From a virus (lineage: Duplodnaviria > Caudoviricetes), in the IMG/VR virus record IMGVR_UViG_3300037043_000091, positions 7,526-71,525 of that record: a stretch of 64,000 bases of DNA; one strand, 5' to 3'. The position numbers and the translations under genes were made by a program. The notes below the pieces were generated by a model. It saw only the letters and a list, made by a program, of their open reading frames with translations, was not told the DNA's origin and searched no databases. Of this stretch, positions 1 through 64,000 are shown in pieces; positions within the stretch are counted from its first letter, which is position 1, and the number at the start of each line of letters is the position of its first letter.

Positions 1-189
1 GCTTTGACCATAACCGAACAGTACAGCCGGGACTTTCGGGGCGTTTTTGACGAACTCACCACGGACCCGGAAATTGAAGGGCTGGTGATGAAACGGCTTG
101 ACGGCAAGCTGGACCTGGGCCGCAAACGGGCGGCAAATTCGCGCTGGATGATGAAGGTGCGGAAACCCTCAAACTCTTACCGATTTTAA
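1..189 (+). CDS. 3' end of an ATP-dependent ligase-type nucleotidyltransferase (5' truncated by the window)
   Basis: Frame open from base 1; IEGLVMK resembles motif IV and WMMKVRK motif V; stop follows shortly after motif V. Confidence 0.6.
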   Translation, partial: ALTITEQYSRDFRGVFDELTTDPEIEGLVMKRLDGKLDLGRKRAANSRWMMKVRKPSNSYRF

Positions 190-201
190 GGAGAAAATTA
201 A

Positions 202-510
202 ATGGCGACTTTCAGTTATGGCTCTCTCCCGGAGCCGCACCTTGACCCGCCTTGTACCGTTACCGCTGACCATGAAGAACTGCTTAACAAGATCGACGAT
301 GTGAATCACGAAATCTGGAAGGCGGAAAACACGATGGACGCCTGGGCCGACTTCTCCGCTGAACTGGCGAAGCTGGACGCACCGGAAACGATTCTGGCGC
401 TGGTGGAACGACTGCGGCCTTCCCTCGAAAACTGGATGAATAGCCACCTGGGGGCGCTCCGCACTCAGGTGGTGGAACTGGAGGACCAGGAACGCGACTT
501 GCTGTTTTAG
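202..510 (+). CDS. acidic hypothetical protein
   Basis: AGGAG RBS, 102 aa, in a run of co-oriented genes. Confidence 0.7.
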   Translation: MATFSYGSLPEPHLDPPCTVTADHEELLNKIDDVNHEIWKAENTMDAWADFSAELAKLDAPETILALVERLRPSLENWMNSHLGALRTQVVELEDQERDLLF

Positions 511-562
511 CTGGCATTGTAATGCAGGGCCATGTCGGAGCATGACCCTGCCAGGAGTGCCA
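511..562 (+). other. intergenic stem-loop without U-tract
   Basis: GCAGGG/CCCTGC and CATG/CATG stems round a TCGGAG loop, outer TGGCA/TGCCA pairing. Confidence 0.4.
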
Positions 563-592
563 ATTAATCAGCCATTTGGGAGGAAATATTAA

Positions 593-895
593 ATGACCAG
601 GGATAGCATGGTGGGGATGAGTCTGGAAGAACTCGTCCACCAGATCAACGCGGAACGGCGGCGGCATGGCCTATCGGCTATCGCTATTTCAACGAGGCCG
701 TCCAGTAGTGGAACCGGGCGCACCATTGAGATTTTCGGTGGCGATACCCTGCTGGCGAAGTCCACCCACGGCGGCGCTCTTAACTGGTTTCTCAAGGGGA
801 TGCTGGTTATGTCCGGTAATGCCCCGGCTCCAAAACTTAGCGGGAGTCTTGACAAACTTGGCCCCGGCTCTCGGGCTATCAATTGGAGGGATTAA
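593..895 (+). CDS. hypothetical protein
   Basis: GGAGG RBS, 100 aa. Confidence 0.7.
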   Translation: MTRDSMVGMSLEELVHQINAERRRHGLSAIAISTRPSSSGTGRTIEIFGGDTLLAKSTHGGALNWFLKGMLVMSGNAPAPKLSGSLDKLGPGSRAINWRD

Positions 896-897
896 AG

Positions 898-1029
898 GTG
901 AAATGCCCCAAGTGTGGCAAAGAAATCGACGAAATCAAACTCCTACCTGTCAGAAGGGGGCGGCGTGTTTTGTGGTGGCTGTCCCCCTGCTGCCTTGTGG
1001 TTGCAAAGGAGAACAGAAATGAAAGTTAA
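898..1029 (+). CDS. small zinc-ribbon-like protein (43 aa, not in ORF track)
   Basis: GGAGG RBS, GTG start, translates MKCPKCGKEIDEIKLLPVRRGRRVLWWLSPCCLVVAKENRNES. Confidence 0.55.
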   Translation: MKCPKCGKEIDEIKLLPVRRGRRVLWWLSPCCLVVAKENRNES

Positions 1030-1324
1030 GGTCCGATATCTGGCCCAGGGAATCATCGAAATCCCGGCTAAAGACTTGCCGGAAGGCTTTGAATCCATGC
1101 CCCCGGCGAAAGTCTGGGAATGGCTCCTTGAGTGGTGGGAGGACAACGTAACCCAGGAAATGCTTAACCGTGGCCTTGAGGACTGCGACTCTGGCCCCAG
1201 CGAAGTAAATCCTGGCCTTCTGGAAAAATGCCCGGAGGGCGGCGACTATGAAACCATCGCCATGATTCGGGAGTTTGACGGCTGGTGGAGCGCTGAATCC
1301 GGCCTGGGGGTTATTTTCCCATGA
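1019..1324 (+). CDS. acidic Trp-rich hypothetical protein
   Basis: AAGGAG RBS before ATG 1019 inside track ORF 914..1324. Confidence 0.65.
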   Translation: MKVKVRYLAQGIIEIPAKDLPEGFESMPPAKVWEWLLEWWEDNVTQEMLNRGLEDCDSGPSEVNPGLLEKCPEGGDYETIAMIREFDGWWSAESGLGVIFP

Positions 1325-1671
1325 GCATCGACTTCCCTAACCCCTGCTGCCGGTGCGGGTACTGCTGCTTGCATGAAACCTGCCCGGTGGCCTGTGAGGT
1401 TTTTGGTATCGGGAAGGCCGACCCCTGCCCGGCCTTGAGGTTTGAGGGCGACTTTACGGTTGACCCTGAAAACCTCAAGGCCGTCCGGGTTCTGCCCCAT
1501 TTTGCGACCTGTCTTTTGGCTCTGGAAGAACCGAAGGTTATGGGCGTGGGGGTGGGCTGCTGCATGGCTGCCACCTGTTACAAAGATGGCGTGGCCCACG
1601 ACTTTGCGGCGCTCCCCCCAGGATTCAAATATGGCATTGCAAATAGGAAAAAGGAGGAAATGAATGGCTAA
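1321..1671 (+). CDS. Cys-rich protein, YkgJ-like (Zn or Fe-S binding)
   Basis: CCRCGYCC..ETCP motif; ATGA overlap with the upstream gene. Confidence 0.6.
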   Translation: MSIDFPNPCCRCGYCCLHETCPVACEVFGIGKADPCPALRFEGDFTVDPENLKAVRVLPHFATCLLALEEPKVMGVGVGCCMAATCYKDGVAHDFAALPPGFKYGIANRKKEEMNG

Positions 1672-1819
1672 AAAACGATTTTATTTGGGAGAAAGGGAGT
1701 GCGCCGAATGTGGCGATAAACCGGAGAAGTTCGCCGGATACGACCCTGACCGGGGCTGGCTTTGCCCTGGCTGCTGGGAGAAGCCGTCCGGTACACCGGA
1801 CAAGGAGGTTAAACAATGA
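1664..1819 (+). CDS. small CxxC-CxxC zinc finger protein (51 aa, not in ORF track)
   Basis: AGGAGG RBS; CAEC...CPGC; ATGA overlap with the next gene. Confidence 0.6.
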   Translation: MAKKRFYLGERECAECGDKPEKFAGYDPDRGWLCPGCWEKPSGTPDKEVKQ

Positions 1820-2196
1820 AGCTATTGGTAGCCACCACGGAAACCCAGGGGAAGCGTAAGAACGACTTTTGCTTTGTCCCCGAGGGCGAGATCGTCCGCC
1901 CTACCCTGGAGTGCGACGGCGAAACCATCGACGGCGGCTGTGGTTGCCGTCGGTCCATGTCCGGCCTGTTCACGTGCCGGTGTACGACCACCATGAAGTG
2001 TGCGGAGGTTGACATCACCGAGCGCGACCTGAAGGGGCTCATCATGGATTACTATTGCAAGGCGTGGAAAATGACCCCGGCTGAAGCCATAAAAGAGGCG
2101 GAGGTTGAGGGAAACGAACTCATGCGGATTGGAGAAGCCTTTGAAATCGGCATGATCGTGGAGAAGCGGGGCCGGAAGCTGAGGGAACGGCCATGA
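1816..2196 (+). CDS. conserved Cys-rich hypothetical protein (resembles an actinobacterial DUF7715-type family)
   Basis: MKLLVATTETQG..NDF..EGE..C...GGCGCRR..TTT pattern recalled from that family. Confidence 0.6.
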   Translation: MKLLVATTETQGKRKNDFCFVPEGEIVRPTLECDGETIDGGCGCRRSMSGLFTCRCTTTMKCAEVDITERDLKGLIMDYYCKAWKMTPAEAIKEAEVEGNELMRIGEAFEIGMIVEKRGRKLRERP

Positions 2197-2405
2197 TGAA
2201 AAACGCCGACCTCTGGCGCGTGTCCTCAGACGGCGTAAACGTCTGCATCACAACGAGTCCCCCGGGGCTTCTCCGGGGGTCAGAGGAAATCGCCAACTTC
2301 ACAAACCCGGCCCGGCCAACATCGGAGAGCGAACGGCTGGCAGAATTTGTCGTGCGCGCCGCCCAGGCTTTGGCCTTCGTGGGAGAAATGTATGGCCGCA
2401 AGTAG
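2193..2405 (+). CDS. hypothetical protein
   Basis: ATGA coupling, 70 aa. Confidence 0.55.
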   Translation: MMKNADLWRVSSDGVNVCITTSPPGLLRGSEEIANFTNPARPTSESERLAEFVVRAAQALAFVGEMYGRK

Positions 2406-2489
2406 CTGGGCCTGCTCATCCGCCGTTGGTCCGCGGCAAAGGTGGCTCCTACCTGAGGGATTAACGACGAACTCTTGGAGGAAGAACTG

Positions 2490-2771
2490 ATGGATAAAGA
2501 ATCTATGGAAGAACTGCTGATGGATAAAGATGAATTGACCGAGGAAGAATTTGCCAAAATAGAGGAGAACATGGCCTCTTTCCTGGTTAAAATCAGGGAC
2601 CAGTTGCCCGAAGATAGCGACATGAGGCATTTAATTAACTTCAACTTCGCCGGCATAGCCTTGCATGATTCCTTGACACAAAAGGGGAAAATGAAGTCGG
2701 CGGCAACCCTCAGTAGGTTTATGAGAATGTTTGTCAGAATCCATGCGGGCGAAACGCTGGATCAGCCATGA
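2490..2771 (+). CDS. hypothetical protein with duplicated EE(L)LMDK N-terminus
   Basis: GGAGG RBS; GGAAGAACTG(CTG)ATGGATAAAGA at 2480-2500 and 2507-2530. Confidence 0.6.
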   Translation: MDKESMEELLMDKDELTEEEFAKIEENMASFLVKIRDQLPEDSDMRHLINFNFAGIALHDSLTQKGKMKSAATLSRFMRMFVRIHAGETLDQP

Positions 2772-3322
2772 AGGAACTTAAAAATACCTTCATCACCAGA
2801 AAGTATCAAATCCGGGACGGACAACTTAGAGCCCATGAGGTGATGCTAACCATTGACTATGGCGACTCTGCTATCACGGTAAGCCTAACGGCGATCAAAA
2901 ACAAAATCGACCAGCGGTTAATAGACCTGGGGTATATGACCAGGGAAGAAATTGACCAACAACCAACGGCTTTCCGGCAACGCATCCTCTGGATTCAAGA
3001 CGACGACTTGAAACTGCTGGAGCGCCACTACCAAGAGGCGGCGCCTCTCGGACTCCTGTTCCAGACCGGGACCAGGAATAAGATCGACACCCGGTTTCTC
3101 CGGGCCCTGGTGGCCAGCATGAGGGTTCGCTCCGGGCTGGAGAAGGGGGTCCACCCGCACCTTCTCCGGCACACCTTCGCCACGGACCTGCTCCGTGAAA
3201 CCAAAAACCTGCCCCTGGTGATGAAGTCCCTGGGACACGCTGACATAGGCACGACCCAGATTTATCTGCATATCGTAGATGATGAACTGGAGGCTGCCTT
3301 GAAAAATTTCAGGAGGAAGTAA
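2768..3322 (+). CDS. compact tyrosine recombinase (catalytic domain only, 184 aa)
   Basis: HPHLLRHTFAT (HxxR), LGH and TTQIY (catalytic Tyr); candidate first Arg in QLRAHE. Confidence 0.85.
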   Translation: MKELKNTFITRKYQIRDGQLRAHEVMLTIDYGDSAITVSLTAIKNKIDQRLIDLGYMTREEIDQQPTAFRQRILWIQDDDLKLLERHYQEAAPLGLLFQTGTRNKIDTRFLRALVASMRVRSGLEKGVHPHLLRHTFATDLLRETKNLPLVMKSLGHADIGTTQIYLHIVDDELEAALKNFRRK

Positions 3323-3504
3323 TGGGACCTAAGACCATCACCGTTTACGTTATCACCTGGCGGTATAGCGGCGAAAGCGGCTCCGGTATTGTCGGGGCAT
3401 ACGCCTCGGAAGAATGGGCCAAAAAGGTTTTCAAGGCGCTGGAAGATCACGGCGACATGAGTAAGATTTTTGAAATGATCACCATCACAGACGTGGAGGT
3501 ATAA
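3322..3504 (+). CDS. hypothetical protein
   Basis: TAATG coupling, 60 aa. Confidence 0.65.
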   Translation: MGPKTITVYVITWRYSGESGSGIVGAYASEEWAKKVFKALEDHGDMSKIFEMITITDVEV

Positions 3505-3506
3505 CC

Positions 3507-3812
3507 ATGCCAACTCGACAAATCATCTGCATGGAGTGCGCCGAGAGAAAGCCCGGGGACTACCCGGGCGAGTGGTGGGTTCGCATACAGGGAAAGGCCC
3601 GGGGTTTTCATAACGGGGATTTTATCTGCGACCTCTGCAACAAGACCATCACCAAGGGGGAAGATTGTGTGGCTCAGTCCTTCGGGGTTGACCGCACCCC
3701 TTATGAGCCGGGGTGGGAAGTAGAGTACCTCGGTGACGGCCCCGGAGTGGTGGATGGGACCGTCCGAGTTTTTCATGGGGACGGGACCGTGGAGGAAATC
3801 CCCCCCGGTTAA
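3507..3812 (+). CDS. zinc-binding hypothetical protein
   Basis: GGAGG RBS; CMEC and CDLC pairs. Confidence 0.65.
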   Translation: MPTRQIICMECAERKPGDYPGEWWVRIQGKARGFHNGDFICDLCNKTITKGEDCVAQSFGVDRTPYEPGWEVEYLGDGPGVVDGTVRVFHGDGTVEEIPPG

Positions 3813-3845
3813 TACGAAATTGTTACGACAAACGCTGGAAAGCGA

Positions 3846-3884
3846 GAGGGCCAGGGGAGAAATCCCTTGGCCCTCTTTTTTTTT
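3846..3884 (+). terminator. rho-independent terminator of the early operon
   Basis: GAGGGCCAGGGGA-GAAA-TCCCTTGGCCCTC followed by 9 T. Confidence 0.85.
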
Positions 3885-4004
3885 GCCTATCGAAATGCCG
3901 ACTCGTATTTTTCCTTGAAAATTGCAGCCACAGGACCTCGCGCTTATCTGTGCAAGTCAGCCTCAATACGGTCCTAGCCGGTTCAGCGCAGTACGGACAC
4001 GATC

Positions 4005-4301
4005 TCAGGCATCGGCTATCCTCGCCTGCATGGTAACGCCCGGCTTAAACTTGACCACCTTTTTCGCCGGTTTCTCAACCATCACGCCGGTCTTGGGATT
4101 GCGGAAGGTTCCCGCCGCCCTGGTCCCGACACGGAAACGGCCCAGGCCTGGCAGATGCGCCACACCGTCCAGTACCAGGTCGGCAATGATGGTCTTGGCG
4201 ATCAGGTCCAGAATACGCTCGGCAGCGGCCTTAGTGATCTGCTCGGACGCCGCCACCTTTTCAATCATCTTTCCCTTGGTCATGCCTTTGTTTACGGTCA
4301 T
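4005..4301 (-). CDS. hup: HU/IHF-family DNA-binding protein
   Basis: MTKGKMIEKVA..GLGRF..RNPKTG..PAKKVVKFKPG signature. Confidence 0.9.
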   Translation of the reverse strand: MTVNKGMTKGKMIEKVAASEQITKAAAERILDLIAKTIIADLVLDGVAHLPGLGRFRVGTRAAGTFRNPKTGVMVEKPAKKVVKFKPGVTMQARIADA

Positions 4302-4414
4302 GTTCTCTCCTTACCTCTTGGTTTTTTAGGGACTGAGCCCTTCTTTGAATCAGTTTTCGTTCCCACACCCTTACCGGATGGTCATAAGACGGCAAGGGAA
4401 CGAGGACGCATGGG

Positions 4415-4876
4415 TTATTCATTCGGGGTCGCTATAAAATCCGGGGCTTCCGCATCCTGGAAATCAAGCCAGCGTTGCCGCTCCGACGCGCTCATGGTCC
4501 GGGTGCTGACGATCTCCCTGGTGTCCAACCGGACGATGGTTACCGTGTTCTCCCGGAAGTCTTTAACGAGGTGGCAGTCAACCGGGCCATAAACACACCC
4601 GGCGTTAATAATGGCTGAATACTCGTTCCGCTTGGCTATGCCGGCGTCGATCCGGGCCTTAAACTGCGACTTCACAGACGCAAGCTGATCTTCTGCAGCG
4701 CTGATTTCGGTGCTGACCTGGCCGATCTTGATGGCGTATTCCTTGTAGTCGGCGTCGGTGAGCGGCATCTTCAGGGTTTCGGTAATTTCCGACACCTCCA
4801 CAGAACTGTCCTGTTCCGGGGTGGCGGCGGCGGCCTCGGTGGCGGTCATGTTAGCCAGGTCTTCTTTCGTTGGCAT
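4415..4876 (-). CDS. conserved phage coiled-coil hypothetical protein
   Basis: Start MPTKED; C-terminal VRLDT.E..STRTMS.SERQ pattern seen in phage proteins. Confidence 0.65.
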   Translation of the reverse strand: MPTKEDLANMTATEAAAATPEQDSSVEVSEITETLKMPLTDADYKEYAIKIGQVSTEISAAEDQLASVKSQFKARIDAGIAKRNEYSAIINAGCVYGPVDCHLVKDFRENTVTIVRLDTREIVSTRTMSASERQRWLDFQDAEAPDFIATPNE

Positions 4877-4877
4877 T

Positions 4878-5051
4878 TTAAACTCCGTATTTAAGGGCGT
4901 TAAAGGAAGCTGGATTCCCCGACGGGAACTCCACATCCCAAAAATAGTGATACTGGAAAAGTTGCCAGTCGGCGGTGTAGTCCTCCAGGTTACGTCGCCG
5001 TGTGTGAACCAAAAACCATTGCCATATCGCCCCAGGAATCCATTCGATCAT
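4878..5051 (-). CDS. small aromatic-rich protein (57 aa, not in ORF track)
   Basis: ATGA overlap with DUF3850 stop; fills the gap exactly; MIEWIPGAIWQWFLVHTRR... Confidence 0.5.
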   Translation of the reverse strand: MIEWIPGAIWQWFLVHTRRRNLEDYTADWQLFQYHYFWDVEFPSGNPASFNALKYGV

Positions 5052-5326
5052 GGCAGCCTCGAAATACTCATGATGCAGTATTCGGGGTCAATGGGAAGTT
5101 CCGTTCCCAGGACAAAAGCCTTCAAGAGGTAGTCCACGCGGACTTCAACCTCCCGGCCGGAATAAGCCCGGGTATCCGGGTCCCACTCCTGCAGCACCAG
5201 GATATCGCCAACCTGGTAGTCCCGGTCCATTTTACGGACCTCGAACCTCTTGTGAGCGTTCAAGGTGGGCTGGAAAAACTGCGGCCAGCACTTCAACTTG
5301 TGGGTGATTCTTGCGCGTGTTGCCAT
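5048..5326 (-). CDS. DUF3850 / ASCH-like PUA-domain protein
   Basis: HKLKCWPQFF..KRFEVRKMDRDYQVGD.L.LQEWD signature. Confidence 0.85.
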   Translation of the reverse strand: MATRARITHKLKCWPQFFQPTLNAHKRFEVRKMDRDYQVGDILVLQEWDPDTRAYSGREVEVRVDYLLKAFVLGTELPIDPEYCIMSISRLP

Positions 5327-5354
5327 TTCTTTCTCCTTGACGATGGCCCGTCCA

Positions 5355-5771
5355 TCACTCCGGCTCCTGCACACATTCGCACCGGACGACCACTCTCATC
5401 ATTCCGGCGTCCTTTCCCCACTTGGGGACATCCTGCGGAAATTTTCCGGTCCCCAGGCACTTGGGGCAGTTCTTGTCTGCAAACAAATGGCAGTTATCTT
5501 GGGTGATGAAAATCTTTTCCTTCCCGGGGCCTTCCAACATGAAATGCTCGTCCGCCAGAAATTCCTCCGCCGCCTCCCGGATTTCCGCCACCACAGGGAT
5601 GTTGCCGGCAAAGGGCCGGGTCTTAATCAGGTGGGCCACCCCCTTCTCCACGGCGCCAGGGGGGAGGTCTATAAGGGCGTCCCGGTAGATTTTCATCCGG
5701 GGCCCGTCCATCACGATCCCCCAGGCGGTCGCCATGACGGTGATAGCCTTAACGATCCTCTCTTTGTTCAC
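5355..5771 (-). CDS. helicase loader/inhibitor-like protein with C-terminal Zn finger
   Basis: Directly after the initiator; Y..AL.DLP..I..R.F..P.VAEIRE and CPKCLGTG..CEC. Confidence 0.65.
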   Translation of the reverse strand: MNKERIVKAITVMATAWGIVMDGPRMKIYRDALIDLPPGAVEKGVAHLIKTRPFAGNIPVVAEIREAAEEFLADEHFMLEGPGKEKIFITQDNCHLFADKNCPKCLGTGKFPQDVPKWGKDAGMMRVVVRCECVQEPE

Positions 5772-5848
5772 TCCATAGCCTCCCTTGCGGCCCTAAGAGG
5801 GGCCCGTCCATCTTTGTTCACTCCATAGCCTCCCTTGCGGCCCTAAGA
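5699..5848. repeat. tandem duplication with internal deletion
   Basis: 38 bp identical at 5761-5798 and 5811-5848; 14 bp GGGGCCCGTCCATC at 5699-5712 and 5799-5812. Confidence 0.9.
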
Positions 5849-6633
5849 TTCGCCGCTGTCATTTGCTCCGCCTTGCTCATAGGCTGCCCTCGCTTCCCGG
5901 AAACCGTGGCGTTTGTTAGCCAGTTTCTCAGATAGAGCCGCTTATTTACCAGCTTCCCCTTGGAATTTCGTTTATGCTTTTTGGGGTTATCAGAGCAGTA
6001 ATCGGCGGCCTTCTTGAGTTCCATCACCATCCGGTCGTAGTCCAGGCCTGGGTAGTCGGTCTGTAATTGCTGGAAATAGTCGGCCTCTATGTCAAAGTGC
6101 GGACACGAAAAAGCATAAACAGGGACGAGAGCGCCACCGGAGCCGTCAGGCGGAGGGGGTGCGCCCTTTCCTTTTCCTTCCTTTCCTTCCTTTCCTTCCT
6201 TACCTTCCTTCCTTGGGGGATTATCTGCGCCAGAAACCCCGCCTGACCCGGATAACTTGCGGTAGTTATCCGGCCTACCCGGGAGTTTATGTTCCCTATT
6301 CCGGTACACAGGGGCAAGTCCTCTCACGAAGTTATCAGACCAAACTATCTTTTCTTTCCACAACTTAGGACAAATAGCGTCAAGGTTGGCGAGTAGGTTT
6401 AATATTTCTATGCAGGTTTCTTTGTCGGTGTAGGTGTAGGCGGCAAGAAATTCAAACGATGCCAGATCATCGACGTCTATGAAATGCCCCTCGGTGTTCC
6501 CCAAAACCTCCAGTAGCTTGAACCAAAACCCGTACCCAGCTATACCATATCGCTTTTCAATCGTGAACATGGTTTTGCCATGATTGACGCTGTGGGGGAA
6601 CCAGTCCACCGTAGTTTTTCTGGGCCTTGTCAT
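5818..6633 (-). CDS. phage replication initiator (DUF4373 / Lin1244-like N-terminus)
   Basis: RPRK.TVDWFPHSV..IE.RYG..GYGFWFKLLE.L; position before loader-like gene. Confidence 0.8.
   Translation of the reverse strand: MTRPRKTTVDWFPHSVNHGKTMFTIEKRYGIAGYGFWFKLLEVLGNTEGHFIDVDDLASFEFLAAYTYTDKETCIEILNLLANLDAICPKLWKEKIVWSDNFVRGLAPVYRNREHKLPGRPDNYRKLSGSGGVSGADNPPRKEGKEGKEGKEGKGKGAPPPPDGSGGALVPVYAFSCPHFDIEADYFQQLQTDYPGLDYDRMVMELKKAADYCSDNPKKHKRNSKGKLVNKRLYLRNWLTNATVSGKRGQPMSKAEQMTAANLRAAREAME
6164..6214 (-). repeat. 9-bp AAGGAAGG(A/T) purine repeats in the initiator linker (KEGKEGKEGK)
   Basis: Plus strand CCTTCCTTT repeats; possible iterons by analogy with lambda O. Confidence 0.55.
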
Positions 6634-6641
6634 GGCTCCCC

Positions 6642-7004
6642 CTAAAAGGGAATATCGTCGTCCGGTTCACCCTTGGCTGGAGCCGGGCCGCAAAAGTGCA
6701 TTTCCTCCGCCGTAATGTCCGTGGCGTAATGCTTTTGCCCGTCTTTCTCCCATTGGTTACCTGTCAACTTCCCGACAATGATAACCTCCTGGCCCTTCAC
6801 CAGATATTGAGCGCAGATTTCCGCCAGGTTTCGCCAGGCCACGACGTTGGCCCAATAAACGATTTCCTGCTTCTGGCCCTTCTTGTCCTTGTATCTCGTA
6901 GTTACTGCCATTGAGAATTTACAGAAGGCATCCCCCCCCGCGGTGCGCCTTAGTTCCGGGTCCTTGCCCAGCTTTCCCTGGACTTCAACCTTGTTAAGCC
7001 CCAT
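6642..7004 (-). CDS. ssb: single-stranded DNA-binding protein
   Basis: LNKV..G.LGKDPELR..., acidic DDDIPF tail. Confidence 0.93.
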   Translation of the reverse strand: MGLNKVEVQGKLGKDPELRRTAGGDAFCKFSMAVTTRYKDKKGQKQEIVYWANVVAWRNLAEICAQYLVKGQEVIIVGKLTGNQWEKDGQKHYATDITAEEMHFCGPAPAKGEPDDDIPF

Positions 7005-7299
7005 CGGTTACCTCGCTATTCGGTAGTTGACTGGTAAGGTGGAGGGCGCCGCATAAGCGGCACTCATAGACGCGGATCGGCCGGCGGGGGCTATTCCTGA
7101 GTTCCCATTTAACGATGGCAATCAGTCCGTCGAGTCTGTTTAAGAACTGGACCTTGCCGGAGCAGCATGGAACCTCAAAGGGCTTATAGACCTTGGTGTT
7201 TTTCGGGTCCAGCGACAATTTCGCGTCCTTTCCATGGAGAGACAGTAAAGTTCGTGGGTCTGGGCGTTCATGAACGTGGGCAGCAACCGGGCTGCCCAT
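6994..7299 (-). CDS. zinc-ribbon hypothetical protein (start uncertain)
   Basis: CSGKVQF..VYECRLCGALHLTS. Confidence 0.55.
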   Translation of the reverse strand: MGSPVAAHVHERPDPRTLLSLHGKDAKLSLDPKNTKVYKPFEVPCCSGKVQFLNRLDGLIAIVKWELRNSPRRPIRVYECRLCGALHLTSQLPNSEVTDGA

Positions 7300-7327
7300 A
7301 TCAGGGACAAAAAGAATAGCCCGGAGG

Positions 7328-7534
7328 TCACTTGACCTTTCTCATTAGGGCCTCAGGGAGAACTCCCAGGGCCATGGCCACCTTCTCCAGGGTACGAAAG
7401 GAGCCAACACCAAGCCGTTCCCAAGCGCCCACGGCCTGACTGGTGACTGGCGGAAACACCCGGTTGCCGAGTTCCGCCTGGCTCCACCCCTTTGACTCCC
7501 GGAAAAACCGGATTTTCTTTCCATCGACTTCCAT
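7328..7534 (-). CDS. Cro/XRE-family HTH regulator
   Basis: IRFFRESKGWSQAELG..V.SQAVGAWERLG..LEKVAMALGV. Confidence 0.85.
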   Translation of the reverse strand: MEVDGKKIRFFRESKGWSQAELGNRVFPPVTSQAVGAWERLGVGSFRTLEKVAMALGVLPEALMRKVK

Positions 7535-7541
7535 GCTCCCC

Positions 7542-7570
7542 ACTATAATCGACCCCAAAACGATTGACAA
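7542..7570 (-). promoter_or_regulatory. sigma70-type promoter of the Cro-like/replication operon
   Basis: TTGTCA-N17-TATAGT, ATG 7 nt after the -10 hexamer. Confidence 0.7.
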
Positions 7571-7611
7571 GAAAAAAATTTACTATTCGCAAAATTTTAG
7601 AAAGATTTCTC

Positions 7612-7639
7612 TTGCAATCTAAATTAACCCATATATTAT
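7612..7639 (+). promoter_or_regulatory. divergent sigma70-type promoter
   Basis: TTGCAA-N16-TATTAT in AT-rich gap; AGAAA-GA-TTTCT palindrome at 7599-7610. Confidence 0.5.
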
Positions 7640-7679
7640 AATAACAAATGCTCCGTATCACTATATAAGGGAGGGGAAA

Positions 7680-8240
7680 ATGACAGAGGTAATGCCAAGG
7701 AAGTACACCCCAGAAGAAAAGGACCAAATCAAAAAACAGGTTTGGGGCGTCATGAATCAAGGGATGAAACTGAAACCCGCCTGCCGACAGGTGGCCATGG
7801 AGAGAGGGATGTCTGTCGCCACCCTCCGCCATTGGTTTGATGGTGAGCCTGTGCCGTCTGCCCCCGTAAAAACCAACGAGAGCGAAAAGACCCGGGTGTT
7901 GGAGTTGGTTCGGGAAAAGCTGCGTATTGGCTTTAAACTGGCGACGGCCTGCAGGATGGTTGGTGACGCCGAAGGGTTCCCCGGGGAAACGGTTCGGTAC
8001 TGGTTTAGGTCCGGGATGGACGGCCAAACGGTTTTGCCGCCCGTGAAAAAAAAGGAAAGAGAGGGGGGGCGGGGATACCACAGGACGCAGAAGTATGAAC
8101 CCTATTCTGATGCCGTTAATTTTGCCTACCTGGCTATGCACCAGCTTGAGCGCATAACCATGAATGACCCCAGGAAAGACGAAGCCCTTCTGATTATTAA
8201 AGGATGGGTAAAAAAGATGGAAGGAGTTCCAAATGGCTGA
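7680..8240 (+). CDS. protein with two tandem IS3-OrfA-like HTH domains
   Basis: PRKYTPEEK..ACRQVA.ERGMSVATLRHW and ACRMVGDAEGFPGETVRYW. Confidence 0.7.
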   Translation: MTEVMPRKYTPEEKDQIKKQVWGVMNQGMKLKPACRQVAMERGMSVATLRHWFDGEPVPSAPVKTNESEKTRVLELVREKLRIGFKLATACRMVGDAEGFPGETVRYWFRSGMDGQTVLPPVKKKEREGGRGYHRTQKYEPYSDAVNFAYLAMHQLERITMNDPRKDEALLIIKGWVKKMEGVPNG

Positions 8241-9123
8241 AGGAAAGGTTTTGGAAACCAACAACCACTCCCTGTTTGTGATGTCCCCATTTAACCGCCA
8301 CATCAAAGAGTCAATCTACTACCGCGCCCTCAAAAGTAGCCTGATGCGGCATGGATGGCTGGTGTCTGAGCCGATGCGGGTGCGTCTTATTAGAGAAGGG
8401 GTGAACAGGGGCAAATACTTAATGGAAGGCGCTCACAATAGGTTTGTGATAGCCATGGAACTCGGAATTTCGGTAAGATACATCGTCGTCAGCGATAATG
8501 CGACGATGGAAGAACTAATTTGCGCCACGATACCCGAAAACGTCAACACCTGGCTTGAGCGGTGGCTGGGTCGCGGCAAAAAGTCTTATGCCCTACTGAA
8601 AGAGTACGCCACCAAAACCGGGATCAGCGTTTCCACCAGCATCAACCTGTTGGCCGGCGGCAGCGCCACTTCTCCCAACTACCTGTGGAAGTTCAAGAAT
8701 GGTCAATTTGAACTCGGTGATACTGCCCACGCTAACCTGGTGGCGGAACTCGTCCTGCTGGCTCGACACCTGGGGGCTGCATGTGCTGGCCATAATGGGT
8801 TCCACCGGGCTATTTCCAAGGCTGTGTGGGCCGAAGGTCTTGACATCAAGTACCTGAAAAATCGCATGATGGCTAACGTGGCGATGATGAAGGTGCAGCG
8901 GTCGATGAAAGAGTACCTGGAAATGCTGGAAGCTGTTTATAATAAGGGTTCCAGAAACAGATACTCTCTACTGTTCCTGGCCAATGAGGCTGCCAGAAAG
9001 AGGGCTTTTGGATCGGAAAAAAAGAAAAAGCCTGAAACCAAAAAGCCAGAGGCTACCAGGGCCAAACCCACCGAAAGCATCACAACGGGGGCCACTCTCC
9101 CGCATGAGAGGGCCACGGTTTAA
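8233..9123 (+). CDS. ParB-N-like domain protein
   Basis: F..SPFNR.I..L..SL..HGW..EP..V..MEGAHNRF..A.ELG..V.YIV resembles phage ParB-like N-domains. Confidence 0.65.
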   Translation: MAEGKVLETNNHSLFVMSPFNRHIKESIYYRALKSSLMRHGWLVSEPMRVRLIREGVNRGKYLMEGAHNRFVIAMELGISVRYIVVSDNATMEELICATIPENVNTWLERWLGRGKKSYALLKEYATKTGISVSTSINLLAGGSATSPNYLWKFKNGQFELGDTAHANLVAELVLLARHLGAACAGHNGFHRAISKAVWAEGLDIKYLKNRMMANVAMMKVQRSMKEYLEMLEAVYNKGSRNRYSLLFLANEAARKRAFGSEKKKKPETKKPEATRAKPTESITTGATLPHERATV

Positions 9124-9659
9124 TGGATTACCCCTCAGTTACTCAAATAATCGGCTTCGTGAACAGCCGTGCTTTTGATGACGTGCCGGTTTTCCGAATG
9201 GAGGCGGCCGCGGCCCGGGGAGTTGACGTCCACGCCGCGGCCGCCGCTTATCTTTTGGGCGTCTGGTATGAGGTGGACCCGGCTTATGCCGGGTATATGC
9301 GCTCCTTGGCATCCTGGGTCGATGAATATGTGGCCCAGGTTGTCTTTGTTGAAGAAGAACTTATCTCTCCCAAATACCGCCTCAGGGGCCACCCTGACGC
9401 CCTCCTACGCATCAAGGGGGACACCGGGGCAACTCTGGTGGACTGGAAGACTCCGAAACCCCTGTCGCTGTCCTGGCGCCTCCAGCTTGCCGGATACCGG
9501 CTCTTGGCAATGGAGAACGGCTACTCCGTGGAGCGGGTAGCTTCCCTGCGCCTAATGGCTGATGGTAGGCCGGCAAAATATCAGGGGTACACCCGGACCC
9601 TGGCGGCAGATCAGAATGTTTTCAAAGCGGCCCTTGAGGTCTATAAGTTTTACCATTAG
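9123..9659 (+). CDS. PD-(D/E)XK exonuclease
   Basis: GHPDALL..VDWKT..QLAGY. Confidence 0.85.
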   Translation: MDYPSVTQIIGFVNSRAFDDVPVFRMEAAAARGVDVHAAAAAYLLGVWYEVDPAYAGYMRSLASWVDEYVAQVVFVEEELISPKYRLRGHPDALLRIKGDTGATLVDWKTPKPLSLSWRLQLAGYRLLAMENGYSVERVASLRLMADGRPAKYQGYTRTLAADQNVFKAALEVYKFYH

Positions 9660-9675
9660 CAAGAAGGAGGTTTTT

Positions 9676-10557
9676 TTGGAAGAATTTGATGATTTTTCAG
9701 CGGCCATGGCAGCCCCGGAGCCCCCGGAGCCACAAACCCGCACGGCCAAGGTGGCGGCGGACGAGTTTATGGAGGAAATCTTTCTCCCGGTAGGCACGGA
9801 CATCCGGCCCACGGCCCTGTCCTTGGTCCCCTACGAGAGAGAGGTCAAAGAACTGGTTCGGATCGCCAAGGAACTGGAGGTCACCGATGCCGAAAGCCAG
9901 GCGGAGGCGACCAAGACGGGGCTCCGGGCCAAGAAGCTGCGGCTCCGGGTTGAAAAGATTGAGGATAGCCCAGCCATACAAGCCGCCCTCACCTTTGTAA
10001 AAGATGCCCGGGCTCTGATTAAAACCCTAACGGGTCCGTTGAAAACCGACGTTGAAATGGTACTCAAGGCGAAGCTGACGGCCTATTCGGAGTCCCTGCG
10101 CCTGGCCCAGCAGCGTCGGGAGGCGGAGGCCCGTGAAAAGGCCCGGAAGCTGCAAGCCGAACTGGACGCCGAGGCCCAGAAGCTGCGGGAGGAAGCGGAG
10201 GCCAAAGCCAGGGCCGCTGAGGAAGAACTTGCCAAAAAGGAAGCGGCCGGAGAAATCAGCGAGTCCGAGAAATCCATCTTGCAGCAGACCGTTGAAGAAG
10301 AACGGGAGGCTGCCGCCAGTATCGTGACCCCGACGGTGGTGGTCGAAATCCATGCACCGGAAAATGTGGTCAGGACTGGAGAGGGGGCGTCGTTCACCAC
10401 CTCCAGGTGGAAGGCCCGGCTGGTGGACATCAACCTGGTGGACCGGAAATATTTGGTTGAAAATATGAAAGCCGTCCAGCGGGATGTGGACGCCGGGGTC
10501 CGCAAAATCGACGGGTTCGTCATCGAGGAAGTGCTGGGGACCAGCTTTAGGGGGTGA
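9676..10557 (+). CDS. coiled-coil protein in recombination operon
   Basis: AGGAGG RBS then TTG start; E/A/K-rich helical sequence. Confidence 0.7.
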   Translation: MEEFDDFSAAMAAPEPPEPQTRTAKVAADEFMEEIFLPVGTDIRPTALSLVPYEREVKELVRIAKELEVTDAESQAEATKTGLRAKKLRLRVEKIEDSPAIQAALTFVKDARALIKTLTGPLKTDVEMVLKAKLTAYSESLRLAQQRREAEAREKARKLQAELDAEAQKLREEAEAKARAAEEELAKKEAAGEISESEKSILQQTVEEEREAAASIVTPTVVVEIHAPENVVRTGEGASFTTSRWKARLVDINLVDRKYLVENMKAVQRDVDAGVRKIDGFVIEEVLGTSFRG

Positions 10558-10558
10558 C

Positions 10559-10750
10559 GTGGTGTGTCCATTACGAAAGGAAAAATCTACTTGGGACGGC
10601 CACAGTACCGATTTTGGCAAGTGCTATGCCGAGAAATGCGCCTGGTATCACGACGAAAAATGCGCCGTTCTCTTGTTGGCCCTAAAACTCAACGACCTTG
10701 ACAACAATCTTTGGGAACGGCTTGGAAACCTTGAACGGCTATCTGTTTAA
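10559..10750 (+). CDS. small Cys-rich protein
   Basis: GTG start; CPL..C..EKCAWY..CA pattern. Confidence 0.55.
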   Translation: MVCPLRKEKSTWDGHSTDFGKCYAEKCAWYHDEKCAVLLLALKLNDLDNNLWERLGNLERLSV

Positions 10751-10893
10751 CCCAACGGGCAAGTGCTGTACCGCAACCGGCTTCCGCTATAACGACGACC
10801 CCTGCCCGGTCCCGAAAGACCTGAATAAAAACAGTTTACCGCCGGGAGCCTATGTGATTTTGCCCGACAACCATCAACATAAAGGAGAACCCT

Positions 10894-12207
10894 ATGGCCA
10901 CGGCCAAGAACCAGTCGGTAGCGACTAAAAGCCCTCAAGACGCACTCATGGAGGCCTTCAAGAAAGACCTCGTTGACATCACCCCCTACCTGGTTTCCCT
11001 GCTGGGCAAGGAACGGGTAGGCCGGTTTCAGCGAATGTCCCAGCTTGCGGTGTTGAGGAATCCGGACCTTTTTAACTGCACCAAGAAGTCCCTCTTGCTC
11101 TCATTCCTGTACTGCGCCCAGAAAAACCTCGAGCCCGGCGTCGAAGACGGCTGCTGGATCATCCCCTTCAAAGTCAGGGGAGTCCTCACGGCGACGCCGA
11201 TCCCCGGGTACAAGGGCCTCATCAATCGCGCCGTGGAATGTGGCGCCGCCCTGAGTATCGACCCTCATGTGGTTTATGAACACGATGATTTCTACTACCA
11301 GTTCGGCCTGGAGCCCGACATCCGGCACATCCCGCCCAAGCTGGGCGAAGAACGTGGTGAACTGATAGGCTGCTACGTCACCATCACCCTGCCGAACCAT
11401 GAGAAGAAGTTTTTCGTCATGGACCGGCCCCAGGTAGAGAAGCACCGGAACGCCGGGGCTGCCTGGAAAAACTCCCCGGACAGCGGCCCATGGAAAGATT
11501 GGGAAGAAGCGATGTTCTTGAAAACGGTTATCAAGCAGGGGCTCAAGACCGTCCCAATGTCCTCCGATATGCGCGACCTCCTGGCGGAAGATGGCATGAT
11601 TGAGGCCGGCGCTTCCGTTGCCGCCCTGGCCCAGGCCGCCGGAATGGAACTGCCCGAGGAACTGGCGGGGGCGGATGCTGAGTTGGAGGCGGCCCAGGAA
11701 AAGCTGGCAGCAACCAAGGCCGACACCTCAGAGTTCGACGCCCTGGTGGCCAAGGAGTTTGAGGGGCTTCCCGAGGATGAGAGAAAAGCCCGGTACATTC
11801 GCCTGGACGAAAACGTCAAGATCGTCGCCAAGAACATGAAGCGGACGGTCCCGATGTTCAAGAATTGGGTCGTCCCGATGTTCCACCCGTACACGGACAC
11901 CAAGGGGGCGGAGAAGGAAGGTTTCTGGAGGGCTTTTCTGAATTGGGAATCTGACCCGGCCCGGCCCTGGAATCAAAACATAGCTTCGGTCCAAAACCCG
12001 GATTCGGTCCACCAGGCCCGGGAGCAAGCCACCGAACCGCCCGAGGCCGAAGTCCCCTTTGAGGATCGGAAAAGGGCCGTCACCATGGAGTGCTTGAAGA
12101 AGGTTATTTCCCCGGCTGATGTGAACCTTGAGGCATTTGCTGACATTTCCCCGGAGAACATCGACGACATCGAGGCCCGGGTGGCGGCTTGGCAAAAGAA
12201 GAAATAA
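10894..12207 (+). CDS. recT: RecT/Bet-family single-strand annealing protein with long C-terminal extension
   Basis: CAQ.NLEPG..CWIIPF..IPGYKGLI..A..VVYEHDDF..M..KTVIKQ..K..P.S. Confidence 0.88.
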   Translation: MATAKNQSVATKSPQDALMEAFKKDLVDITPYLVSLLGKERVGRFQRMSQLAVLRNPDLFNCTKKSLLLSFLYCAQKNLEPGVEDGCWIIPFKVRGVLTATPIPGYKGLINRAVECGAALSIDPHVVYEHDDFYYQFGLEPDIRHIPPKLGEERGELIGCYVTITLPNHEKKFFVMDRPQVEKHRNAGAAWKNSPDSGPWKDWEEAMFLKTVIKQGLKTVPMSSDMRDLLAEDGMIEAGASVAALAQAAGMELPEELAGADAELEAAQEKLAATKADTSEFDALVAKEFEGLPEDERKARYIRLDENVKIVAKNMKRTVPMFKNWVVPMFHPYTDTKGAEKEGFWRAFLNWESDPARPWNQNIASVQNPDSVHQAREQATEPPEAEVPFEDRKRAVTMECLKKVISPADVNLEAFADISPENIDDIEARVAAWQKKK

Positions 12208-12291
12208 CCTTCCAGGCCACCACGAACATGGAAATCATCGAGAACCAGAAGATGGCAGCGAAAACGGTAGCGTCCATGTTCCGATAATGCC

Positions 12292-12332
12292 AGGGATTCC
12301 CTGATATTCAATTGGGGAATCCTTAATTTTTT
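12292..12332 (+). terminator. rho-independent terminator after recT
   Basis: AGGGATTCCC...GGGAATCCTT stem then AATTTTTT. Confidence 0.7.
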
Positions 12333-12347
12333 AGGGGGAAAAACCTT

Positions 12348-12509
12348 ATGCCAACCAAGGTTGAACTACGCAAGATCGTCAATGACGCCATAAACTCTCT
12401 GGATTATGTGTGCGTTTTACTGGACCTAAAGGTGGCCAGAAAAACCATCAAGAGCCTACTGACCTTCCTTTGTAACAAAATCGACCATTCTGAGTTTAAG
12501 GAAGTTTAG
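12348..12509 (+). CDS. AT-rich 53-aa hypothetical protein (not in ORF track)
   Basis: AGGGGG RBS; MPTKVELRKIVNDAINSLDYVCVLLDLKVARK... Confidence 0.5.
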   Translation: MPTKVELRKIVNDAINSLDYVCVLLDLKVARKTIKSLLTFLCNKIDHSEFKEV

Positions 12510-12541
12510 AAAAAAAACGGGGGGAGCCTTTGCCCCCCCCT
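12510..12541 (-). terminator. terminator of the late/lysis transcript
   Basis: G/C-rich hairpin with an A-tract on the plus strand (T-tract on minus). Confidence 0.65.
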
Positions 12542-12600
12542 TGACGGTCATCCTGTTGGATTCCTTCTGAATTAAATTGTAGGTTTCGGCTATTTCATGT

Positions 12601-12765
12601 TTAACCTCCTTGTGTCCGCTTGAAAAATTCTTCCGGTTTCATTTCGATGAAGGCCGCCCGGATCGCTTCCGGGGTCGGCTCACCTGATTCCTTCCATGAT
12701 TGCACGATTCCCACCACCGCGTCAACACCAAATTTTGCCAGGTAGGCAATTAAAACGGGGTCCAT
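12601..12765 (-). CDS. small amphipathic protein, last lysis gene (54 aa, not in ORF track)
   Basis: GGAGGG RBS; MDPVLIAYLAKFGVDAVVGIVQSWKESGEPTPEAIRAAF... Confidence 0.7.
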   Translation of the reverse strand: MDPVLIAYLAKFGVDAVVGIVQSWKESGEPTPEAIRAAFIEMKPEEFFKRTQGG

Positions 12766-13146
12766 TTATTTACCCTCCACGGTGTAGGGGGCGGCAAATA
12801 CCAGAAAAGCGTCCAGGGCCGCCCGGACTGATTCCAGGCTGGGCTGGCCGTTATCTAATAGGACCTGGACCGCCATGTTGTGGGCCGCCATGTATTTGTT
12901 CCCCAGGCTTATCGCCTGTTTTTTGGCTGCCGGCGGCAGCTTCCCCTGGCTGTCCAACAGCGCCAAGGTCTTGAACGCCGCGTAATACACCTCCTTGTCG
13001 GTCAAGAGAACTTTCAGGGTCGTCGCCTTCGGGCTTTCCACTACTCTCGGTGTCCCGGGTCCGGGTGACAGCGAGGACTTCCCGCTGCATCCCAGGGGCA
13101 GGACCAGGGCCAGGATCAACAGGACCAGGCTGATTTTCTTGAACAT
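12766..13146 (-). CDS. lipoprotein in lysis cassette (o-spanin-like position)
   Basis: MFKK + hydrophobic stretch + LPLG-C lipobox-like site. Confidence 0.75.
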   Translation of the reverse strand: MFKKISLVLLILALVLPLGCSGKSSLSPGPGTPRVVESPKATTLKVLLTDKEVYYAAFKTLALLDSQGKLPPAAKKQAISLGNKYMAAHNMAVQVLLDNGQPSLESVRAALDAFLVFAAPYTVEGK

Positions 13147-13468
13147 TCGTGCCTCCTTTGGCTTGCTGGATGGCGGACTGGATTGCCGACCTCATGGCGC
13201 CGCCAAAGTACCAGGTTGATATGCCGGTAACCAGCCCTCCCATGTACCCGATGACCAACAGCATGACATTCATCCGGTCTTCTGGGGGGGACATTTCCAC
13301 AAACTTATAGAGCAGATAGATAATCCCGGGGATCACCGTGAGGCCGATAGCGTTCCGGGTGACCTCCCGAATGAGGTCTATCCACATCGACTGCCGCTGC
13401 ATAGCCCTCTGGAAAGCCTGGGCTTCTGTCAGGGCTGGGCATGGGACGCTCATTCCGCAATCAGCCAT
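12851..13468 (-). CDS. holin-like two-TM protein
   Basis: Start right after endolysin stop; two hydrophobic helices ending WYFGG. Confidence 0.7.
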   Translation of the reverse strand: MADCGMSVPCPALTEAQAFQRAMQRQSMWIDLIREVTRNAIGLTVIPGIIYLLYKFVEMSPPEDRMNVMLLVIGYMGGLVTGISTWYFGGAMRSAIQSAIQQAKGGTNVQENQPGPVDPGPGPAPGMQREVLAVTRTRDTESSGKPEGDDPESSLDRQGGVLRGVQDLGAVGQPGEAAAGSQKTGDKPGEQIHGGPQHGGPGPIR

Positions 13469-13469
13469 G

Positions 13470-14171
13470 TTACCCCCGGGTCTTCGGAAGCTGGAAGTGC
13501 ATGCCGTCCGGAGTCGACCATTTGCCGCCCCACTCGAACCCGGCGTTGGTGAAGCACTTGACGAGTCCTGGCGAAAAGCTGGGCTTACGGCCATACCCAT
13601 TCGTGGCAGCGTTGAAGTCCAGGGCCAGTCCCCAGGAGTGAACCGACCAGCCGTGGCCAGAGGTCATCGGGCGGATGCAGAGGCAGCCGTCATAGGTTCT
13701 CAATTCCGCGGCGAACCCCATGGCTATCAGGTTCTTGAAGGCTTGCCGGAGGGGGGCCTCCAGCAACTTGTGGCCGTAGATGCGGCAAGACCAGGGGTGG
13801 CCCAGGTAGTCTTTGACGTGGGCCAGGGCCGGCTTGAACTCGGCCAGGTCGATGATGACCAGATAGGGGGCCGGATCACGGGGCTTGCCGAATAGCGATG
13901 TAAGCTGGCTCTGCAGCAGGACGGGTGGAACGTCGGCTTCCGGTTCTGGCTCCCCTTCTTCCTCTGGTTCCTGGTAGAGGGCCTTCCATGTATCCGGACC
14001 CACGATGCCGTCGGCCTGGAGGCCCCGGGATTCCTGAAAGTCGATCACCATATCTTCGGTATGCTCACCGAAGATGCCGTCCACATCAAGCTGTTCCTCA
14101 TAGATTTCGTTCAGGCGGTTCTGAAGCTGCACCACCTGGGGCCCATCTGACCCAAGACCAATGACATTCAT
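13470..14171 (-). CDS. endolysin: PG-binding domain + M15-type (L-Ala-D-Glu) peptidase
   Basis: LGSDG..V..LQ..L..DGIFG..FQ..GL.ADGIVGPDTW; SVHSWGLALDFN..WGG.W..D.MHFQ. Confidence 0.92.
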   Translation of the reverse strand: MNVIGLGSDGPQVVQLQNRLNEIYEEQLDVDGIFGEHTEDMVIDFQESRGLQADGIVGPDTWKALYQEPEEEGEPEPEADVPPVLLQSQLTSLFGKPRDPAPYLVIIDLAEFKPALAHVKDYLGHPWSCRIYGHKLLEAPLRQAFKNLIAMGFAAELRTYDGCLCIRPMTSGHGWSVHSWGLALDFNAATNGYGRKPSFSPGLVKCFTNAGFEWGGKWSTPDGMHFQLPKTRG

Positions 14172-14740
14172 CGCACCTCCCTGGGATCATAGATTTCAAA
14201 CTGTGGGGTTTCGTACTGCACCATCATCGGCCGGAAACCGTATAGCGTGTAGTAAATCGAGAAAATGATGCTGGTCTTTTTCCCGGGCAAATTGATAGCG
14301 CCCAGCAAATGATAGTGAGCGTCGGTGACGCCCTTGCCGGCCTTGCGGGTAGACACCGCCGTATTCGAGTCCAGCACCATCATTTGGCCTTCATCATCCC
14401 TGCGAACAACCGTCCTTACAATCAGGCCCGGTTCGTTGGTGAACTTCTCGAAATCAATCTCCATGTCTACTACGCCCGTCGAAGGGATGCGAAGAAGTCC
14501 GTCAGGCGTTCTGGGGTTTGTGATCTCCAGCCGGTTAAAGGTGACGGTCTTGAACGGGTAGAACAGAAAAAACCCCATCACGCCAAAAATCAACATGACC
14601 CCGGCTGCCAGGCTGCCCATTGTCCACCAAAACTTTTTGGTGAAAACCGGCTGGGTCACCACCCCGAATTTCCGCAAAAAACAGCCTTCTTCTGGTGTGC
14701 AAACCGGCACCAGGATTTCCGCCTCCATCACGTCGTCCAT
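14168..14740 (-). CDS. single-TM membrane protein
   Basis: FWWTMGSLAAGVMLIFGVMGFFLFYP then beta-rich domain. Confidence 0.7.
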   Translation of the reverse strand: MDDVMEAEILVPVCTPEEGCFLRKFGVVTQPVFTKKFWWTMGSLAAGVMLIFGVMGFFLFYPFKTVTFNRLEITNPRTPDGLLRIPSTGVVDMEIDFEKFTNEPGLIVRTVVRRDDEGQMMVLDSNTAVSTRKAGKGVTDAHYHLLGAINLPGKKTSIIFSIYYTLYGFRPMMVQYETPQFEIYDPREVR

Positions 14741-14741
14741 G

Positions 14742-15080
14742 TTATCCCCTCCCCTTATCGGCCAAAGAATCAAGCCTGCTCGCCAAGCGCCGGTAGTCTT
14801 GTTCGTGGCTGTTGATCCAGGCTTTGATCCCCGCTATGTCAGAAACTAACCCGGAATGATCCTTGCATGGGATTAACCGGGTAAGCATTTCACTCGTCAA
14901 GCCACAAGAAGCGCACCTATCTTCGGCAGGGGGGGCTTTGCGAGTCCTGACGTAAAAAAGAAAATACGTTATGCCAAAAATCACCAGCCCCAGGGCAGCA
15001 ACAATCCCGAAGGTTGCCAGGAAGTAGGGGTTCATGTACCAAGTCGATGCACTCGGAAGACCGGCTGCAACATTTCCCAT
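14742..15080 (-). CDS. single-TM protein with Cys motif and coiled coil
   Basis: YFLATFGIVAALGLVIFGITYFLFY; CASC..PC.DHSG. Confidence 0.7.
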   Translation of the reverse strand: MGNVAAGLPSASTWYMNPYFLATFGIVAALGLVIFGITYFLFYVRTRKAPPAEDRCASCGLTSEMLTRLIPCKDHSGLVSDIAGIKAWINSHEQDYRRLASRLDSLADKGRG

Positions 15081-15091
15081 CCCCCCTCCCC

Positions 15092-15484
15092 TTACTTCTT
15101 ATTTTCAATAAACTTCTTGAAACCAAGTTCCATGGTCAAGGAAGCCAGAGCCCCCCTTATCTCCGACGTCACCAGCCTGTTTTCCAGGGTCAACTGCTTA
15201 TGACCGTCAATCTTGAGCCCCACCCCGTCGATCTTGTGGCCGAGGTCCGTGGCTCCCGCCAGCATTGTGGTCCTTATGTCCCTGAGTTCGATGGCATACT
15301 TCTCCACACTCCGGGCCATTAGGAACAGGGTCAGGGAAAAGACCAGCATCAGGATCGCGGTGGCCCCGATGGTGATTTTCCAAAAAAGGTTGAGAGCCGG
15401 GAACGGACAGCACGGCCTCCCGAGAAGAAGGCAGCCCTGTTCAGGGGACATAGGGACCAGCGGAACCGGATTTTCTTCACCCAT
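15092..15484 (-). CDS. single-TM coiled-coil protein
   Basis: ITIGATAILMLVFSLTLFLMA followed by heptad region. Confidence 0.7.
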   Translation of the reverse strand: MGEENPVPLVPMSPEQGCLLLGRPCCPFPALNLFWKITIGATAILMLVFSLTLFLMARSVEKYAIELRDIRTTMLAGATDLGHKIDGVGLKIDGHKQLTLENRLVTSEIRGALASLTMELGFKKFIENKK

Positions 15485-16200
15485 TACAGAACCCTCCAGA
15501 TAACCGTCCCCAGGTCCCCAGCGTCGTCCACCTTGATTTCAAGGCGGGTCGAGAACTTGGCTCCGTAGAATTTGATCCCGGCGGCCGGTGTGGCAATGGG
15601 GAGGACTTGCTTGACCACACCGCCGTCGGCCAGGGTAACAATCCCGGCCAGAGGGGCATCGAAATAGATAGCGTCCAGCCGGGCCCCGGACGTTCCATTG
15701 ATCCGAGCGTAGCCGTCCGTGAGGGCATCCGGAGCCAGGTTGGCAGAAACCGCCACCACCGGCTCCAGAATGCCGGCCGGGGTAAGGATGACGTTGTAGT
15801 TCGGCGCTGCCCCCTGGGACACAACGAACTTCCCGGCAGCAGCAGAGGCGGCGATGGCGGCGATTAACCCGTTGGAAACTTCCTGTTTCGTGGGGGTCGC
15901 GTCAGAGGTGAACGCACAGGCCACACCGTCGATGGTGATGGTATCGGTCTGGGCGATGGCGGGATTAACAATGGTGATGGGGATGGTGTGGATGGAAACT
16001 TGGATCAGCCTGTCGATGAACGAGTCGGTCGGCAGGGTTTCCGGGAGCCACCCGGCACCGGTGAAGATGTACCAGACCATGGTGTCGGTCGTGTAGTAGG
16101 TGGACCCAAACGGGACGCCGGCAGTCGGCTTCAGGGCGGTGGACAGCCCGGTGTAGTGGTGCGGATTCTGATTTTGCCGTACTTTTGCTAATGGACTCAT
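15484..16200 (-). CDS. virion structural/fibre-like protein
   Basis: YTGLSTALKPT..PFGSTYYTTDT..Y.F.G.GW motif common in phage virion proteins. Confidence 0.6.
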   Translation of the reverse strand: MSPLAKVRQNQNPHHYTGLSTALKPTAGVPFGSTYYTTDTMVWYIFTGAGWLPETLPTDSFIDRLIQVSIHTIPITIVNPAIAQTDTITIDGVACAFTSDATPTKQEVSNGLIAAIAASAAAGKFVVSQGAAPNYNVILTPAGILEPVVAVSANLAPDALTDGYARINGTSGARLDAIYFDAPLAGIVTLADGGVVKQVLPIATPAAGIKFYGAKFSTRLEIKVDDAGDLGTVIWRVL

Positions 16201-16259
16201 GGCTATCTCTCCTTTGATAGTGGTTGGCTTGTCTTAAGCCAATGATCCCTTAACGCATA

Positions 16260-19200
16260 CTACTGTATTCCAAGAAAATTGTAAGGATTCTTTTTCTCCC
16301 TCCTGTTTAGAGGTTCTCTACCCAGCCGGTCATTTTCCTTCTGGATGAGCCGGACCATGGCCACGTCAACCGTGTCGATGTCCTGCATTTCCCTTGTAGG
16401 CCTTTGGATTCCAAGAGCGGCCAGGTTGTTGAACTTGGTGGCCTTCTCGGTAAGTTTCAGGTCGTGAATCAGGTCTGCAACCTTATCAGCGCCCATTTCC
16501 CGGAGAACCGGGTCCAGGGCCTCACGATTCCGGATCAAGATTTCAGGGTTGGCGCTGGCAATCTTCTTCAGGAAATATGGCTGCCACAGTCCCCGCTCCT
16601 TTTCGGTGGCTTCTTTCCATGCCCGGATTTGCCACTCCACGGGCAGGGCCACAAACCTGCCCAGCCCGGCGGGCGCCTGGGACTCGGCCACGATGGTCTT
16701 GATCTGTTGGCGGGACAAGTCGCCCGCGGTCATAGCTTCCTTGGCCTTCTCTTTGAACCCCTCCACGTCGCCCTGTTGCGCCAGTTCCCGTAATTCCCTC
16801 TTGAGCAGCTTTTCTTCGGCCACCTGTTTTGAGGTCATGGTGGCCCGGTTCTGCTTGTTGTACTCGTCAATGACGTTCATGGCCGCCGTGTTGGAGTAGG
16901 CCCTGGGGACTTTGGTGATACCGATAAGATTCAGAGCCCGGGCCTTGGGGGCGTCCGTGGCCAGGTAGCCCTGGATTCCGAAAGGTAGCAGGGTTTTCCC
17001 GACGTATTCTCCGGTCTGGACAACCTGGGTCCCCAGGGTTGCGTAGGGGTCCCGGATTTGTTCGCCAAAGAAGTCCTGGTTATCGGTGAGGGCGGAGAAC
17101 ATCCGCAACGGGAAATTCAGCTTATGCTTTACCATTTCAACCGGGTGCGCCAGGCCTAGAACGTCCCGCATATAGGTCGGGAGCCGTAGGCGCTCGGGCT
17201 GGCCATTCGGCATCAGCGAACCGGTGCGGGGCATAAAGAGGTCCTTCATGTCCTCCGGCCAGTCACCAGCGAGAAGCCTCTGCGCCAAAGCGCCGGCCAC
17301 GGCCATGATGAGCGCCGTGCCAAGGTAGAACTCCATGCTCATGCGGTTCTGCCGGCTCATTTCTTCCCAGGAAGGCATCTTCCCCCGGAGAAGATCGGCA
17401 CCGGCCTGCTTAGTCTGCCCGGCGATGTGGGCCAGGCCCTTGCCAGCCTGCAAAATATCGGTGAAAGACCCGATGTTCCAGCCGGGAAACCCTACAAAGA
17501 GCCGGAGGGCGTCCCTCATGCCCCGCTTCATGGAGAGGTTGTCATAGACCATCTGGCCGAAGATGTTGTCGTGTTTCCGCATCACCTCTTGGGCCAGGCT
17601 AACCAGGTCTTGTTCGGACAGCGACTTGCCGGCGTTTTCTGCAATCTTCAACTCCATTTGAAGGGTGCGTAGTGCGGAAGCTATTTTCAGCCGTGGGACA
17701 AGCTGCCCCATGATCGGCCAGGCCATAGCCTCCACCACCTTCCGGGGCATCCCGCTGACCTCATCAAGAACCTCCGCAAACGACTTTGACAAGGTGTTAA
17801 GGTCCGCCTGGCTCGGCTTCTTGAAGGTGTCAAGCATCTGCTGATAGGTCTTTAACTGCTGGCGCATCCCGCCTTTGGTCAGCAAATCCATGAGTTTCGA
17901 GAGTTCCGTGTCGCCCTGTGACCCGGGAACCGAGTATTCACCGGCTGCCTTGCCGCCCAGCTTGTATTGCGTCGGGATGTCAAAGGTTCTGCCGACTTCA
18001 GCCAGGTAGTGACCGGCCAGCCCCATCCTTCCGGTCATGGCGGCGCCTACGGCCCGGGTGATGTTGATCCCGGTCCCCAAGGCCATGGAAGAAATCAGGC
18101 TGAAGGTGGCATGGAAGGCGCTCAGACCCACCATGATAGTGTTAATGAAGGACGTCGGGGTGTTGTAGAATTTATAGAGGACGTTTTTCCCGATCCCTTT
18201 GGACAGGAAGTTCTCCAGCACCCGGGCAACGTCGGAGTGGGCGTAGTAGCCTTCCAGCGTCTTGTCGCCCTTCAGGGCTTCCCAGCCCGGCGTCGGTTTT
18301 CTGGTGATAAACTCTGAGTCCTTCAGGTCTTTTTCGATATACTTGCCAACCACGAACCTGAATTGCTCATAGAGGTTGGCCTTCATCATATTGACGTAGT
18401 TATTGTCCAGGGGCTCCAGGCCCAGGCCCCCTTTCTCCTTCACCATCAGGTCGGCCAGGGACTTGTCCGTGAAGTTTTCAATCACCTGGTCTTCCTTTTT
18501 GCCATAGAGGTCCACCTGGACCACATCGAAAGTGCCGTTCTCTCCGGACCGGACCTCCAGCTTCGGCTTGACCGAATCAGAGAACAGCTTCATGGTCCGC
18601 ATCTTCTTGAAACTTTCCGTCCCCGTCAGCCCCCGGCTTTGTGACCCGCGGAGGGCTGCCTGGATCACCTGGCTGGCCAGTTCCGGGTTCTTGAATAGAC
18701 GAGGGAAGTATTCGTCCCAATAGGCTGTTTCGGTGTCGGGAGCGGTCTTGCCGGCGGCCTTGGCATCCTCTGCCGCCTGTTCCTTCAGCAAAGACCGAGT
18801 GGCATGAATACCGTCGGCCAGGGCGCGCCAGGCCTGGGCTGCCTCCAGCAAGGTGGGGTCGAAGCGCCCTTCCTCTGCCATTTTTTTGAGGTCTTCAATT
18901 TTGGTGGTTTCAACCGTGTTGGTGAAGTCCAGCAAATCATCACGGGTCATTTTGTTGAAGCGGTCGTAGTATTTGTCCAGAATCGTGGCGGCCTTCTCCA
19001 TTTCCCGTGCGCCCCAGCCCAGCCACCGGATGATGCTCGACTGAACCAGTTCGGCTTTTTTGGAAAGGTTGGCTGCAGAACCCATTTCACGGAGAGCCCG
19101 GAGAATTGAGGGCTTGGGCGGCGCCTCTATCGTTCCCTCCGGACCTGGCCTCTCTGGCACCCCCAGGAGGCCCTCCGGGATAGCGGTTTCGGTGCCGGCA

Positions 19201-22200
19201 GGAAGCACGGCCCTCTCGGGCTTGAAGAACCGTTCCCAGAGGTCAGCCTTGGTCAGAAGGACGTTCTTGCCCTTGACGTTCACCACGGCGTTCCCGGCCC
19301 GGGTTCCGACGTACCGCTCTCCCTCGTAGAGGGGGATGTCCCGCCCTCCGGGGCCCGTCAATTCCTTCCAGAGTTTGCCCTGGTTCTCATCCAGCTTGAT
19401 CTCGAACTCTTTCTGGCTCATGGGAACCGCGGAAATGACGTATGGCTGGCGTTCTTCCCCCGGCTCCAGGGAGAAGGTGGACCCATCTACGGTCTTGGAA
19501 GTGCCGATGACCTTGAAGGTGTTCCGGTTCCGGCTCCCGTCATAAGCCTTGCTGGCCTCCCGGATCGCTTCTTCCAGGGTGTTAGCAATCTCATGGCCGG
19601 AAGGCGCACGGCCTTCCGTGTCCGTCCCGAGGATGTTTCCCATGCCGTCCCTGGGAGTATCCCCGCCCCACTTGTCCAGGTAGGTGATCTGCCACTTGCC
19701 CTTCAGCCCCGGGTAGGTGGAGCGGTGGATAAGAATCTGCTTGTTGGGGTCCGTCGTGGACTGCATCCTGACGCCGGAGGGTTTCTCCCCGGCCAACTTG
19801 ATGTTCTCGTCAGCCCAGGCTTTTTGTTCGGCCTGGATTTTCTCCAGCTTGGCCTGGAAGGCGGCGAACCCCTTTTCTTCCTCTACGCTAAAAAGAGGCT
19901 CTTGGGTGAGGGTGCGCTTGCCGACCTTGCCCTTGGTTTCTTCCGGGGCCGTCCGTAAATGGGAAAATTCGTCAGACTTGATGAGCCTATCGGCATCTAT
20001 TTTATGAGAGCCGAATGGCGTGTCCACGGTCGCCGTGTTGCCTTCCAGCCCGACAACCTTAACCCAGGTCATTCCATGGGGCCGCCCCAATGGAGCCCTG
20101 ACTTCATCCCCGATTCTGATTGCCCCGGCTTTCGTGGCTACAAAATCCTCTTTTGACAACACCCCTTCTTCAATGGAATTTTTGGAGTCGATCAGCATGG
20201 CCGCATATTCCCTGGCCTTCTTTTCGTCCCCGATCCTGCTCCTTAATTCTGGCCTCCCATTCACTTCTATAACCCAGGCCGCATTTCTTATCCCAAGGCT
20301 GCCCGACTGCCGCCAACCGAAAACGGTGCGCCCATCTTTGTCATAGCCAATTACCGAATCAAGAGGGCGCTTTGCCTGCCCTTTCCGGTTAAAGTTCAAC
20401 TTTCCCGGGTCAACCTCCAGGGGCGGGCCCCGGATTTCCTGCAACTTCTCTGGGGCTTCAGCAAACTTAGCGCCTGGGTAGGGGGCCAGGGCGGCCCGGG
20501 CGTCCTTGGGCCAAAGCGCCTGTGACAGGTCGATTTCTTCACCGTGCAAGTCTTTCCGGGTCAAGCCGTTGGCCAGGTCAGCGGCCACCTCGCTCTGGAC
20601 CGCCCGGTCACCGAGAGGCTTCAGCCCGACTCCTTCCCTGATTTTGTTGAGGGCGTCCTTGTAGGCCTGGAACTCATAGGACCTCGTATTGATAGCGTTA
20701 ATCAGCTTGAGGGCCTTGGGGTCGTCGGCCTTCTCGTCCAGGTGAAAAATCTCATGGCCCCAGCTTTGCTCATGGGTGCCGCGGACGCTGCCCTTCTCGG
20801 ACACCACCAGGGTGTAGCCTCCCTCGGTCCTGGGGACCAGGACGGCGGAAAAAGGCGCTTCGGCAACGGTGATGACTTCGTGGACATCGGTACGCTTGTC
20901 CACGACTTCCCGGATCGCCTGCACCTTGGGGGAGTTGGCAAACTCGTCGCTGCCCGGCTCTACGCCTTCCCAGAGTCCGGCTTCTTGGGCGATGTACCCA
21001 TCAGCTTCTGGATTGCGTCGGGATTCGATATATGCCAGTTCCCTTGCTCGTCTTTGTGCATCTTGGGATAGATCACCAGTCCCGACGGCGTTACCAGCCT
21101 GACGGTCGGGGGGGACGCCTGCTGCTTCTTGGGCATTTGCTTCTGCCTCCTTGTTGGCGGCTACCCTTGCCGCCCGTTTCTCAGCTACCCTTGCTGCTGC
21201 ACCGGCATTTGATTGCTGGCGCAAGGGGATGAGTTCCATCTGCAATTTGTGCATCTGTTCCCGTTCTTCGTCGGTCATCCAATCGTATTCAGAAGGGGAA
21301 AGACCTTTGTTGGGGCTGGGGCTCTCGTCCCGCCGCTTCGTGGCCGCGGCGATGATTTTGTCCATGTCCCTGATAATATCGGCCTCAGTCCTGGGCTTGG
21401 CAGCCCTGGCGCCAGGCGGTAGCACGGCCCGGGGTGAATCGTCAAACAGGCCACCGGCCGGACCAACGCTTTCACCGAATAGCCCCGCCTGGGCCGGACC
21501 CTTTGCCTTTGCGGCTTGCGCCTGGCGGACCCCGGCGATGGCGCTGGCTGCCATGACCTTGGCAGCGGTTTCCTTCTCCGTTGTAGCCAATAGGGCGATT
21601 TGCTCATCGGTAGCCTTGGGCTGCGCCCGGAGCGTCATGGCCGCCCGTTGGGGGTCGGCCTTTGGGTATTCCTCCAGGATGTTCTTTAAGCGCTGCTCGA
21701 ATTTGGTGAGGGGCCGGCGGTTTGCAATCAGGCTCAACTCATTGAGGTCGTACATCGGCTGGCCCTGGTAGAGGACCGATTCCACCATGGACTCCGTGGC
21801 CTCAATTCCGTGAACGCCCTGGTAACCGCTGGAGAAAACCAAGTCGCCACCAAAATAATGGGCCAGAGTTTGTGAACCGTATTTGCTCATGGCCTCGCTA
21901 AACTTACGCTTATAGTTGGAACCAAACGTGTCAGCACGAAGATACCCGTTTGCAGTCAGGGCTTCATAGACTTTTTGTGCCTGTTTTCTGATTTCCAAGC
22001 CAAGGCGCTGATCTTTAGTGGCATCCTCAATTTCTTTTGGGGGCGGTGGCTCTTTTGTGTACTGTTGCCCCGATTGGCCGGATTCGATCTCAACCGGTCC
22101 CACCTGGGATTTCCATTGCTTGGCATACCCGGCGAGAAATTTCTTCGGGGCCTTATCGTAGATGAGTTCAAAGAACTCTTTCCGGGGCAACATGGAGCCT

Positions 22201-25200
22201 TCCGGCTCCGCCTGCATCTTCTCCCAAACCCGGTCAGTCAGCTTGTCAATCTCACCCGGGGTCCGTTCCCGGTTAAGGACCCGTCCCAGGATTTCCCTCA
22301 GTCCGCTTTTATCTCTTACGAAACTGCCCCGGTTCTCCAGAAGGTGACCGCGTTCCCGGGCCATGTCTTCAATGGTCTGAAGGACTCCATCGGCCCCGGC
22401 CCCCATGTCGCCTTGATACTGCTCCGTGGCGGAAACAAGAAAAGCGCCAGGAGGTCCCGCCTTGGGGTATTCCAGGTGGGGATTATAATCCTCGCCGGCG
22501 GCCTCAAAAATATTGGCGTAAGCCTCGCGTCCACCGGAGGCCCCGTCTTCAATCAGGTCTTCGATGGCTTGGGCTCGGTCAAAAAACATTCCCCCCTCGC
22601 CGTCGTCTTTCCAGTAATCCTCCCTCCCCAACGGGTCACCGTTAAAGTCCAGAGAAATCAGGTCTTCAGCGCCAAGAGCCTGGATCAGTTGGGTGTCGGT
22701 AAACTGCGCTATTTTTTGCTCCGGGTCCCTGGTGAAGCGCCAAACCGCTTCGTGTTCGCCCCCCGCACCGGCCCTGCCGTACCCGATAACCTGGTCACCG
22801 TCCATAATATGGTAAAGGTCATTGGCAAGGAATTTAGCGGTATAGTTTTTCGCATAATCTGGAATCGCCGGCTTCACCTGGGGACCGGCCTCCGGTTTCT
22901 GCCAGTCGATCCGGTCAGAACCCCAGCGCTTGAACTGCTGCTGGCCCGTGGTCCAGGCGACCCCCTTGTAGTTCCGCTCGGCGGCGTACCGGAGCAGCCA
23001 CTTTATCACGTACTCATGCCAGGTGTTCGGCATCGGGTGCTGGGGAACCCCACTAAGCCCGTCCTTGAAGTACATTTCAGCGCCACGGACGGCATCGTCT
23101 TTTGTTTCATATAATCCGCCGGGGCCGGACTCCAAATCTTCCCAGCCTTCCTCCCCCGGGAACAAAACCGAGTAGTGCGTAGCGTCAGCGTCGGGAACCT
23201 CGACCCAATCCCCTTCGGTTTTGGGGTGAGTTATGCGGTAGCCGCTTTGATCGTTCTGTGTTCTCTCTATCAGTTCGTTGCGGGTAACAATTCGGTTCTG
23301 GACAGCGGGGGGCAAATCATCAAACTCTTGCCCCGGCTGGTATTCCGCGTCGTTCTGGTCGACCAGTTCATTGATCCGGTCTTCGATCTGCTGCTCTATG
23401 AAACGGGATGCTTCCTTGTGGCTGTTAAATTCACCCAGCTTGGCGGGTTCTTGTCCTGCCATTAAGCCTTCAACCTTAAACTTCCCGCCTTCTTCGGGCT
23501 CAACATACCGATACCCTTGCAACTTCAGTTCACCGGCGTCCAGCCTCTCCTGAATACTCCTGGCATATCCCTGGTGGCGCCCAGCCGCCGCCCAATCCGA
23601 CTGAAAATCGCCATTGACCACCAGCCAGATGTTGCCGGCCCGGTCCTTATAGAGGGCGAACCGAACATGGGCCACCGGATTCTGCTCGTCCCAATGGCTG
23701 TGTTTGTAACCGGCTCCTTTGGGGAGTGTGTATGCCTTATTGATAGCGATGTTCTGCTGGCTTCTTATGTCGTCAAGGTCGTCACGGTACACCTGGGCCT
23801 CCCTGGTTAACCGCGTCCTTTTAATCACGCCCTCCCAATTATAGTTTGGGTCCCAGACCTTCAGGGTCTTGAGCCACATTTCGCTGACGCCCTTGGCGGT
23901 GGACATCAATTCCCTGATAGCGATGGGGCCGTTCCCCTCGTTTTGTGGGGCGGGTGCTTCCGGCTCGGGGATCGTGGGGTTCCCCATGCCGTCGAGTTCT
24001 ACTGCCTTTTCCCATGCTTCGTGTTCTTTTTTCCACGCTTTCAGGGCGGCCACGTTTTTTTCGTGAATCAGGTCGTCCACATGGGCCATGGCTTCCTTGA
24101 TGGTAGGCCCGGCCTCCTTGGCCTGACTTTCCAGGTTTTCAATCCTGATGCGGAGGCTGTCTATCTTTGGACGGTATCGTGCAGCGGCAGCTTCCCGCGC
24201 TGCCATGCCTTCAGGCGACGGGCGCTGGGGGTCAAGCGTCATCACCACTTCGGTGTAAGTATCAGGAATGGCCCCGGGGAGTTGATATCGGGCATATTTG
24301 GTGGCGGACGGGCGCCTCCTGGTCATTAACTCTCTGGCCTGCGCCCGGTAATCGTCGATCACACCCCGCGCTTCGGCAAGAGCCAACCAGTTGAAATCTG
24401 GAGCCTGGAACCGTGCTTCTTCAATCCGCGAGTCATGGTCTGGGTGGCTACCATCAATCATTGCCGCCATGGCATTGGCCCGGTCCACCTGGGAGTAGCC
24501 GGCTGCATGGAGGGCCGCGTGGCCATTGGCAATCAGTTCCGATAAAAACGCCTCACGCTCGTCGGCCTTCTGGGTGAGTTCGTTTATGCGGAACATTTCC
24601 GTGGGACCCGGAGGTGCGTTCTGGTCCCCGCCCTTAAAAACATCCGTAATATGCGGCTCACTCGTTCCCAAATACTCGAGTATTTGTCGCTTCGTGATGT
24701 GCGCCGGCTTCGGTTTGCCTGTGATGGCAAGCCCCTGTTTGTCCACGGCCTCCAGCTTCTTGGCTTGGGCCTTGATCCAGGGAATCACCCCGGACAGGAG
24801 CAGTTCGTCCTTCTTGTACTCGCCATGGGAGAAGATCGGCTCACCCTTCTTGTTCTTGCCGATCTCCTTCATGCCGGCCCAATTTTCCAGCAAGTCGATC
24901 GTTTCTTGCGGCGTCCCGCGGCCGGGGAGTTTTGCTTCGATGTGGCGCTGCATCTTGGAGAAGAAGGGCGCTGCAATAGTGCCAGCCGTCCCCTCGGCAT
25001 TGTCGTAATCCAGCCCTCCGTGCTTCTTGGCATAGGCGGCCGCTTCCGCCTCAGTTTTGAACCGCCTTATTACCTTGCCGTCCCTGGGGTTAAAGACCTC
25101 CCAGGGAGTTTTTTCAACGGGATTCAGGTCGAAGAAGTAATCTTCTCCCTCATCCCTAATGGGTTCGTACTCGCCTTCGTTTTGGATCGCCTCTCTTTCA

Positions 25201-28007
25201 AGAGCCTCAATATCCGCATCATCTGAATCAATCTGGGCGAGGTCTTCGGCGCTGAGCCCAAGTCGCTCGGCTTCGTCTTCGATTGCGGCATTTGCGTAGT
25301 CCTCCAGGTTTGTTTCAAATTGTGGCTTCAGGTCGCCCCGAATGAGGGCCGCCAAAAAATTGGCGTCGTTCTCAAATTCTGCGAACATTTCCGGGTAAAC
25401 CCCCGCCAACTCTTGGAGCAAGGCATCCGGCCCCTGTGCGCCTTTCCGCATATAAGGGAATAGCCTTCTGATTTCTTCGGGCTGAAAGTTCTCCCTGATG
25501 ACCCGGGCGTCCGACTTGAACCCGCCAAAAGCCTTGATGATGGTCTGCCGGTCAAAACGAGCCTCCGCCCTCTGGAGGTTGTATTGCCGCTTCGGCTTGG
25601 CCATGCCGGGGTAAACCCCTGGGGCAATCTCGCCAGGGAGGACCGGCGGGGCTTCCTCTGCTGGGGCCGGAGTCAATGCCGGCGCCTGCCCGGTTGCGGC
25701 CGCAACTTCCGGGGCCGCCTGCTGTTGGAGCGCCTGGTGAAGCCTGGCGGCCTGTTCCCGGATCGTCCCCTTGCCCTGGGCGCTGCCTGCCCATTGCTGG
25801 CGGAACTCGTCGCTGACTCCAAAGGTGGGAACGATAAGGCCGCCCTGGTTCTCGAAGTTGACATTCGGCCAGGCTTTCCTTAAATCCTTGATGTTCTTGG
25901 GGCCGGTGACCGCCGGTGTGGCCCTCTGCGTCACGATCTCGGCAAAGGAAGGAGCGGGGGCCGCTGGGGGTTCCACTTCTGTCGGAACTTCCGTCACTTC
26001 CGGCGGTGCTTCCGTTTTGGCGGTTTTCGCCTTCGCCCTGGCCAACCGCTTTTGCCATTCGGCCTCGGCGGAGTCCACCGCCTTTGTGAGTGCCTCAAAG
26101 GTGGTGGCGTTTTTGGCCCTGGCCCTGGCGATAGGGGTGTCAGCCAGGAAGTCCTTAAACTCCCTTTCGTACAGGGCCTTGACAGCATCCTTCTCAAATG
26201 ACGGGTCAAGCGATCCCCATTGTCTTTCCTCGAACCTCTCACCAATGCGCTGCCGGAGCCGGTCATAAAGGCCCACGGACTCGCCTTCAGCAAGTTCGGT
26301 TACCGGCGCGACCTCAGTTACCGGCGCGACTTCGGTTACCGGCGCGACCTCAGTTACCGGAGCAACCGGGGCCGGGGTGGCCTGCTCTTGAACCGTGGTC
26401 CCCGCCAGGCCGACGGGCTGGACCGGCGGCTTCGGGGCCGGCGGCTCCTTTACCCGGTTCTGGGCCTTCAGTTCTTCGACGTAACCATCCCATGCCTCTT
26501 GCGTCACCTCACCCCGTTGGAGAGCCATATACATTTCGGCGGCCCCGGGGGCGTCAGCCATGCGGAGCCCCGGGATAACCGTTTGCCCCAACTCCACGCG
26601 CAATTTCTCCAGGCCCGGCCTGTTCCCGCTACGCTCCGGCGGCTCATCATAATTCTGAATCCGCTCCACCAGTTCGTCCGCCGTGGGGGCTGCCTCTTTT
26701 ACGGCTGGAGCCTCCCTCACGCCCATGGCCCGGTTTGCCGACTCTATCCCGCCAACGGTGATCGGAGCCGTCGCTCTCCGGGGGGCTTCCTCGGGGGTCT
26801 GTACTGGCCCCTCTGGTGCCACTTCTGTCGGGGCAGGGGCTAACTCCTGCGGGGCTGCCTGCTTCGCTCCGGTCAAAGACGTTTCAGGAGCGGCCCCAGG
26901 AGGCCCCTCAGCCCCTTCCTGGGAACCCATCAAAAGGTCCATTCCGGTGCGATTGAAAGCGCCGCCCGGGGGCGGCACGGTCCCGGCGGGAGGTGTAACC
27001 TCGCCTTCTTTCGGGGCCATGACTCCAGGTTTGGCCAGGGCTCCGGCCCCGCCGCCCAGAATTGCGCCGACTGCGCCGGAGGTCAGGATGTTCTGAAGGT
27101 TCTGCTGTTCCTCTTTGCTCCAGGTGGAAATCACCTCCTGCAAGGACTCCTGGGAGCCTTCCGTTACCATCCCCTTGAGAGCCCGTGCGATGGTCCTGCC
27201 TTCTTTGCCGAAAAACATAAATTTGTCGGTCAGGGTGAGAACCGGGAGGTTAAGGAAGAAGGTCCATGTGGCCGAATTACTAGCCTTGCCCGGGTCTACT
27301 CCTTTTTCAAGCATATCCCGGTAAACCTGACCGGCTTCGGTGGACGCTTCGGTCACGGCCATGGCCCCGGCCCCCATCCACCCGGCTACTTTGGGAGCCA
27401 CCTTGGCCAAAAGACCCAGACCCCGGCCAACGCCGAACCCAGGGATAAAGAAGGTCGCCATGGACCCGGCCCCAGAAGCCAGTTGGTCAATGAAGGACGC
27501 CTCACCTTCCGGCGTTACATCCTTACGGAGTTTCCCCATGTAGTCGCCAAAATCTTTGCCAAAGGCTCCGCCCGTAACCCATTGAAGCGCACCGCCCAGC
27601 CCTTCAGCGGTCCCCAGGGCTCCACTTACAAAGTGCCGGCCCAGGCGCTCCGCCGTTCCCATTTCGGCTTTGGGGGCTGGGGGGGCAATATACGTCGGGA
27701 GCGGCCTGCGAGGTTCTGCGGGACCGGCGGCTGTGGGCGCAACCGCCGGCGTTTCAGGGACGGGAGCCACTTCCTGCACGGCAGCGGCGGCGGCAGGGGC
27801 CGGGGTAGGCCCGGGGGAACCTATCCCGTACTTTTCCTTCAGGGCAGAAAGAGAATCTTGTGCCGGAGCAGGGGGCGGCGCCAGGGGCTCAGCTTCTGTC
27901 AGAGATTTTACAGGAGCGCCAGGGCCTTCAGGTGCGGCGGTAACAGGAGCGGCAATCCCGTACTTCTCCTTTAAAGCCGTAAGAGAGTCGTCAGCAAAGT
28001 CAGCCAT
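16260..28007 (-). CDS. giant (3915 aa) polyvalent DNA-ejection/internal virion protein
   Basis: Single open frame; N-terminal Gly/Ala hydrophobic segments, HEIFH metallopeptidase motif, LPD38-like C-terminus; last gene of the ejection cluster. Confidence 0.85.
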   Translation of the reverse strand: MADFADDSLTALKEKYGIAAPVTAAPEGPGAPVKSLTEAEPLAPPPAPAQDSLSALKEKYGIGSPGPTPAPAAAAAVQEVAPVPETPAVAPTAAGPAEPRRPLPTYIAPPAPKAEMGTAERLGRHFVSGALGTAEGLGGALQWVTGGAFGKDFGDYMGKLRKDVTPEGEASFIDQLASGAGSMATFFIPGFGVGRGLGLLAKVAPKVAGWMGAGAMAVTEASTEAGQVYRDMLEKGVDPGKASNSATWTFFLNLPVLTLTDKFMFFGKEGRTIARALKGMVTEGSQESLQEVISTWSKEEQQNLQNILTSGAVGAILGGGAGALAKPGVMAPKEGEVTPPAGTVPPPGGAFNRTGMDLLMGSQEGAEGPPGAAPETSLTGAKQAAPQELAPAPTEVAPEGPVQTPEEAPRRATAPITVGGIESANRAMGVREAPAVKEAAPTADELVERIQNYDEPPERSGNRPGLEKLRVELGQTVIPGLRMADAPGAAEMYMALQRGEVTQEAWDGYVEELKAQNRVKEPPAPKPPVQPVGLAGTTVQEQATPAPVAPVTEVAPVTEVAPVTEVAPVTELAEGESVGLYDRLRQRIGERFEERQWGSLDPSFEKDAVKALYEREFKDFLADTPIARARAKNATTFEALTKAVDSAEAEWQKRLARAKAKTAKTEAPPEVTEVPTEVEPPAAPAPSFAEIVTQRATPAVTGPKNIKDLRKAWPNVNFENQGGLIVPTFGVSDEFRQQWAGSAQGKGTIREQAARLHQALQQQAAPEVAAATGQAPALTPAPAEEAPPVLPGEIAPGVYPGMAKPKRQYNLQRAEARFDRQTIIKAFGGFKSDARVIRENFQPEEIRRLFPYMRKGAQGPDALLQELAGVYPEMFAEFENDANFLAALIRGDLKPQFETNLEDYANAAIEDEAERLGLSAEDLAQIDSDDADIEALEREAIQNEGEYEPIRDEGEDYFFDLNPVEKTPWEVFNPRDGKVIRRFKTEAEAAAYAKKHGGLDYDNAEGTAGTIAAPFFSKMQRHIEAKLPGRGTPQETIDLLENWAGMKEIGKNKKGEPIFSHGEYKKDELLLSGVIPWIKAQAKKLEAVDKQGLAITGKPKPAHITKRQILEYLGTSEPHITDVFKGGDQNAPPGPTEMFRINELTQKADEREAFLSELIANGHAALHAAGYSQVDRANAMAAMIDGSHPDHDSRIEEARFQAPDFNWLALAEARGVIDDYRAQARELMTRRRPSATKYARYQLPGAIPDTYTEVVMTLDPQRPSPEGMAAREAAAARYRPKIDSLRIRIENLESQAKEAGPTIKEAMAHVDDLIHEKNVAALKAWKKEHEAWEKAVELDGMGNPTIPEPEAPAPQNEGNGPIAIRELMSTAKGVSEMWLKTLKVWDPNYNWEGVIKRTRLTREAQVYRDDLDDIRSQQNIAINKAYTLPKGAGYKHSHWDEQNPVAHVRFALYKDRAGNIWLVVNGDFQSDWAAAGRHQGYARSIQERLDAGELKLQGYRYVEPEEGGKFKVEGLMAGQEPAKLGEFNSHKEASRFIEQQIEDRINELVDQNDAEYQPGQEFDDLPPAVQNRIVTRNELIERTQNDQSGYRITHPKTEGDWVEVPDADATHYSVLFPGEEGWEDLESGPGGLYETKDDAVRGAEMYFKDGLSGVPQHPMPNTWHEYVIKWLLRYAAERNYKGVAWTTGQQQFKRWGSDRIDWQKPEAGPQVKPAIPDYAKNYTAKFLANDLYHIMDGDQVIGYGRAGAGGEHEAVWRFTRDPEQKIAQFTDTQLIQALGAEDLISLDFNGDPLGREDYWKDDGEGGMFFDRAQAIEDLIEDGASGGREAYANIFEAAGEDYNPHLEYPKAGPPGAFLVSATEQYQGDMGAGADGVLQTIEDMARERGHLLENRGSFVRDKSGLREILGRVLNRERTPGEIDKLTDRVWEKMQAEPEGSMLPRKEFFELIYDKAPKKFLAGYAKQWKSQVGPVEIESGQSGQQYTKEPPPPKEIEDATKDQRLGLEIRKQAQKVYEALTANGYLRADTFGSNYKRKFSEAMSKYGSQTLAHYFGGDLVFSSGYQGVHGIEATESMVESVLYQGQPMYDLNELSLIANRRPLTKFEQRLKNILEEYPKADPQRAAMTLRAQPKATDEQIALLATTEKETAAKVMAASAIAGVRQAQAAKAKGPAQAGLFGESVGPAGGLFDDSPRAVLPPGARAAKPRTEADIIRDMDKIIAAATKRRDESPSPNKGLSPSEYDWMTDEEREQMHKLQMELIPLRQQSNAGAAARVAEKRAARVAANKEAEANAQEAAGVPPDRQAGNAVGTGDLSQDAQRRARELAYIESRRNPEADGYIAQEAGLWEGVEPGSDEFANSPKVQAIREVVDKRTDVHEVITVAEAPFSAVLVPRTEGGYTLVVSEKGSVRGTHEQSWGHEIFHLDEKADDPKALKLINAINTRSYEFQAYKDALNKIREGVGLKPLGDRAVQSEVAADLANGLTRKDLHGEEIDLSQALWPKDARAALAPYPGAKFAEAPEKLQEIRGPPLEVDPGKLNFNRKGQAKRPLDSVIGYDKDGRTVFGWRQSGSLGIRNAAWVIEVNGRPELRSRIGDEKKAREYAAMLIDSKNSIEEGVLSKEDFVATKAGAIRIGDEVRAPLGRPHGMTWVKVVGLEGNTATVDTPFGSHKIDADRLIKSDEFSHLRTAPEETKGKVGKRTLTQEPLFSVEEEKGFAAFQAKLEKIQAEQKAWADENIKLAGEKPSGVRMQSTTDPNKQILIHRSTYPGLKGKWQITYLDKWGGDTPRDGMGNILGTDTEGRAPSGHEIANTLEEAIREASKAYDGSRNRNTFKVIGTSKTVDGSTFSLEPGEERQPYVISAVPMSQKEFEIKLDENQGKLWKELTGPGGRDIPLYEGERYVGTRAGNAVVNVKGKNVLLTKADLWERFFKPERAVLPAGTETAIPEGLLGVPERPGPEGTIEAPPKPSILRALREMGSAANLSKKAELVQSSIIRWLGWGAREMEKAATILDKYYDRFNKMTRDDLLDFTNTVETTKIEDLKKMAEEGRFDPTLLEAAQAWRALADGIHATRSLLKEQAAEDAKAAGKTAPDTETAYWDEYFPRLFKNPELASQVIQAALRGSQSRGLTGTESFKKMRTMKLFSDSVKPKLEVRSGENGTFDVVQVDLYGKKEDQVIENFTDKSLADLMVKEKGGLGLEPLDNNYVNMMKANLYEQFRFVVGKYIEKDLKDSEFITRKPTPGWEALKGDKTLEGYYAHSDVARVLENFLSKGIGKNVLYKFYNTPTSFINTIMVGLSAFHATFSLISSMALGTGINITRAVGAAMTGRMGLAGHYLAEVGRTFDIPTQYKLGGKAAGEYSVPGSQGDTELSKLMDLLTKGGMRQQLKTYQQMLDTFKKPSQADLNTLSKSFAEVLDEVSGMPRKVVEAMAWPIMGQLVPRLKIASALRTLQMELKIAENAGKSLSEQDLVSLAQEVMRKHDNIFGQMVYDNLSMKRGMRDALRLFVGFPGWNIGSFTDILQAGKGLAHIAGQTKQAGADLLRGKMPSWEEMSRQNRMSMEFYLGTALIMAVAGALAQRLLAGDWPEDMKDLFMPRTGSLMPNGQPERLRLPTYMRDVLGLAHPVEMVKHKLNFPLRMFSALTDNQDFFGEQIRDPYATLGTQVVQTGEYVGKTLLPFGIQGYLATDAPKARALNLIGITKVPRAYSNTAAMNVIDEYNKQNRATMTSKQVAEEKLLKRELRELAQQGDVEGFKEKAKEAMTAGDLSRQQIKTIVAESQAPAGLGRFVALPVEWQIRAWKEATEKERGLWQPYFLKKIASANPEILIRNREALDPVLREMGADKVADLIHDLKLTEKATKFNNLAALGIQRPTREMQDIDTVDVAMVRLIQKENDRLGREPLNRREKKNPYNFLGIQ
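26295..26366 (-). repeat. 4 x 18-bp in-frame tandem repeat (VAPVTE)
   Basis: Alternating TTCGGTTACCGGCGCGAC / CTCAGTTACCGG(C/A)GC(G/A)AC units. Confidence 0.9.
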
Positions 28008-28019
28008 TCGATCACCTTT

Positions 28020-29195
28020 TTATTGAGCCGGACCCCATTCTTTGGGGCGCATCCAGTTGGGCGTAAATCCCCGTCCAAGCATTTCGAGTTGCTGACTGGC
28101 CGATGTGCCGGGCTGGGATTCTGGGAATTTGGTCTGGAAAGCCTTGGCGTTTTCCAGCAAATACTTCCTTTTGTCCCCCGGGTCTTTTTCCAGGTCAGCC
28201 ACAAAAGCAGTCGCTTTGTCCAGGGGCATCCCGTGAAGTGCCGCCACGTTTTCAGGCGTCAAGCGGCTCTTGATAGCGTTGATGGTCATCGTCCCCTTGT
28301 GGTAATCCTGGGCTGCTGGCAGTCCGTGGCGCTTTGCCACCTCATATCCGCCATGGTAATCACCGAAATCCGGGTCACCAGGTTTCGGCACCGCATCCTT
28401 GCCGGTTGCAGTTTTGTAAAACTCATTGTAGTCCGCTGCGTGTTGACTGCCCACGGCTTCCTTCTCGGCTCTTATGGGGGCCAAGGACATCGCCTTGTGG
28501 TAGCCTCTCGCCCCGGTTACGTCGATGTCAGCCGCGTCCTGCAACAACCGTTTTTCATACGCCTGCTTTACCGGCACCATGTCCCGGTAATTCTTCCTTG
28601 CGCCTTCAGTCCGCGCCTGAATCCATTCGGGGCTTCCTACCCGGGCCGCCGTCGCCAAGTTCGGGTTCACCGTTTCCCTGTTCATCCCCTTAATCACTTC
28701 GACTCCAGGGGCCGGAGCAGCCGCAGGGGCCGGGGCCGCAGGGAGCCATTCGGGCTTTACCGGCGCTCCACCAGCTACCACATCCCCGCCGGCAGCCCGG
28801 CGGTTCGCTCCCCTCCGCAAGTCCCTGGGCAGCTTGTGGTTCGGGATGATCGTGCCATTGGTGTCGGGGACCATCAGTTCCGGCCCCTTCTCGCCAACCA
28901 GATATGGCCGCCTGCCCTGTACCGGGCCGCCCTTGGCCATTCTCATGTAGTAATCATAGTTTTCTTTGGGGGTCACGGCTGCAGCAAGGGTCTGGTCGGC
29001 GGAATACTTGTGAGCCGCCGCCCCTGTTTCCGCCCCAAACATGGAGGCCTCCGCCGCCTTTTCCGCCCCGTAACGGTGGGCCTCCGCCGATGCCCCGGAA
29101 GTGATGTCGGCAACTTCCTTTGCGCTATCGGCCCTGATCCTGGCTTCTTCAAGTGCGGTTGCCCCCTTCTGGGCTTCGACGCTGGCGTAACTCAT
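28020..29195 (-). CDS. ejection (pilot-like) protein
   Basis: A..YGA/YSAD repeats; AKGGPV..PYLVGEKGPEL.VP..G.IIPN motif. Confidence 0.7.
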   Translation of the reverse strand: MSYASVEAQKGATALEEARIRADSAKEVADITSGASAEAHRYGAEKAAEASMFGAETGAAAHKYSADQTLAAAVTPKENYDYYMRMAKGGPVQGRRPYLVGEKGPELMVPDTNGTIIPNHKLPRDLRRGANRRAAGGDVVAGGAPVKPEWLPAAPAPAAAPAPGVEVIKGMNRETVNPNLATAARVGSPEWIQARTEGARKNYRDMVPVKQAYEKRLLQDAADIDVTGARGYHKAMSLAPIRAEKEAVGSQHAADYNEFYKTATGKDAVPKPGDPDFGDYHGGYEVAKRHGLPAAQDYHKGTMTINAIKSRLTPENVAALHGMPLDKATAFVADLEKDPGDKRKYLLENAKAFQTKFPESQPGTSASQQLEMLGRGFTPNWMRPKEWGPAQ

Positions 29196-29198
29196 GGT

Positions 29199-30311
29199 TT
29201 ATTCCTCCTGTTTTCCCTGATCCCCGTAGAATGTGATTGGCACAATTTGCCATTTGGACTTGTCGCAATCGGCCTGCACGTCGTCGTCTTCGGAACTCTG
29301 GTAGTCCTTAGTTATGCTGACGTCCTTCAAAATCGTAACCCGATCCCCCACCTTATACTCTGCAAAATCTGAGGGCTTCAGGGTTATGGGTTCTGCCAAG
29401 TTGTGCCATTTCACCTTATAGGTGGAAAAATGATAGTCCCCGCCTTCGATAATTTCTTCAATGGTCCCGGTGGTAAGGAACACCCCGTCCACCCAATTCC
29501 CGGCGTAGATAAAGGGGGAAGATTTCTGTTCACCCCATGGTAGACCGCGCAACATTCTGACGCCCAGGCCGATGAACTCCCCGGGGATCGGCCACTTCCG
29601 GTCCCCCTCGCAGACCTCCCCGTCCCCCGTCAAGACCATCTGAAGCCACCAATGCCTCCGTAACCTTACCGCCCGGCCGGCAAAGATATAAACTACCATG
29701 TGGTAACCGGACGCTTCCTTGGTCCTCTTGTACAGCTTATTCAGCAGCACCCTTTCTTCATCAGGCCAGATAAACCATGCAGGCGGCTTCGGAGGGGTCT
29801 TCTTGCCACCTCCGTCCTGGGCCACGACCTTCACATTTCCGTCCTCATCGGGGAGGGATGACAGTTCCCCTATGGCCATCATCATTTCCACCGCTTCAAT
29901 CTGGAACCCGGCCACGAAGTTCATAATCAGGTAGATGGGGCCGGAAACCCCTTCCGGCTGGCTCATAGGGGGGGCGCTGGTGCCAGCAGGTAGCCCTGAC
30001 ATATCGGGGGGCGGCTTGGAAAGCGCTTCAGCGGTCAAAGCCTCTCCACCAGAGGCCACCTTGTATTTGGCATCAAATATCAGGTATCGCCCGGCCTTGG
30101 TCTTGAAAGGGTAAATTCCCAGCCTCTCCAGGTTTTCGTACAAGGGCGAGTCTTCTTCGATAAATCCCACCTGTCCGGTCTGTCCAGGCTCCGTGTCCAG
30201 GGCCCACCAGAAAATCGCCTGGTCATCCTCCCGAACTCGGGTGGCCACCAGTTCATCGTCCAGCCGTTGCTGGTATTCAGCCTGGAGTTCCTGGACGCTT
30301 TTGAAAGACAC
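29199..30311 (-). CDS. tail-associated protein with C-terminal OB-fold-like segment
   Basis: YKVKW..SDFAEYKVGDRVTILK; position in tail cluster. Confidence 0.55.
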   Translation of the reverse strand: MSFKSVQELQAEYQQRLDDELVATRVREDDQAIFWWALDTEPGQTGQVGFIEEDSPLYENLERLGIYPFKTKAGRYLIFDAKYKVASGGEALTAEALSKPPPDMSGLPAGTSAPPMSQPEGVSGPIYLIMNFVAGFQIEAVEMMMAIGELSSLPDEDGNVKVVAQDGGGKKTPPKPPAWFIWPDEERVLLNKLYKRTKEASGYHMVVYIFAGRAVRLRRHWWLQMVLTGDGEVCEGDRKWPIPGEFIGLGVRMLRGLPWGEQKSSPFIYAGNWVDGVFLTTGTIEEIIEGGDYHFSTYKVKWHNLAEPITLKPSDFAEYKVGDRVTILKDVSITKDYQSSEDDDVQADCDKSKWQIVPITFYGDQGKQEE

Positions 30312-30319
30312 CCTGCCCC

Positions 30320-31489
30320 CTATGAAATCGACATCGTGGTGAAGTCGGCGTTGTTGGAAAGCCTGGTCACTTCGCGACTGGCGCTCACTTTCGCCTGGGC
30401 CTTGTAAGCCCTTACCTGGTAATCTGTTTCTACGTCGTTTCTTTTCATCGCCAATTCGAGTTTGGTTTCCATCAGGGCTATCTTTGCAGCCGTCAAATCT
30501 GACTGCAAGGAGCGCTCCTGACCGAGATTGATATTGGTCCTCTCTTGCTCGTAGACGAACACGTCACGGGCGTTGTCAATTTCGGTTTCTCGCAAGTCCT
30601 CTTGCACCTTGTCCACCAGCAGCTTCAGGCCAATCTCGGCTTCCAGGTCGGCGCCACTCTCAATCTGGATCGTATTGATAGCCTCCCGGGTATCCCACAG
30701 GGACAGCATATCATCAAGGTGCGACTGGATATAGGCGAACCCGCGGGTGAGTTCTTCTTTGGATACCTGGTATTTGGTTTCCGTCAGGCCCTTCACCAGG
30801 ACGTCCGCATAAATATTGGCCACGTCGGCCTGGAGGGTCGCCTTGTCGGCTTCGGCCACATAAACTTCGGTCTGGGCTGCTATCAGTTTGATCTCAGCTT
30901 CGCCGGCCTCTATCCCGGCCAGAGCGGCCCGGACATGGGCCTTGGCCACATCAACCTTGGCCTTGGCAATATCCGCCTCCACCTGGGCCTGCTCGATGGT
31001 TTGCAGATAGGTCTTGGTCTGGACTTCCAGCAAGTGCAGGGCTTCTTTGTCGATAGCCAGGTTGACCTTGGCTTCCTCATTCGCCAGTTGCTCGACTTCC
31101 ACCAGGGCGGCATACTCCTTGGCCGCCATGATAAGGCCCTTCACCTTGGCGTCGTAAACCCGGGCCGCTAACGTGTACTCGTCGGCAGCCCTTTCAATGG
31201 CGATCTTCGCCCGGCCCGTGGCGGCCTTCTGGTCGGCCAGATAAACGTCCTGATCAACTTCGGCCTGGCTCAACTCAATGGTCTGGTCCCGGTGGCTTTC
31301 TTTGATCCCCCATGCCTCGTCGCTGATTGCCATGTGGTTTTCAATGCCCGGGGTGGCCAGGACGTCCAGGGATTCCTCCAGGTCCTCCAGGGGAGCCATG
31401 ACCCCGCCATAAAGAAAGGCGAACCTGGTTGAAGCGTTGCGTTGCCGGGTTCGTGTGGCCAAAGCCTGTTTTTCAACGGTATCCATCAT
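30320..31489 (-). CDS. coiled-coil ejection/tail protein
   Basis: A/E/K/Q-rich heptads throughout. Confidence 0.7.
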   Translation of the reverse strand: MMDTVEKQALATRTRQRNASTRFAFLYGGVMAPLEDLEESLDVLATPGIENHMAISDEAWGIKESHRDQTIELSQAEVDQDVYLADQKAATGRAKIAIERAADEYTLAARVYDAKVKGLIMAAKEYAALVEVEQLANEEAKVNLAIDKEALHLLEVQTKTYLQTIEQAQVEADIAKAKVDVAKAHVRAALAGIEAGEAEIKLIAAQTEVYVAEADKATLQADVANIYADVLVKGLTETKYQVSKEELTRGFAYIQSHLDDMLSLWDTREAINTIQIESGADLEAEIGLKLLVDKVQEDLRETEIDNARDVFVYEQERTNINLGQERSLQSDLTAAKIALMETKLELAMKRNDVETDYQVRAYKAQAKVSASREVTRLSNNADFTTMSIS

Positions 31490-31495
31490 GGCTCC

Positions 31496-32746
31496 TTATG
31501 TTATGGTCTTCCATTGATAATTCCAGGCCGTGCTGTTAATGACTTCTTTGACCTTGCCCGTGGCCTCAATGGCGGCAACGTGTTCCATCCCCTTGTCGAT
31601 AATGCTCTGCCAAAGGCCAAAACCATACATGAGCCCCGTTGAACTTGTCCTGCCTTCCCATTCTTCCCAGAGATTATGGGCCTCTTGCTTCCAGATTTCT
31701 TTATCAGCGTCAGCCGTGATCTGGTGACGAGCCAGGGACGTGTCGAACTTGAGAAGGAGTCCGTCCTTCTCCAGGTCTTCCTTCTTAGCCAAGATGCTGG
31801 CCCGGACCTCATTGGCATACTGTTGGAGCAACCGGCTGGCCTCCGCCCTGGCAAACATGGTCGCCTTGTCCTGGGAAACCAGGGTCTTTTTCGCGTTTTC
31901 CAGCGTGTTCTCCGCTACCCGGATCAGGTGCTTTGCTGATTCTTCAGCATCCTTCAGTTCGATCCGTTCATACCCCAATTCGATGATTGCCTTGGTGAAA
32001 GGAATCTCCGCCACAATGGCCGCGGCCAACTTCTGCCGGGCGTCGGCCTTACTGAGGTAGAAGGGGATCATTTCCCGCTTGACGCCGGCCACAACCATTT
32101 GGGCAGCCAGCAAGGTGGTCAATGTTTCCGCACGGCGGTTCTCGGCGGCCAGCACCAGTTCTTCGGCGGCCAAGACCTCGTAGATGCTCCCGATGATCTC
32201 CAGCTTCTTTTCAGCCGTGGCCAGTTGAGCCCTCACCAGGGCCGTTTCGTAGGGCAAGGTGGCAGCTTCCGCCTCCACCAGGTCAGCCTTCAGGGCCGTG
32301 ACCCGCCTTTCTGCTTCGGCCCTGGACTGGATAATTGAGCGCTGGCGGAGGTCCACTTCGGAATTGAGCCTTACCACATCGGCCAACCCCTGGTCCCGGA
32401 GGGCCGTGTTCTCGGCCTGTTCAATCGCCAGGGCGTTCATCAGTTCTTCCCGGTAAAGTTCCATGGCCAGCTTGGCCAGGCTCACCACCAGCTTCATGGC
32501 AAATTCGTCTTGCTCGAACAGGACCTTCCGGCGGTCATCGTAAATCTTGCCGTTGGCTTCCGTCAGCTTGTCCTTGATCTCCTGGCCGGCCGCCAGGATA
32601 GCCCCCAGGGTCACCCCCGGGGCAGACGAAAAGCCCCGCCCGGCAGCTTCGGACAGGGCCTTGTCGGTGGCAGCCTGAAGGTCGCCCACCAGCTTTTGGT
32701 TATCCAGGGCCCACCTGGCGCTCTCGGTGCGGTTAAAGTCCGTCAT
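31496..32746 (-). CDS. coiled-coil ejection/tail protein
   Basis: GGGGAGG RBS before MTDFNR; helical, EAAGRGF motif. Confidence 0.7.
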   Translation of the reverse strand: MTDFNRTESARWALDNQKLVGDLQAATDKALSEAAGRGFSSAPGVTLGAILAAGQEIKDKLTEANGKIYDDRRKVLFEQDEFAMKLVVSLAKLAMELYREELMNALAIEQAENTALRDQGLADVVRLNSEVDLRQRSIIQSRAEAERRVTALKADLVEAEAATLPYETALVRAQLATAEKKLEIIGSIYEVLAAEELVLAAENRRAETLTTLLAAQMVVAGVKREMIPFYLSKADARQKLAAAIVAEIPFTKAIIELGYERIELKDAEESAKHLIRVAENTLENAKKTLVSQDKATMFARAEASRLLQQYANEVRASILAKKEDLEKDGLLLKFDTSLARHQITADADKEIWKQEAHNLWEEWEGRTSSTGLMYGFGLWQSIIDKGMEHVAAIEATGKVKEVINSTAWNYQWKTIT

Positions 32747-32930
32747 AGGGCCTCCCCAGGCCATGATTGAAATACGGAGCCTGCGGCACCGATTTGTCGC
32801 CCGGCTTAACGTCCACTACCCTGGCCTCTGGGTTTTTGAGGATGAACTCTTGCTTCTCAAGGTCGGCCGCTAACTGTTTTCCGGTCTGCCGCCCGAAAAA
32901 GTTCCTTCCATAATGGACCCTGAATTTCAT
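32733..32930 (-). CDS. hypothetical protein
   Basis: GGAGG RBS, fills the gap, 65 aa. Confidence 0.6.
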   Translation of the reverse strand: MKFRVHYGRNFFGRQTGKQLAADLEKQEFILKNPEARVVDVKPGDKSVPQAPYFNHGLGRPYDGL

Positions 32931-32932
32931 GC

Positions 32933-34705
32933 TTACCTCCGAGCCAGGCGCAAGGGGGTGATCTCCAGTTGACTCAACTCCTTAAAGTCCACGATGTCAA
33001 CAACAAACTCGTTCCCTTGAATATCCCTGCTCACCACGACCCGGTTATCGTCCCGATCCGGCGAGAAGACCCCCTCCCCGGTATCAGACTCGACACGAAC
33101 CCGTGTCGACTTCCCGGCGTTCTTGCCGAACTGGACCCCTCTGATCCGCTTCTCCGAGTCGGTGCCGAAGTTTGCCGGCCCCACCCGGGCGCCCGTGTGA
33201 ATGGTTTCGCCGGCATCAAATTCCCCGCCCAGAAGGTAAATCCCGTCCTCCCCGGCAGCATATGCCTGTTCACGAAACTGAGCAAAGGAATTGAAGTTGA
33301 AGGCCGAGAAGATGCTGGGCTCAAAAGATTGGCCATTGAGAACCCATGCCTCGAAAACCTCAGAAGGTTCGGCCCCACCCAGAACAAACCCGCCCAGGGC
33401 GTCCCCGGTGATGACCACCAACGGGGGCATCCGGGATATTCCCAGGCCGCCACCGCCTACCACAAATACCATGCCGTCGCTTTCGATAACCGAAGACGAC
33501 GGGGTGCTTTCCTCTATGGGACTGTCTTCTCCGCCGAACTCGAAGCCGCCGGAGCCAACTATGGCCTGGTCCAGAGAAGTCGGATAGGAAACCTCAACCG
33601 GAACGGCTCTCACACCGCCCATCTTCCATCCGCCGGTTGGGACTATGGCGGTTGTTGTCGGGGTTTCGCCGGGGTCCAGGGTGAGGCCGGAGCCGGCGAG
33701 TACGAACCCGCCGCTGGCCTCCTGGACGGTGCTGGGTATGTCATCCGGGGAAACCTGGCTCAAGACACCGGCGCCACCAAATGCGAAGCCTCCGGTGGCC
33801 TCCAGCGCCTCCGAAGTTGGCACGGTGGACTCTGCCCCACCCGATACATCCGAGCCACAAAAGGCCCAACCTCCGCCCGGAATAACAATGTCTTCCGGCG
33901 GCATGGTGGAGATCGCTTCAAAATCTCCAGCAGCGGCGCCGCCGCCCATGTAAAAGCCGGTGGGTTCGGCCTCAGTTCCGTCGCCAGATTCCGTAGGCGT
34001 TTCAGAATCCCAGACCCCGGCCCCGCCCATGGCAAAGCCGCCCGTAGAGGCTGGTATGTCGGTTATAGTCCCCGCCTCAACAGGTTCATAGGGGGATACC
34101 GGGATGAGCCTGAGAAGCCCGTGGCCGCGGTAACGATGCGACCCATAAGAGGTCGCCTGGGGGGTTAAGGTGATTGTCGCTTGCCCCGTGTAATGCTTTG
34201 GTCCCCAGGCCGGGCTTGCCGGCGTCATTGTTATAAGCCCCGCCCCGGTGTAAGCAGGGGGGGTGCTTATCTTGAACTCAAATTCATAAACATCTGGAGT
34301 TGGCGATGAACTCGACCCTGTTCCTAAGAGCCGGTAATAACGATAGTAAGTGTTGTTGGCCGCTAACTGCGTTTGTGTTTGGGTGGTGGCGCCTCCCAGC
34401 GTAAAAGCGCTACCGATGTCGGTCCAGTCAACGTCGTTATTGCTTCCTTGCCACTTCCACGACCCCTGATTGGCCGTGCCTGATTGATAGTATTTTGCTT
34501 CAGTTATAACCTTGGGTGTACCAAAGTCGAACTTGATATATTTCCCGGAAACCGTTGCGGAAGGGAACGAAGTGGTGTCTGTGAAAAGGCCATTTACAAG
34601 TTTACTAACAGGCCCATCGGTAAAGCTGACATCCGTGGTGACCGTAATTGTTCCAGTACGGTCCCCGGTGCCGCCCGGATTCGCATAGGAAGTTGGAACT
34701 GGCAT
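32933..34705 (-). CDS. tail protein: F5/8 type C domain + GG-F-x-x-GG repeats + conserved C-terminal domain
   Basis: KFDFG..WQGSNN..W..YYRYYRL; nine Gly-rich repeats; AWVLN..FNFNSFA..DGIYLL.G. Confidence 0.75.
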   Translation of the reverse strand: MPVPTSYANPGGTGDRTGTITVTTDVSFTDGPVSKLVNGLFTDTTSFPSATVSGKYIKFDFGTPKVITEAKYYQSGTANQGSWKWQGSNNDVDWTDIGSAFTLGGATTQTQTQLAANNTYYRYYRLLGTGSSSSPTPDVYEFEFKISTPPAYTGAGLITMTPASPAWGPKHYTGQATITLTPQATSYGSHRYRGHGLLRLIPVSPYEPVEAGTITDIPASTGGFAMGGAGVWDSETPTESGDGTEAEPTGFYMGGGAAAGDFEAISTMPPEDIVIPGGGWAFCGSDVSGGAESTVPTSEALEATGGFAFGGAGVLSQVSPDDIPSTVQEASGGFVLAGSGLTLDPGETPTTTAIVPTGGWKMGGVRAVPVEVSYPTSLDQAIVGSGGFEFGGEDSPIEESTPSSSVIESDGMVFVVGGGGLGISRMPPLVVITGDALGGFVLGGAEPSEVFEAWVLNGQSFEPSIFSAFNFNSFAQFREQAYAAGEDGIYLLGGEFDAGETIHTGARVGPANFGTDSEKRIRGVQFGKNAGKSTRVRVESDTGEGVFSPDRDDNRVVVSRDIQGNEFVVDIVDFKELSQLEITPLRLARR

Positions 34706-34706
34706 T

Positions 34707-35117
34707 TTATGCCGCCATTACTGTCGGGGTAACAAGGATGGACAGCCCATCCGGGGTATCATAAGGCCCATCTGAAAATTGTTCCACCAAGATCAAATTT
34801 CCCGAGGTTCCGTTCACGGCGTCGGTGATGAAGTAGCCGGTGACGTTTCCCCAATCCCCGCCCGATGCGGTGAAGGTCTGTTCCTCATGGGTGGCCTCGT
34901 CATCAACTACCGTCCAATTTGCATCGGGCAGGGCGATGCGGTCGTAGCCATTCGCCCCTTCGGTTAATTCCGTGATGGAGGCCAGGTTGGCGGTTTCGCC
35001 TGGCTCGGTCAAGTCGGTATAGAGCCCCAGGTAAAGGTTCCCGGACCCGCCCCGGGTTCCACCCGCCAAGAACACCTCCAAAAGAGCGTTTTCACCTTCA
35101 TTGCAAAGTTTGGCCAT
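34707..35117 (-). CDS. small tail-fibre/structural protein (LYLGLYT..GY.R family)
   Basis: NEGE..LYLGLYT..TEL..GYDR..W..TF.A.GG.WG.VTGYFITD. Confidence 0.7.
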   Translation of the reverse strand: MAKLCNEGENALLEVFLAGGTRGGSGNLYLGLYTDLTEPGETANLASITELTEGANGYDRIALPDANWTVVDDEATHEEQTFTASGGDWGNVTGYFITDAVNGTSGNLILVEQFSDGPYDTPDGLSILVTPTVMAA

Positions 35118-35119
35118 AG

Positions 35120-36724
35120 CTATTCTCCTTGTTCTTCGGGCCACATCCCGACGGCTTGAAGTTCTTCCTTCGTGTGAGGACGGTAATAAAAGTCAATTCC
35201 CTCCGGGGTTTCATAACCGTCGAGAGGGCTCAGGTCCACGCACCCAGGTTCGCTTTGGTATGCACTATTCAGAAACCAGGTGAGTCCCCTCTGCTCTACG
35301 AGGTCAGCCGGGGCGTTTGGCCACATATCAATGGGCGGGACATAGCCGACTTGCGAGTATCCGCCGCCCCAATCCCATGCAAAAGTCCCTTCCGGGCCGT
35401 GGCCACAAGCCATAGAAGGGGACCCGCTACTAACCGAAGCCTTGATTGCTTCCACTAGTTCAGGACTATAAATGCCGGCCTTGACCATGAAATACTTATG
35501 CCGCTGGCCTTCCGGTGGGTACACCTCCGGGTTATTGGGGTGCCGGGGGTCCAACTCGTAACTCCATGTGGGTGGATTCCCTGTCGGGTGACCCCGCTCA
35601 GCGCGCTCCACATACCAGAAATTGTACCACTCGTCCCATTGGGTCTTGCCCCACCCTCCACCTTCCGGCGGCCAGGTCCATTGCCAAAACGCCTCTAAGG
35701 TCTGATTGTACTCGTTTGGGATAACGGGAACGTATGGGCCTAACCAAATCGGGCTGCCATCGCTGTCGCCGCCTTCCTCAGAGTGAGCAATATAATAGGT
35801 GTATCTGGCGCTCACATCTTCGCTGGCCCCGTAAATTGCGTAAACTATGGGGCCGACTACAACAATCCAGACGGTCACCTTGCATCGGTAGACATTCTCT
35901 ATCGACCTGAAGTGCAGCCTCCCGGTTGGGTAAAATCCGCCCGGGTCCCAGGGGAAATAATCCACCAGTTGCCACCTGGGGAACGGCTGGTCTTTGTCGT
36001 TATTTTGAACCTCAATGGCGCTTGAAGCCTTTTCCGCCTGCTGCAGCAACTTATAGTCTAAGTCGGCGGGGTCTTTATCGGGCAGGGTCCAACCCCCCGT
36101 GAAACAGGGGTTCGTCGTACTCCACCCTGCGTCTGCCACGGATTCCTGGGCCTTGGAAGGCGAGATAAGGTATGGGTTCGTAGCAAGCGCCCCGTTGTTG
36201 CCGCCCCAATACCCCGAATTAACGGCCCCGCTCACCTCCAGGGAGAAAACATCCTCACCTATTCGCGGCATACCGTCGGCAAAACCCAGGACAGCCTTTG
36301 CCACACCTTCCTGCACCATGACGACCACTTCGTCGCCTACCCGAAAACTCATCCAGGCCTTCTTAAAAAAGCCCTTCTCCTGGTCATAGTCCTGGGCTTT
36401 AACATCGCCCACCGGATCATCCCAGAAGTCCTCCCTTGGGTGATAGAAGATGGGGATGAAGTCTGAGTCCCCTGCTTCCTCCGTCCGGACCTTGACCATG
36501 CTCTCAACCTTGAAGGGATCGCCCTCAAGGTCGATGTATGGATTCCCTGCTGCTATCCTATCCGCCGGCGGGATATGCTCGGGACGCTGAAAGTCCGTGA
36601 TAGTCCCTTTGACGAATGAGGTCTTACAAACGTCAGAGAAAGCAGGGAAGTCCAGGCGCCGAGAAAGCGGATACTTCTCGGTAACCTCCAACTCGGTGCC
36701 TGGATAGATTTCAGCGTCACTCAT
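35120..36724 (-). CDS. tail protein, N-terminal OB-fold-like region and W/Y/P-rich C-terminus
   Basis: SFRVGDEVVVM..EG..AVLGF; aromatic-rich distal half. Confidence 0.6.
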   Translation of the reverse strand: MSDAEIYPGTELEVTEKYPLSRRLDFPAFSDVCKTSFVKGTITDFQRPEHIPPADRIAAGNPYIDLEGDPFKVESMVKVRTEEAGDSDFIPIFYHPREDFWDDPVGDVKAQDYDQEKGFFKKAWMSFRVGDEVVVMVQEGVAKAVLGFADGMPRIGEDVFSLEVSGAVNSGYWGGNNGALATNPYLISPSKAQESVADAGWSTTNPCFTGGWTLPDKDPADLDYKLLQQAEKASSAIEVQNNDKDQPFPRWQLVDYFPWDPGGFYPTGRLHFRSIENVYRCKVTVWIVVVGPIVYAIYGASEDVSARYTYYIAHSEEGGDSDGSPIWLGPYVPVIPNEYNQTLEAFWQWTWPPEGGGWGKTQWDEWYNFWYVERAERGHPTGNPPTWSYELDPRHPNNPEVYPPEGQRHKYFMVKAGIYSPELVEAIKASVSSGSPSMACGHGPEGTFAWDWGGGYSQVGYVPPIDMWPNAPADLVEQRGLTWFLNSAYQSEPGCVDLSPLDGYETPEGIDFYYRPHTKEELQAVGMWPEEQGE

Positions 36725-36727
36725 TCG

Positions 36728-37681
36728 TTACCCGGTACTCATCGTCAAAGTCGGCTGGTAGCTGATTTTCTGCCCCAGCGTGGTAATGGCAATCGGGGTC
36801 GTCAGGGCTTCGACGAAGACCAGCTTCTTGCTGGAGTCCCCGGCCAGCGTCGCACACACGACAGCCGGGCCGGAAGTGTACAGGGATGCAACCGCCACGG
36901 TGAGGCCGTCGTTGCCAGAACCGCTAATCTTCGTGGTGGCTTGGGTGGCGACCGTGTAGTCCTTGCCGCCGGTGATCAACTCAACCGCAGTAACGACGCC
37001 GCCCGAAACGGCGGTGACCCGGCCAACGCCGCCGGTCCCGGTCCCGATGATGAACAAATCACCGACAGCGTAGCCCGTACCGCCAGCAGGCGGGGTGGCC
37101 GTCAGTACCTTGATCTCGGACGTGGCGGTCGGCCTGGACACTCCCACCAGGCTTGCCCCGGCCAGGAAGGTGCCGCTCTGATTCTTAAGGTAGAGGTTGC
37201 CGGCCGCATCACCAGCGGCCCAGGACCCGGATGTGATATTCACCCCGGTCACCTCCGCACAGACCGCACTTTGACGGAGAACGTCCCCGACGCGGATAGG
37301 CTGGACGCCGGTTGTGAAGGGCAGGACCAGGGTGTAGCCGAACACGCCGTACACGGTATTTCCAAGCGCCACATCGGGGGCCAGGAAGGTCCACTCCAGG
37401 GCGGCAGCGCCATAAATGGCCGAAGCCTTACCGGCGGAGTTGACCGACATGGTCCACATTGACGCTACACCCGCCGCCGCCTCCTTGACGACGTTATTCA
37501 GGTACTTCCTGATGTAGCCGTAGGTGGTCGGGTCGGTGGCCGGCATTTCCTCCAGGGTGGAGAAAATGGTATTCCCGTCCGGGATGACTTGGTTCTTGTA
37601 AAGGCCAATGACAATGGCCTGCTGAAGGAGAATCGCCTTCAGCGCCTCTTTTTCGGCTTCGTTTGGGATGTAAACGCTCAT
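36728..37681 (-). CDS. paralogue of 34707..35117 with inserted domains
   Basis: PNEAE..IGLY..EM..GY.R..W..LEWTF..VYG.F; insert GGTGYAVGD..GGKDY. Confidence 0.7.
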   Translation of the reverse strand: MSVYIPNEAEKEALKAILLQQAIVIGLYKNQVIPDGNTIFSTLEEMPATDPTTYGYIRKYLNNVVKEAAAGVASMWTMSVNSAGKASAIYGAAALEWTFLAPDVALGNTVYGVFGYTLVLPFTTGVQPIRVGDVLRQSAVCAEVTGVNITSGSWAAGDAAGNLYLKNQSGTFLAGASLVGVSRPTATSEIKVLTATPPAGGTGYAVGDLFIIGTGTGGVGRVTAVSGGVVTAVELITGGKDYTVATQATTKISGSGNDGLTVAVASLYTSGPAVVCATLAGDSSKKLVFVEALTTPIAITTLGQKISYQPTLTMSTG

Positions 37682-37708
37682 AAGGTAATTCTCCTATTCC
37701 TGGTTTTA

Positions 37709-38188
37709 TTATTCAGCCTTTAACAGGCGGTAAAGCACTTCGATCTGGGCGACGGTAGCGTCTTCGGGAACGTCGGCCTCATTGATCTGGTGGACTTCAA
37801 CGGTGATGGGCTCTTTCAGGCCTTCAACGTAGCCGTCGGTCAACTTCTTCCGGTCTGCTATGACTTCGGCGTATTCCTCCTGAATCGGAGCCAGAGCCGC
37901 GTCAAACGCCTCCTTGTTGTCACCGAAGAAGAACTCCTTCCCGATGATTACGGGGGCGCCGTTGATGTCCTTCTGAGCATATTGCCGGCAGAGCGTCAGG
38001 CGCTTGTCTTCGTATGCCCGGAACTCCAGGGACGGCTTCAACGCCTCGTCCAGGGCCTCCACCTCTGGCTTCAGCTTGGCTTTGGTCCGGGCCACGGCGT
38101 AACCCAGCTTAAAGCCTTTCAGGTTGCCCAGCGATGCAAGGCCGTTCCACAGTTCAAAAAGTTCCTGCCTGGTGATGGTAATCTTCAT
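37709..38188 (-). CDS. DUF1617-like helical protein (possible fibre chaperone)
   Basis: AR.K.KL..E..AL..E.KR..L..YA.KD.NG pattern. Confidence 0.55.
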   Translation of the reverse strand: MKITITRQELFELWNGLASLGNLKGFKLGYAVARTKAKLKPEVEALDEALKPSLEFRAYEDKRLTLCRQYAQKDINGAPVIIGKEFFFGDNKEAFDAALAPIQEEYAEVIADRKKLTDGYVEGLKEPITVEVHQINEADVPEDATVAQIEVLYRLLKAE

Positions 38189-38238
38189 TCATGCCTCCTT
38201 CTGTTAGGGTTAGGTTTCCCCTCCACCTCTACCACACT

Positions 38239-39210
38239 TTAAGGCCCGAGGCCCGTGGTTTTTTTGATGCTGGCCAGGGCCAGGCCGTTCACGGTCTTGA
38301 CGCTGCCGAATGACAGGCCGCACCACGTTTTAGGAATGGCCGGGCCATAAAGCGCAGACTCACCAACATAAATATACCCAGAGGCAATAGAGTAGTTGAT
38401 CCGGTAATAGCGATATGGGGTGGAGTTTGCCCACCAGAAGTCATGATAATGACCGGACTTCAGTTCATTGGCACACGTCAACAGCAAAGTCCAGTCCGTG
38501 TCATTAGTCGATCCTTCTATCGTGGCGGTCCCGAAATGGTTTGTTCTCATCGCAGTAGATTGTTTGAACGTCCACCTTGTACACGCCCTCCACGCCGATG
38601 CTGTCGCCCCGAAATCTATCTTGGCCCAACGGCTCGCACCGCTACTGATAAACTCAGTCGCCAGGTTGCCGTCAAAGGCATTAGCGAAAACATTGGTGGT
38701 ATAGTGATTTGCGTCTGAGTAGGTCTGTCCGGCCCCGTAACTGAAAAGGGTCGTCGGGATGCCCGGGGCCTGCCCATCCGGCCCCATATATTTTACTGCC
38801 CAGATTCTCGGATAAGTTGTCCCGCTTACAAGGGAATTTATTTTCATCTTGTAATAGCGATAAGCCGTGCTATTTGAAAACGTGACATATCCATAACCGT
38901 CGTCTACTGATGTTGGCACCAATCCAGTTGCAAGACTTGTCCATGAAATAGAGCCGTCGGCATTGTGAGTGCCACCTTCAACATCAATGTCATCTGGTGA
39001 CTGGTTATGTGCGGTATCATAAAGTTCTATTCTGTCAATCACATAATCGCAAAATGGCGGGAAATCAACGTAAAAATAAGCAGGAATGACGCCCTTGGTC
39101 CAATAGGTTGCGGTATCTCCGTCCCACCCCTTATAAGGGTACATTGATGAATAATACCCGTCAGCGAAGTACCCGCAATTTGCAACGACATCGTTGTATT
39201 GAGTCGACAT
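38239..39210 (-). CDS. receptor-binding candidate with two F5/8 type C domains
   Basis: Two (G/A)(W/F)DG...W/F...W.(S/L)L...YRYY units; KTVNGLALASIKK C-terminal motif; visibly AT-richer. Confidence 0.75.
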   Translation of the reverse strand: MSTQYNDVVANCGYFADGYYSSMYPYKGWDGDTATYWTKGVIPAYFYVDFPPFCDYVIDRIELYDTAHNQSPDDIDVEGGTHNADGSISWTSLATGLVPTSVDDGYGYVTFSNSTAYRYYKMKINSLVSGTTYPRIWAVKYMGPDGQAPGIPTTLFSYGAGQTYSDANHYTTNVFANAFDGNLATEFISSGASRWAKIDFGATASAWRACTRWTFKQSTAMRTNHFGTATIEGSTNDTDWTLLLTCANELKSGHYHDFWWANSTPYRYYRINYSIASGYIYVGESALYGPAIPKTWCGLSFGSVKTVNGLALASIKKTTGLGP

Positions 39211-39212
39211 CC

Positions 39213-41024
39213 CTAAACCTTGGTGACGTAATCGTACTGCGGGTTAAAAAACATGGAGTCGGCAGTTATTGCAAAGCCGACCACCTGGAGGACGTCATCG
39301 GTGCCGAACTCTGAGAAATCGGAGGTCTGCATCAGAGTCCCCACCGTGGTAGACAAAAAGATGAGCCCCGCTCTCCCGGGGCCAAGGGTCCAGTTCCAGC
39401 TATTGTCCCGGATCACACCTCGAAGCAAGACCTTCTTACTCCCCGTTCCGGTTTCCAGGGCCAGGGCCACGCAGGGGGCCGTCGTGGACCCGTCGGCGTC
39501 AGCGGTGTCCATGTTGCCATCCGCCGCCATGAACAAGGGGGCCCCGAATCCTTCAGCGTTGGTGTCCACGGTGATGGTGATGATGTCGCCGTTGGCGGTG
39601 TGATCGGTGGCCGGGACGGTGTGGACCGTGCCGCGGCCCAGGGTGCAGAGCAGGCCGTCTTCCGTCCTGATCTTGAATCCGGCGGTGCCGGCCCCGTCGA
39701 TATCCTCCACCCACATTTGGGCGATGTTAGCTGGAGAGGTGCTGGGCGCCGTACCAATTCCCTGGGAGAACACGGAGGCAGCGCTGGTGCCATAGTCACC
39801 GGTTCCAATCCCGAAGTTGGTGGGATTTGGGACAGTTATGCCGGGACAGGTCGCCCCGTCACGATAAAACGTCATGGCGTAAGCGCCGGCGTCCCAGGCA
39901 TCGTTCACACATTTAATCGACAGATACGTGGTGGTCAGTTCCCAATTCCACCACTTTTCGTTAGCGTCGGCGCCAGCAAGGTAGTGGATAATGCTCGGTG
40001 ATATTAACGCATCAGCAGAGGTGTTTCCTCCTGTCAGAGTAATAGCTGAGCCAGTAATGGTGATGGGGAGATAGACAGAGCCAGTATCGTCATAGGCATT
40101 AATGCCAAGCCCAGCAGAACTTGTGATTGCAAAATCACTTCTATATCGAGTTGCCACCCCCCTGAGTCTAATATTGACTTCAGAACTATCGACAGTCAGT
40201 TTATACGGTGGCGACACCGTCCCAATGCCGACGTTACCGCTACCAAGAACGGTGACCAGAGGTGAGGTGTAGTTGTAAATATCTAAAACGATTTCGGCAG
40301 CAGCCAAGACCTGGCCGCCCGTGCCGCTTTTCTTGAACCCGGATAAATGGATAGCTGGGGTGGTGGGGGCCGCTCCGCCGGATATTCCGTATATGACGAG
40401 CGGATAACCGGAGTTGTGATCCGTCAGGCCAAGAAGCTGGAGGCCGCCGTAGGTGGTGTTCTGGATTGATATTTTGGAGTACGCGCTGGTGAGCGCCCAA
40501 TCGGTAATCCCGTGTGCAACATTCGAGCCAGTTAAAAGAATGTCGCCCAAAATATTGGCAGCGTAAGCGCCAGCGCCAGCACCAGCCAAGAGTTCGAGGG
40601 TGGCGCCGGTTCTTGTACCACCTTCAATCCTCACCTGTGGATTGCTTCCCGTCCCCCCGCCGATAATAAGAGCCCTGCCAAGAGCGGCTGTTCCACAAGA
40701 AAGATTTGCCAGGTCGCCAGCAAAAGAATCTGACGCCTCTAGAGCCAAGAGGTCCCCGCCACCAGTAGAGGATGTTACTATATAGAGTGCAACCCCGGTC
40801 GTAAGACCGTCTGCTTGAATATGGGCAACATAACCCGATACACCTGATAAAGGGGAAACAACGTGAAGCTGAGAGGTGGGTATTTGAACACCGAATCCAA
40901 CATTTTGTTGAAAATAGGTTAGGCCGTTTTCATCCACCGTTGCAGCGGGTGTATCGCCATCGCTGGACCAAAGTTCGTAATGCTTGTGGTCGTCCCAGGC
41001 TAATTTTTTCCAGGTCGCTGCCAT
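39213..41024 (-). CDS. tail fibre protein
   Basis: NVGFG/GNVGIGTVSP fibre motifs; G/T/A-rich. Confidence 0.8.
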   Translation of the reverse strand: MAATWKKLAWDDHKHYELWSSDGDTPAATVDENGLTYFQQNVGFGVQIPTSQLHVVSPLSGVSGYVAHIQADGLTTGVALYIVTSSTGGGDLLALEASDSFAGDLANLSCGTAALGRALIIGGGTGSNPQVRIEGGTRTGATLELLAGAGAGAYAANILGDILLTGSNVAHGITDWALTSAYSKISIQNTTYGGLQLLGLTDHNSGYPLVIYGISGGAAPTTPAIHLSGFKKSGTGGQVLAAAEIVLDIYNYTSPLVTVLGSGNVGIGTVSPPYKLTVDSSEVNIRLRGVATRYRSDFAITSSAGLGINAYDDTGSVYLPITITGSAITLTGGNTSADALISPSIIHYLAGADANEKWWNWELTTTYLSIKCVNDAWDAGAYAMTFYRDGATCPGITVPNPTNFGIGTGDYGTSAASVFSQGIGTAPSTSPANIAQMWVEDIDGAGTAGFKIRTEDGLLCTLGRGTVHTVPATDHTANGDIITITVDTNAEGFGAPLFMAADGNMDTADADGSTTAPCVALALETGTGSKKVLLRGVIRDNSWNWTLGPGRAGLIFLSTTVGTLMQTSDFSEFGTDDVLQVVGFAITADSMFFNPQYDYVTKV

Positions 41025-41279
41025 CTAAACCCCGTACTTCTTTTTGGCTTGGGCTACGGTTTCGGCTACCAGCATTTGCAGCACCAGGAGGACCTGGGGG
41101 AGGGGCAGGCGAGATTCAGCGATAAAAGCCACGAAGCGGTTATAAAGCTGCGCCATGCTCTGCTCCAGTTGATCCTCATAGAGTGTCGCCAGGTGGTTCA
41201 AGGCGGCTTGTCGCTGCTCCACGGTGGGGGAGCAGGCCGGCCCCAGGGCGTCCTGGTCAACCTTCTTCTGCTTTGCCAT
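41025..41279 (-). CDS. hypothetical helical protein
   Basis: Abuts the fibre gene start. Confidence 0.6.
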   Translation of the reverse strand: MAKQKKVDQDALGPACSPTVEQRQAALNHLATLYEDQLEQSMAQLYNRFVAFIAESRLPLPQVLLVLQMLVAETVAQAKKKYGV

Positions 41280-41409
41280 CTTCTGCCGCCTTCCTTCTCA
41301 TTTCCCGAAGTTCCCGGAGAGTGGGCTGGGGCTTGGCTGGCGGTGGGGGGGCCAGCAGGCGCTCCAGTACCCGTTTGAGGACTGCTTTTTCCTCATCAGT
41401 CAGGTGCAT
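41257..41409 (-). CDS. small hypothetical protein (50 aa, not in ORF track)
   Basis: MHLTDEEKAVLKRVLERLLAPPPPAKPQ..., starts 2 nt after the upstream stop. Confidence 0.5.
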   Translation of the reverse strand: MHLTDEEKAVLKRVLERLLAPPPPAKPQPTLRELREMRRKAAEDGKAEEG

Positions 41410-41411
41410 GG

Positions 41412-41921
41412 CTACCCCGCCACGGTGCAGACGTAGGCTTCCTGGGTGTCAAGCTGGAAACAGCCCTCGCCATTGGCGGCGGTAGTATTTGCTCTCGTAG
41501 CGGCGTTGGCGGTTGTCGGGAAGGCGACCCCACCAGATTCCGCTTCCCATGCCGGCAGCCCGGCGGTGACCTTCAGGACCTCGCCGTTGGAGCCAATACC
41601 GAGGATTGCGGCGGTATTGCCGTTGGAGTACATGATGTCGCCGTTGGCGGCGAAGTCCGACTCCATGACGGCGCCGGCGGCGGCAACGCGGGTGGCATTA
41701 CATTGCTGAGCCCCGTCCTCCACATTGGCCAGGCTGCGGATATTCGCTCCGTCCAGGGACACGATGTTCCCGGATAGCCGACCCACGACGCTGTTGGCGC
41801 TCACCACCAGCCCCAGGGCGACGTTGGCGGCCTGGGAGTACAGCATAACATGGGCCTGATCGAACAGCGTAAGCGCCGGCACATCGTCGGCATAGGCAAG
41901 TTTTTTCCAAGTTGCGGCCAT
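41412..41921 (-). CDS. short fibre-like protein sharing the MAATWKKLA N-terminus
   Basis: AGGAG RBS; G.GSNGEVLKV.AG.PAW fibre motif. Confidence 0.75.
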   Translation of the reverse strand: MAATWKKLAYADDVPALTLFDQAHVMLYSQAANVALGLVVSANSVVGRLSGNIVSLDGANIRSLANVEDGAQQCNATRVAAAGAVMESDFAANGDIMYSNGNTAAILGIGSNGEVLKVTAGLPAWEAESGGVAFPTTANAATRANTTAANGEGCFQLDTQEAYVCTVAG

Positions 41922-41931
41922 GATCTTCTCC

Positions 41932-42351
41932 TTAATCTATTTGAACGTAAACCCCTTTATCGGCGGCATTGTAGCCCACCATACCTTCAGCTACGGCCCC
42001 CCCGGGGAGGGCCATGGGGACCAGCACGATCCCCTTGAACTCGAAAGGCTCCGCACAGCTTTCCCAATTTCCGGTAACGGCGTTGTACCGGATGATGTCC
42101 CCGGTGTTCGTGCCTTCCGGATAATCATCCCCCTTATCTCCTTTATCCCCCTGCAGCCCTCTCGGACCCCGCCTTACCTCAATAATGACGGCTTCCGGCT
42201 CTGGGGCGACTATTACCGTTTCAGTTCTAACTTCAACGGCAATAGCCTGTTCTTGAACGGTGATAACCTGGTCTTGGCCCAGGGCCTCGACCAAAACCGC
42301 TTCAAGAATGGGTGCAACAACCTCGGTCAAGTTATCCGACCTCCATGCCAC
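41932..42351 (-). CDS. structural protein with short collagen-like stretch
   Basis: GPRGLQGDKGDKGD. Confidence 0.7.
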   Translation of the reverse strand: MAWRSDNLTEVVAPILEAVLVEALGQDQVITVQEQAIAVEVRTETVIVAPEPEAVIIEVRRGPRGLQGDKGDKGDDYPEGTNTGDIIRYNAVTGNWESCAEPFEFKGIVLVPMALPGGAVAEGMVGYNAADKGVYVQID

Positions 42352-42697
42352 CTACGGCGCCAGAGTCCCGGGTGACCGTGCCTTTCACAATCACCATCCC
42401 CTCAACAAAACTTTGGCGAAGCCCGTGAGGGTCGGTAAGCACCAGGTCCCAATAGGCCGTATCATCTTTGAGCAGGATGGTCTGGGTATCCGTCAGGCTG
42501 AGAACGATGCTTCCAATGAGGGGCGTGATGTCCACATGGAAGGCAACGATCAGGGCGTCCGTATCTTGCCCTATCCGTATTTCAGCTTTGCCGGTATATC
42601 CGGTCAGGTCCATCGCCTCCCCCTGGGTTTTGAAATAGAGCGTTTTGGAGAAGTCGCGGTCCCGGTAAATGGTTAGGTCCAGGGATGCCGGGTTCAT
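42332..42697 (-). CDS. Ig-like tail/baseplate-upper-type protein
   Basis: LTIYRD.DF..DLTGY..AEIR..WDLVL..EG.V. Confidence 0.75.
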   Translation of the reverse strand: MNPASLDLTIYRDRDFSKTLYFKTQGEAMDLTGYTGKAEIRIGQDTDALIVAFHVDITPLIGSIVLSLTDTQTILLKDDTAYWDLVLTDPHGLRQSFVEGMVIVKGTVTRDSGAVGGMEVG

Positions 42698-43941
42698 GTC
42701 AATGCCCCCAATTCCAAGATTGAACTCAGAGCGGGGTCACCCCCGTTGCGCTGTTGACCGGACATGGTGATGATGATCTGCGGGATACCTTCCTTTACCC
42801 GGAAAAGCCCTCCCCCTTTTTCCCGGACTGACATCCGTAGCCGGCTCTCGGTAAGGTGGACCAGGTGGCCGGTCTGAGTCCCCACAACAACCCCGTGGGG
42901 GCCAACCCAGACCGGAGAAGGGACTTGGGAGAGGCGCCGGCTCATTTCGTAGCCTCCGCCGACTACGGCGCCGGGCATTTCGGCTATCACCAAAGTCCCC
43001 TGGACGGCCCCGTCCCCGATGTCCTTCAGGACCATCTTGGCAGGCTCCGTGCCATCAAGAAACCAGGTGTGGGACTTGGAATTGACGAACAGGCCGTCCT
43101 TGACCGCGGCCACCATGAAGACTTCTTCCGGGAAGGGCTTAAAATTCTGGGACCGGAACCAGCCATATTGAAAGGGGTCGCTGTAAATCAGGTTTTTGCC
43201 CTTGCAGGCCCAAATGCGTCCAAAAGCCTGAACAAAGTGGCTAATCCCGCTTGGCGGCTTAACGTCGAAAGTCGGTAGCCAGGTGATCTTGGGGGCCAGG
43301 CCCGTCACCATCCCGGAGGCCACGGTGGCCAGGCAGAGGTCTTTTCCGTTGGGGTGCGTGATCCAGCATTGGGCGTCGGTTGCCATGCCCGATAACTGAA
43401 TCCCCTGGGTTCCGCCTTCCCAGGAAACGGTAGTCAGGGGTCCGTTGCCACTTAGCTGGACCCCATCAGACCGCGTATAACAGAGAGAGTAAGTCCCTGG
43501 GGGCATATCACCGGCTACTATGGCGGCGACCGGAGCCGGCGGGAGGGATAGCCCCCAGGGGCTTAACGCGCCTCCCAGGATGTCGTAGGTGTACGCCCAG
43601 GTGGGCGTGGCCATGTAGATCAGATCGTCGAGTTCGCCGTAGCACACGGGGGCTTTAGGGCCTGACACGGCCCCAAGGGACACCGCCGCATCGCCATCAA
43701 TCCGGTAGAGGATTCCGTTTGCAACCACCAGCATGATGCTTCCAGACCAGAGAGAGTGCGCCCCTGGCAGAGAGATTTTGAGGACGTATCCTTCTCTCTG
43801 GACAAGTTTTCCTCCATCCGTCACCTCCACGTTCAAGGCGATCTTGGGCGTAATCCGCTTGGCGTCGTCCAAAAGGATGCCCGGGGCCTGCGGCAAATTG
43901 TTCATCCCCCTGAAACCAATGGCCCTGATGGGTTTAGGCAT
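42694..43941 (-). CDS. tail nozzle / stabilisation protein
   Basis: GF.GMNN..ALNV..G.L..R.G; position after adaptor. Confidence 0.7.
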   Translation of the reverse strand: MPKPIRAIGFRGMNNLPQAPGILLDDAKRITPKIALNVEVTDGGKLVQREGYVLKISLPGAHSLWSGSIMLVVANGILYRIDGDAAVSLGAVSGPKAPVCYGELDDLIYMATPTWAYTYDILGGALSPWGLSLPPAPVAAIVAGDMPPGTYSLCYTRSDGVQLSGNGPLTTVSWEGGTQGIQLSGMATDAQCWITHPNGKDLCLATVASGMVTGLAPKITWLPTFDVKPPSGISHFVQAFGRIWACKGKNLIYSDPFQYGWFRSQNFKPFPEEVFMVAAVKDGLFVNSKSHTWFLDGTEPAKMVLKDIGDGAVQGTLVIAEMPGAVVGGGYEMSRRLSQVPSPVWVGPHGVVVGTQTGHLVHLTESRLRMSVREKGGGLFRVKEGIPQIIITMSGQQRNGGDPALSSILELGALT

Positions 43942-44617
43942 ACCTGGCTCCTACCGGGTCACGGCCTCCGTGGCGACGTGATCCGCCCTGAATCTTGTTC
44001 AGGTATTGAACGAGGCCTGGGCCTTCCGTGGGGCTCCCCCGCAAGCCGGCGACCAGCCTTCCCTGCCAATACTGGAGCCCCTTGGGGTCAAAGTTCTCCA
44101 CCTGGTCCTGAAGGTGTTCATAGGCCTTAACGGCGACCTTGGGGATTATCACCCGGGCGTGGTAAGGCTCGGGGATGCAGGTGGGAACGTCCGTGGCCCT
44201 GGTGAGCGTCGTGGGCTTCTTGTAGTACCAGAGCCGGATCGTTTCGTCGGCCATGGGATAGGTAGCAAGCTGGGTTCCCGATACCGCCACATGGGTCACA
44301 TGGTCGGCGGTTTCATCGTGGTCAATGTCCAGCCCGTCCAGGGCCTCTATGGTCCTGACGACCTTGATCTCGTTGTAGTCTTCGTCGGCAGCCCGAAACA
44401 GTTTCTTCTGGAAATCTGCCGGCAAGGCGAAAAACCAGGTGTCGGTGGTGACAGGGAAGTCTGTGGGGGAAATGGTTTTGAGGTCCGGCAGTTCAAAGGC
44501 GGCTGCCAGTTCGAGAACGGCAAGGTTTATCCAGGAGGCGTAGTAAGACTGTAAACTCCGGTCTTGGACCTGTAAGGCCAGAGCCTTTTCCAGTTCACCC
44601 AAATTCATCGCCGTCAC
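43934..44617 (-). CDS. head-tail adaptor (tubular protein A-like)
   Basis: WIN.A..LP.DF..YP..YY.KP.L..D.P..IPE..H. Confidence 0.75.
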   Translation of the reverse strand: MTAMNLGELEKALALQVQDRSLQSYYASWINLAVLELAAAFELPDLKTISPTDFPVTTDTWFFALPADFQKKLFRAADEDYNEIKVVRTIEALDGLDIDHDETADHVTHVAVSGTQLATYPMADETIRLWYYKKPTTLTRATDVPTCIPEPYHARVIIPKVAVKAYEHLQDQVENFDPKGLQYWQGRLVAGLRGSPTEGPGLVQYLNKIQGGSRRHGGRDPVGARYA

Positions 44618-44628
44618 CCCTTAAAGGT

Positions 44629-44865
44629 TTATGCTTCCTGCTTCGGAACACAGACCTCATCGTTGGCCCTTCTGATAAACGAATTGCGGCCCAGATCGGC
44701 ACCGCACCTCGGACAGGTGTTCGTCATTTCTACCGGCTCGTTCACCAGCCGGACCCGCCAGGCTGGGTCGAAAGCAACCAAGCACCCGGGGGTGCGGCAA
44801 ATTCTGATTTTGCCTTCCCCCGGGTCGGATGGTGATGTTCCGATGATGACGTCAGTTTCGCCCAT
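44629..44865 (-). CDS. small zinc-finger protein
   Basis: CRTPGC and CPRCG. Confidence 0.6.
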   Translation of the reverse strand: MGETDVIIGTSPSDPGEGKIRICRTPGCLVAFDPAWRVRLVNEPVEMTNTCPRCGADLGRNSFIRRANDEVCVPKQEA

Positions 44866-44868
44866 CGT

Positions 44869-45447
44869 TTACCCCACGGCGGCGGCCGGTTGCTCCGGTG
44901 CGGCTTTGGTGGTGGTTTTTGGGGCAGACTTCTTCGACTTGCTCTTGCTCTTGCTCCTGGCCGCGGCCTTGGGTGCGGAGGGTTTGTCTGGCTCTGCCCC
45001 CTTGGGCGCCGGCCTCGACTGCGGTGCAGCGGCTCCGGTTGCCTGGCGCTGACGGTAATTGTGCAGCCCGATGATTGCAGCCGACAGGACCGGGCCCGGG
45101 GAGAAGAAGTTGTAGAGGTCGGCTTCTTCCGGGATCGTCCCGTCAGCAAAGACCGGGGTGTTGTCAGCCCGGAACCCAATGGGCCGGGGCGGGTTTTCTT
45201 CCTGTTCGTGGCGGTGACGGAACCATTCCAGGGCTTCCTCCAGGTCCTCCTGATTGGGACCGAAGGCCGCCACCAGTTGGGACTCATCCTGGACCGGCAA
45301 CCCGTTGATATGCTGGTATGCGCCGTTGGGGGTCTTTACGATGTGAAAGCCCCCGTCCATCCAGGAGGTCGTATCCACCTTCACAATGCCATGATCCCGG
45401 GTGTAGATTTCCTGCCCGGCTTCTTCTTGAACCACAGGTATAGCCAT
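44869..45447 (-). CDS. hypothetical protein with K/S/A/P-rich tail
   Basis: AGGGA RBS; low-complexity C-terminus. Confidence 0.65.
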   Translation of the reverse strand: MAIPVVQEEAGQEIYTRDHGIVKVDTTSWMDGGFHIVKTPNGAYQHINGLPVQDESQLVAAFGPNQEDLEEALEWFRHRHEQEENPPRPIGFRADNTPVFADGTIPEEADLYNFFSPGPVLSAAIIGLHNYRQRQATGAAAPQSRPAPKGAEPDKPSAPKAAARSKSKSKSKKSAPKTTTKAAPEQPAAAVG

Positions 45448-45459
45448 AGCTGTTTCCCT

Positions 45460-46740
45460 TTAATCGGATTCGGCGGACCAGATTGAGTCTGGACCGGTCT
45501 TAACTCTGTCGGCCCCGAAGTATTCATAGACGGCCCGTTTCACCCCGGGGTATAGGGGGTCGTTGAAGTCATGGCCGCAAATCAGCTTCTTGGTCCGGGG
45601 AGCCCAAGCCTTGATGTCGGCCAGGCAAGCCTCATAGGAGTGGTCGCCGTCGATGAATACCATGTCCACTTCGGGAGGAACCACGTCCCCAGCCGCGGCT
45701 TCAAGGCTGGTTTTCTTGATAACGGTGAGGTGGGGGAAATGCCCCACGTTCTTCAGGAACTCAGGCATGAAGTCGTCGCCGTCCTTCAGGCCCAGGTTGG
45801 GGCTGACGTAGTTCTTCCAGTCGCCGGAGAAGACGAAGGGATCGACGGCGTAGACCTTCCCCTTGTCGCCGTTGCATCCCGAACAGAGAGCATAGGTGCT
45901 GCGGCCCAGGAAGTTGCCGATGCCCACCACGGACCCCATTGCTTTAGACTTCTCGTAGAGCCATTCCAGTTCCGGCCGGCTCATCCAGCCCTTGATTCTC
46001 TCGGCCTTGTCCACGGGAGTTTCCGGGAAGTCGTACCCCATGATCTCCACAAGTTTCCAGGCCCGGAGAACCTTCCTCAGTTCGATCACCTTTTGGGCAG
46101 TCGGGAAAAGGTAGTGGTGATAGAAAAACCCGCCGCCTTCCTTGAACCCGGCAGCCTCGAAAATTTCCTTCATCAACTTGAACTTGAGCCCGTACTTGGC
46201 GATGTTCCGGGACAAGATGTAGTCGTCCACCAGATGATCCGGGGTAATGAGCCCGGTCAACCGCTCGGGAACCGTGGGAAAGATGTTGCCCACGGCCTCT
46301 TTCGGGGTCAAGTCGGTAGGCGGCTTCCACAAGTCGATGCAGAGGTTGCTGGCGACAGCCAGCCAGTTACCCGAGCCGATGTTGCGCCCGTCCCTCTGGA
46401 AATAGCGGTCGGTTCTCCACCTCACCAGGGAGAAGTCCTTCCCAAAATGCGCCACGGTGTCCTTTGGAAGAAGCTGGGTCATATCCGGACAGTCCGGGTG
46501 GATCAAGGTATCGGAGTCGATATAGATGTTCCAATCGTTCTCCATCTGTTGGCCCAACTCATAAATCTGTAGTTTCTCAAAGGTGATCGGCCATTCAGGG
46601 AATTTCCTCTCCCGGATGATGTGAAAATCGGCCCCAATCTTGTGGGCATACGCCTCGATAAGCGGATAAGTGAGTTCCGTGATCTCGGGCGCATACCCAT
46701 TCAGATTGAGAGTAAAGACCGTTTTTTTGTCGGTACGCAT
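45460..46740 (-). CDS. fusion of GT-A-like glycosyltransferase and class I SAM methyltransferase (Methyltransf_24-like)
   Basis: YA.KIGADF..EKL.I..YIDSDTLI (DxD); GWMS..EL.WL..G.S..VDMVFIDGDHSYE..D..W..GHDF..PGV. Confidence 0.85.
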   Translation of the reverse strand: MRTDKKTVFTLNLNGYAPEITELTYPLIEAYAHKIGADFHIIRERKFPEWPITFEKLQIYELGQQMENDWNIYIDSDTLIHPDCPDMTQLLPKDTVAHFGKDFSLVRWRTDRYFQRDGRNIGSGNWLAVASNLCIDLWKPPTDLTPKEAVGNIFPTVPERLTGLITPDHLVDDYILSRNIAKYGLKFKLMKEIFEAAGFKEGGGFFYHHYLFPTAQKVIELRKVLRAWKLVEIMGYDFPETPVDKAERIKGWMSRPELEWLYEKSKAMGSVVGIGNFLGRSTYALCSGCNGDKGKVYAVDPFVFSGDWKNYVSPNLGLKDGDDFMPEFLKNVGHFPHLTVIKKTSLEAAAGDVVPPEVDMVFIDGDHSYEACLADIKAWAPRTKKLICGHDFNDPLYPGVKRAVYEYFGADRVKTGPDSIWSAESD

Positions 46741-46743
46741 AAA

Positions 46744-47484
46744 TTAGCGTCCTACCATTTCCATGTAGAGGGTGGTGGCCGCCGGGGCGACCGTGTTATC
46801 CATTTCAGCCAAAGCCGCTTCAGCCACGGCGCCGCCGCCGGTGACGGTGTGCGTCAGGTTCGCCAGGTTCGACGGAGCGTCGCCCGTGAAAACCGGAGCG
46901 TTATGCGTCAGGTTGGCGATGTTGGCCGGGGCCGGCACGGCTGCTTCCTGAACGCCGCCTTTGGTGGCAGCGTCTGCGCCAAGGATGGTGACGTTGGCCG
47001 CCTGGTTGGCCACCAGGGCGGTGTTGGCGCCGTTGACCCCGACGGTCAGGGTTTCGTCACCCTGGCTGTTGGCAGCGATCATGAGATCGTGGGTGTGGTT
47101 CGCCGGGGCCGGGACAGCGATGTCCACATGGTTTGCCGGGGCCGCCACGTTACCCGTGGGGGTCGGCAGGGTGATGTTGGCATGGTTGGCCACGGTGATG
47201 GCATCCCGGGCAGCGCCCAGGAAAATCCGTAGCTTGTGGTTGGCCCGGTCAAAGGAGTAGATATAGCCATTGCCGGGCTGTTCGATGTACGCCCGTTTAA
47301 TGGCGAAGTGAAAACCGAATTTCCCAATGGCCGGCATGGGGATTCCCAGGTTGGAATATGTCAGAACCCCGTTCCCAAACTGCACCGTGGGGAAGGTTCT
47401 GATCCCAATGCGTCCGTCCGGGGAGCGGTCAATGTCCTCGGGGTTCAAAGTTACGGTCACGTGAGCAGCGGTGATTGCAGCCAT
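46744..47484 (-). CDS. head decoration-like protein with Asn/Ala/Thr repeat insertion
   Basis: Downstream of capsid genes; PANH and ANLTH repeats. Confidence 0.7.
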   Translation of the reverse strand: MAAITAAHVTVTLNPEDIDRSPDGRIGIRTFPTVQFGNGVLTYSNLGIPMPAIGKFGFHFAIKRAYIEQPGNGYIYSFDRANHKLRIFLGAARDAITVANHANITLPTPTGNVAAPANHVDIAVPAPANHTHDLMIAANSQGDETLTVGVNGANTALVANQAANVTILGADAATKGGVQEAAVPAPANIANLTHNAPVFTGDAPSNLANLTHTVTGGGAVAEAALAEMDNTVAPAATTLYMEMVGR

Positions 47485-47541
47485 AGTTCTTCTCCTTGAT
47501 GTTGGAGGCCGGGCGGCTAACCCGGCCCCTTCCCTTTAGAA

Positions 47542-48303
47542 TTAGGTTGCCTCTACCCACAGGGGCTGACCAGCAAGATTCTCGGCGCGGTTCTGCACGA
47601 TGATGATGGGCTGGTATGCACCGGTTTCGTGCACGTCGCCATTGACCATCGTGGTGACGACCATGGACAGGACCTCGCCGGCCTTGAAGCCATTCGGGGG
47701 CGCTGCCGACGGGGAAGTGTCCCCGAGGGTGATGGGAACCCGCTTCATCATCAGATACCCAGCCGCAAGCGACCAGATGGTGGTCAGCGGGGTAACGCCG
47801 TCGGTGTCTTTGGCTGCCAGGCCGATGGTGTCCAGGGCCAGCTTGTCGTCGATGGTGCAAGTGAAGGCGTTGTCGCCAGCACCATTCAGAGCCACCGTCG
47901 CCAAACTCGCCGCTGCGCTGTAATTCACACCGCGGTTCACGATCTCCACCGTGGCCACAACACCGCCAGCGGTGACGGTCGCAACCCGGACGATCCCGCC
48001 GGATGCGCCGGTCTGGGTCAGACTCAAAAGATCGCCCACAGCATACCCGGTGCCGCCGGCGCCACCAACAACCGCCGTCTGGACGCATTTGGTGTGGCGG
48101 TACAGGGTAAGGACGCCGGGGGTCACGACATCGTGGACATCGAAAGCCGTGGTTACCCGGTAGCCCCAATAAAGCACCGATCCCGGCAATTCCATGGTTC
48201 TGGACAATGCCACGGTTGTCGCCGCCGCATTGATGTTGACGGCAGCGGCCAGGGAAGCATCCCCGATTGCCGCATTAAGTGCGTGAAGTTCTTCTCCATA
48301 CAT
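47542..48303 (-). CDS. capsid cement/decoration protein (paralogue 2)
   Basis: MYGEEL..N.A..DA.L shared with 48324..49040. Confidence 0.75.
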   Translation of the reverse strand: MYGEELHALNAAIGDASLAAAVNINAAATTVALSRTMELPGSVLYWGYRVTTAFDVHDVVTPGVLTLYRHTKCVQTAVVGGAGGTGYAVGDLLSLTQTGASGGIVRVATVTAGGVVATVEIVNRGVNYSAAASLATVALNGAGDNAFTCTIDDKLALDTIGLAAKDTDGVTPLTTIWSLAAGYLMMKRVPITLGDTSPSAAPPNGFKAGEVLSMVVTTMVNGDVHETGAYQPIIIVQNRAENLAGQPLWVEAT

Positions 48304-48323
48304 GGTTTATCCCTCCAGGCCGG

Positions 48324-49040
48324 TTAAGTGGCCTCAACCCAGAGTCCCTGGGCTGCAAAGTTCTCGCCCCGGTTCTGAGTAATTAAGATCGGGAAAAAGT
48401 CCCCGGCAATCCCGACCCCGCCCGTCGCTGCGGTGGAGATCAGAATTTCCACTTCCTCCCCGGCGGCATAACTCGCAGGGGGCGGGGGAGTGGGGGAAAT
48501 GTCGGCATCCAGAAGGTTCGGACACCGCTTCATATACTGGTATCCGGCGATGGCACCATCCGGCAGAAGCATGGTATCCAAAACCACGAGGTCGCTGACG
48601 GTCACGGTCAGGTTGTTGTCGCCGGCGCCGGTTTGGGCTACCGTCGCCCGGGTCCCGGCAGCATAGTAGACGCCCGGATTGAGGATTTTTACCGCCGTGA
48701 CGACCCCGGCAGGGGCCGCAGTCACTTCAAGGAGGCCCAGGCCGTTGGAAGCGGCGTCTGTGACCAGAACCTTGTCGCCTACGGCATACCCGGCTCCGCC
48801 GACAGCTACCACCGCGGACTTGATGACCTTAGATTTCCGCTGCAGGGTCAAAACCCCCTGGGCGGTCAGGGTGGCATAGTCAAAGGTCACGGAAACCCGG
48901 AAGCCCCAATAAACAATGCCCCCGGGACGCTCCATGGTCTTGGCCAGCTTAACGCCGGTGACTGCCTCCAGGGCTATTTCGGCAGCCAGGGCCGCATCTG
49001 CAACGGCAGAGTTGATGATGAAAAGTTCTTCGCCATACAT
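48324..49040 (-). CDS. capsid cement/decoration protein (paralogue 1)
   Basis: Directly after MCP; shared N-terminus and QNR.EN.A.Q.LWVEAT C-terminus. Confidence 0.75.
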   Translation of the reverse strand: MYGEELFIINSAVADAALAAEIALEAVTGVKLAKTMERPGGIVYWGFRVSVTFDYATLTAQGVLTLQRKSKVIKSAVVAVGGAGYAVGDKVLVTDAASNGLGLLEVTAAPAGVVTAVKILNPGVYYAAGTRATVAQTGAGDNNLTVTVSDLVVLDTMLLPDGAIAGYQYMKRCPNLLDADISPTPPPPASYAAGEEVEILISTAATGGVGIAGDFFPILITQNRGENFAAQGLWVEAT

Positions 49041-49077
49041 AAAAGCACCTCCCTCCAGGGGGAATCCCCCTATCCGG

Positions 49078-50061
49078 TTACAGGCTGATGAGTTTTACCA
49101 TCTTGGCCTTCCCGTCCGACGCGCTATCCCAGACCGGACCGAAGGCATAGATGCCCCACCAGGCCATCGCCATCATGGTGGCGAACCGGCCGCCGAAGTT
49201 CGGATTCAGGCGGAGGTGCGGGGTCACGGCCTCGATCCGGGCGACGGCCTCGTCACCGAAGATCACGGCTTCACCGAAGACCGTGGAGGTGCCGGACAGG
49301 TTGGCAAAAGCCATGGCCCGGTTGATCTCCACGAACTTGATCTTGTTGACTTCGCACATTTCGCCCTTATAGAGCATCCCGCCTTCACGCATGTGCTGCT
49401 GCCACTTGATGACATTGGAATCCAGGAGCAGATTCTCAATGTTCGTGTTGCAGGACAGGCAGACGTAATGCTCCCCGCCGCCTTTGGACCCCTTATAGAA
49501 GGGGGCGTGGATGGTATCACGCATATAGGCGGAGATTTTCTTGACGTGATCGGCGGTCAAGGCGGCCGTGGCGACGGCGCCGGCCGCACCGGTGACGCTC
49601 CAGACACCGCCGGTCACGCTGGTGGGGCTGAAGCAGATTTTAACGTCCGAGGACATGAACCCGTCCCGGGCCGCTTCGGTGTCCAGGGACCGCTCCAGGG
49701 ACGAGGCCAACTCCTTCCGCATGATGGGGTCGGGCTTGAACTTGGAGAGTTCCTGCAGCTTGGCGGAGAACTGGAGGCCTTCGCCATGCTCGGTCAGGGT
49801 CAGGGACCGCTTCCCGAAGCTGAGCATCCGCATCGGAATCTGGCCTTCTTCCTGGAGCGACGCGTTCTGGGCGTCGGGCAGGCGGTTGACGTGGAACAGG
49901 TTCACGGTTTCACCGGCGTTCTTTTTGAAGCCGAAGCCGTGATCGTGGGTGTATTGGACGACCTTACATTCGCCCAGGGCTACTTCGAGAATCTGGTCGG
50001 AAATCTGGTGGTTTGCCAGGATTCCCGCACCGATGTCTGTCCAAAGGTGAGCATCAGCCAT
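49078..50061 (-). CDS. major capsid protein (N4-gp56/P22-like HK97 fold)
   Basis: G.TV..L.EG..L.EHG..S.KL..L..D..A..GE..EVN..KFVE; follows scaffold. Confidence 0.88.
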   Translation of the reverse strand: MADAHLWTDIGAGILANHQISDQILEVALGECKVVQYTHDHGFGFKKNAGETVNLFHVNRLPDAQNASLQEEGQIPMRMLSFGKRSLTLTEHGEGLQFSAKLQELSKFKPDPIMRKELASSLERSLDTEAARDGFMSSDVKICFSPTSVTGGVWSVTGAAGAVATAALTADHVKKISAYMRDTIHAPFYKGSKGGGEHYVCLSCNTNIENLLLDSNVIKWQQHMREGGMLYKGEMCEVNKIKFVEINRAMAFANLSGTSTVFGEAVIFGDEAVARIEAVTPHLRLNPNFGGRFATMMAMAWWGIYAFGPVWDSASDGKAKMVKLISL

Positions 50062-50081
50062 GGTGACTTCTCCCTATAAGA

Positions 50082-51122
50082 CTATTGGCCCAATATCTCT
50101 TGCATTGAGCGCTGTCTTGGTTTTTCAGGCGCCACCTGGCGAGTTATGCCCCGCTCCAGGATGGCGTTCTGTCTTTGTCGTTTAAGTGCGGCGGCTTTCT
50201 CCGCCTCAGTCAGTTCGATTTTTTTGCCAAGAACTTGCCGGACCCCGGTGGCTGCCCACTTGACTTGTTCTGCGAAAGGTTTCTCTCGGTATTCATGTTC
50301 GGGGTTCGTGGCCAGTTCATCCACATGACTGTAAAAGAGGCGATAATCAGCCGACCCGGGGGTCATGTCCAGACCCATAGTTGCGGCCAACTTCTCGGCG
50401 TCGGTGCGGACTTGCATCCGATCCGCTTCCTCTCTTTCAGCAGCCGTGCGAGTATCCTCAACTACCTTTTCCCTCTTGAGTTCTTCCCTGGCCAGCTTGG
50501 CAGCTTCCTTGGCAACCTCATGAGGGTCTAAGGAAGTTGAGGCCCAGGCTTCCGCCACCTGATCGTCGTAATCGGGCGGGTAGACGGTGTTGCCTTCTTC
50601 ATCCGTAGTGAGCGGAATGGCCTGGATTTTCTTCAGGGCATCGGCGTAAGCGGCCTTTCTTTCCGGCTTGACCGCGGCCCGGGCCTCCGCCTCTCTGGCG
50701 GCGGCCTCTTTTTCCCGGTACTCCGCTAATTCGGCTTCGGCTGCTTCCCTGGCCTTCCGTGCCTCTGCGGTTTCCCCAAGGGCTTCGTGCATCTTCCTTG
50801 CGGCTTCATTGGCGGCCCTTTCGGCTTCCTCAATGGACGCGTACTTGGGTTTCGGCGGCTCCAGGGCGGCCTTGGCTTCAGCTTCGGCGGCTTCACGGGC
50901 CTGACGTTCCTCTGGGGTTTCGTTTTCGGCGGCTGCCGCGGCTGCGGCTTCTTCTGCAGCTACGCGATCCGCTTCTTCCTGGGCAAGCCGGGCTGCCTCA
51001 ATTTCTTCTTCAGTTTGAGGTGCGTCGTCGGCGTGGGCCAGCTTATAGGCCATTGACCCGGGATGATCTACCCCTAACGGTTCTTCGTGTTCCAACCCTT
51101 CCATTTCTTCTGGTTCTGGCAT
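50082..51122 (-). CDS. capsid scaffolding protein
   Basis: E/A/K-rich coiled coil between portal region and MCP. Confidence 0.8.
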   Translation of the reverse strand: MPEPEEMEGLEHEEPLGVDHPGSMAYKLAHADDAPQTEEEIEAARLAQEEADRVAAEEAAAAAAAENETPEERQAREAAEAEAKAALEPPKPKYASIEEAERAANEAARKMHEALGETAEARKAREAAEAELAEYREKEAAAREAEARAAVKPERKAAYADALKKIQAIPLTTDEEGNTVYPPDYDDQVAEAWASTSLDPHEVAKEAAKLAREELKREKVVEDTRTAAEREEADRMQVRTDAEKLAATMGLDMTPGSADYRLFYSHVDELATNPEHEYREKPFAEQVKWAATGVRQVLGKKIELTEAEKAAALKRQRQNAILERGITRQVAPEKPRQRSMQEILGQ

Positions 51123-51162
51123 TTCCTACTCCTACCGGAAGTATCCTTGCGGGTTCCGGTGT

Positions 51163-51549
51163 TTATTCCTCAGTCGGTATCCCTGGCGGGGCGACCTTGG
51201 TTTCATCCGTTAAGCTGTTCAAAACGATCCCAAACGATTGCCGCCGGATTTTCTGGGCAACCGCGGGGGCAAGGCTCAACTTCATGTTGTAGGCGGCAGC
51301 CTGCTTGAGGATGCCGACGCAAAACCCGTCTTGGTTCATGAGTTCCACAAGGCGCTGCTCCAGCAACCCTGCCATGATGGGGAGGACGGCAGGCAAGTCC
51401 TGACCCAAAGCGCTTGCCTCCGCAACAGCCTTTTGTTCCCTCAGGTCGAGTTCTTGCTGACGTTCCTCCTGGGTCTTCCTTTGGCGGGGCCGACCCGTAA
51501 CGATGTCCAGGTCGATTCCGCTTACGCCCATGGGGCCGTGACGACTCAT
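51163..51549 (-). CDS. hypothetical protein
   Basis: ATGA overlap with portal stop. Confidence 0.65.
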   Translation of the reverse strand: MSRHGPMGVSGIDLDIVTGRPRQRKTQEERQQELDLREQKAVAEASALGQDLPAVLPIMAGLLEQRLVELMNQDGFCVGILKQAAAYNMKLSLAPAVAQKIRRQSFGIVLNSLTDETKVAPPGIPTEE

Positions 51550-53834
51550 TTGTTCACCTTTGGCTTGGGTTTATTCGCCGGAGCCGCCGGCTTCGGCGGG
51601 TTTGCGGCTGTCTTGGCCTTGGCCCGGACCAACTCCCCCTGGGCCTTCTCGGTGTCCACCTTCTGGCTCAAAAGTTCCGGATGTGCTGCCGCCTCCGCCT
51701 GGGCCCGGGTGAGTTCGCCCTTGGCCGCTTCGGTATCGACCTTCTGCCGCGCCAGGTCGATTTCGTGGGGGATCACGGCCCTGATCCGTTCGGCTTCGGC
51801 CAGTTCAACTTGTGTCGGCCCCTGTTCCCGGACCTCCGTCCCGGCGGCTGCGTCGGCCTGGGCGTCCGCCAAAGCGGCTTCGGCGGGGGCCTTGAGGGCA
51901 ACGGCTTCAGCTTGGGCCTGGGCCAGGGCGGCTTTGGCGCTGTGGAGTTCGGCCTGGGCCGCCAGGGTGTTGGCTTTCGCCATTTTTTCTTCGGCCTCGG
52001 CTTGCAGCTTCGCCGCCTCTGCGGCCTTGCGCTCGGCGTCGGCCTGGACCTGGGCCGCCTGGGCCGCTTCCTGGGCCTGCATGGAGCCGATCTTCTTGTC
52101 CTGCTGTTCCTGTTGGGCGGTGTCAATTTCAATGGCTTTTTCAGGATCGACGGAGAACTTGGAGTCGGTCAACCTGGTCAGCCGGACAATTTCGTTCAGA
52201 TAGCCACCTGGCTTCAGGTAGGGGAGGAAAATCTGCCCCAGGCCATTCGGATCGAACAGGGGCATTATCAGGCTGGCCATCTGTTGCAGCTTCTCATGCT
52301 CTTTCATCAGAGCGGTAATCCCGGCCACATGGAATCGGCCGGTGCTTAGCTGCGGGAGTTCCAGGCCGGTGGGGAAGTCATCGGAAACGGGACGCCGGTA
52401 TTCGTCGGCCACTTCTGGCCCCATGATAGCGACCAACTCGTCATAGGTCATGTTGATGCAGATGGTTTCGTAGCCGGCGATGATTGCGGCCAGGGCTCCG
52501 TCCTCCAGGTTCTTTCCCATGGACCCTACGACGGTTGAACTCTGCTCCAGGTTTTGGGCTGCCTCCCGGGCGGTCACCTCTGCCCGGTATCCCGGCGCTC
52601 CCATGGTGGAGTAATCAAGGAGGCCTCCATCCTGGTGGCGCTGGTCGTAGAAGTTGAGCATGGCGATCAGTTCGTTGGCCTGGGACTTGAGATCAACCGC
52701 CCGGATCACCTGCTGCCCCTGCTGTGACCCGTAGGTCGGAAAGACCTTGCCGGGGTAAACGTCGGTGTCCGACTGGTCCACCAGGGAGGAAATGTCCACC
52801 TCCAGCATGGGGTTCACGGCCCAATTCAGGTGATCCGCATGGAGGCTCATCATGTTGCACATCAGATACCAGAGGGACCGGATGCCGTGAATGAGTCCCC
52901 GGCCATCGAAACGGAGCATATGCGGGAGCGCTGAGAACCCGATTCCCGGCCACCTGAGGGTGGGGTAGGGGCTTGGCTTGGGTTCGCTGATGACTCTCCC
53001 GCCGGCGCCCGTGAAGGTTGCGTTGGGCAGGAGGGTTTCACCCTTGGGACTCAGGATCGTCCCCCAGAACTCAAGGACCTGGAGCGACTTCTGAAAGGCC
53101 GACTTGCTGAAAACCATGCCCTTGCGCCGGGCCAGTTCTTCAGAGGTGAGGTCCGGGGTCCGGCTGTACCAGTTGCTTCCGGGCCCGATGTCGATGATAT
53201 TCTTGAACCGCCCTTCCTTCTCCCAATCCCTCAGGACGTTGTAGGGCATGAACTCCTGGTGAATCCAGTACATCCCCGACTGCGGCTGCCGGCTCACGGC
53301 GTCCGGGTCCCGGTGAATCTTCCAGGGCTCCACCAGGATATACCGGAGCCCCTTCCCCGGGGGGTAGACGGGGATCATTTCCATGCTCTGGCCCACGGCC
53401 AGGGACATTCCCACGGCGTCCACAAACTGAATCGGGAAGTTGGCGTAGTTCCGGGATAGCTGGACCCGCATCAGCTTTTCTACAAAGCTGGCTGCTTTTT
53501 GCGAATCCTCGTTCTCGACAGACAAGAACTCAACATCGAAAGCCTTGCGGACGATGGACATACCGAACTGGACCAGTTTATAGGGCTTCGGGTAGGTAAT
53601 CCGGCTCTGCCAGAGTTCCTTGAAGTTGAAGTTCTGCGGTTCTTCTTCGTTGTAGACCCGCCAGCACTCATTCTGCTGAAGCCGAATTTCCCGCGTGGAG
53701 TCCACAGAGGTCTTGACGCAATCGTCGAGGAATCGGACGTAGTGGGACTCGTCTTCAGCGACGTAAGCCCTGGCGGCCTCTGTCCTCTCAGCCAGTTCCT
53801 TTTGGTCTATCTGCTCTGCGGCCACGGGCGTCAT
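51546..53834 (-). CDS. portal protein (P22-like, with C-terminal coiled-coil barrel)
   Basis: 762 aa after terminase; W.S.I.YP..V.PW.I..DP; long A/E/Q/K tail with QKVDTE repeats. Confidence 0.88.
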   Translation of the reverse strand: MTPVAAEQIDQKELAERTEAARAYVAEDESHYVRFLDDCVKTSVDSTREIRLQQNECWRVYNEEEPQNFNFKELWQSRITYPKPYKLVQFGMSIVRKAFDVEFLSVENEDSQKAASFVEKLMRVQLSRNYANFPIQFVDAVGMSLAVGQSMEMIPVYPPGKGLRYILVEPWKIHRDPDAVSRQPQSGMYWIHQEFMPYNVLRDWEKEGRFKNIIDIGPGSNWYSRTPDLTSEELARRKGMVFSKSAFQKSLQVLEFWGTILSPKGETLLPNATFTGAGGRVISEPKPSPYPTLRWPGIGFSALPHMLRFDGRGLIHGIRSLWYLMCNMMSLHADHLNWAVNPMLEVDISSLVDQSDTDVYPGKVFPTYGSQQGQQVIRAVDLKSQANELIAMLNFYDQRHQDGGLLDYSTMGAPGYRAEVTAREAAQNLEQSSTVVGSMGKNLEDGALAAIIAGYETICINMTYDELVAIMGPEVADEYRRPVSDDFPTGLELPQLSTGRFHVAGITALMKEHEKLQQMASLIMPLFDPNGLGQIFLPYLKPGGYLNEIVRLTRLTDSKFSVDPEKAIEIDTAQQEQQDKKIGSMQAQEAAQAAQVQADAERKAAEAAKLQAEAEEKMAKANTLAAQAELHSAKAALAQAQAEAVALKAPAEAALADAQADAAAGTEVREQGPTQVELAEAERIRAVIPHEIDLARQKVDTEAAKGELTRAQAEAAAHPELLSQKVDTEKAQGELVRAKAKTAANPPKPAAPANKPKPKVNK

Positions 53835-53838
53835 GGAC

Positions 53839-54117
53839 CTACCCCTTGCCCTTGAAGGACTCGATCTTTACCGGCTTGTCCACGTTCATCATGGGCGCAC
53901 CGCCTTTACTGACGCAACCGCCCTTGGCCCTGGGGACGTAGTAAGGGTTCTTGGCGTTGGCGGCCTTCTCGCGAGCCTCGTATGCCTTCTGCGCCTTCTC
54001 CGACGGGTCGGGGGCCGGAGAAGCGGCGGCAGGGGTTGCCCCAGGTGTCAATGCCTTCTCCGCGTCCTTAATGAACTGCGGCGTGATCTTGTCTTTAACG
54101 AAATCAGCTGCGCCCAT
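53839..54117 (-). CDS. small low-complexity protein
   Basis: AGGAGG RBS. Confidence 0.6.
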   Translation of the reverse strand: MGAADFVKDKITPQFIKDAEKALTPGATPAAASPAPDPSEKAQKAYEAREKAANAKNPYYVPRAKGGCVSKGGAPMMNVDKPVKIESFKGKG

Positions 54118-54127
54118 GGCGGGCCTC

Positions 54128-54397
54128 CTAAAACCTGAATTTTTTGACGGGCTTGCCCACGTTCTTGACCCGCATTTGAGGTTTCCGCTTCACCGTCGGC
54201 GGCCCTGCGGGGGCCCGGGGCTGGACTCGCTTCGGCAGATTTTCATTGACGGGGCCGGTGAAGTCGGCCATATCGGACGGTTTCATGGAGGCGGCTATCT
54301 CAGCCGACGGGCTCCCGGGCTTCGCCGTGGCCTGGCCGGTCTGGACTGCACGGGCCAGGTTCGTGGCGACGGCCTGGTTTTGCGACTTAGGTGGCAT
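54128..54397 (-). CDS. small basic protein
   Basis: AGGAGG RBS before MPPKSQNQ. Confidence 0.6.
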   Translation of the reverse strand: MPPKSQNQAVATNLARAVQTGQATAKPGSPSAEIAASMKPSDMADFTGPVNENLPKRVQPRAPAGPPTVKRKPQMRVKNVGKPVKKFRF

Positions 54398-54683
54398 GAA
54401 CGTCCTCCTTCTTGCCCCAGATTCTTTCCCACCCTTCACAGTAGGCGTCTGAGGCGTGGCGGGTTACCAGTTCTCCCGTGGGGCCGGGCGGCTCACCATT
54501 CCAGCCATTCGGGGGGCAATATTCCTCGTTGGTGATGACGTTCTTGTAGCCTTCCTGGGTCTTGCCCTGGGTCCCGTTCTTGAACAGGATCGGCATCCAG
54601 CCCTTGAATCCGGCGGTAGGAAGCCCAAAGCTGGTTTCCCGGCCTGACGAACTTTTGGACCGAGAGGTGGGCCTGTCTTTCAT
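54387..54683 (-). CDS. small hypothetical protein
   Basis: ATGA coupling; SDAY.EGWERIWG motif common in phages. Confidence 0.6.
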   Translation of the reverse strand: MKDRPTSRSKSSSGRETSFGLPTAGFKGWMPILFKNGTQGKTQEGYKNVITNEEYCPPNGWNGEPPGPTGELVTRHASDAYCEGWERIWGKKEDVHAT

Positions 54684-54901
54684 GGAAGATTCTCCGTCTT
54701 CAGGGGCGCACCCACCACTTGCCTGCCCGGGACTTCCGTGGGGACTCCCTGGGGTGACCAGGTGTAGGTCTTGCCGTCCTGCCCCACCAGGCCGCCGGAG
54801 GCGCCCTTCCCGTAGGGCTTGGCCGCGGCGTTTTTCATGGTATTGGCCACGTTCTGGCCAAAATCCCGGGCCCCGGTGAGAAGATCAGCCAGGTCTGCCA
54901 T
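54680..54901 (-). CDS. small hypothetical protein
   Basis: TAATG coupling to terminase stop. Confidence 0.6.
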   Translation of the reverse strand: MADLADLLTGARDFGQNVANTMKNAAAKPYGKGASGGLVGQDGKTYTWSPQGVPTEVPGRQVVGAPLKTENLP

Positions 54902-56355
54902 TATCCTGCCCCTCCGGCTACAGCGTAAGACTGCGCCCGTTTTTTGGTTTTGTTCTTCAACTCCTGCATCTTTTGAATATCGGCCTTCCGGGCGGACGGC
55001 CTCAGAACAGCGCAACCGTTGGCAAAGGCGTCGCCCGGGTGGCTGGCCTCATCCTTCTTGGGCTTGTCCCGGGTCCGCTTGCCGGCGTTGTCCACCGGGT
55101 AGTGCCAGGCGCCATTCAGGGCGTTGTGCAGCAGCTTCCCGCCCACCGGGTCGATCTGCACCGACGGCAGCCCCATGATTAAGCCGTGGGTCTGGAACAT
55201 ATCGTCAAGACCCTGCTTTACCAGCTTCCAGGTGGAGGGGCCGGGCTCAAAGCGGTTGTTGAAGTGCCTCTGGATCACCAGCTTGGCAGACTCCAGCACG
55301 TTGCTCTGGTCCCGCATGGCCATGGTGAAATCACCGATGTCCCGCCAGGATCGGGCCTTGTTTTTCCAGCGTGGGGAGTTCAAGAGGGGGTCAACCTGGG
55401 TACTGATGAGGGTGCGGATGTCAGAATTGCCGAAAATCATGCAGACGTCGTAAACAATCAGCCGGCCTATCGTGGTGATCTGCCCCAGGACACAGCAGGG
55501 TGACCCCCAGCTATCCCAGAACCGGAACGATTCAAGCCCCTGGACCGGCTCGGCTCGGCCCGGCAGGAGGTGGATTTCTTCCTTGTAGTAGGGTGTGACC
55601 TTCTCGCCCCGGTAGATGACCGCAAACTTGCCTTGAACATATCGAGCATAGGCGGCGGGGTCATTGGCATACATTTTCCTGGCGGCCTGACGGGCCTTGT
55701 CGTCCAGGGACCTATTTTCTCCATATGGGACGTGCCAAACTTGCTTTTGGACAAGAGGAAATTCTGGGTCATCGTCCGGCTCCAGGATGAAGCGGCGGTA
55801 GGTCCAATGCTGGTCATCCGCCGGGTTCATGTCCACCAGGAGGCGCCCCGGGGTCCCCTTGCGGCGGACGCACCGGATGACGGCCACGTTGTAGACTTCC
55901 TCAGAGAGGCCGGCGTTGGCCTTGTCAGCGATGGGGGCCGGCTCATTAAGCCATATCAAAGAGTACGCAGACGAGCCCTGCAGCTTCCCCAGGGAGGCCG
56001 GGTCGTCGATCCCGAACAGGTCAACATCAATCCTGATTTCCTTGCCGGTTTCGGGGTCGTCGTACCGGATGGTCAGTTCCTTGTACTCGTTTTTGAACCG
56101 GATTACGTGGGGACATTCCTGAAAGAACTCTTGAATAGAGGGAACGATGCTCAACTTGATGTTTTCAAGGGTGTCACGGACTATGGCGCACCGAATGGCC
56201 TGCCCACAACGCCTCGCGTGGGCCAGCATGGCCCCGATGCAGCCAAAAGTCTTCCCCTCCCCCAGGGGGGCAATCAAAATAGTGATAACTTTCGTGGAAT
56301 TAATGAACTCGTTGACCGTGGGAGAGAAGAAAAAGTTGAACTTCTGAATCTTCAT
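54901..56355 (-). CDS. terL: terminase large subunit
   Basis: APLGEGKT Walker A, LIWLNE Walker B, DMNP coupling motif, RFWDSWG and SHPGDAF nuclease motifs. Confidence 0.93.
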   Translation of the reverse strand: MKIQKFNFFFSPTVNEFINSTKVITILIAPLGEGKTFGCIGAMLAHARRCGQAIRCAIVRDTLENIKLSIVPSIQEFFQECPHVIRFKNEYKELTIRYDDPETGKEIRIDVDLFGIDDPASLGKLQGSSAYSLIWLNEPAPIADKANAGLSEEVYNVAVIRCVRRKGTPGRLLVDMNPADDQHWTYRRFILEPDDDPEFPLVQKQVWHVPYGENRSLDDKARQAARKMYANDPAAYARYVQGKFAVIYRGEKVTPYYKEEIHLLPGRAEPVQGLESFRFWDSWGSPCCVLGQITTIGRLIVYDVCMIFGNSDIRTLISTQVDPLLNSPRWKNKARSWRDIGDFTMAMRDQSNVLESAKLVIQRHFNNRFEPGPSTWKLVKQGLDDMFQTHGLIMGLPSVQIDPVGGKLLHNALNGAWHYPVDNAGKRTRDKPKKDEASHPGDAFANGCAVLRPSARKADIQKMQELKNKTKKRAQSYAVAGGAG

Positions 56356-56405
56356 ACTTCGGGCGATAGCACAAAAAAAGCCATAGTTCAAGGCTTTATT
56401 TTTTC

Positions 56406-56434
56406 TTTACATTCCTGAAAATAATGGGTATTTT
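56406..56434 (+). promoter_or_regulatory. promoter of the AbrB-like gene
   Basis: TTTACA-N17-TATTTT in AT-rich gap. Confidence 0.5.
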
Positions 56435-56454
56435 GGGAAAAAAGGGGGGATAAA

Positions 56455-56733
56455 ATGAAAAAAACCGGGGCCAAAAAGGGTGAAAAAAAAGTTGCGGCGG
56501 TGGTAAAAAGCCTTGTGGAGATCAAAGGGTCAATTTATCTGTGTATTCCCAAGGTTGTAGCCCGAAAGTGCGGCCTGGAGGCCGGAAATCTGGCTGCAAT
56601 CGTTGCCTCTGGCAAGACTTTGACGGTTTTTTTCCCGGAAGTGGTAACGGAAAGGTCAGAAAAGGCCCGAATAGAGGCGGAAAAGGCCCAAATATTGGCG
56701 GCAATGAGGTTGCCAGCCCGCCCAGGTGGTTAA
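56455..56733 (+). CDS. AbrB/MazE/SpoVT-family DNA-binding protein
   Basis: KGSIYLCIPK..A..GL.AG..L.V. Confidence 0.75.
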   Translation: MKKTGAKKGEKKVAAVVKSLVEIKGSIYLCIPKVVARKCGLEAGNLAAIVASGKTLTVFFPEVVTERSEKARIEAEKAQILAAMRLPARPGG

Positions 56734-56927
56734 TTTAGCCCCCGATCATCCGCCAGCCACTCGGGCATGGTCACTTCGTCCTCAAATTCCCCTTTTACCA
56801 CGGCAATCTGGCTTTTGGGCAGCAAAATGGTTTCATGGGCCAGGCGGCGGTCTGCCCAGAGGAAAACCACCGCCATCCCATTGGCCGTGTCCCTTAAAAC
56901 CCAGCCTTTTACGGTTACGTCAGCCAT
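56730..56927 (-). CDS. conserved small phage protein
   Basis: LPKSQI..V.MPEWLA..RGL. Confidence 0.7.
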   Translation of the reverse strand: MADVTVKGWVLRDTANGMAVVFLWADRRLAHETILLPKSQIAVVKGEFEDEVTMPEWLADDRGLN

Positions 56928-57160
56928 TTTATGAACTCGATGATCTCTTGGGGTGTATGGAGTGGGTGATCTTTGAGCAACTTACTGATCGCCTCCTGAA
57001 GGACGGCGAGTTCTTCTTCCTTCCTGATCGCTCTGAGGCACCTCGTACAGCCCACAAGCGACTTGTCAGTCGTTGCCCTCTTGGGGGTCCAGAGTCCGCA
57101 ACGGGTGTTGAATGGACCCCCATCCCCGCTCCAATGCCATGACGTCGGCTTCTTGGTCAT
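56915..57160 (-). CDS. small Cys-containing protein
   Basis: TGATG coupling; CG..CTRC. Confidence 0.6.
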   Translation of the reverse strand: MTKKPTSWHWSGDGGPFNTRCGLWTPKRATTDKSLVGCTRCLRAIRKEEELAVLQEAISKLLKDHPLHTPQEIIEFIKWLT

Positions 57161-57411
57161 CAGATTTTGGTTTCGTCCAGCTTGTGGTTGCCGCACCAGT
57201 CCGTGGAAAACACCGCCGGCCAGCCACTCATGGTCGGGGCATGGCGGCGGCAGCGCCCGAGTACCTGTTGCGATACAGGGGGAATGTTCGTGTTCGCCTG
57301 GGGGTTGTTAGGGTCCATAACCACGTAGCGGGTATCGACTTTCTTGACCCACCACATACAGGTTTCGCACAGCATTTTCTTACCGCGGTGCTGCCAGTTG
57401 TCTTCGGCCAC
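57160..57411 (-). CDS. conserved phage Cys-rich protein
   Basis: CETC.WW..GRCRR.AP..WP.V..DWCG. Confidence 0.7.
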   Translation of the reverse strand: MAEDNWQHRGKKMLCETCMWWVKKVDTRYVVMDPNNPQANTNIPPVSQQVLGRCRRHAPTMSGWPAVFSTDWCGNHKLDETKI

Positions 57412-57538
57412 GTTTCTTCTCCTTTTCCTCTCGGTGTCGCCGTTCACCCTCCTGATAGGCGCCAGGGGTCTGGTGTTTTTGCATGAGTCCGGTTTCCCGG
57501 TTTGACATACGGGCGTATGTCCTGCTCAAGCTGCTCAC
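57380..57538 (-). CDS. small basic protein (52 aa, not in ORF track)
   Basis: GTGA overlap with upstream stop. Confidence 0.45.
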   Translation of the reverse strand: MSSLSRTYARMSNRETGLMQKHQTPGAYQEGERRHREEKEKKRGRRQLAAPR

Positions 57539-57807
57539 AGTTTTAGCCTCCCTTCTTTGAGAAATTCTTTCGGGATAGCCGGGGCCAGGACAATCCGCTT
57601 GGGCTCCTGGGGGGCCATCTGCTGCATGATCTGTGCGATCATTTCCAGGGCCACACCCAAGAGTGCAACCGACTTTGCCAGGTCCGGCGACCCATCAGCG
57701 CCAGGAAGTTGAACATTAACCCGGTCTTTGGTCTGGAAGATCAATAGCTGGGCTATGATGTCATCCGGGTTCGGGATGCCAGGCGGGGGAGCGCTGGGGC
57801 CGCTCAT
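57535..57807 (-). CDS. hypothetical protein
   Basis: TGATG coupling. Confidence 0.6.
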   Translation of the reverse strand: MSGPSAPPPGIPNPDDIIAQLLIFQTKDRVNVQLPGADGSPDLAKSVALLGVALEMIAQIMQQMAPQEPKRIVLAPAIPKEFLKEGRLKL

Positions 57808-58022
57808 CACTCGTTCCTCGCTATGGCGGCGTTGGCCCACATCACGGCTTCCTCTAGCTTCGTCAGCGCCAGGGACCGCTCCCGGGAGTCCGGGCAGGCC
57901 GCTTCGATCATGTAGGCCAGGTCTTTGGTGGCTGTTCTGATGGACTCATACCGAACCGGCTGGTCCCCCTTCGGGGCGTGGTAGGTGAATCTGTTCTCAA
58001 TGTCAGGGATATTAGAGGGCAT
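57807..58022 (-). CDS. Acb2/Tad1-like helical-hairpin protein (candidate anti-defence nucleotide sponge)
   Basis: NRFTYHAP..RYE.IR..CP.SRERSLALTKLEEAVMWANAAIARNE. Confidence 0.75.
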   Translation of the reverse strand: MPSNIPDIENRFTYHAPKGDQPVRYESIRTATKDLAYMIEAACPDSRERSLALTKLEEAVMWANAAIARNE

Positions 58023-58251
58023 GCGCTTTCTCCTTTGCTTTGGCAATGGCCATGGAAAGATGTTTATCTCTCCCCACGGCGCTGATTTTACATGAGGAAT
58101 GGGGGGTGTACCTGAAGAAGGTGGCCATCCAGTCCCCCCCGCACCGGTGCAACTCGAACCCGGGCCACCCGGCGGCTACCATGGCGTCGGCGGTGGCCTC
58201 AATTTCACTCGCCATCATCCGCACTCCGGGACGACCTCCAATTTGGCTCAT
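58012..58251 (-). CDS. hypothetical protein
   Basis: ATGA coupling with KTSC. Confidence 0.55.
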   Translation of the reverse strand: MSQIGGRPGVRMMASEIEATADAMVAAGWPGFELHRCGGDWMATFFRYTPHSSCKISAVGRDKHLSMAIAKAKEKAHAL

Positions 58252-58463
58252 GCTCCCTCCACTTTGGTGTACCCAAAGGCCCCCTTGATGTTGGCAAGGA
58301 AGAACTTTCCGGTGGACTCGGCGGCCTTGAACTGCTCCCACACGTTCTCGGGGACGTCCTGGTAACGGTACTTTTCGCCCCCTTTCTTGAACTGCACGAT
58401 CAGTTCTCCTTTTTCCTTGTCGTACCCGATTGCTTTGATGAGGCTTGAATCTACGGGGATCAT
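58248..58463 (-). CDS. KTSC domain protein
   Basis: VDSS.I.AIGYD..L.V.F..Y.Y..VP..F..A.S.GKFF..IKG. Confidence 0.9.
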   Translation of the reverse strand: MIPVDSSLIKAIGYDKEKGELIVQFKKGGEKYRYQDVPENVWEQFKAAESTGKFFLANIKGAFGYTKVEGA

Positions 58464-59218
58464 GGGGTTCTCCTTGCAAGATCTATGGTTTGACGCCGCA
58501 CCAGATCGGCGCTGTATTCTGGCCAGGACATGGCCCTGATTTTATCATAGTAAGGCGTGTTCAACTTCTCGCACAGAGGCGGAGGCGGCTCCGGTAGTTT
58601 TATGGGCTGCCCCCTGAATATCCCCAACTTGGATATGGGGTGAAGGTGGCTCCAGAGAATAAAGTGCGCCGGATAACCTCCCTTGTTCCGATATTCCTCT
58701 TTTCGGGCCTCCTGACCCTCTATCCAGGCAAATATCCAGACCTGGCCGGTTTCCGGGTTAGCAGAACAGGCCACAATAAAATCGGGGTAACCAAGAACCC
58801 TCTTTGATTCCCCGGCCTGGTCTTTGGCAGGGTAATAGAAATATGGTTCACTTTCTCCACGGCTTTTGAAAGTGTCCGCAAATGTTTTCACGGCTTTTGT
58901 CTTGACCCCATAGGTTATTTCGTCAATGGTGATGTCCTGTTTCCATTTTCTCGGGTCATCATCCCACTCAGGGGCTACCGTATATTTGATCCCATTGGCG
59001 TCAAGAACTATCCTGAAACCTTTCTCCCCAATCAGACCTATCCCATGAGCCCGCCCCCCCTCCATCCCGGCGTGACGGTGTGATTTTCCCTTGGCAATAT
59101 TATGTTCGTTCCGCCGTATCCCCAGGTCCATATACTTCTTGATTTCATCTTGAGATAGGACAATCTCAATTATCGGTGGTTTCTCCGGCGACAGCGCGTC
59201 AGCATCATAAACCGGCAT
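58460..59218 (-). CDS. restriction-endonuclease-fold-like protein (degenerate)
   Basis: G.IGE helix, QD..I..YGVKT; visibly AT-richer than flanks. Confidence 0.5.
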   Translation of the reverse strand: MPVYDADALSPEKPPIIEIVLSQDEIKKYMDLGIRRNEHNIAKGKSHRHAGMEGGRAHGIGLIGEKGFRIVLDANGIKYTVAPEWDDDPRKWKQDITIDEITYGVKTKAVKTFADTFKSRGESEPYFYYPAKDQAGESKRVLGYPDFIVACSANPETGQVWIFAWIEGQEARKEEYRNKGGYPAHFILWSHLHPISKLGIFRGQPIKLPEPPPPLCEKLNTPYYDKIRAMSWPEYSADLVRRQTIDLARRTP

Positions 59219-59226
59219 ATCGTCCC

Positions 59227-59577
59227 CTATTCAAAGCTGTCTTCCTCCATGTCGTAGGGCTTCCGCCCCTCCGCCGGCTGGTGCGTTATCTGCCGGGGCA
59301 TGATCCTCTGGTGGCGGTAAAACGCCAGGGGATCGTGAACGAACCGGAGCCGCCCGTCCTGGCCCCTCTCCTTTCGGCGCACCCAATATTCGTGACCCTG
59401 GTGATCCGGGAACAGCATTTCCAGGTCGTGCATCAGCCGGACAAATTTTCTTTGCCATTCCTCCGGTGCCGACTGGAGTAGGACCCGGGGGACCACCAGG
59501 TAGTTGGCATAGGTGAGCCCAAACCAGTTATGGACAGGCTCATGCTCGACCAGCTTTTCCAGGTCTTCAGGGTTCAT
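59227..59577 (-). CDS. conserved phage hypothetical protein
   Basis: H.WF.LTYA.YLV.PR..LQS.P.EWQ..FV. Confidence 0.7.
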   Translation of the reverse strand: MNPEDLEKLVEHEPVHNWFGLTYANYLVVPRVLLQSAPEEWQRKFVRLMHDLEMLFPDHQGHEYWVRRKERGQDGRLRFVHDPLAFYRHQRIMPRQITHQPAEGRKPYDMEEDSFE

Positions 59578-59882
59578 CCCCTCATCCTCTCGAATTTCAG
59601 GACCGGCATCAGGGGGAACTTCTCCAGGTAGCTTCGGTCCTCCAGGTATGAAACCAGCGCATCCCTCATATTCCGGGTGAGGTTCTTCATCAAAAGGTCA
59701 AAGACGCTCTGGACCTCATCCAGGCGCAGGATCACGTCTTGGGTGAACTCCTGGCAGGTGGCGCCTGTGCCGCGGCCTAACTGCACCTTCAGCCGCACCG
59801 CCGCACAGCCAGGCATATACATCGAGGGCGTGTGCCTCGGCCCTTCCTGATCCATAACCTCTGCTTCAAGGATGATCTTCAT
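59574..59882 (-). CDS. hypothetical protein
   Basis: ATGA couplings on both ends. Confidence 0.6.
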   Translation of the reverse strand: MKIILEAEVMDQEGPRHTPSMYMPGCAAVRLKVQLGRGTGATCQEFTQDVILRLDEVQSVFDLLMKNLTRNMRDALVSYLEDRSYLEKFPLMPVLKFERMRG

Positions 59883-60469
59883 TTGGCCTCCCTTTCCATT
59901 TGCTCAAATTCCATCATGTAAGGCAGACAGTCCGGGTGTCGGGGGATGACCGCTTTTACCATGGCCGCTTCGTCCAGCATCTTCCCCTTTTCTTGCGTGA
60001 CAAAGCAGAACACCGCTATCTGGTTGGCCGCCCCCACCGGGTCCGCCAGGATGTCCTCGAACCGCAACTTCAGAATCCTATGGGAATATTCCCGCATGAC
60101 GCCGTTGGCCCGGGACCGGTCCCGCATGAACGACGCCGCCAGCTTGCTCACCGCAATACTCTCCTTGGCCGGATCAACAGCGGCTCCACAGGCTACCATG
60201 AACTTCACCATGGACTTCGCCTGCTCTACCGGGTTGCGGTCTATCCATATCCAACGGTATGGCAGGCCAGCCGGGGGCCGGTTAATGTGGGGGTCCAAGA
60301 TTTTGACGGCCCCGCCCATAGCTGCCCAGGCCTCCGGGTTCACCGCTCTCCCTTTGGGGATTTCATAGGACGGATATTCCGAGCCGGGCGTCGGCATCCC
60401 GCCGGCGGCCAACATCTGCATCACCAGGCTGGAGCCACACCGACCAAAGCCTGCTACGATGGTAATCAT
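59879..60469 (-). CDS. sulfotransferase-family protein
   Basis: IVAGFGRCGSSLVMQML..GG (5'-PSB-like) and IWIDRNP.E...S (3'-PB-like). Confidence 0.75.
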   Translation of the reverse strand: MITIVAGFGRCGSSLVMQMLAAGGMPTPGSEYPSYEIPKGRAVNPEAWAAMGGAVKILDPHINRPPAGLPYRWIWIDRNPVEQAKSMVKFMVACGAAVDPAKESIAVSKLAASFMRDRSRANGVMREYSHRILKLRFEDILADPVGAANQIAVFCFVTQEKGKMLDEAAMVKAVIPRHPDCLPYMMEFEQMEREAK

Positions 60470-60663
60470 CAGCAACTCCCCGGGGCCACTCGCAGCCCCA
60501 ATCCGGTTTCGCCGCTCTCCGGCATCCTGACCCATGTGTCGGTCAACAGGCATATCATGGCCGAAACCTCTTGGTCCCAGAGGAAATTTTGAAAACTCTC
60601 CGGGAGGTCAGGGTGAAGGGACGGAACCACCAGAAAACCCTCCTTCTGCACTTTCTCTGCCAT
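60469..60663 (-). CDS. hypothetical protein
   Basis: TAATG and TGATG couplings. Confidence 0.5.
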   Translation of the reverse strand: MAEKVQKEGFLVVPSLHPDLPESFQNFLWDQEVSAMICLLTDTWVRMPESGETGLGLRVAPGSC

Positions 60664-60824
60664 TATTTCTTCCGCTCCAGATATATTTTCTGAAAAAACT
60701 TATAGTGTTCTTCAGGAAACCTCTTGGACAAAACAAGACTCTCGGTAACAAATGAATGAAGGCTTCCATTTGCATATAACTCAAAACGGAAATTATTCGG
60801 GTTATAATGCCAGCCGTCTTTCAT
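60663..60824 (-). CDS. 53-aa protein sharing YNPNNFRFELY with its upstream neighbour (not in ORF track)
   Basis: ATGA overlap; MKDGWHYNPNNFRFELYANGSLHS... Confidence 0.55.
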   Translation of the reverse strand: MKDGWHYNPNNFRFELYANGSLHSFVTESLVLSKRFPEEHYKFFQKIYLERKK

Positions 60825-61049
60825 CTTTTCACCAGGTAAACCGGGTCCAGCGCTTCGATCATGTCCGCCAGGTCCGGGTCGATCTCGCTTATGGCCTGCA
60901 TTAACCGGATTTTTGACAAAGGTGGCGTTTTGTAGATTTTTGACAAAGGTGGCGTTTTGTAGTCTTCCAGGTAATCCCAGGCTTCCTTGGATACCGTCCC
61001 CGCTTCTTCAAGTGTATATAACTCAAAACGGAAATTATTCGGGTTATAA
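60774..61049. repeat. 34-bp direct repeat pair
   Basis: ATATAACTCAAAACGGAAATTATTCGGGTTATAA at 60774-60807 and 61016-61049. Confidence 0.9.
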
Positions 61050-61120
61050 GGCAAACTGCCCAACTCTAACGCTCGTCGGGCGAAGTTCCCTTGACAGTTC
61101 TTAAACCTTTCGTCGGGCAT
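60821..61120 (-). CDS. hypothetical protein
   Basis: GGAGG RBS before MPDERF. Confidence 0.6.
   Translation of the reverse strand: MPDERFKNCQGNFARRALELGSLPYNPNNFRFELYTLEEAGTVSKEAWDYLEDYKTPPLSKIYKTPPLSKIRLMQAISEIDPDLADMIEALDPVYLVKR
60909..60962. repeat. perfect 27-bp in-frame tandem duplication (YKTPPLSKI x2)
   Basis: ATTTTTGACAAAGGTGGCGTTTTGTAG twice. Confidence 0.95.
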
Positions 61121-61269
61121 GAGTCCTCCACCTGGCAATAGGGCTCCGGCGTCGGTAAGCGGAACTCTCTTATGGGGGAAATCGGGCGCCAGGGTCTTAT
61201 CCACTTGGCGCAACAATCCGGGTTCGTGGCCATCGGCCGGAAATGAGGACAGTCAGCTTCCTTGGTCAC
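61066..61269 (-). CDS. small Cys-rich protein
   Basis: AGGAGG RBS, GTGA overlap. Confidence 0.5.
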   Translation of the reverse strand: MTKEADCPHFRPMATNPDCCAKWIRPWRPISPIREFRLPTPEPYCQVEDSCPTKGLRTVKGTSPDER

Positions 61270-61490
61270 CGGGGCCTCCTGCTGTGGGGTCGCCGGCCGG
61301 CAACCGAGTGGAGCCCCTGCTTTTTGAATCGCTCCCACACCGTCCGGGTACTCATGCCCAGGTCCAGGCCGATTTCCTCATGGCTGAAGCCCTTGGTGAA
61401 ATACAGGTCTTGCAGCATGGCCAGGGAGGTGGGGTACTCCTTGGCTTTGGCAATAGCCTCCCAATCTATCTTCCGCCCTTGGACCGCCAT
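61266..61490 (-). CDS. HTH DNA-binding protein
   Basis: LY..KG.S.EEIG..LG.S..TV..R.K..G. Confidence 0.7.
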   Translation of the reverse strand: MAVQGRKIDWEAIAKAKEYPTSLAMLQDLYFTKGFSHEEIGLDLGMSTRTVWERFKKQGLHSVAGRRPHSRRPR

Positions 61491-61714
61491 CAGACCACCT
61501 CCATGAGCCACCTGGCGAACTGCTCCTGGGCAATCATCTTACCTTCTTCATCCGTCCGGGCAGGGCAGCTTTTCAGGCCCGGAACCTTGGGGTGAACCCA
61601 CCACTCATCCGGGGCATTATCTGATTTGTGGAGGGCCACCGTCATCAGCGTGTACGGCCCCAGCTTCCCGTTCCATGTCCCGTTTTCCATCTGTGACCAC
61701 TTCAGTAATGCCAT
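61490..61714 (-). CDS. hypothetical protein
   Basis: AGGAGG RBS; coupled. Confidence 0.6.
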   Translation of the reverse strand: MALLKWSQMENGTWNGKLGPYTLMTVALHKSDNAPDEWWVHPKVPGLKSCPARTDEEGKMIAQEQFARWLMEVV

Positions 61715-61899
61715 TTTCTCCCTCCTTTATCCGGGTAAGGGGTTATCCAGGCGTCCTTGTCAAACTCCAGTTGATCCACGAAAGCTATGAGTGTGTGGCA
61801 GGGGCAGAAGAACCCGATCAGCTTGTAGATGTCGTCGCACTCGACCCGCAACGGCCTCGCCTCTATGGGGCATTGACACCCTGCCGCCTGGCACTTCAT
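61702..61899 (-). CDS. small Cys-containing protein
   Basis: C..AGC.C..CPC. Confidence 0.55.
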   Translation of the reverse strand: MKCQAAGCQCPIEARPLRVECDDIYKLIGFFCPCHTLIAFVDQLEFDKDAWITPYPDKGGRKWHY

Positions 61900-62045
61900 T
61901 TCTTAATGATCCCCCGGCGACGGAGCGCCTGGAACACCGCTTGCTTCGTCACCGGCGGGTCTTGACGCCGCCCTATCTCCGACAAGGACAGCCCCTCCCT
62001 GTACAGCCGGATTACTTCCTCCATGTCCTTGAACGGCGGCGCCAT
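61896..62045 (-). CDS. small HTH protein (49 aa, not in ORF track)
   Basis: MAPPFKDMEEVIRLYREGLSLSEIGRRQDPPVTKQAVFQALRRRGIIKK. Confidence 0.65.
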   Translation of the reverse strand: MAPPFKDMEEVIRLYREGLSLSEIGRRQDPPVTKQAVFQALRRRGIIKK

Positions 62046-62049
62046 CGCT

Positions 62050-62260
62050 TTAAGTTCTCCTTATCGTCCACAGGTCCCCACAAAGCCCGGGGTTCGTCAG
62101 ATACGCATAGGGGATCGTGAAATACCCGGCATCCCCCCAATTCGATCCATAGCTGTTCCGCACGATGCACCGCTGCACCGTCGGCAGGACCCCCACCACC
62201 ATCACGGCATGGCCACCAAGACGCGTTTCATTCGTCGCCGGCAGATGCAGGGCGCACCAG
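62050..62260 (-). pseudogene. C-terminal remnant of a papain-like (C1A) cysteine peptidase
   Basis: GGHAVMVVG..IVRNSYG..WG..GYF.IPY; no catalytic-Cys half and no credible start. Confidence 0.8.
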
Positions 62261-62545
62261 CACCAGCCCCAAAAGGCCCGACCCCAGCAGCCATACCGTA
62301 GGCGGAATCGGCACATTCGGATTGCCGCCACCACCTACCTGGCCGGTCAGGTCATTCGTACAGGTCGCCGTCCCCCAGGTGGCAAAGGCGTCCTCCCACC
62401 CCGTTTCAATCGACACCATGTAAACCGGGGAAGTCGGAGCCGGAGGCAAAGGACTCCAGTTCACCTCGTTGATCGAATACCCATGCGCCACCGGCGCCAA
62501 CACCGCCAACATCAAAATCGCCGCCAAAATCGTCTTCCACTTCAT
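62228..62545 (-). CDS. mini secreted protein with PEP-CTERM/VPLPA-CTERM-type anchor
   Basis: Signal peptide MKWKTILAAILMLAVLAPVAHG; C-terminal VPIPPTVWLLGSGLLGLVLVR. Confidence 0.85.
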   Translation of the reverse strand: MKWKTILAAILMLAVLAPVAHGYSINEVNWSPLPPAPTSPVYMVSIETGWEDAFATWGTATCTNDLTGQVGGGGNPNVPIPPTVWLLGSGLLGLVLVRPASAGDE

Positions 62546-62573
62546 CTTCGTTCCCTCCTACTTCACTTAAAAG

Positions 62574-62717
62574 TTAACTGCGATTCGACTCCTTCCACAA
62601 CGTCAGGCGCTCACCCAAGGCCCCTACCCGGCGCATCAACCACAACACCGGGGACAAGACCATCGCCACCATCGACAGCAAAAAGGCCAGCGCCAGGGAA
62701 AACCAAGGACTACTCAT
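62574..62717 (-). CDS. small single-TM protein (47 aa, not in ORF track)
   Basis: ATGA overlap; WFSLALAFLLSMVAMVLSPVLWLMRR. Confidence 0.55.
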   Translation of the reverse strand: MSSPWFSLALAFLLSMVAMVLSPVLWLMRRVGALGERLTLWKESNRS

Positions 62718-63472
62718 TTCGGAAAACCCCGTACCCTCGTATGAGCCGGAACACCAGGCAAATACAGATTGTCCTTCAGAAACACCGGAACCCCAGCATC
62801 CTCATACTGACCCATCAGGCTGTTTACCCAATCCGGCGAAGGATGCACCGCACCCGGACCCGTCATGGCCCCGATGATGGCCCAATTCAAATGCTGGGAT
62901 TCCGGCTTCCTGCCGCACTCGACCACATTGAGCCATTGGCCTTCGGTGTGAATTTGGAGCCAGCGCTTTTTCATTTCAATCGCTCCCAACAACGGCTCAT
63001 GGCTCACAAACCGCACCGGGGCGTCCACCTGCAAGAGCCACGGCAGCCGCTCATCCGCATCGGCCTGGTTCGTCACCGTCGTCCCGACCCAGCAGTTCGT
63101 GGGCCAGGGGTTGAAGTCTTTCAGGCGCTTCGGGTTCTTTGTCAGGAACTGGAAGGTGTGTTTTGGATTATATTTCGCTACCTGAAGCACCGCCAGAATC
63201 CATTGATCCAATACCCAATCACCGAACAGGTCACCCATCGAACACACGAAAATCTTGGCGGGCTTCTTCCGTTTGGCAGGTTCATCAAGCAGCAGCGGGA
63301 AGAAGTGAGGGCTGAACTTGCCGCCCGGCAGCCCTGGATAGAACCGCTCTGCCATGCGACGGGCGTAGCAGTATGAGCAAAAGTTCGGCTTCTCCGCCGT
63401 CCCACCCGGTCCCCAACATCCCGTAACCGGGTTCCACGTATAATCCGTCCACTCGATCTTCGTCTTATTCAT
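62714..63472 (-). CDS. Gp37/Gp68 (DUF5131) radical-SAM-like protein
   Basis: TKIEWTDYTWNPVTGC..C..CYA..IFV.SMGDLF..H.FQ.LTK.P..RF.S.EPLL. Confidence 0.9.
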   Translation of the reverse strand: MNKTKIEWTDYTWNPVTGCWGPGGTAEKPNFCSYCYARRMAERFYPGLPGGKFSPHFFPLLLDEPAKRKKPAKIFVCSMGDLFGDWVLDQWILAVLQVAKYNPKHTFQFLTKNPKRLKDFNPWPTNCWVGTTVTNQADADERLPWLLQVDAPVRFVSHEPLLGAIEMKKRWLQIHTEGQWLNVVECGRKPESQHLNWAIIGAMTGPGAVHPSPDWVNSLMGQYEDAGVPVFLKDNLYLPGVPAHTRVRGFPK

Positions 63473-63507
63473 GCGTCAACCTTATACCGTCAATTTATCC
63501 CCGTCAA
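63473..63507 (-). promoter_or_regulatory. three TTGACG boxes at 14-bp period before the first gene of the long operon
   Basis: Minus strand TTGACGGGGATAAA TTGACGGTATAAGG TTGACGC ATG. Confidence 0.5.
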
Positions 63508-63684
63508 TATATTATTTTGCTTTTTGCGTAAAAATTTTTATGACCCCACTTAAACCCCAGATATAAAGCCTAAATCCGGTTTTATCTTTTTTCATTTTCT
63601 GACTGTTCATTTCTATCCAGTACACGGTTGCAAATGGGTGTTTGGTTTTTGCATTGTCGGGTGCGGACGGGGCATTGATGATAT

Positions 63685-63900
63685 GGGGGGGGAGTCCCGG
63701 GTTTCCGGGTTTCGGGTTCCGGGCCGGGGCCAGGTGTCCGAATGGTCCTCAGTCGGGGCCGGGGCCGGGGCCGGGGCCGGGCCGTGGGGCTGGGGGGCTG
63801 GGGCGCTGGCGCTGGGCCGGGCGCTGGGCCTTGGTTGTGGCGCTGGCGCTGGGGGCTGGGGGCGGGCTGGGCTGGGGCTGGGGGCCTGGGGGCCTGCCTG
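63685..63900 (+). repeat. strand-asymmetric G-rich low-complexity tract
   Basis: CCGGGTTT-like, (CGGGGC)x4, GCGCTG and GGGGCTG repeats; numerous G3-G8 runs on plus only. Confidence 0.85.
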
Positions 63901-63934
63901 CCTATAAATGATTAATATCATTATACATTATTCG

Positions 63935-63966
63935 ATCATACCGATAATATAGATTATAGGTATGAT
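63935..63966. other. 13-6-13 Xer/dif-like palindromic site
   Basis: ATCATACCGATAA-TATAGA-TTATAGGTATGAT; arms 12/13 identical as inverted repeat; ATAA-N6-TTAT core. Confidence 0.6.
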
Positions 63967-64000
63967 TAACGGGTTATTTGCAGGGGCCTTGTGGGTATGG

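What the first reader, a model, noticed from the sequence alone, without database searches (positions are those of the whole stretch)
45460..46740. Glycosyltransferase-methyltransferase fusion inside the head operon: candidate virion glycan writer
Seen: a GT-A-type domain (IDSD) fused to a class I MTase, 3 nt after a decoration gene and before the head-tail adaptor. The motif I region reads VGIGNFLGRS where VEIG is usual. Known: chlorovirus PBCV-1 A064R is a GT-MTase fusion that builds and methylates capsid glycans, and some mycobacteriophages glycosylate virions using GT and methyltransferase genes. Inference: a single-polypeptide glycosylate-and-cap system in a podophage of a probably Gram-negative host, which I have not seen described.
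Basis: partly seen in the sequence, partly recalled or inferred. Interest (0 to 1): 0.8.

Follow-up and report, generated by a model that had tools for sequence, protein, structure and literature searches.

The report
Phage sugar-adding and sugar-methylating fusion enzyme
A complete 71.5-kb uncultured phage carries, inside its head-gene operon, one protein that joins a sugar-adding enzyme to a sugar-methylating enzyme; it belongs to a large phage-only family that sits among virion genes, so it probably decorates a virion protein with a methylated sugar, though no experiment yet shows this.

Summary
ORF 45460-46740 (-) encodes a 426-aa, two-domain protein. Residues 1-240 form a confidently modelled GT-A glycosyltransferase. 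Its best solved match is chlorovirus PBCV-1 A64R domain 1, followed by GT34 and GT8 enzymes. The DSD motif and His208 are invariant in 115 of 115 relatives. Residues about 246-426 are a Methyltransf_24 methyltransferase, closest to the sugar O-methyltransferases MeT1 and CalS11. Motif I has Gly where 92 of 115 relatives have Glu, but every other conserved residue is kept and the domain is under purifying selection.

The GT domain defines a phage-specific family (415 IMG/VR contigs) with no cultured member. It occurs alone, fused to the methyltransferase in either order, split into adjacent genes, or joined to further GTs. In at least six unrelated lineages it lies within virion structural modules.

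The phage has no other detected GT2 or GT1 glycosyltransferase, no detected sugar-nucleotide epimerase or nucleotidyltransferase, and no hydroxymethyl-pyrimidine pathway. This argues against DNA as the target.

Virion-protein glycosylation is therefore the best reading, at about 55%, but it is inferred, not shown. The neighbouring insert-bearing 246-aa protein is only a candidate acceptor. The scan has met this family before on other DNA. I class it as a new variant of a known kind.

The parts
45460..46740 (-). Gene for the 426-aa GT-A / Methyltransf_24 fusion protein (P0001)
   Evidence: ORF and translation. 914 homologues, with the full-length architecture kept down to 43% identity. AF2 model pLDDT 92.6. 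dN/dS 0.13-0.18.
46021..46740 (-). GT-A glycosyltransferase domain (aa 1-240)
   Evidence: AF2 pLDDT 96.5. Foldseek top hit is 2p73/2p6w, PBCV-1 A64R-D1, E 2e-7. VIA-align: 2p6w Z 13.8, XXT1 (GT34) Z 12.8, LgtC (GT8) Z 12.3. 2 of 40 relatives hit Pfam GT8 at 3.9e-6. The nearest Atlas clusters are 98-100% viral.
46510..46518 (-). DxD motif (D75-S76-D77), predicted ligand for the divalent cation and nucleotide-sugar
   Evidence: Invariant in 115 of 115 relatives. Aligns to the DxD region of UGGT and glycogenin in weak profile hits.
45463..46005 (-). Methyltransf_24 class I SAM methyltransferase domain (aa 246-426)
   Evidence: PF13578, E 2.8e-13. Sequence hit to MeT1 6g7d, E 1e-5. Foldseek top hits are MeT1 at 1e-10, then CalS11. 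D300, D364, H367 and C388-G-H-D391 are kept in at least 96% of relatives.
45898..45930 (-). Motif I, VVGIGNFLGRS, with Gly273 where Glu is usual
   Evidence: E in 92 of 115 relatives, A in 13, G in 7. The non-E forms are confined to the nearest relatives.
46744..47484 (-). Upstream 246-aa protein: conserved core of about 110-125 aa plus a variable Ala/Asn/Thr/Pro/His-rich insert. Candidate acceptor (inference).
   Evidence: Translation and alignment A3. Five A-N-x-T sites, shuffle p about 5e-5. Insert-less orthologues and paralogues exist. An Atlas structural match of a 107-aa viral protein covers the core. No Pfam or PHROG hit.
44869..45447 (-). Downstream 192-aa protein with a basic Ala/Pro/Lys/Ser-rich tail. 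Conserved neighbour, function unknown.
   Evidence: Translation. Present in lineage members with and without the GT.
49078..50061 (-). Major head protein (context)
   Evidence: phrog_1357, E 1.3e-11.
47542..49040 (-). Two tandem paralogous decoration-like genes, 48324-49040 and 47542-48303 (context)
   Evidence: Weak hits to phrog_9703 'head decoration' and phrog_6005. The two are 45% identical to each other.
42694..44617 (-). SU10-type head-tail adaptor (43934-44617) and head closure Hc3 (42694-43941) (context)
   Evidence: PF24175, E 1.6e-15. phrog_8040, E 5e-37.
51546..53834 (-). Portal protein (context)
   Evidence: phrog_332 and phrog_1216.

Best explanation
The gene encodes a soluble, cytoplasmic, bifunctional glycan-writing enzyme that is made together with the head proteins.

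Proposed mechanism:
1. The N-terminal GT-A domain binds a common host nucleotide-sugar through a divalent cation. The predicted ligands are D75, D77 and probably H208.
2. It transfers the sugar to an acceptor. By fold analogy with GT8, GT34 and A64R-D1, the anomeric configuration is probably retained.
3. The C-terminal Methyltransf_24 domain uses SAM to O-methylate that sugar, which caps it.

The most likely acceptor is a virion structural protein, modified in the cytoplasm before or during assembly. The best single candidate is the variable Ala/Asn/Thr-rich insert of the adjacent 246-aa protein.

Shown: the two folds, the conserved catalytic-type residues, purifying selection, operon position, family-wide linkage of the GT and MTase domains, and family-wide location in structural modules.

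Inferred: enzyme activity, donor sugar, stereochemistry, and above all the acceptor.
For: Folds and motifs:
- GT-A fold and DxD motif.
- Methyltransf_24 domain, nearest to the sugar O-methyltransferases MeT1 and CalS11. MeT1 methylates oligomannosides (PMC9883506).

The GT and MTase domains are functionally linked. They occur:
- fused N-to-C in 36 sampled loci;
- fused in the reverse order (P0127, P0128);
- as adjacent, overlapping genes (for example L022, L035, L040, L062);
- in the order C then N (L042, L051).

Operon position: the gene starts 3 nt after the upstream gene and ends 12 nt before the next one. Promoter-like and terminator-like sites are no more frequent than chance.

Location of the gene in each lineage:
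- Window lineage: between the MCP and decoration-like genes and the adaptor, in 14 loci.
- A siphovirus lineage: after the adaptor, Neck1 and a putative tail tube gene, and before the chaperones and tape measure.
- Two further lineages: 3-4 genes after the MCP.
- Others: directly after a collagen-like tail fibre (L046, L068), directly after an internal virion protein (L057), or directly before a Gly_rich_2 fibre protein in 8 loci.

Other family members are fused to GT8 and GT9 domains, or sit beside GT2, epimerase and radical-SAM genes. These look like glycan assembly lines.

Own complete genome:
- No detected GT2 or GT1 glycosyltransferase, NDP-sugar epimerase or nucleotidyltransferase. The enzyme must therefore use a host sugar-nucleotide, and, if no unrecognised GT is present, attach the first sugar itself.
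- No ThyS or C5-MTase match. The Tet_JBP search also found nothing, but its controls did not ring.
- ThyS is absent from 28 of 28 related phage records.

Candidate acceptor:
- All 10 distinct GT-bearing lineage members have an insert-bearing 246-aa-type neighbour.
- 9 of 15 GT-less members have the insert-less form of 111-125 aa.
- Genes adjacent to the cassette are modestly richer in N-x-S/T: 1.05 against 0.66 per 100 aa, p = 0.0014.

Precedents: A064R builds and methylates the PBCV-1 capsid glycan (PMC9614988). Mycobacteriophages glycosylate capsid and tail tube subunits (summarised in PMC12619734).
Against: - No experimental data exist. There is no cultured phage with this GT domain. Among 50,697 phage records there is only a 35%-identity partial match, in an unannotated marine virus.
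- Gene position is circumstantial evidence.
- The GT domain is 50-60% identical across phages binned with very different host phyla. This is hard to reconcile with fast-evolving, unrelated protein acceptors unless it recognises a short motif or a sugar.
- The putative neighbour 'acceptors' in different lineages are unrelated proteins.
- L134 is 99% complete, has no GT, and still has a short HxH-type insert in the 246-aa homologue. The insert therefore does not depend on the GT.
- The GT/insert association is confounded by shared ancestry.
- The A-N-x-T sites overlap repeat units and HxH-like motifs, so their excess may come from repetition.
- Motif I lacks the usual Glu.
- A64R is also the top solved match of DNA-glycan-extending phage GTs.
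Confidence: 0.55

Rival explanations
1. The enzyme modifies a host envelope glycan or its cytoplasmic precursor (LPS core, O-antigen, capsule or another lipid-linked intermediate). The purpose would be to mask receptors, block superinfection, or stop progeny from sticking to debris.
For: - The nearest cellular folds include LPS and polysaccharide enzymes: LgtC (GT8) Z 12.3 and WbbM Z 11.5.
- Some family members are fused to a GT9 heptosyltransferase-like domain (P0158, P0212).
- Other family members neighbour GT2 and NDP-sugar epimerase genes.
- Related viral records are flagged as proviruses.
Against: - The gene is translationally coupled inside the late head operon, not in a lysogenic-conversion position.
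- No membrane segment or flippase partner was seen.
- The family occurs in phages binned with hosts that have very different envelopes (CPR, Actinomycetota, Chloroflexota, Acidobacteriota, Pseudomonadota), yet the GT domain stays 50-60% identical.
- Structural-module placement recurs in at least six lineages.
Confidence: 0.15
2. The enzyme acts on a free sugar, oligosaccharide or small molecule, or glycosylates itself as glycogenin does. The product would be a methylated saccharide that is not attached to a virion protein.
For: - MeT1 and CalS11, the closest methyltransferases, act on free oligomannosides and on a TDP-sugar.
- Glycogenin and UGGT give the weak sequence-profile hits at the DxD region.
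- The high conservation of the GT domain across hosts fits a universal small acceptor.
Against: - There is no obvious benefit of such a product to a phage.
- It does not explain the consistent placement beside fibre, tube, decoration and capsid genes.
Confidence: 0.12
3. The enzyme extends or caps a glycan on phage DNA (base hypermodification) to evade restriction.
For: - Phage GT-A enzymes GT14I and GT43I, which add secondary sugars on 5hmC-linked glycans, are GT8-like and also have PBCV-1 A64R as their top PDB match (bioRxiv 10.1101/2023.12.21.572611).
- PHROG 2675, which matches the C-terminal domain, is labelled 'DNA methyltransferase'.
Against: - The complete 71.5-kb genome has no thymidylate-synthase/hydroxymethylase family gene and no C5 cytosine methyltransferase.
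- No Tet/JBP candidate was found either, but that search had no working control.
- 0 of 28 related phage records have ThyS and 3 of 28 have a C5-MTase.
- No other detected GT could attach a first sugar to a base.
- Methyltransf_24 is an O-methyltransferase-type family, not a DNA methyltransferase family.
- The gene sits in the head operon, not in a replication or nucleotide-metabolism module.
Confidence: 0.06
4. Only the glycosyltransferase half is active. In this sub-lineage the methyltransferase domain has lost SAM binding (Glu to Gly in motif I) and serves as a structural or substrate-binding module.
For: Gly273 replaces the Glu found in 92 of 115 relatives. The neighbouring positions also changed, from S-W-K to N-F-L.
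Against: - D300, D364, H367 and the C-G-H-D motif are all retained.
- dN/dS of the MTase domain is 0.18 against L001 and 0.14-0.17 against other Gly/Ala-type relatives. This is similar to the GT domain.
- The Gly/Ala forms persist over a sub-clade spanning 68-85% identity.
Confidence: 0.12

Closest known systems
Chlorovirus PBCV-1 A064R (GT-A rhamnosyltransferase D1, second rhamnosyltransferase D2, methyltransferase D3)
   Same: - It is a virus-encoded, soluble, multi-domain enzyme that joins a DxD GT-A domain to a class I SAM methyltransferase.
- A64R-D1 is the best solved structural match of the N-terminal domain (Foldseek E 2e-7, VIA-align Z 13.8).
- A064R builds and 2-O-methylates the end of the capsid glycan (PMC9614988).
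   Different: - Sequence identity is only about 12%.
- There is no counterpart of the second GT domain D2 (426 aa against 638 aa).
- A064R extends an existing N-glycan, whereas here no other detected GT is present in the genome.
- The host is a bacterium, not an alga.
- Homology of the methyltransferase domains was not tested.
CAZy GT8 / GT34 / GT24 retaining GT-A enzymes (LgtC, glycogenin, XXT1, UGGT catalytic domain)
   Same: - Same GT-A fold (Z 10-13).
- DxD in the same place.
- A conserved late His (H208) that could be the third metal ligand.
- A few relatives reach Pfam GT8 or GT34.
   Different: - The window protein matches no Pfam GT family.
- The family is almost exclusively viral.
Mycobacterium hassiacum MeT1 (6g7d/6g80) and CalS11, Methyltransf_24/TylF-type sugar O-methyltransferases
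   Same: - Best sequence and fold matches of the C-terminal domain.
- Both methylate sugar hydroxyls (PMC9883506).
   Different: - About 23-25% identity.
- Motif I Glu is replaced by Gly.
- Here the domain is fused to a GT and encoded by a phage.
Mycobacteriophage virion glycosylation (Freeman et al. 2023, as summarised in PMC12619734 and PMC12582341)
   Same: Phage-encoded glycosyltransferases that glycosylate capsid and tail-tube subunits. This is the only experimentally shown case of tailed-phage virion glycosylation that I found cited.
   Different: - Different hosts.
- The primary paper was not held, so the enzymes could not be compared.
- No actinophage matched the GT domain in the phage collection.
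Phage DNA sugar-hypermodification GTs (Pyle et al., bioRxiv 10.1101/2023.12.21.572611)
   Same: Some are GT8-like GT-A enzymes whose best PDB match is also A64R.
   Different: Those lie next to C5-MT/5mYOX or ThyS genes. None of these was found in this genome or, with rare exceptions, in 28 relatives.

Membership tests
GT-A fold glycosyltransferases | Single Rossmann-like alpha/beta/alpha nucleotide-sugar-binding fold | tested here: met
   AF2 pLDDT 96.5. The top 20 VIA-align matches are all GT-A glycosyltransferases (Z 10.3-13.8); nucleotidyltransferases of the same fold appear lower in the list.
GT-A fold glycosyltransferases | DxD metal / nucleotide-sugar binding motif after the central strand | tested here: met
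   D75-S-D77 is invariant in 115 of 115 relatives. It aligns with the DxD of UGGT and glycogenin.
Pfam Glyco_transf_8 (PF01501) / CAZy GT8 | Match to the family profile above its gathering score | tested here: not met
   No Pfam GT hit for the window protein. Only 2 of 40 relatives hit PF01501, best E 3.9e-6. No CAZy/dbCAN tool was available.
Pfam Glyco_transf_8 (PF01501) / CAZy GT8 | Retaining mechanism with a DxD...His metal triad | not testable with these tools
   H208 is invariant, but its 3D position relative to DxD could not be read out. Stereochemistry needs an assay.
PBCV-1 A064R-type capsid-glycan enzymes | D1-like GT-A domain | tested here: met
   2p6w/2p73 is the top hit by two methods, at 12-13% identity.
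PBCV-1 A064R-type capsid-glycan enzymes | Three-domain architecture with a second, D2-type GT | tested here: not met
   Only two domains in 426 aa. The linker of about aa 228-250 is too short for a third domain.
PBCV-1 A064R-type capsid-glycan enzymes | Acts on the capsid protein glycan | not testable with these tools
   Needs glycoproteomics.
Pfam Methyltransf_24 (PF13578), class I SAM methyltransferase | Profile match above the gathering score | tested here: met
   51.1 bits against a cut-off of 26.3.
Pfam Methyltransf_24 (PF13578), class I SAM methyltransferase | Motif I acidic residue (h-h-E/D-h-G-x-x-x-G) | tested here: not met
   G273. E in 92 of 115 relatives. The two glycines G275 and G279 are kept.
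Pfam Methyltransf_24 (PF13578), class I SAM methyltransferase | Motif II acidic residue and downstream Asp/His catalytic or metal residues | tested here: met
   D300, D364, H367 and H390-D391 are conserved in at least 96% of relatives and present here.
Phage DNA glycan hypermodification clusters | GT encoded next to, or in the same genome as, ThyS-type hydroxymethylase or C5-MT plus 5mYOX | tested here: not met
   None in the complete genome (the Tet_JBP search had no positive control). ThyS in 0 of 28 and C5-MT in 3 of 28 related records.
Phage virion glycosylation systems (mycobacteriophage type) | Glycan demonstrably attached to virion subunits | not testable with these tools
   No isolate exists. 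Only gene context is available.

The most novel reading that the evidence does not exclude
One polypeptide both starts and finishes a protein glycan. In this reading the GT-A domain is a cytoplasmic, sequon-directed protein glycosyltransferase. It attaches the first sugar directly to the A-N-x-T sites (to Asn, or to the Thr) in the exposed insert of the neighbouring head protein, and the fused methyltransferase caps that sugar. This would be a new class of protein-initiating GT-A enzyme. It would be unrelated to the GT41 (GT-B) NGT/HMW1C enzymes, and it would be widespread in uncultured phages.
Probability: 0.1. Interest if true: 0.85.

Novelty: new variant of a known kind. Interest (0 to 1): 0.55.

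Why it matters
Self-encoded virion glycosylation has been shown experimentally only for chloroviruses and other giant viruses and for some mycobacteriophages.

This gene belongs to a phage-specific glycosyltransferase family:
- 695 cluster representatives at 50% identity;
- 415 IMG/VR contigs;
- no cultured member.

The family is repeatedly wired to methyltransferases, radical-SAM enzymes, epimerases and extra GTs, and it is embedded next to capsid, tube and fibre genes in unrelated phage lineages.

If these cassettes really write methylated glycans on virions, glycan coats would be a common and overlooked feature of environmental phages. Consequences would follow for adsorption, stability, and immune or defence recognition. 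There would also be a compact two-domain enzyme of interest for glyco-engineering.

The window offers a minimal test case: one GT, one MTase, no other detected sugar genes, and a candidate acceptor next door.

Tried and rejected
I took context from the search for related loci instead.
- Pfam and PHROGs gave nothing for the N-terminal domain or for the two flanking genes.
- A profile search of the 246-aa family against PDB sequences gave only a chance-level NHL-repeat hit.
- The phage collection holds no real relative of the fusion protein or of the phage. Portal and MCP match only at 24% identity to Pelagibacter, Roseobacter and Vibrio phages.
- The Tet_JBP search of the genome found nothing, but its controls did not ring, so it is uninformative.
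- The Freeman et al. 2023 primary paper was not held.
- Two literature searches for phage virion or fibre glycosylation by encoded GTs returned nothing specific to this family.
- I considered the A-N-x-T sites as evidence for N-glycosylation sequons. I kept this only as a lead, because the sites lie in internal repeats that overlap HxH-like motifs.
- I considered that the Glu-to-Gly change marks a dead methyltransferase. I rated this unlikely because of purifying selection and the retained residues.
- I did not run complex prediction. An enzyme-substrate pair is a poor case for it, and I do not claim stable binding.
- A promoter/terminator scan showed nothing above chance.
Full report
**What is there**

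The minus-strand ORF 45460-46740 encodes a 426-aa protein, P0001. It starts 3 nt after the TAA of the upstream gene (46744-47484) and ends 12 nt before the next gene (44869-45447). Promoter-like and terminator-like sites in the region are no more frequent than in shuffled sequence. The gene therefore appears to be co-transcribed with the head genes.

The window is part of a complete 71,525-bp virus record with direct terminal repeats. The order on the minus strand is:
- portal (51546-53834)
- a 128-aa gene and a 346-aa gene
- major head protein (49078-50061)
- two paralogous decoration-like genes (48324-49040 and 47542-48303, 45% identical)
- the 246-aa gene
- the target gene
- a 192-aa gene
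- SU10-type adaptor (43934-44617)
- head closure Hc3 (42694-43941)

**The two domains**

*C-terminal domain.* Pfam finds only Methyltransf_24, at aa 273-385, E 2.8e-13. Its best solved relatives are sugar O-methyltransferases:
- M. hassiacum MeT1 (sequence E 1e-5; Foldseek 1e-10);
- CalS11, a TDP-rhamnose 3'-O-methyltransferase.

MeT1 methylates the 1-OH of oligomannosides (PMC9883506). The PHROG label 'DNA methyltransferase' for this domain is probably a misnomer.

*N-terminal domain.* Residues 1-240 have no significant family hit. They are the most conserved part of the protein. Folded alone they give pLDDT 96.5. Two independent structure searches both put PBCV-1 A64R domain 1 first:
- Foldseek E 2e-7;
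- VIA-align Z 13.8, rmsd 3.6 over 183 residues.

Next come XXT1 (GT34, Z 12.8), LgtC (GT8, Z 12.3), WbbM, ColGalT1 and UGGT. Weak profile hits to PDB sequences fall on the DxD region of UGGT, GlyE and glycogenin. Two of 40 relatives reach Pfam GT8 at 3.9e-6. D75, D77 and H208 are invariant in 115 of 115 full-length relatives.

**Motif I**

The window reads VVGIGNFLGRS. At the third position, 92 of 115 relatives have Glu, 13 Ala and 7 Gly. The non-Glu forms are confined almost entirely to the closest relatives (P0001-P0023). All other conserved residues of the domain are present: D300, D364, H367 and C388-G-H-D391. dN/dS of the domain is 0.18 against the L001 orthologue, compared with 0.13 for the GT domain. 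It is 0.14-0.17 against other Gly/Ala-type relatives. I read this as a lineage-specific variant of an active enzyme, not decay. Only an assay can settle it.

**The family**

The fused architecture is kept in hundreds of metagenomic proteins down to 43% identity. Counts for the GT domain:
- 415 IMG/VR contigs encode a relative.
- 47 loci lie in MAGs of many phyla.
- An exhaustive search finds 695 representatives at E <= 1e-3 and 121 at E <= 1e-30.
- The nearest Atlas clusters are 98-100% viral.
- No cultured phage has it. The only match among 50,697 records is a 35%-identity partial hit in an unannotated marine virus.

The domain occurs in several architectures:
- alone (77 ORFs in my sample);
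- fused N-to-C with the MTase (36 ORFs);
- fused in the reverse order (P0127, P0128);
- split into adjacent, often overlapping genes, in either order;
- followed by a radical-SAM-like gene (25 loci) and an NDP-sugar epimerase;
- in tandem arrays of two to four copies in CPR-binned contigs;
- fused to canonical GT8 and GT9 domains;
- interrupted by LAGLIDADG inteins.

Fusion in both orders, together with fission, is classic evidence that the GT and the MTase work on the same pathway.

**Where the family sits**

- All 14 close relatives keep the head-module synteny of the window.
- In a siphovirus lineage the fusion lies after the adaptor, Neck1 and a roughly 250-aa protein that is probably the tail tube. 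It lies before the chaperones and tape measure.
- In two other lineages it is 3-4 genes after the major head protein.
- In others it directly follows a collagen-like tail fibre or an internal virion protein, or directly precedes a glycine-rich fibre protein.

This recurrent placement is the main support for a virion target. It is circumstantial.

**Against DNA as target**

Pyle et al. (bioRxiv 10.1101/2023.12.21.572611) report that two GT8-like phage enzymes that extend glycans on 5hmC also have A64R as their best PDB match. The fold match by itself therefore cannot point to a capsid target. Those enzymes, however, lie with C5-MT/5mYOX or ThyS genes.
- The complete genome here has no ThyS-family gene and no C5-MTase.
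- No Tet/JBP candidate was found, but that search had no working control.
- Among 28 related phage records, ten of them at least 90% complete, ThyS occurs in 0 and C5-MTase in 3.

The genome also lacks any match to GT2, GT1, NDP-sugar epimerase or nucleotidyltransferase families. The enzyme must use a host nucleotide-sugar. Unless the genome holds a GT that these searches missed, it must also put on the first sugar.

**Candidate acceptor**

The upstream 246-aa protein has a conserved core of about 110-125 aa split by a variable Ala/Asn/Thr/Pro/His-rich insert. The insert carries five A-N-x-T sites. Shuffling gives a mean of 0.5, p about 5e-5. The sites lie in internal repeats and overlap HxH-like motifs.

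Within the lineage:
- all 10 distinct GT-bearing members have an insert-bearing form (166-258 aa);
- 9 of 15 GT-less members have the bare core (111-125 aa).

The comparison is confounded by ancestry. One 99%-complete GT-less genome, L134, still has a short insert.

Across about 80 dereplicated loci, genes adjacent to the cassette have 1.05 N-x-S/T per 100 aa, against 0.66 for genes further away (p = 0.0014). The gene calls for this test were crude, and fibre-like composition contributes. I keep this protein as a candidate acceptor at about 30%.

**Verdict**

- The domain-level interpretation and the A064R analogy are supported.
- The virion target is the best-supported reading (about 0.55) but is unproven.
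- The claim of rarity is not supported. This is one member of a large, uncharacterised, phage-specific family, and the scan has already met it beside fibre genes on other DNA.
- It is a new variant of a known kind, namely virus-encoded virion glycan writers.

Noticed in passing
window 47542-48303 and 48324-49040 (-): Two tandem paralogous genes (45% identical; both start MYGEEL and end LWVEAT) with weak PHROG 'head decoration' and 'virion structural' hits. Most relatives have a single copy at this position.
   Followed up: partly
window 59879-60553 (-): 224-aa protein with a Pfam Sulfotransfer_3 match (E 4.2e-8), in the region beyond the terminase gene. It could act on the same glycan, but no link was tested.
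   Followed up: no
window 16260-28007 (-): 3915-aa ORF with no Pfam or PHROG match at all. It is presumably a giant virion or ejection protein.
   Followed up: no
L022, L030, L033, L035, L038, L040, L043, L046, L049, L057, L062 and others (25 loci): A conserved gene of about 315 aa with a weak radical-SAM match (E 2.4e-4) lies directly after the stand-alone GT or after the GT|MTase pair, often followed by an NDP-sugar epimerase. This looks like a three- or four-gene sugar-modification cassette.
   Followed up: partly
P0137 (853 aa), P0166 (593 aa): Homologues of the GT domain are interrupted by LAGLIDADG / intein-splicing domains. These are inteins inside a phage glycosyltransferase.
   Followed up: no
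L080, L081, L082, L108 (MAG contigs binned as Saccharibacteria, Zambryskiibacteriota, Buchananbacteria): Tandem arrays of two to four GT-domain genes, with one copy fused to the methyltransferase, plus extra stand-alone methyltransferases and a GT2 gene.
   Followed up: partly
L001:9303-9662, L010:10101-10475: An insert-less paralogue (119-124 aa) of the 246-aa protein lies downstream of the GT-MTase in some relatives (directly after it in L001, one gene further on in L010-L012). In those phages the enzyme gene lies between an insert-bearing copy and a bare copy.
   Followed up: partly
L098 (141.9-kb contig of a deltaproteobacterial MAG), L099 (Desulfarculales strain contig), L134 and L135 (IMG/VR proviruses): Relatives of this phage's head module occur in Desulfobacterota-type genomes and as proviruses. 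This is a clue to a Gram-negative host and a temperate lifestyle. L098 has only a stand-alone methyltransferase upstream of the portal gene.
   Followed up: no
PHROG 2675: The family is annotated 'DNA methyltransferase', but the matching region is a Methyltransf_24 / MeT1-like O-methyltransferase domain. The label is likely misleading.
   Followed up: partly
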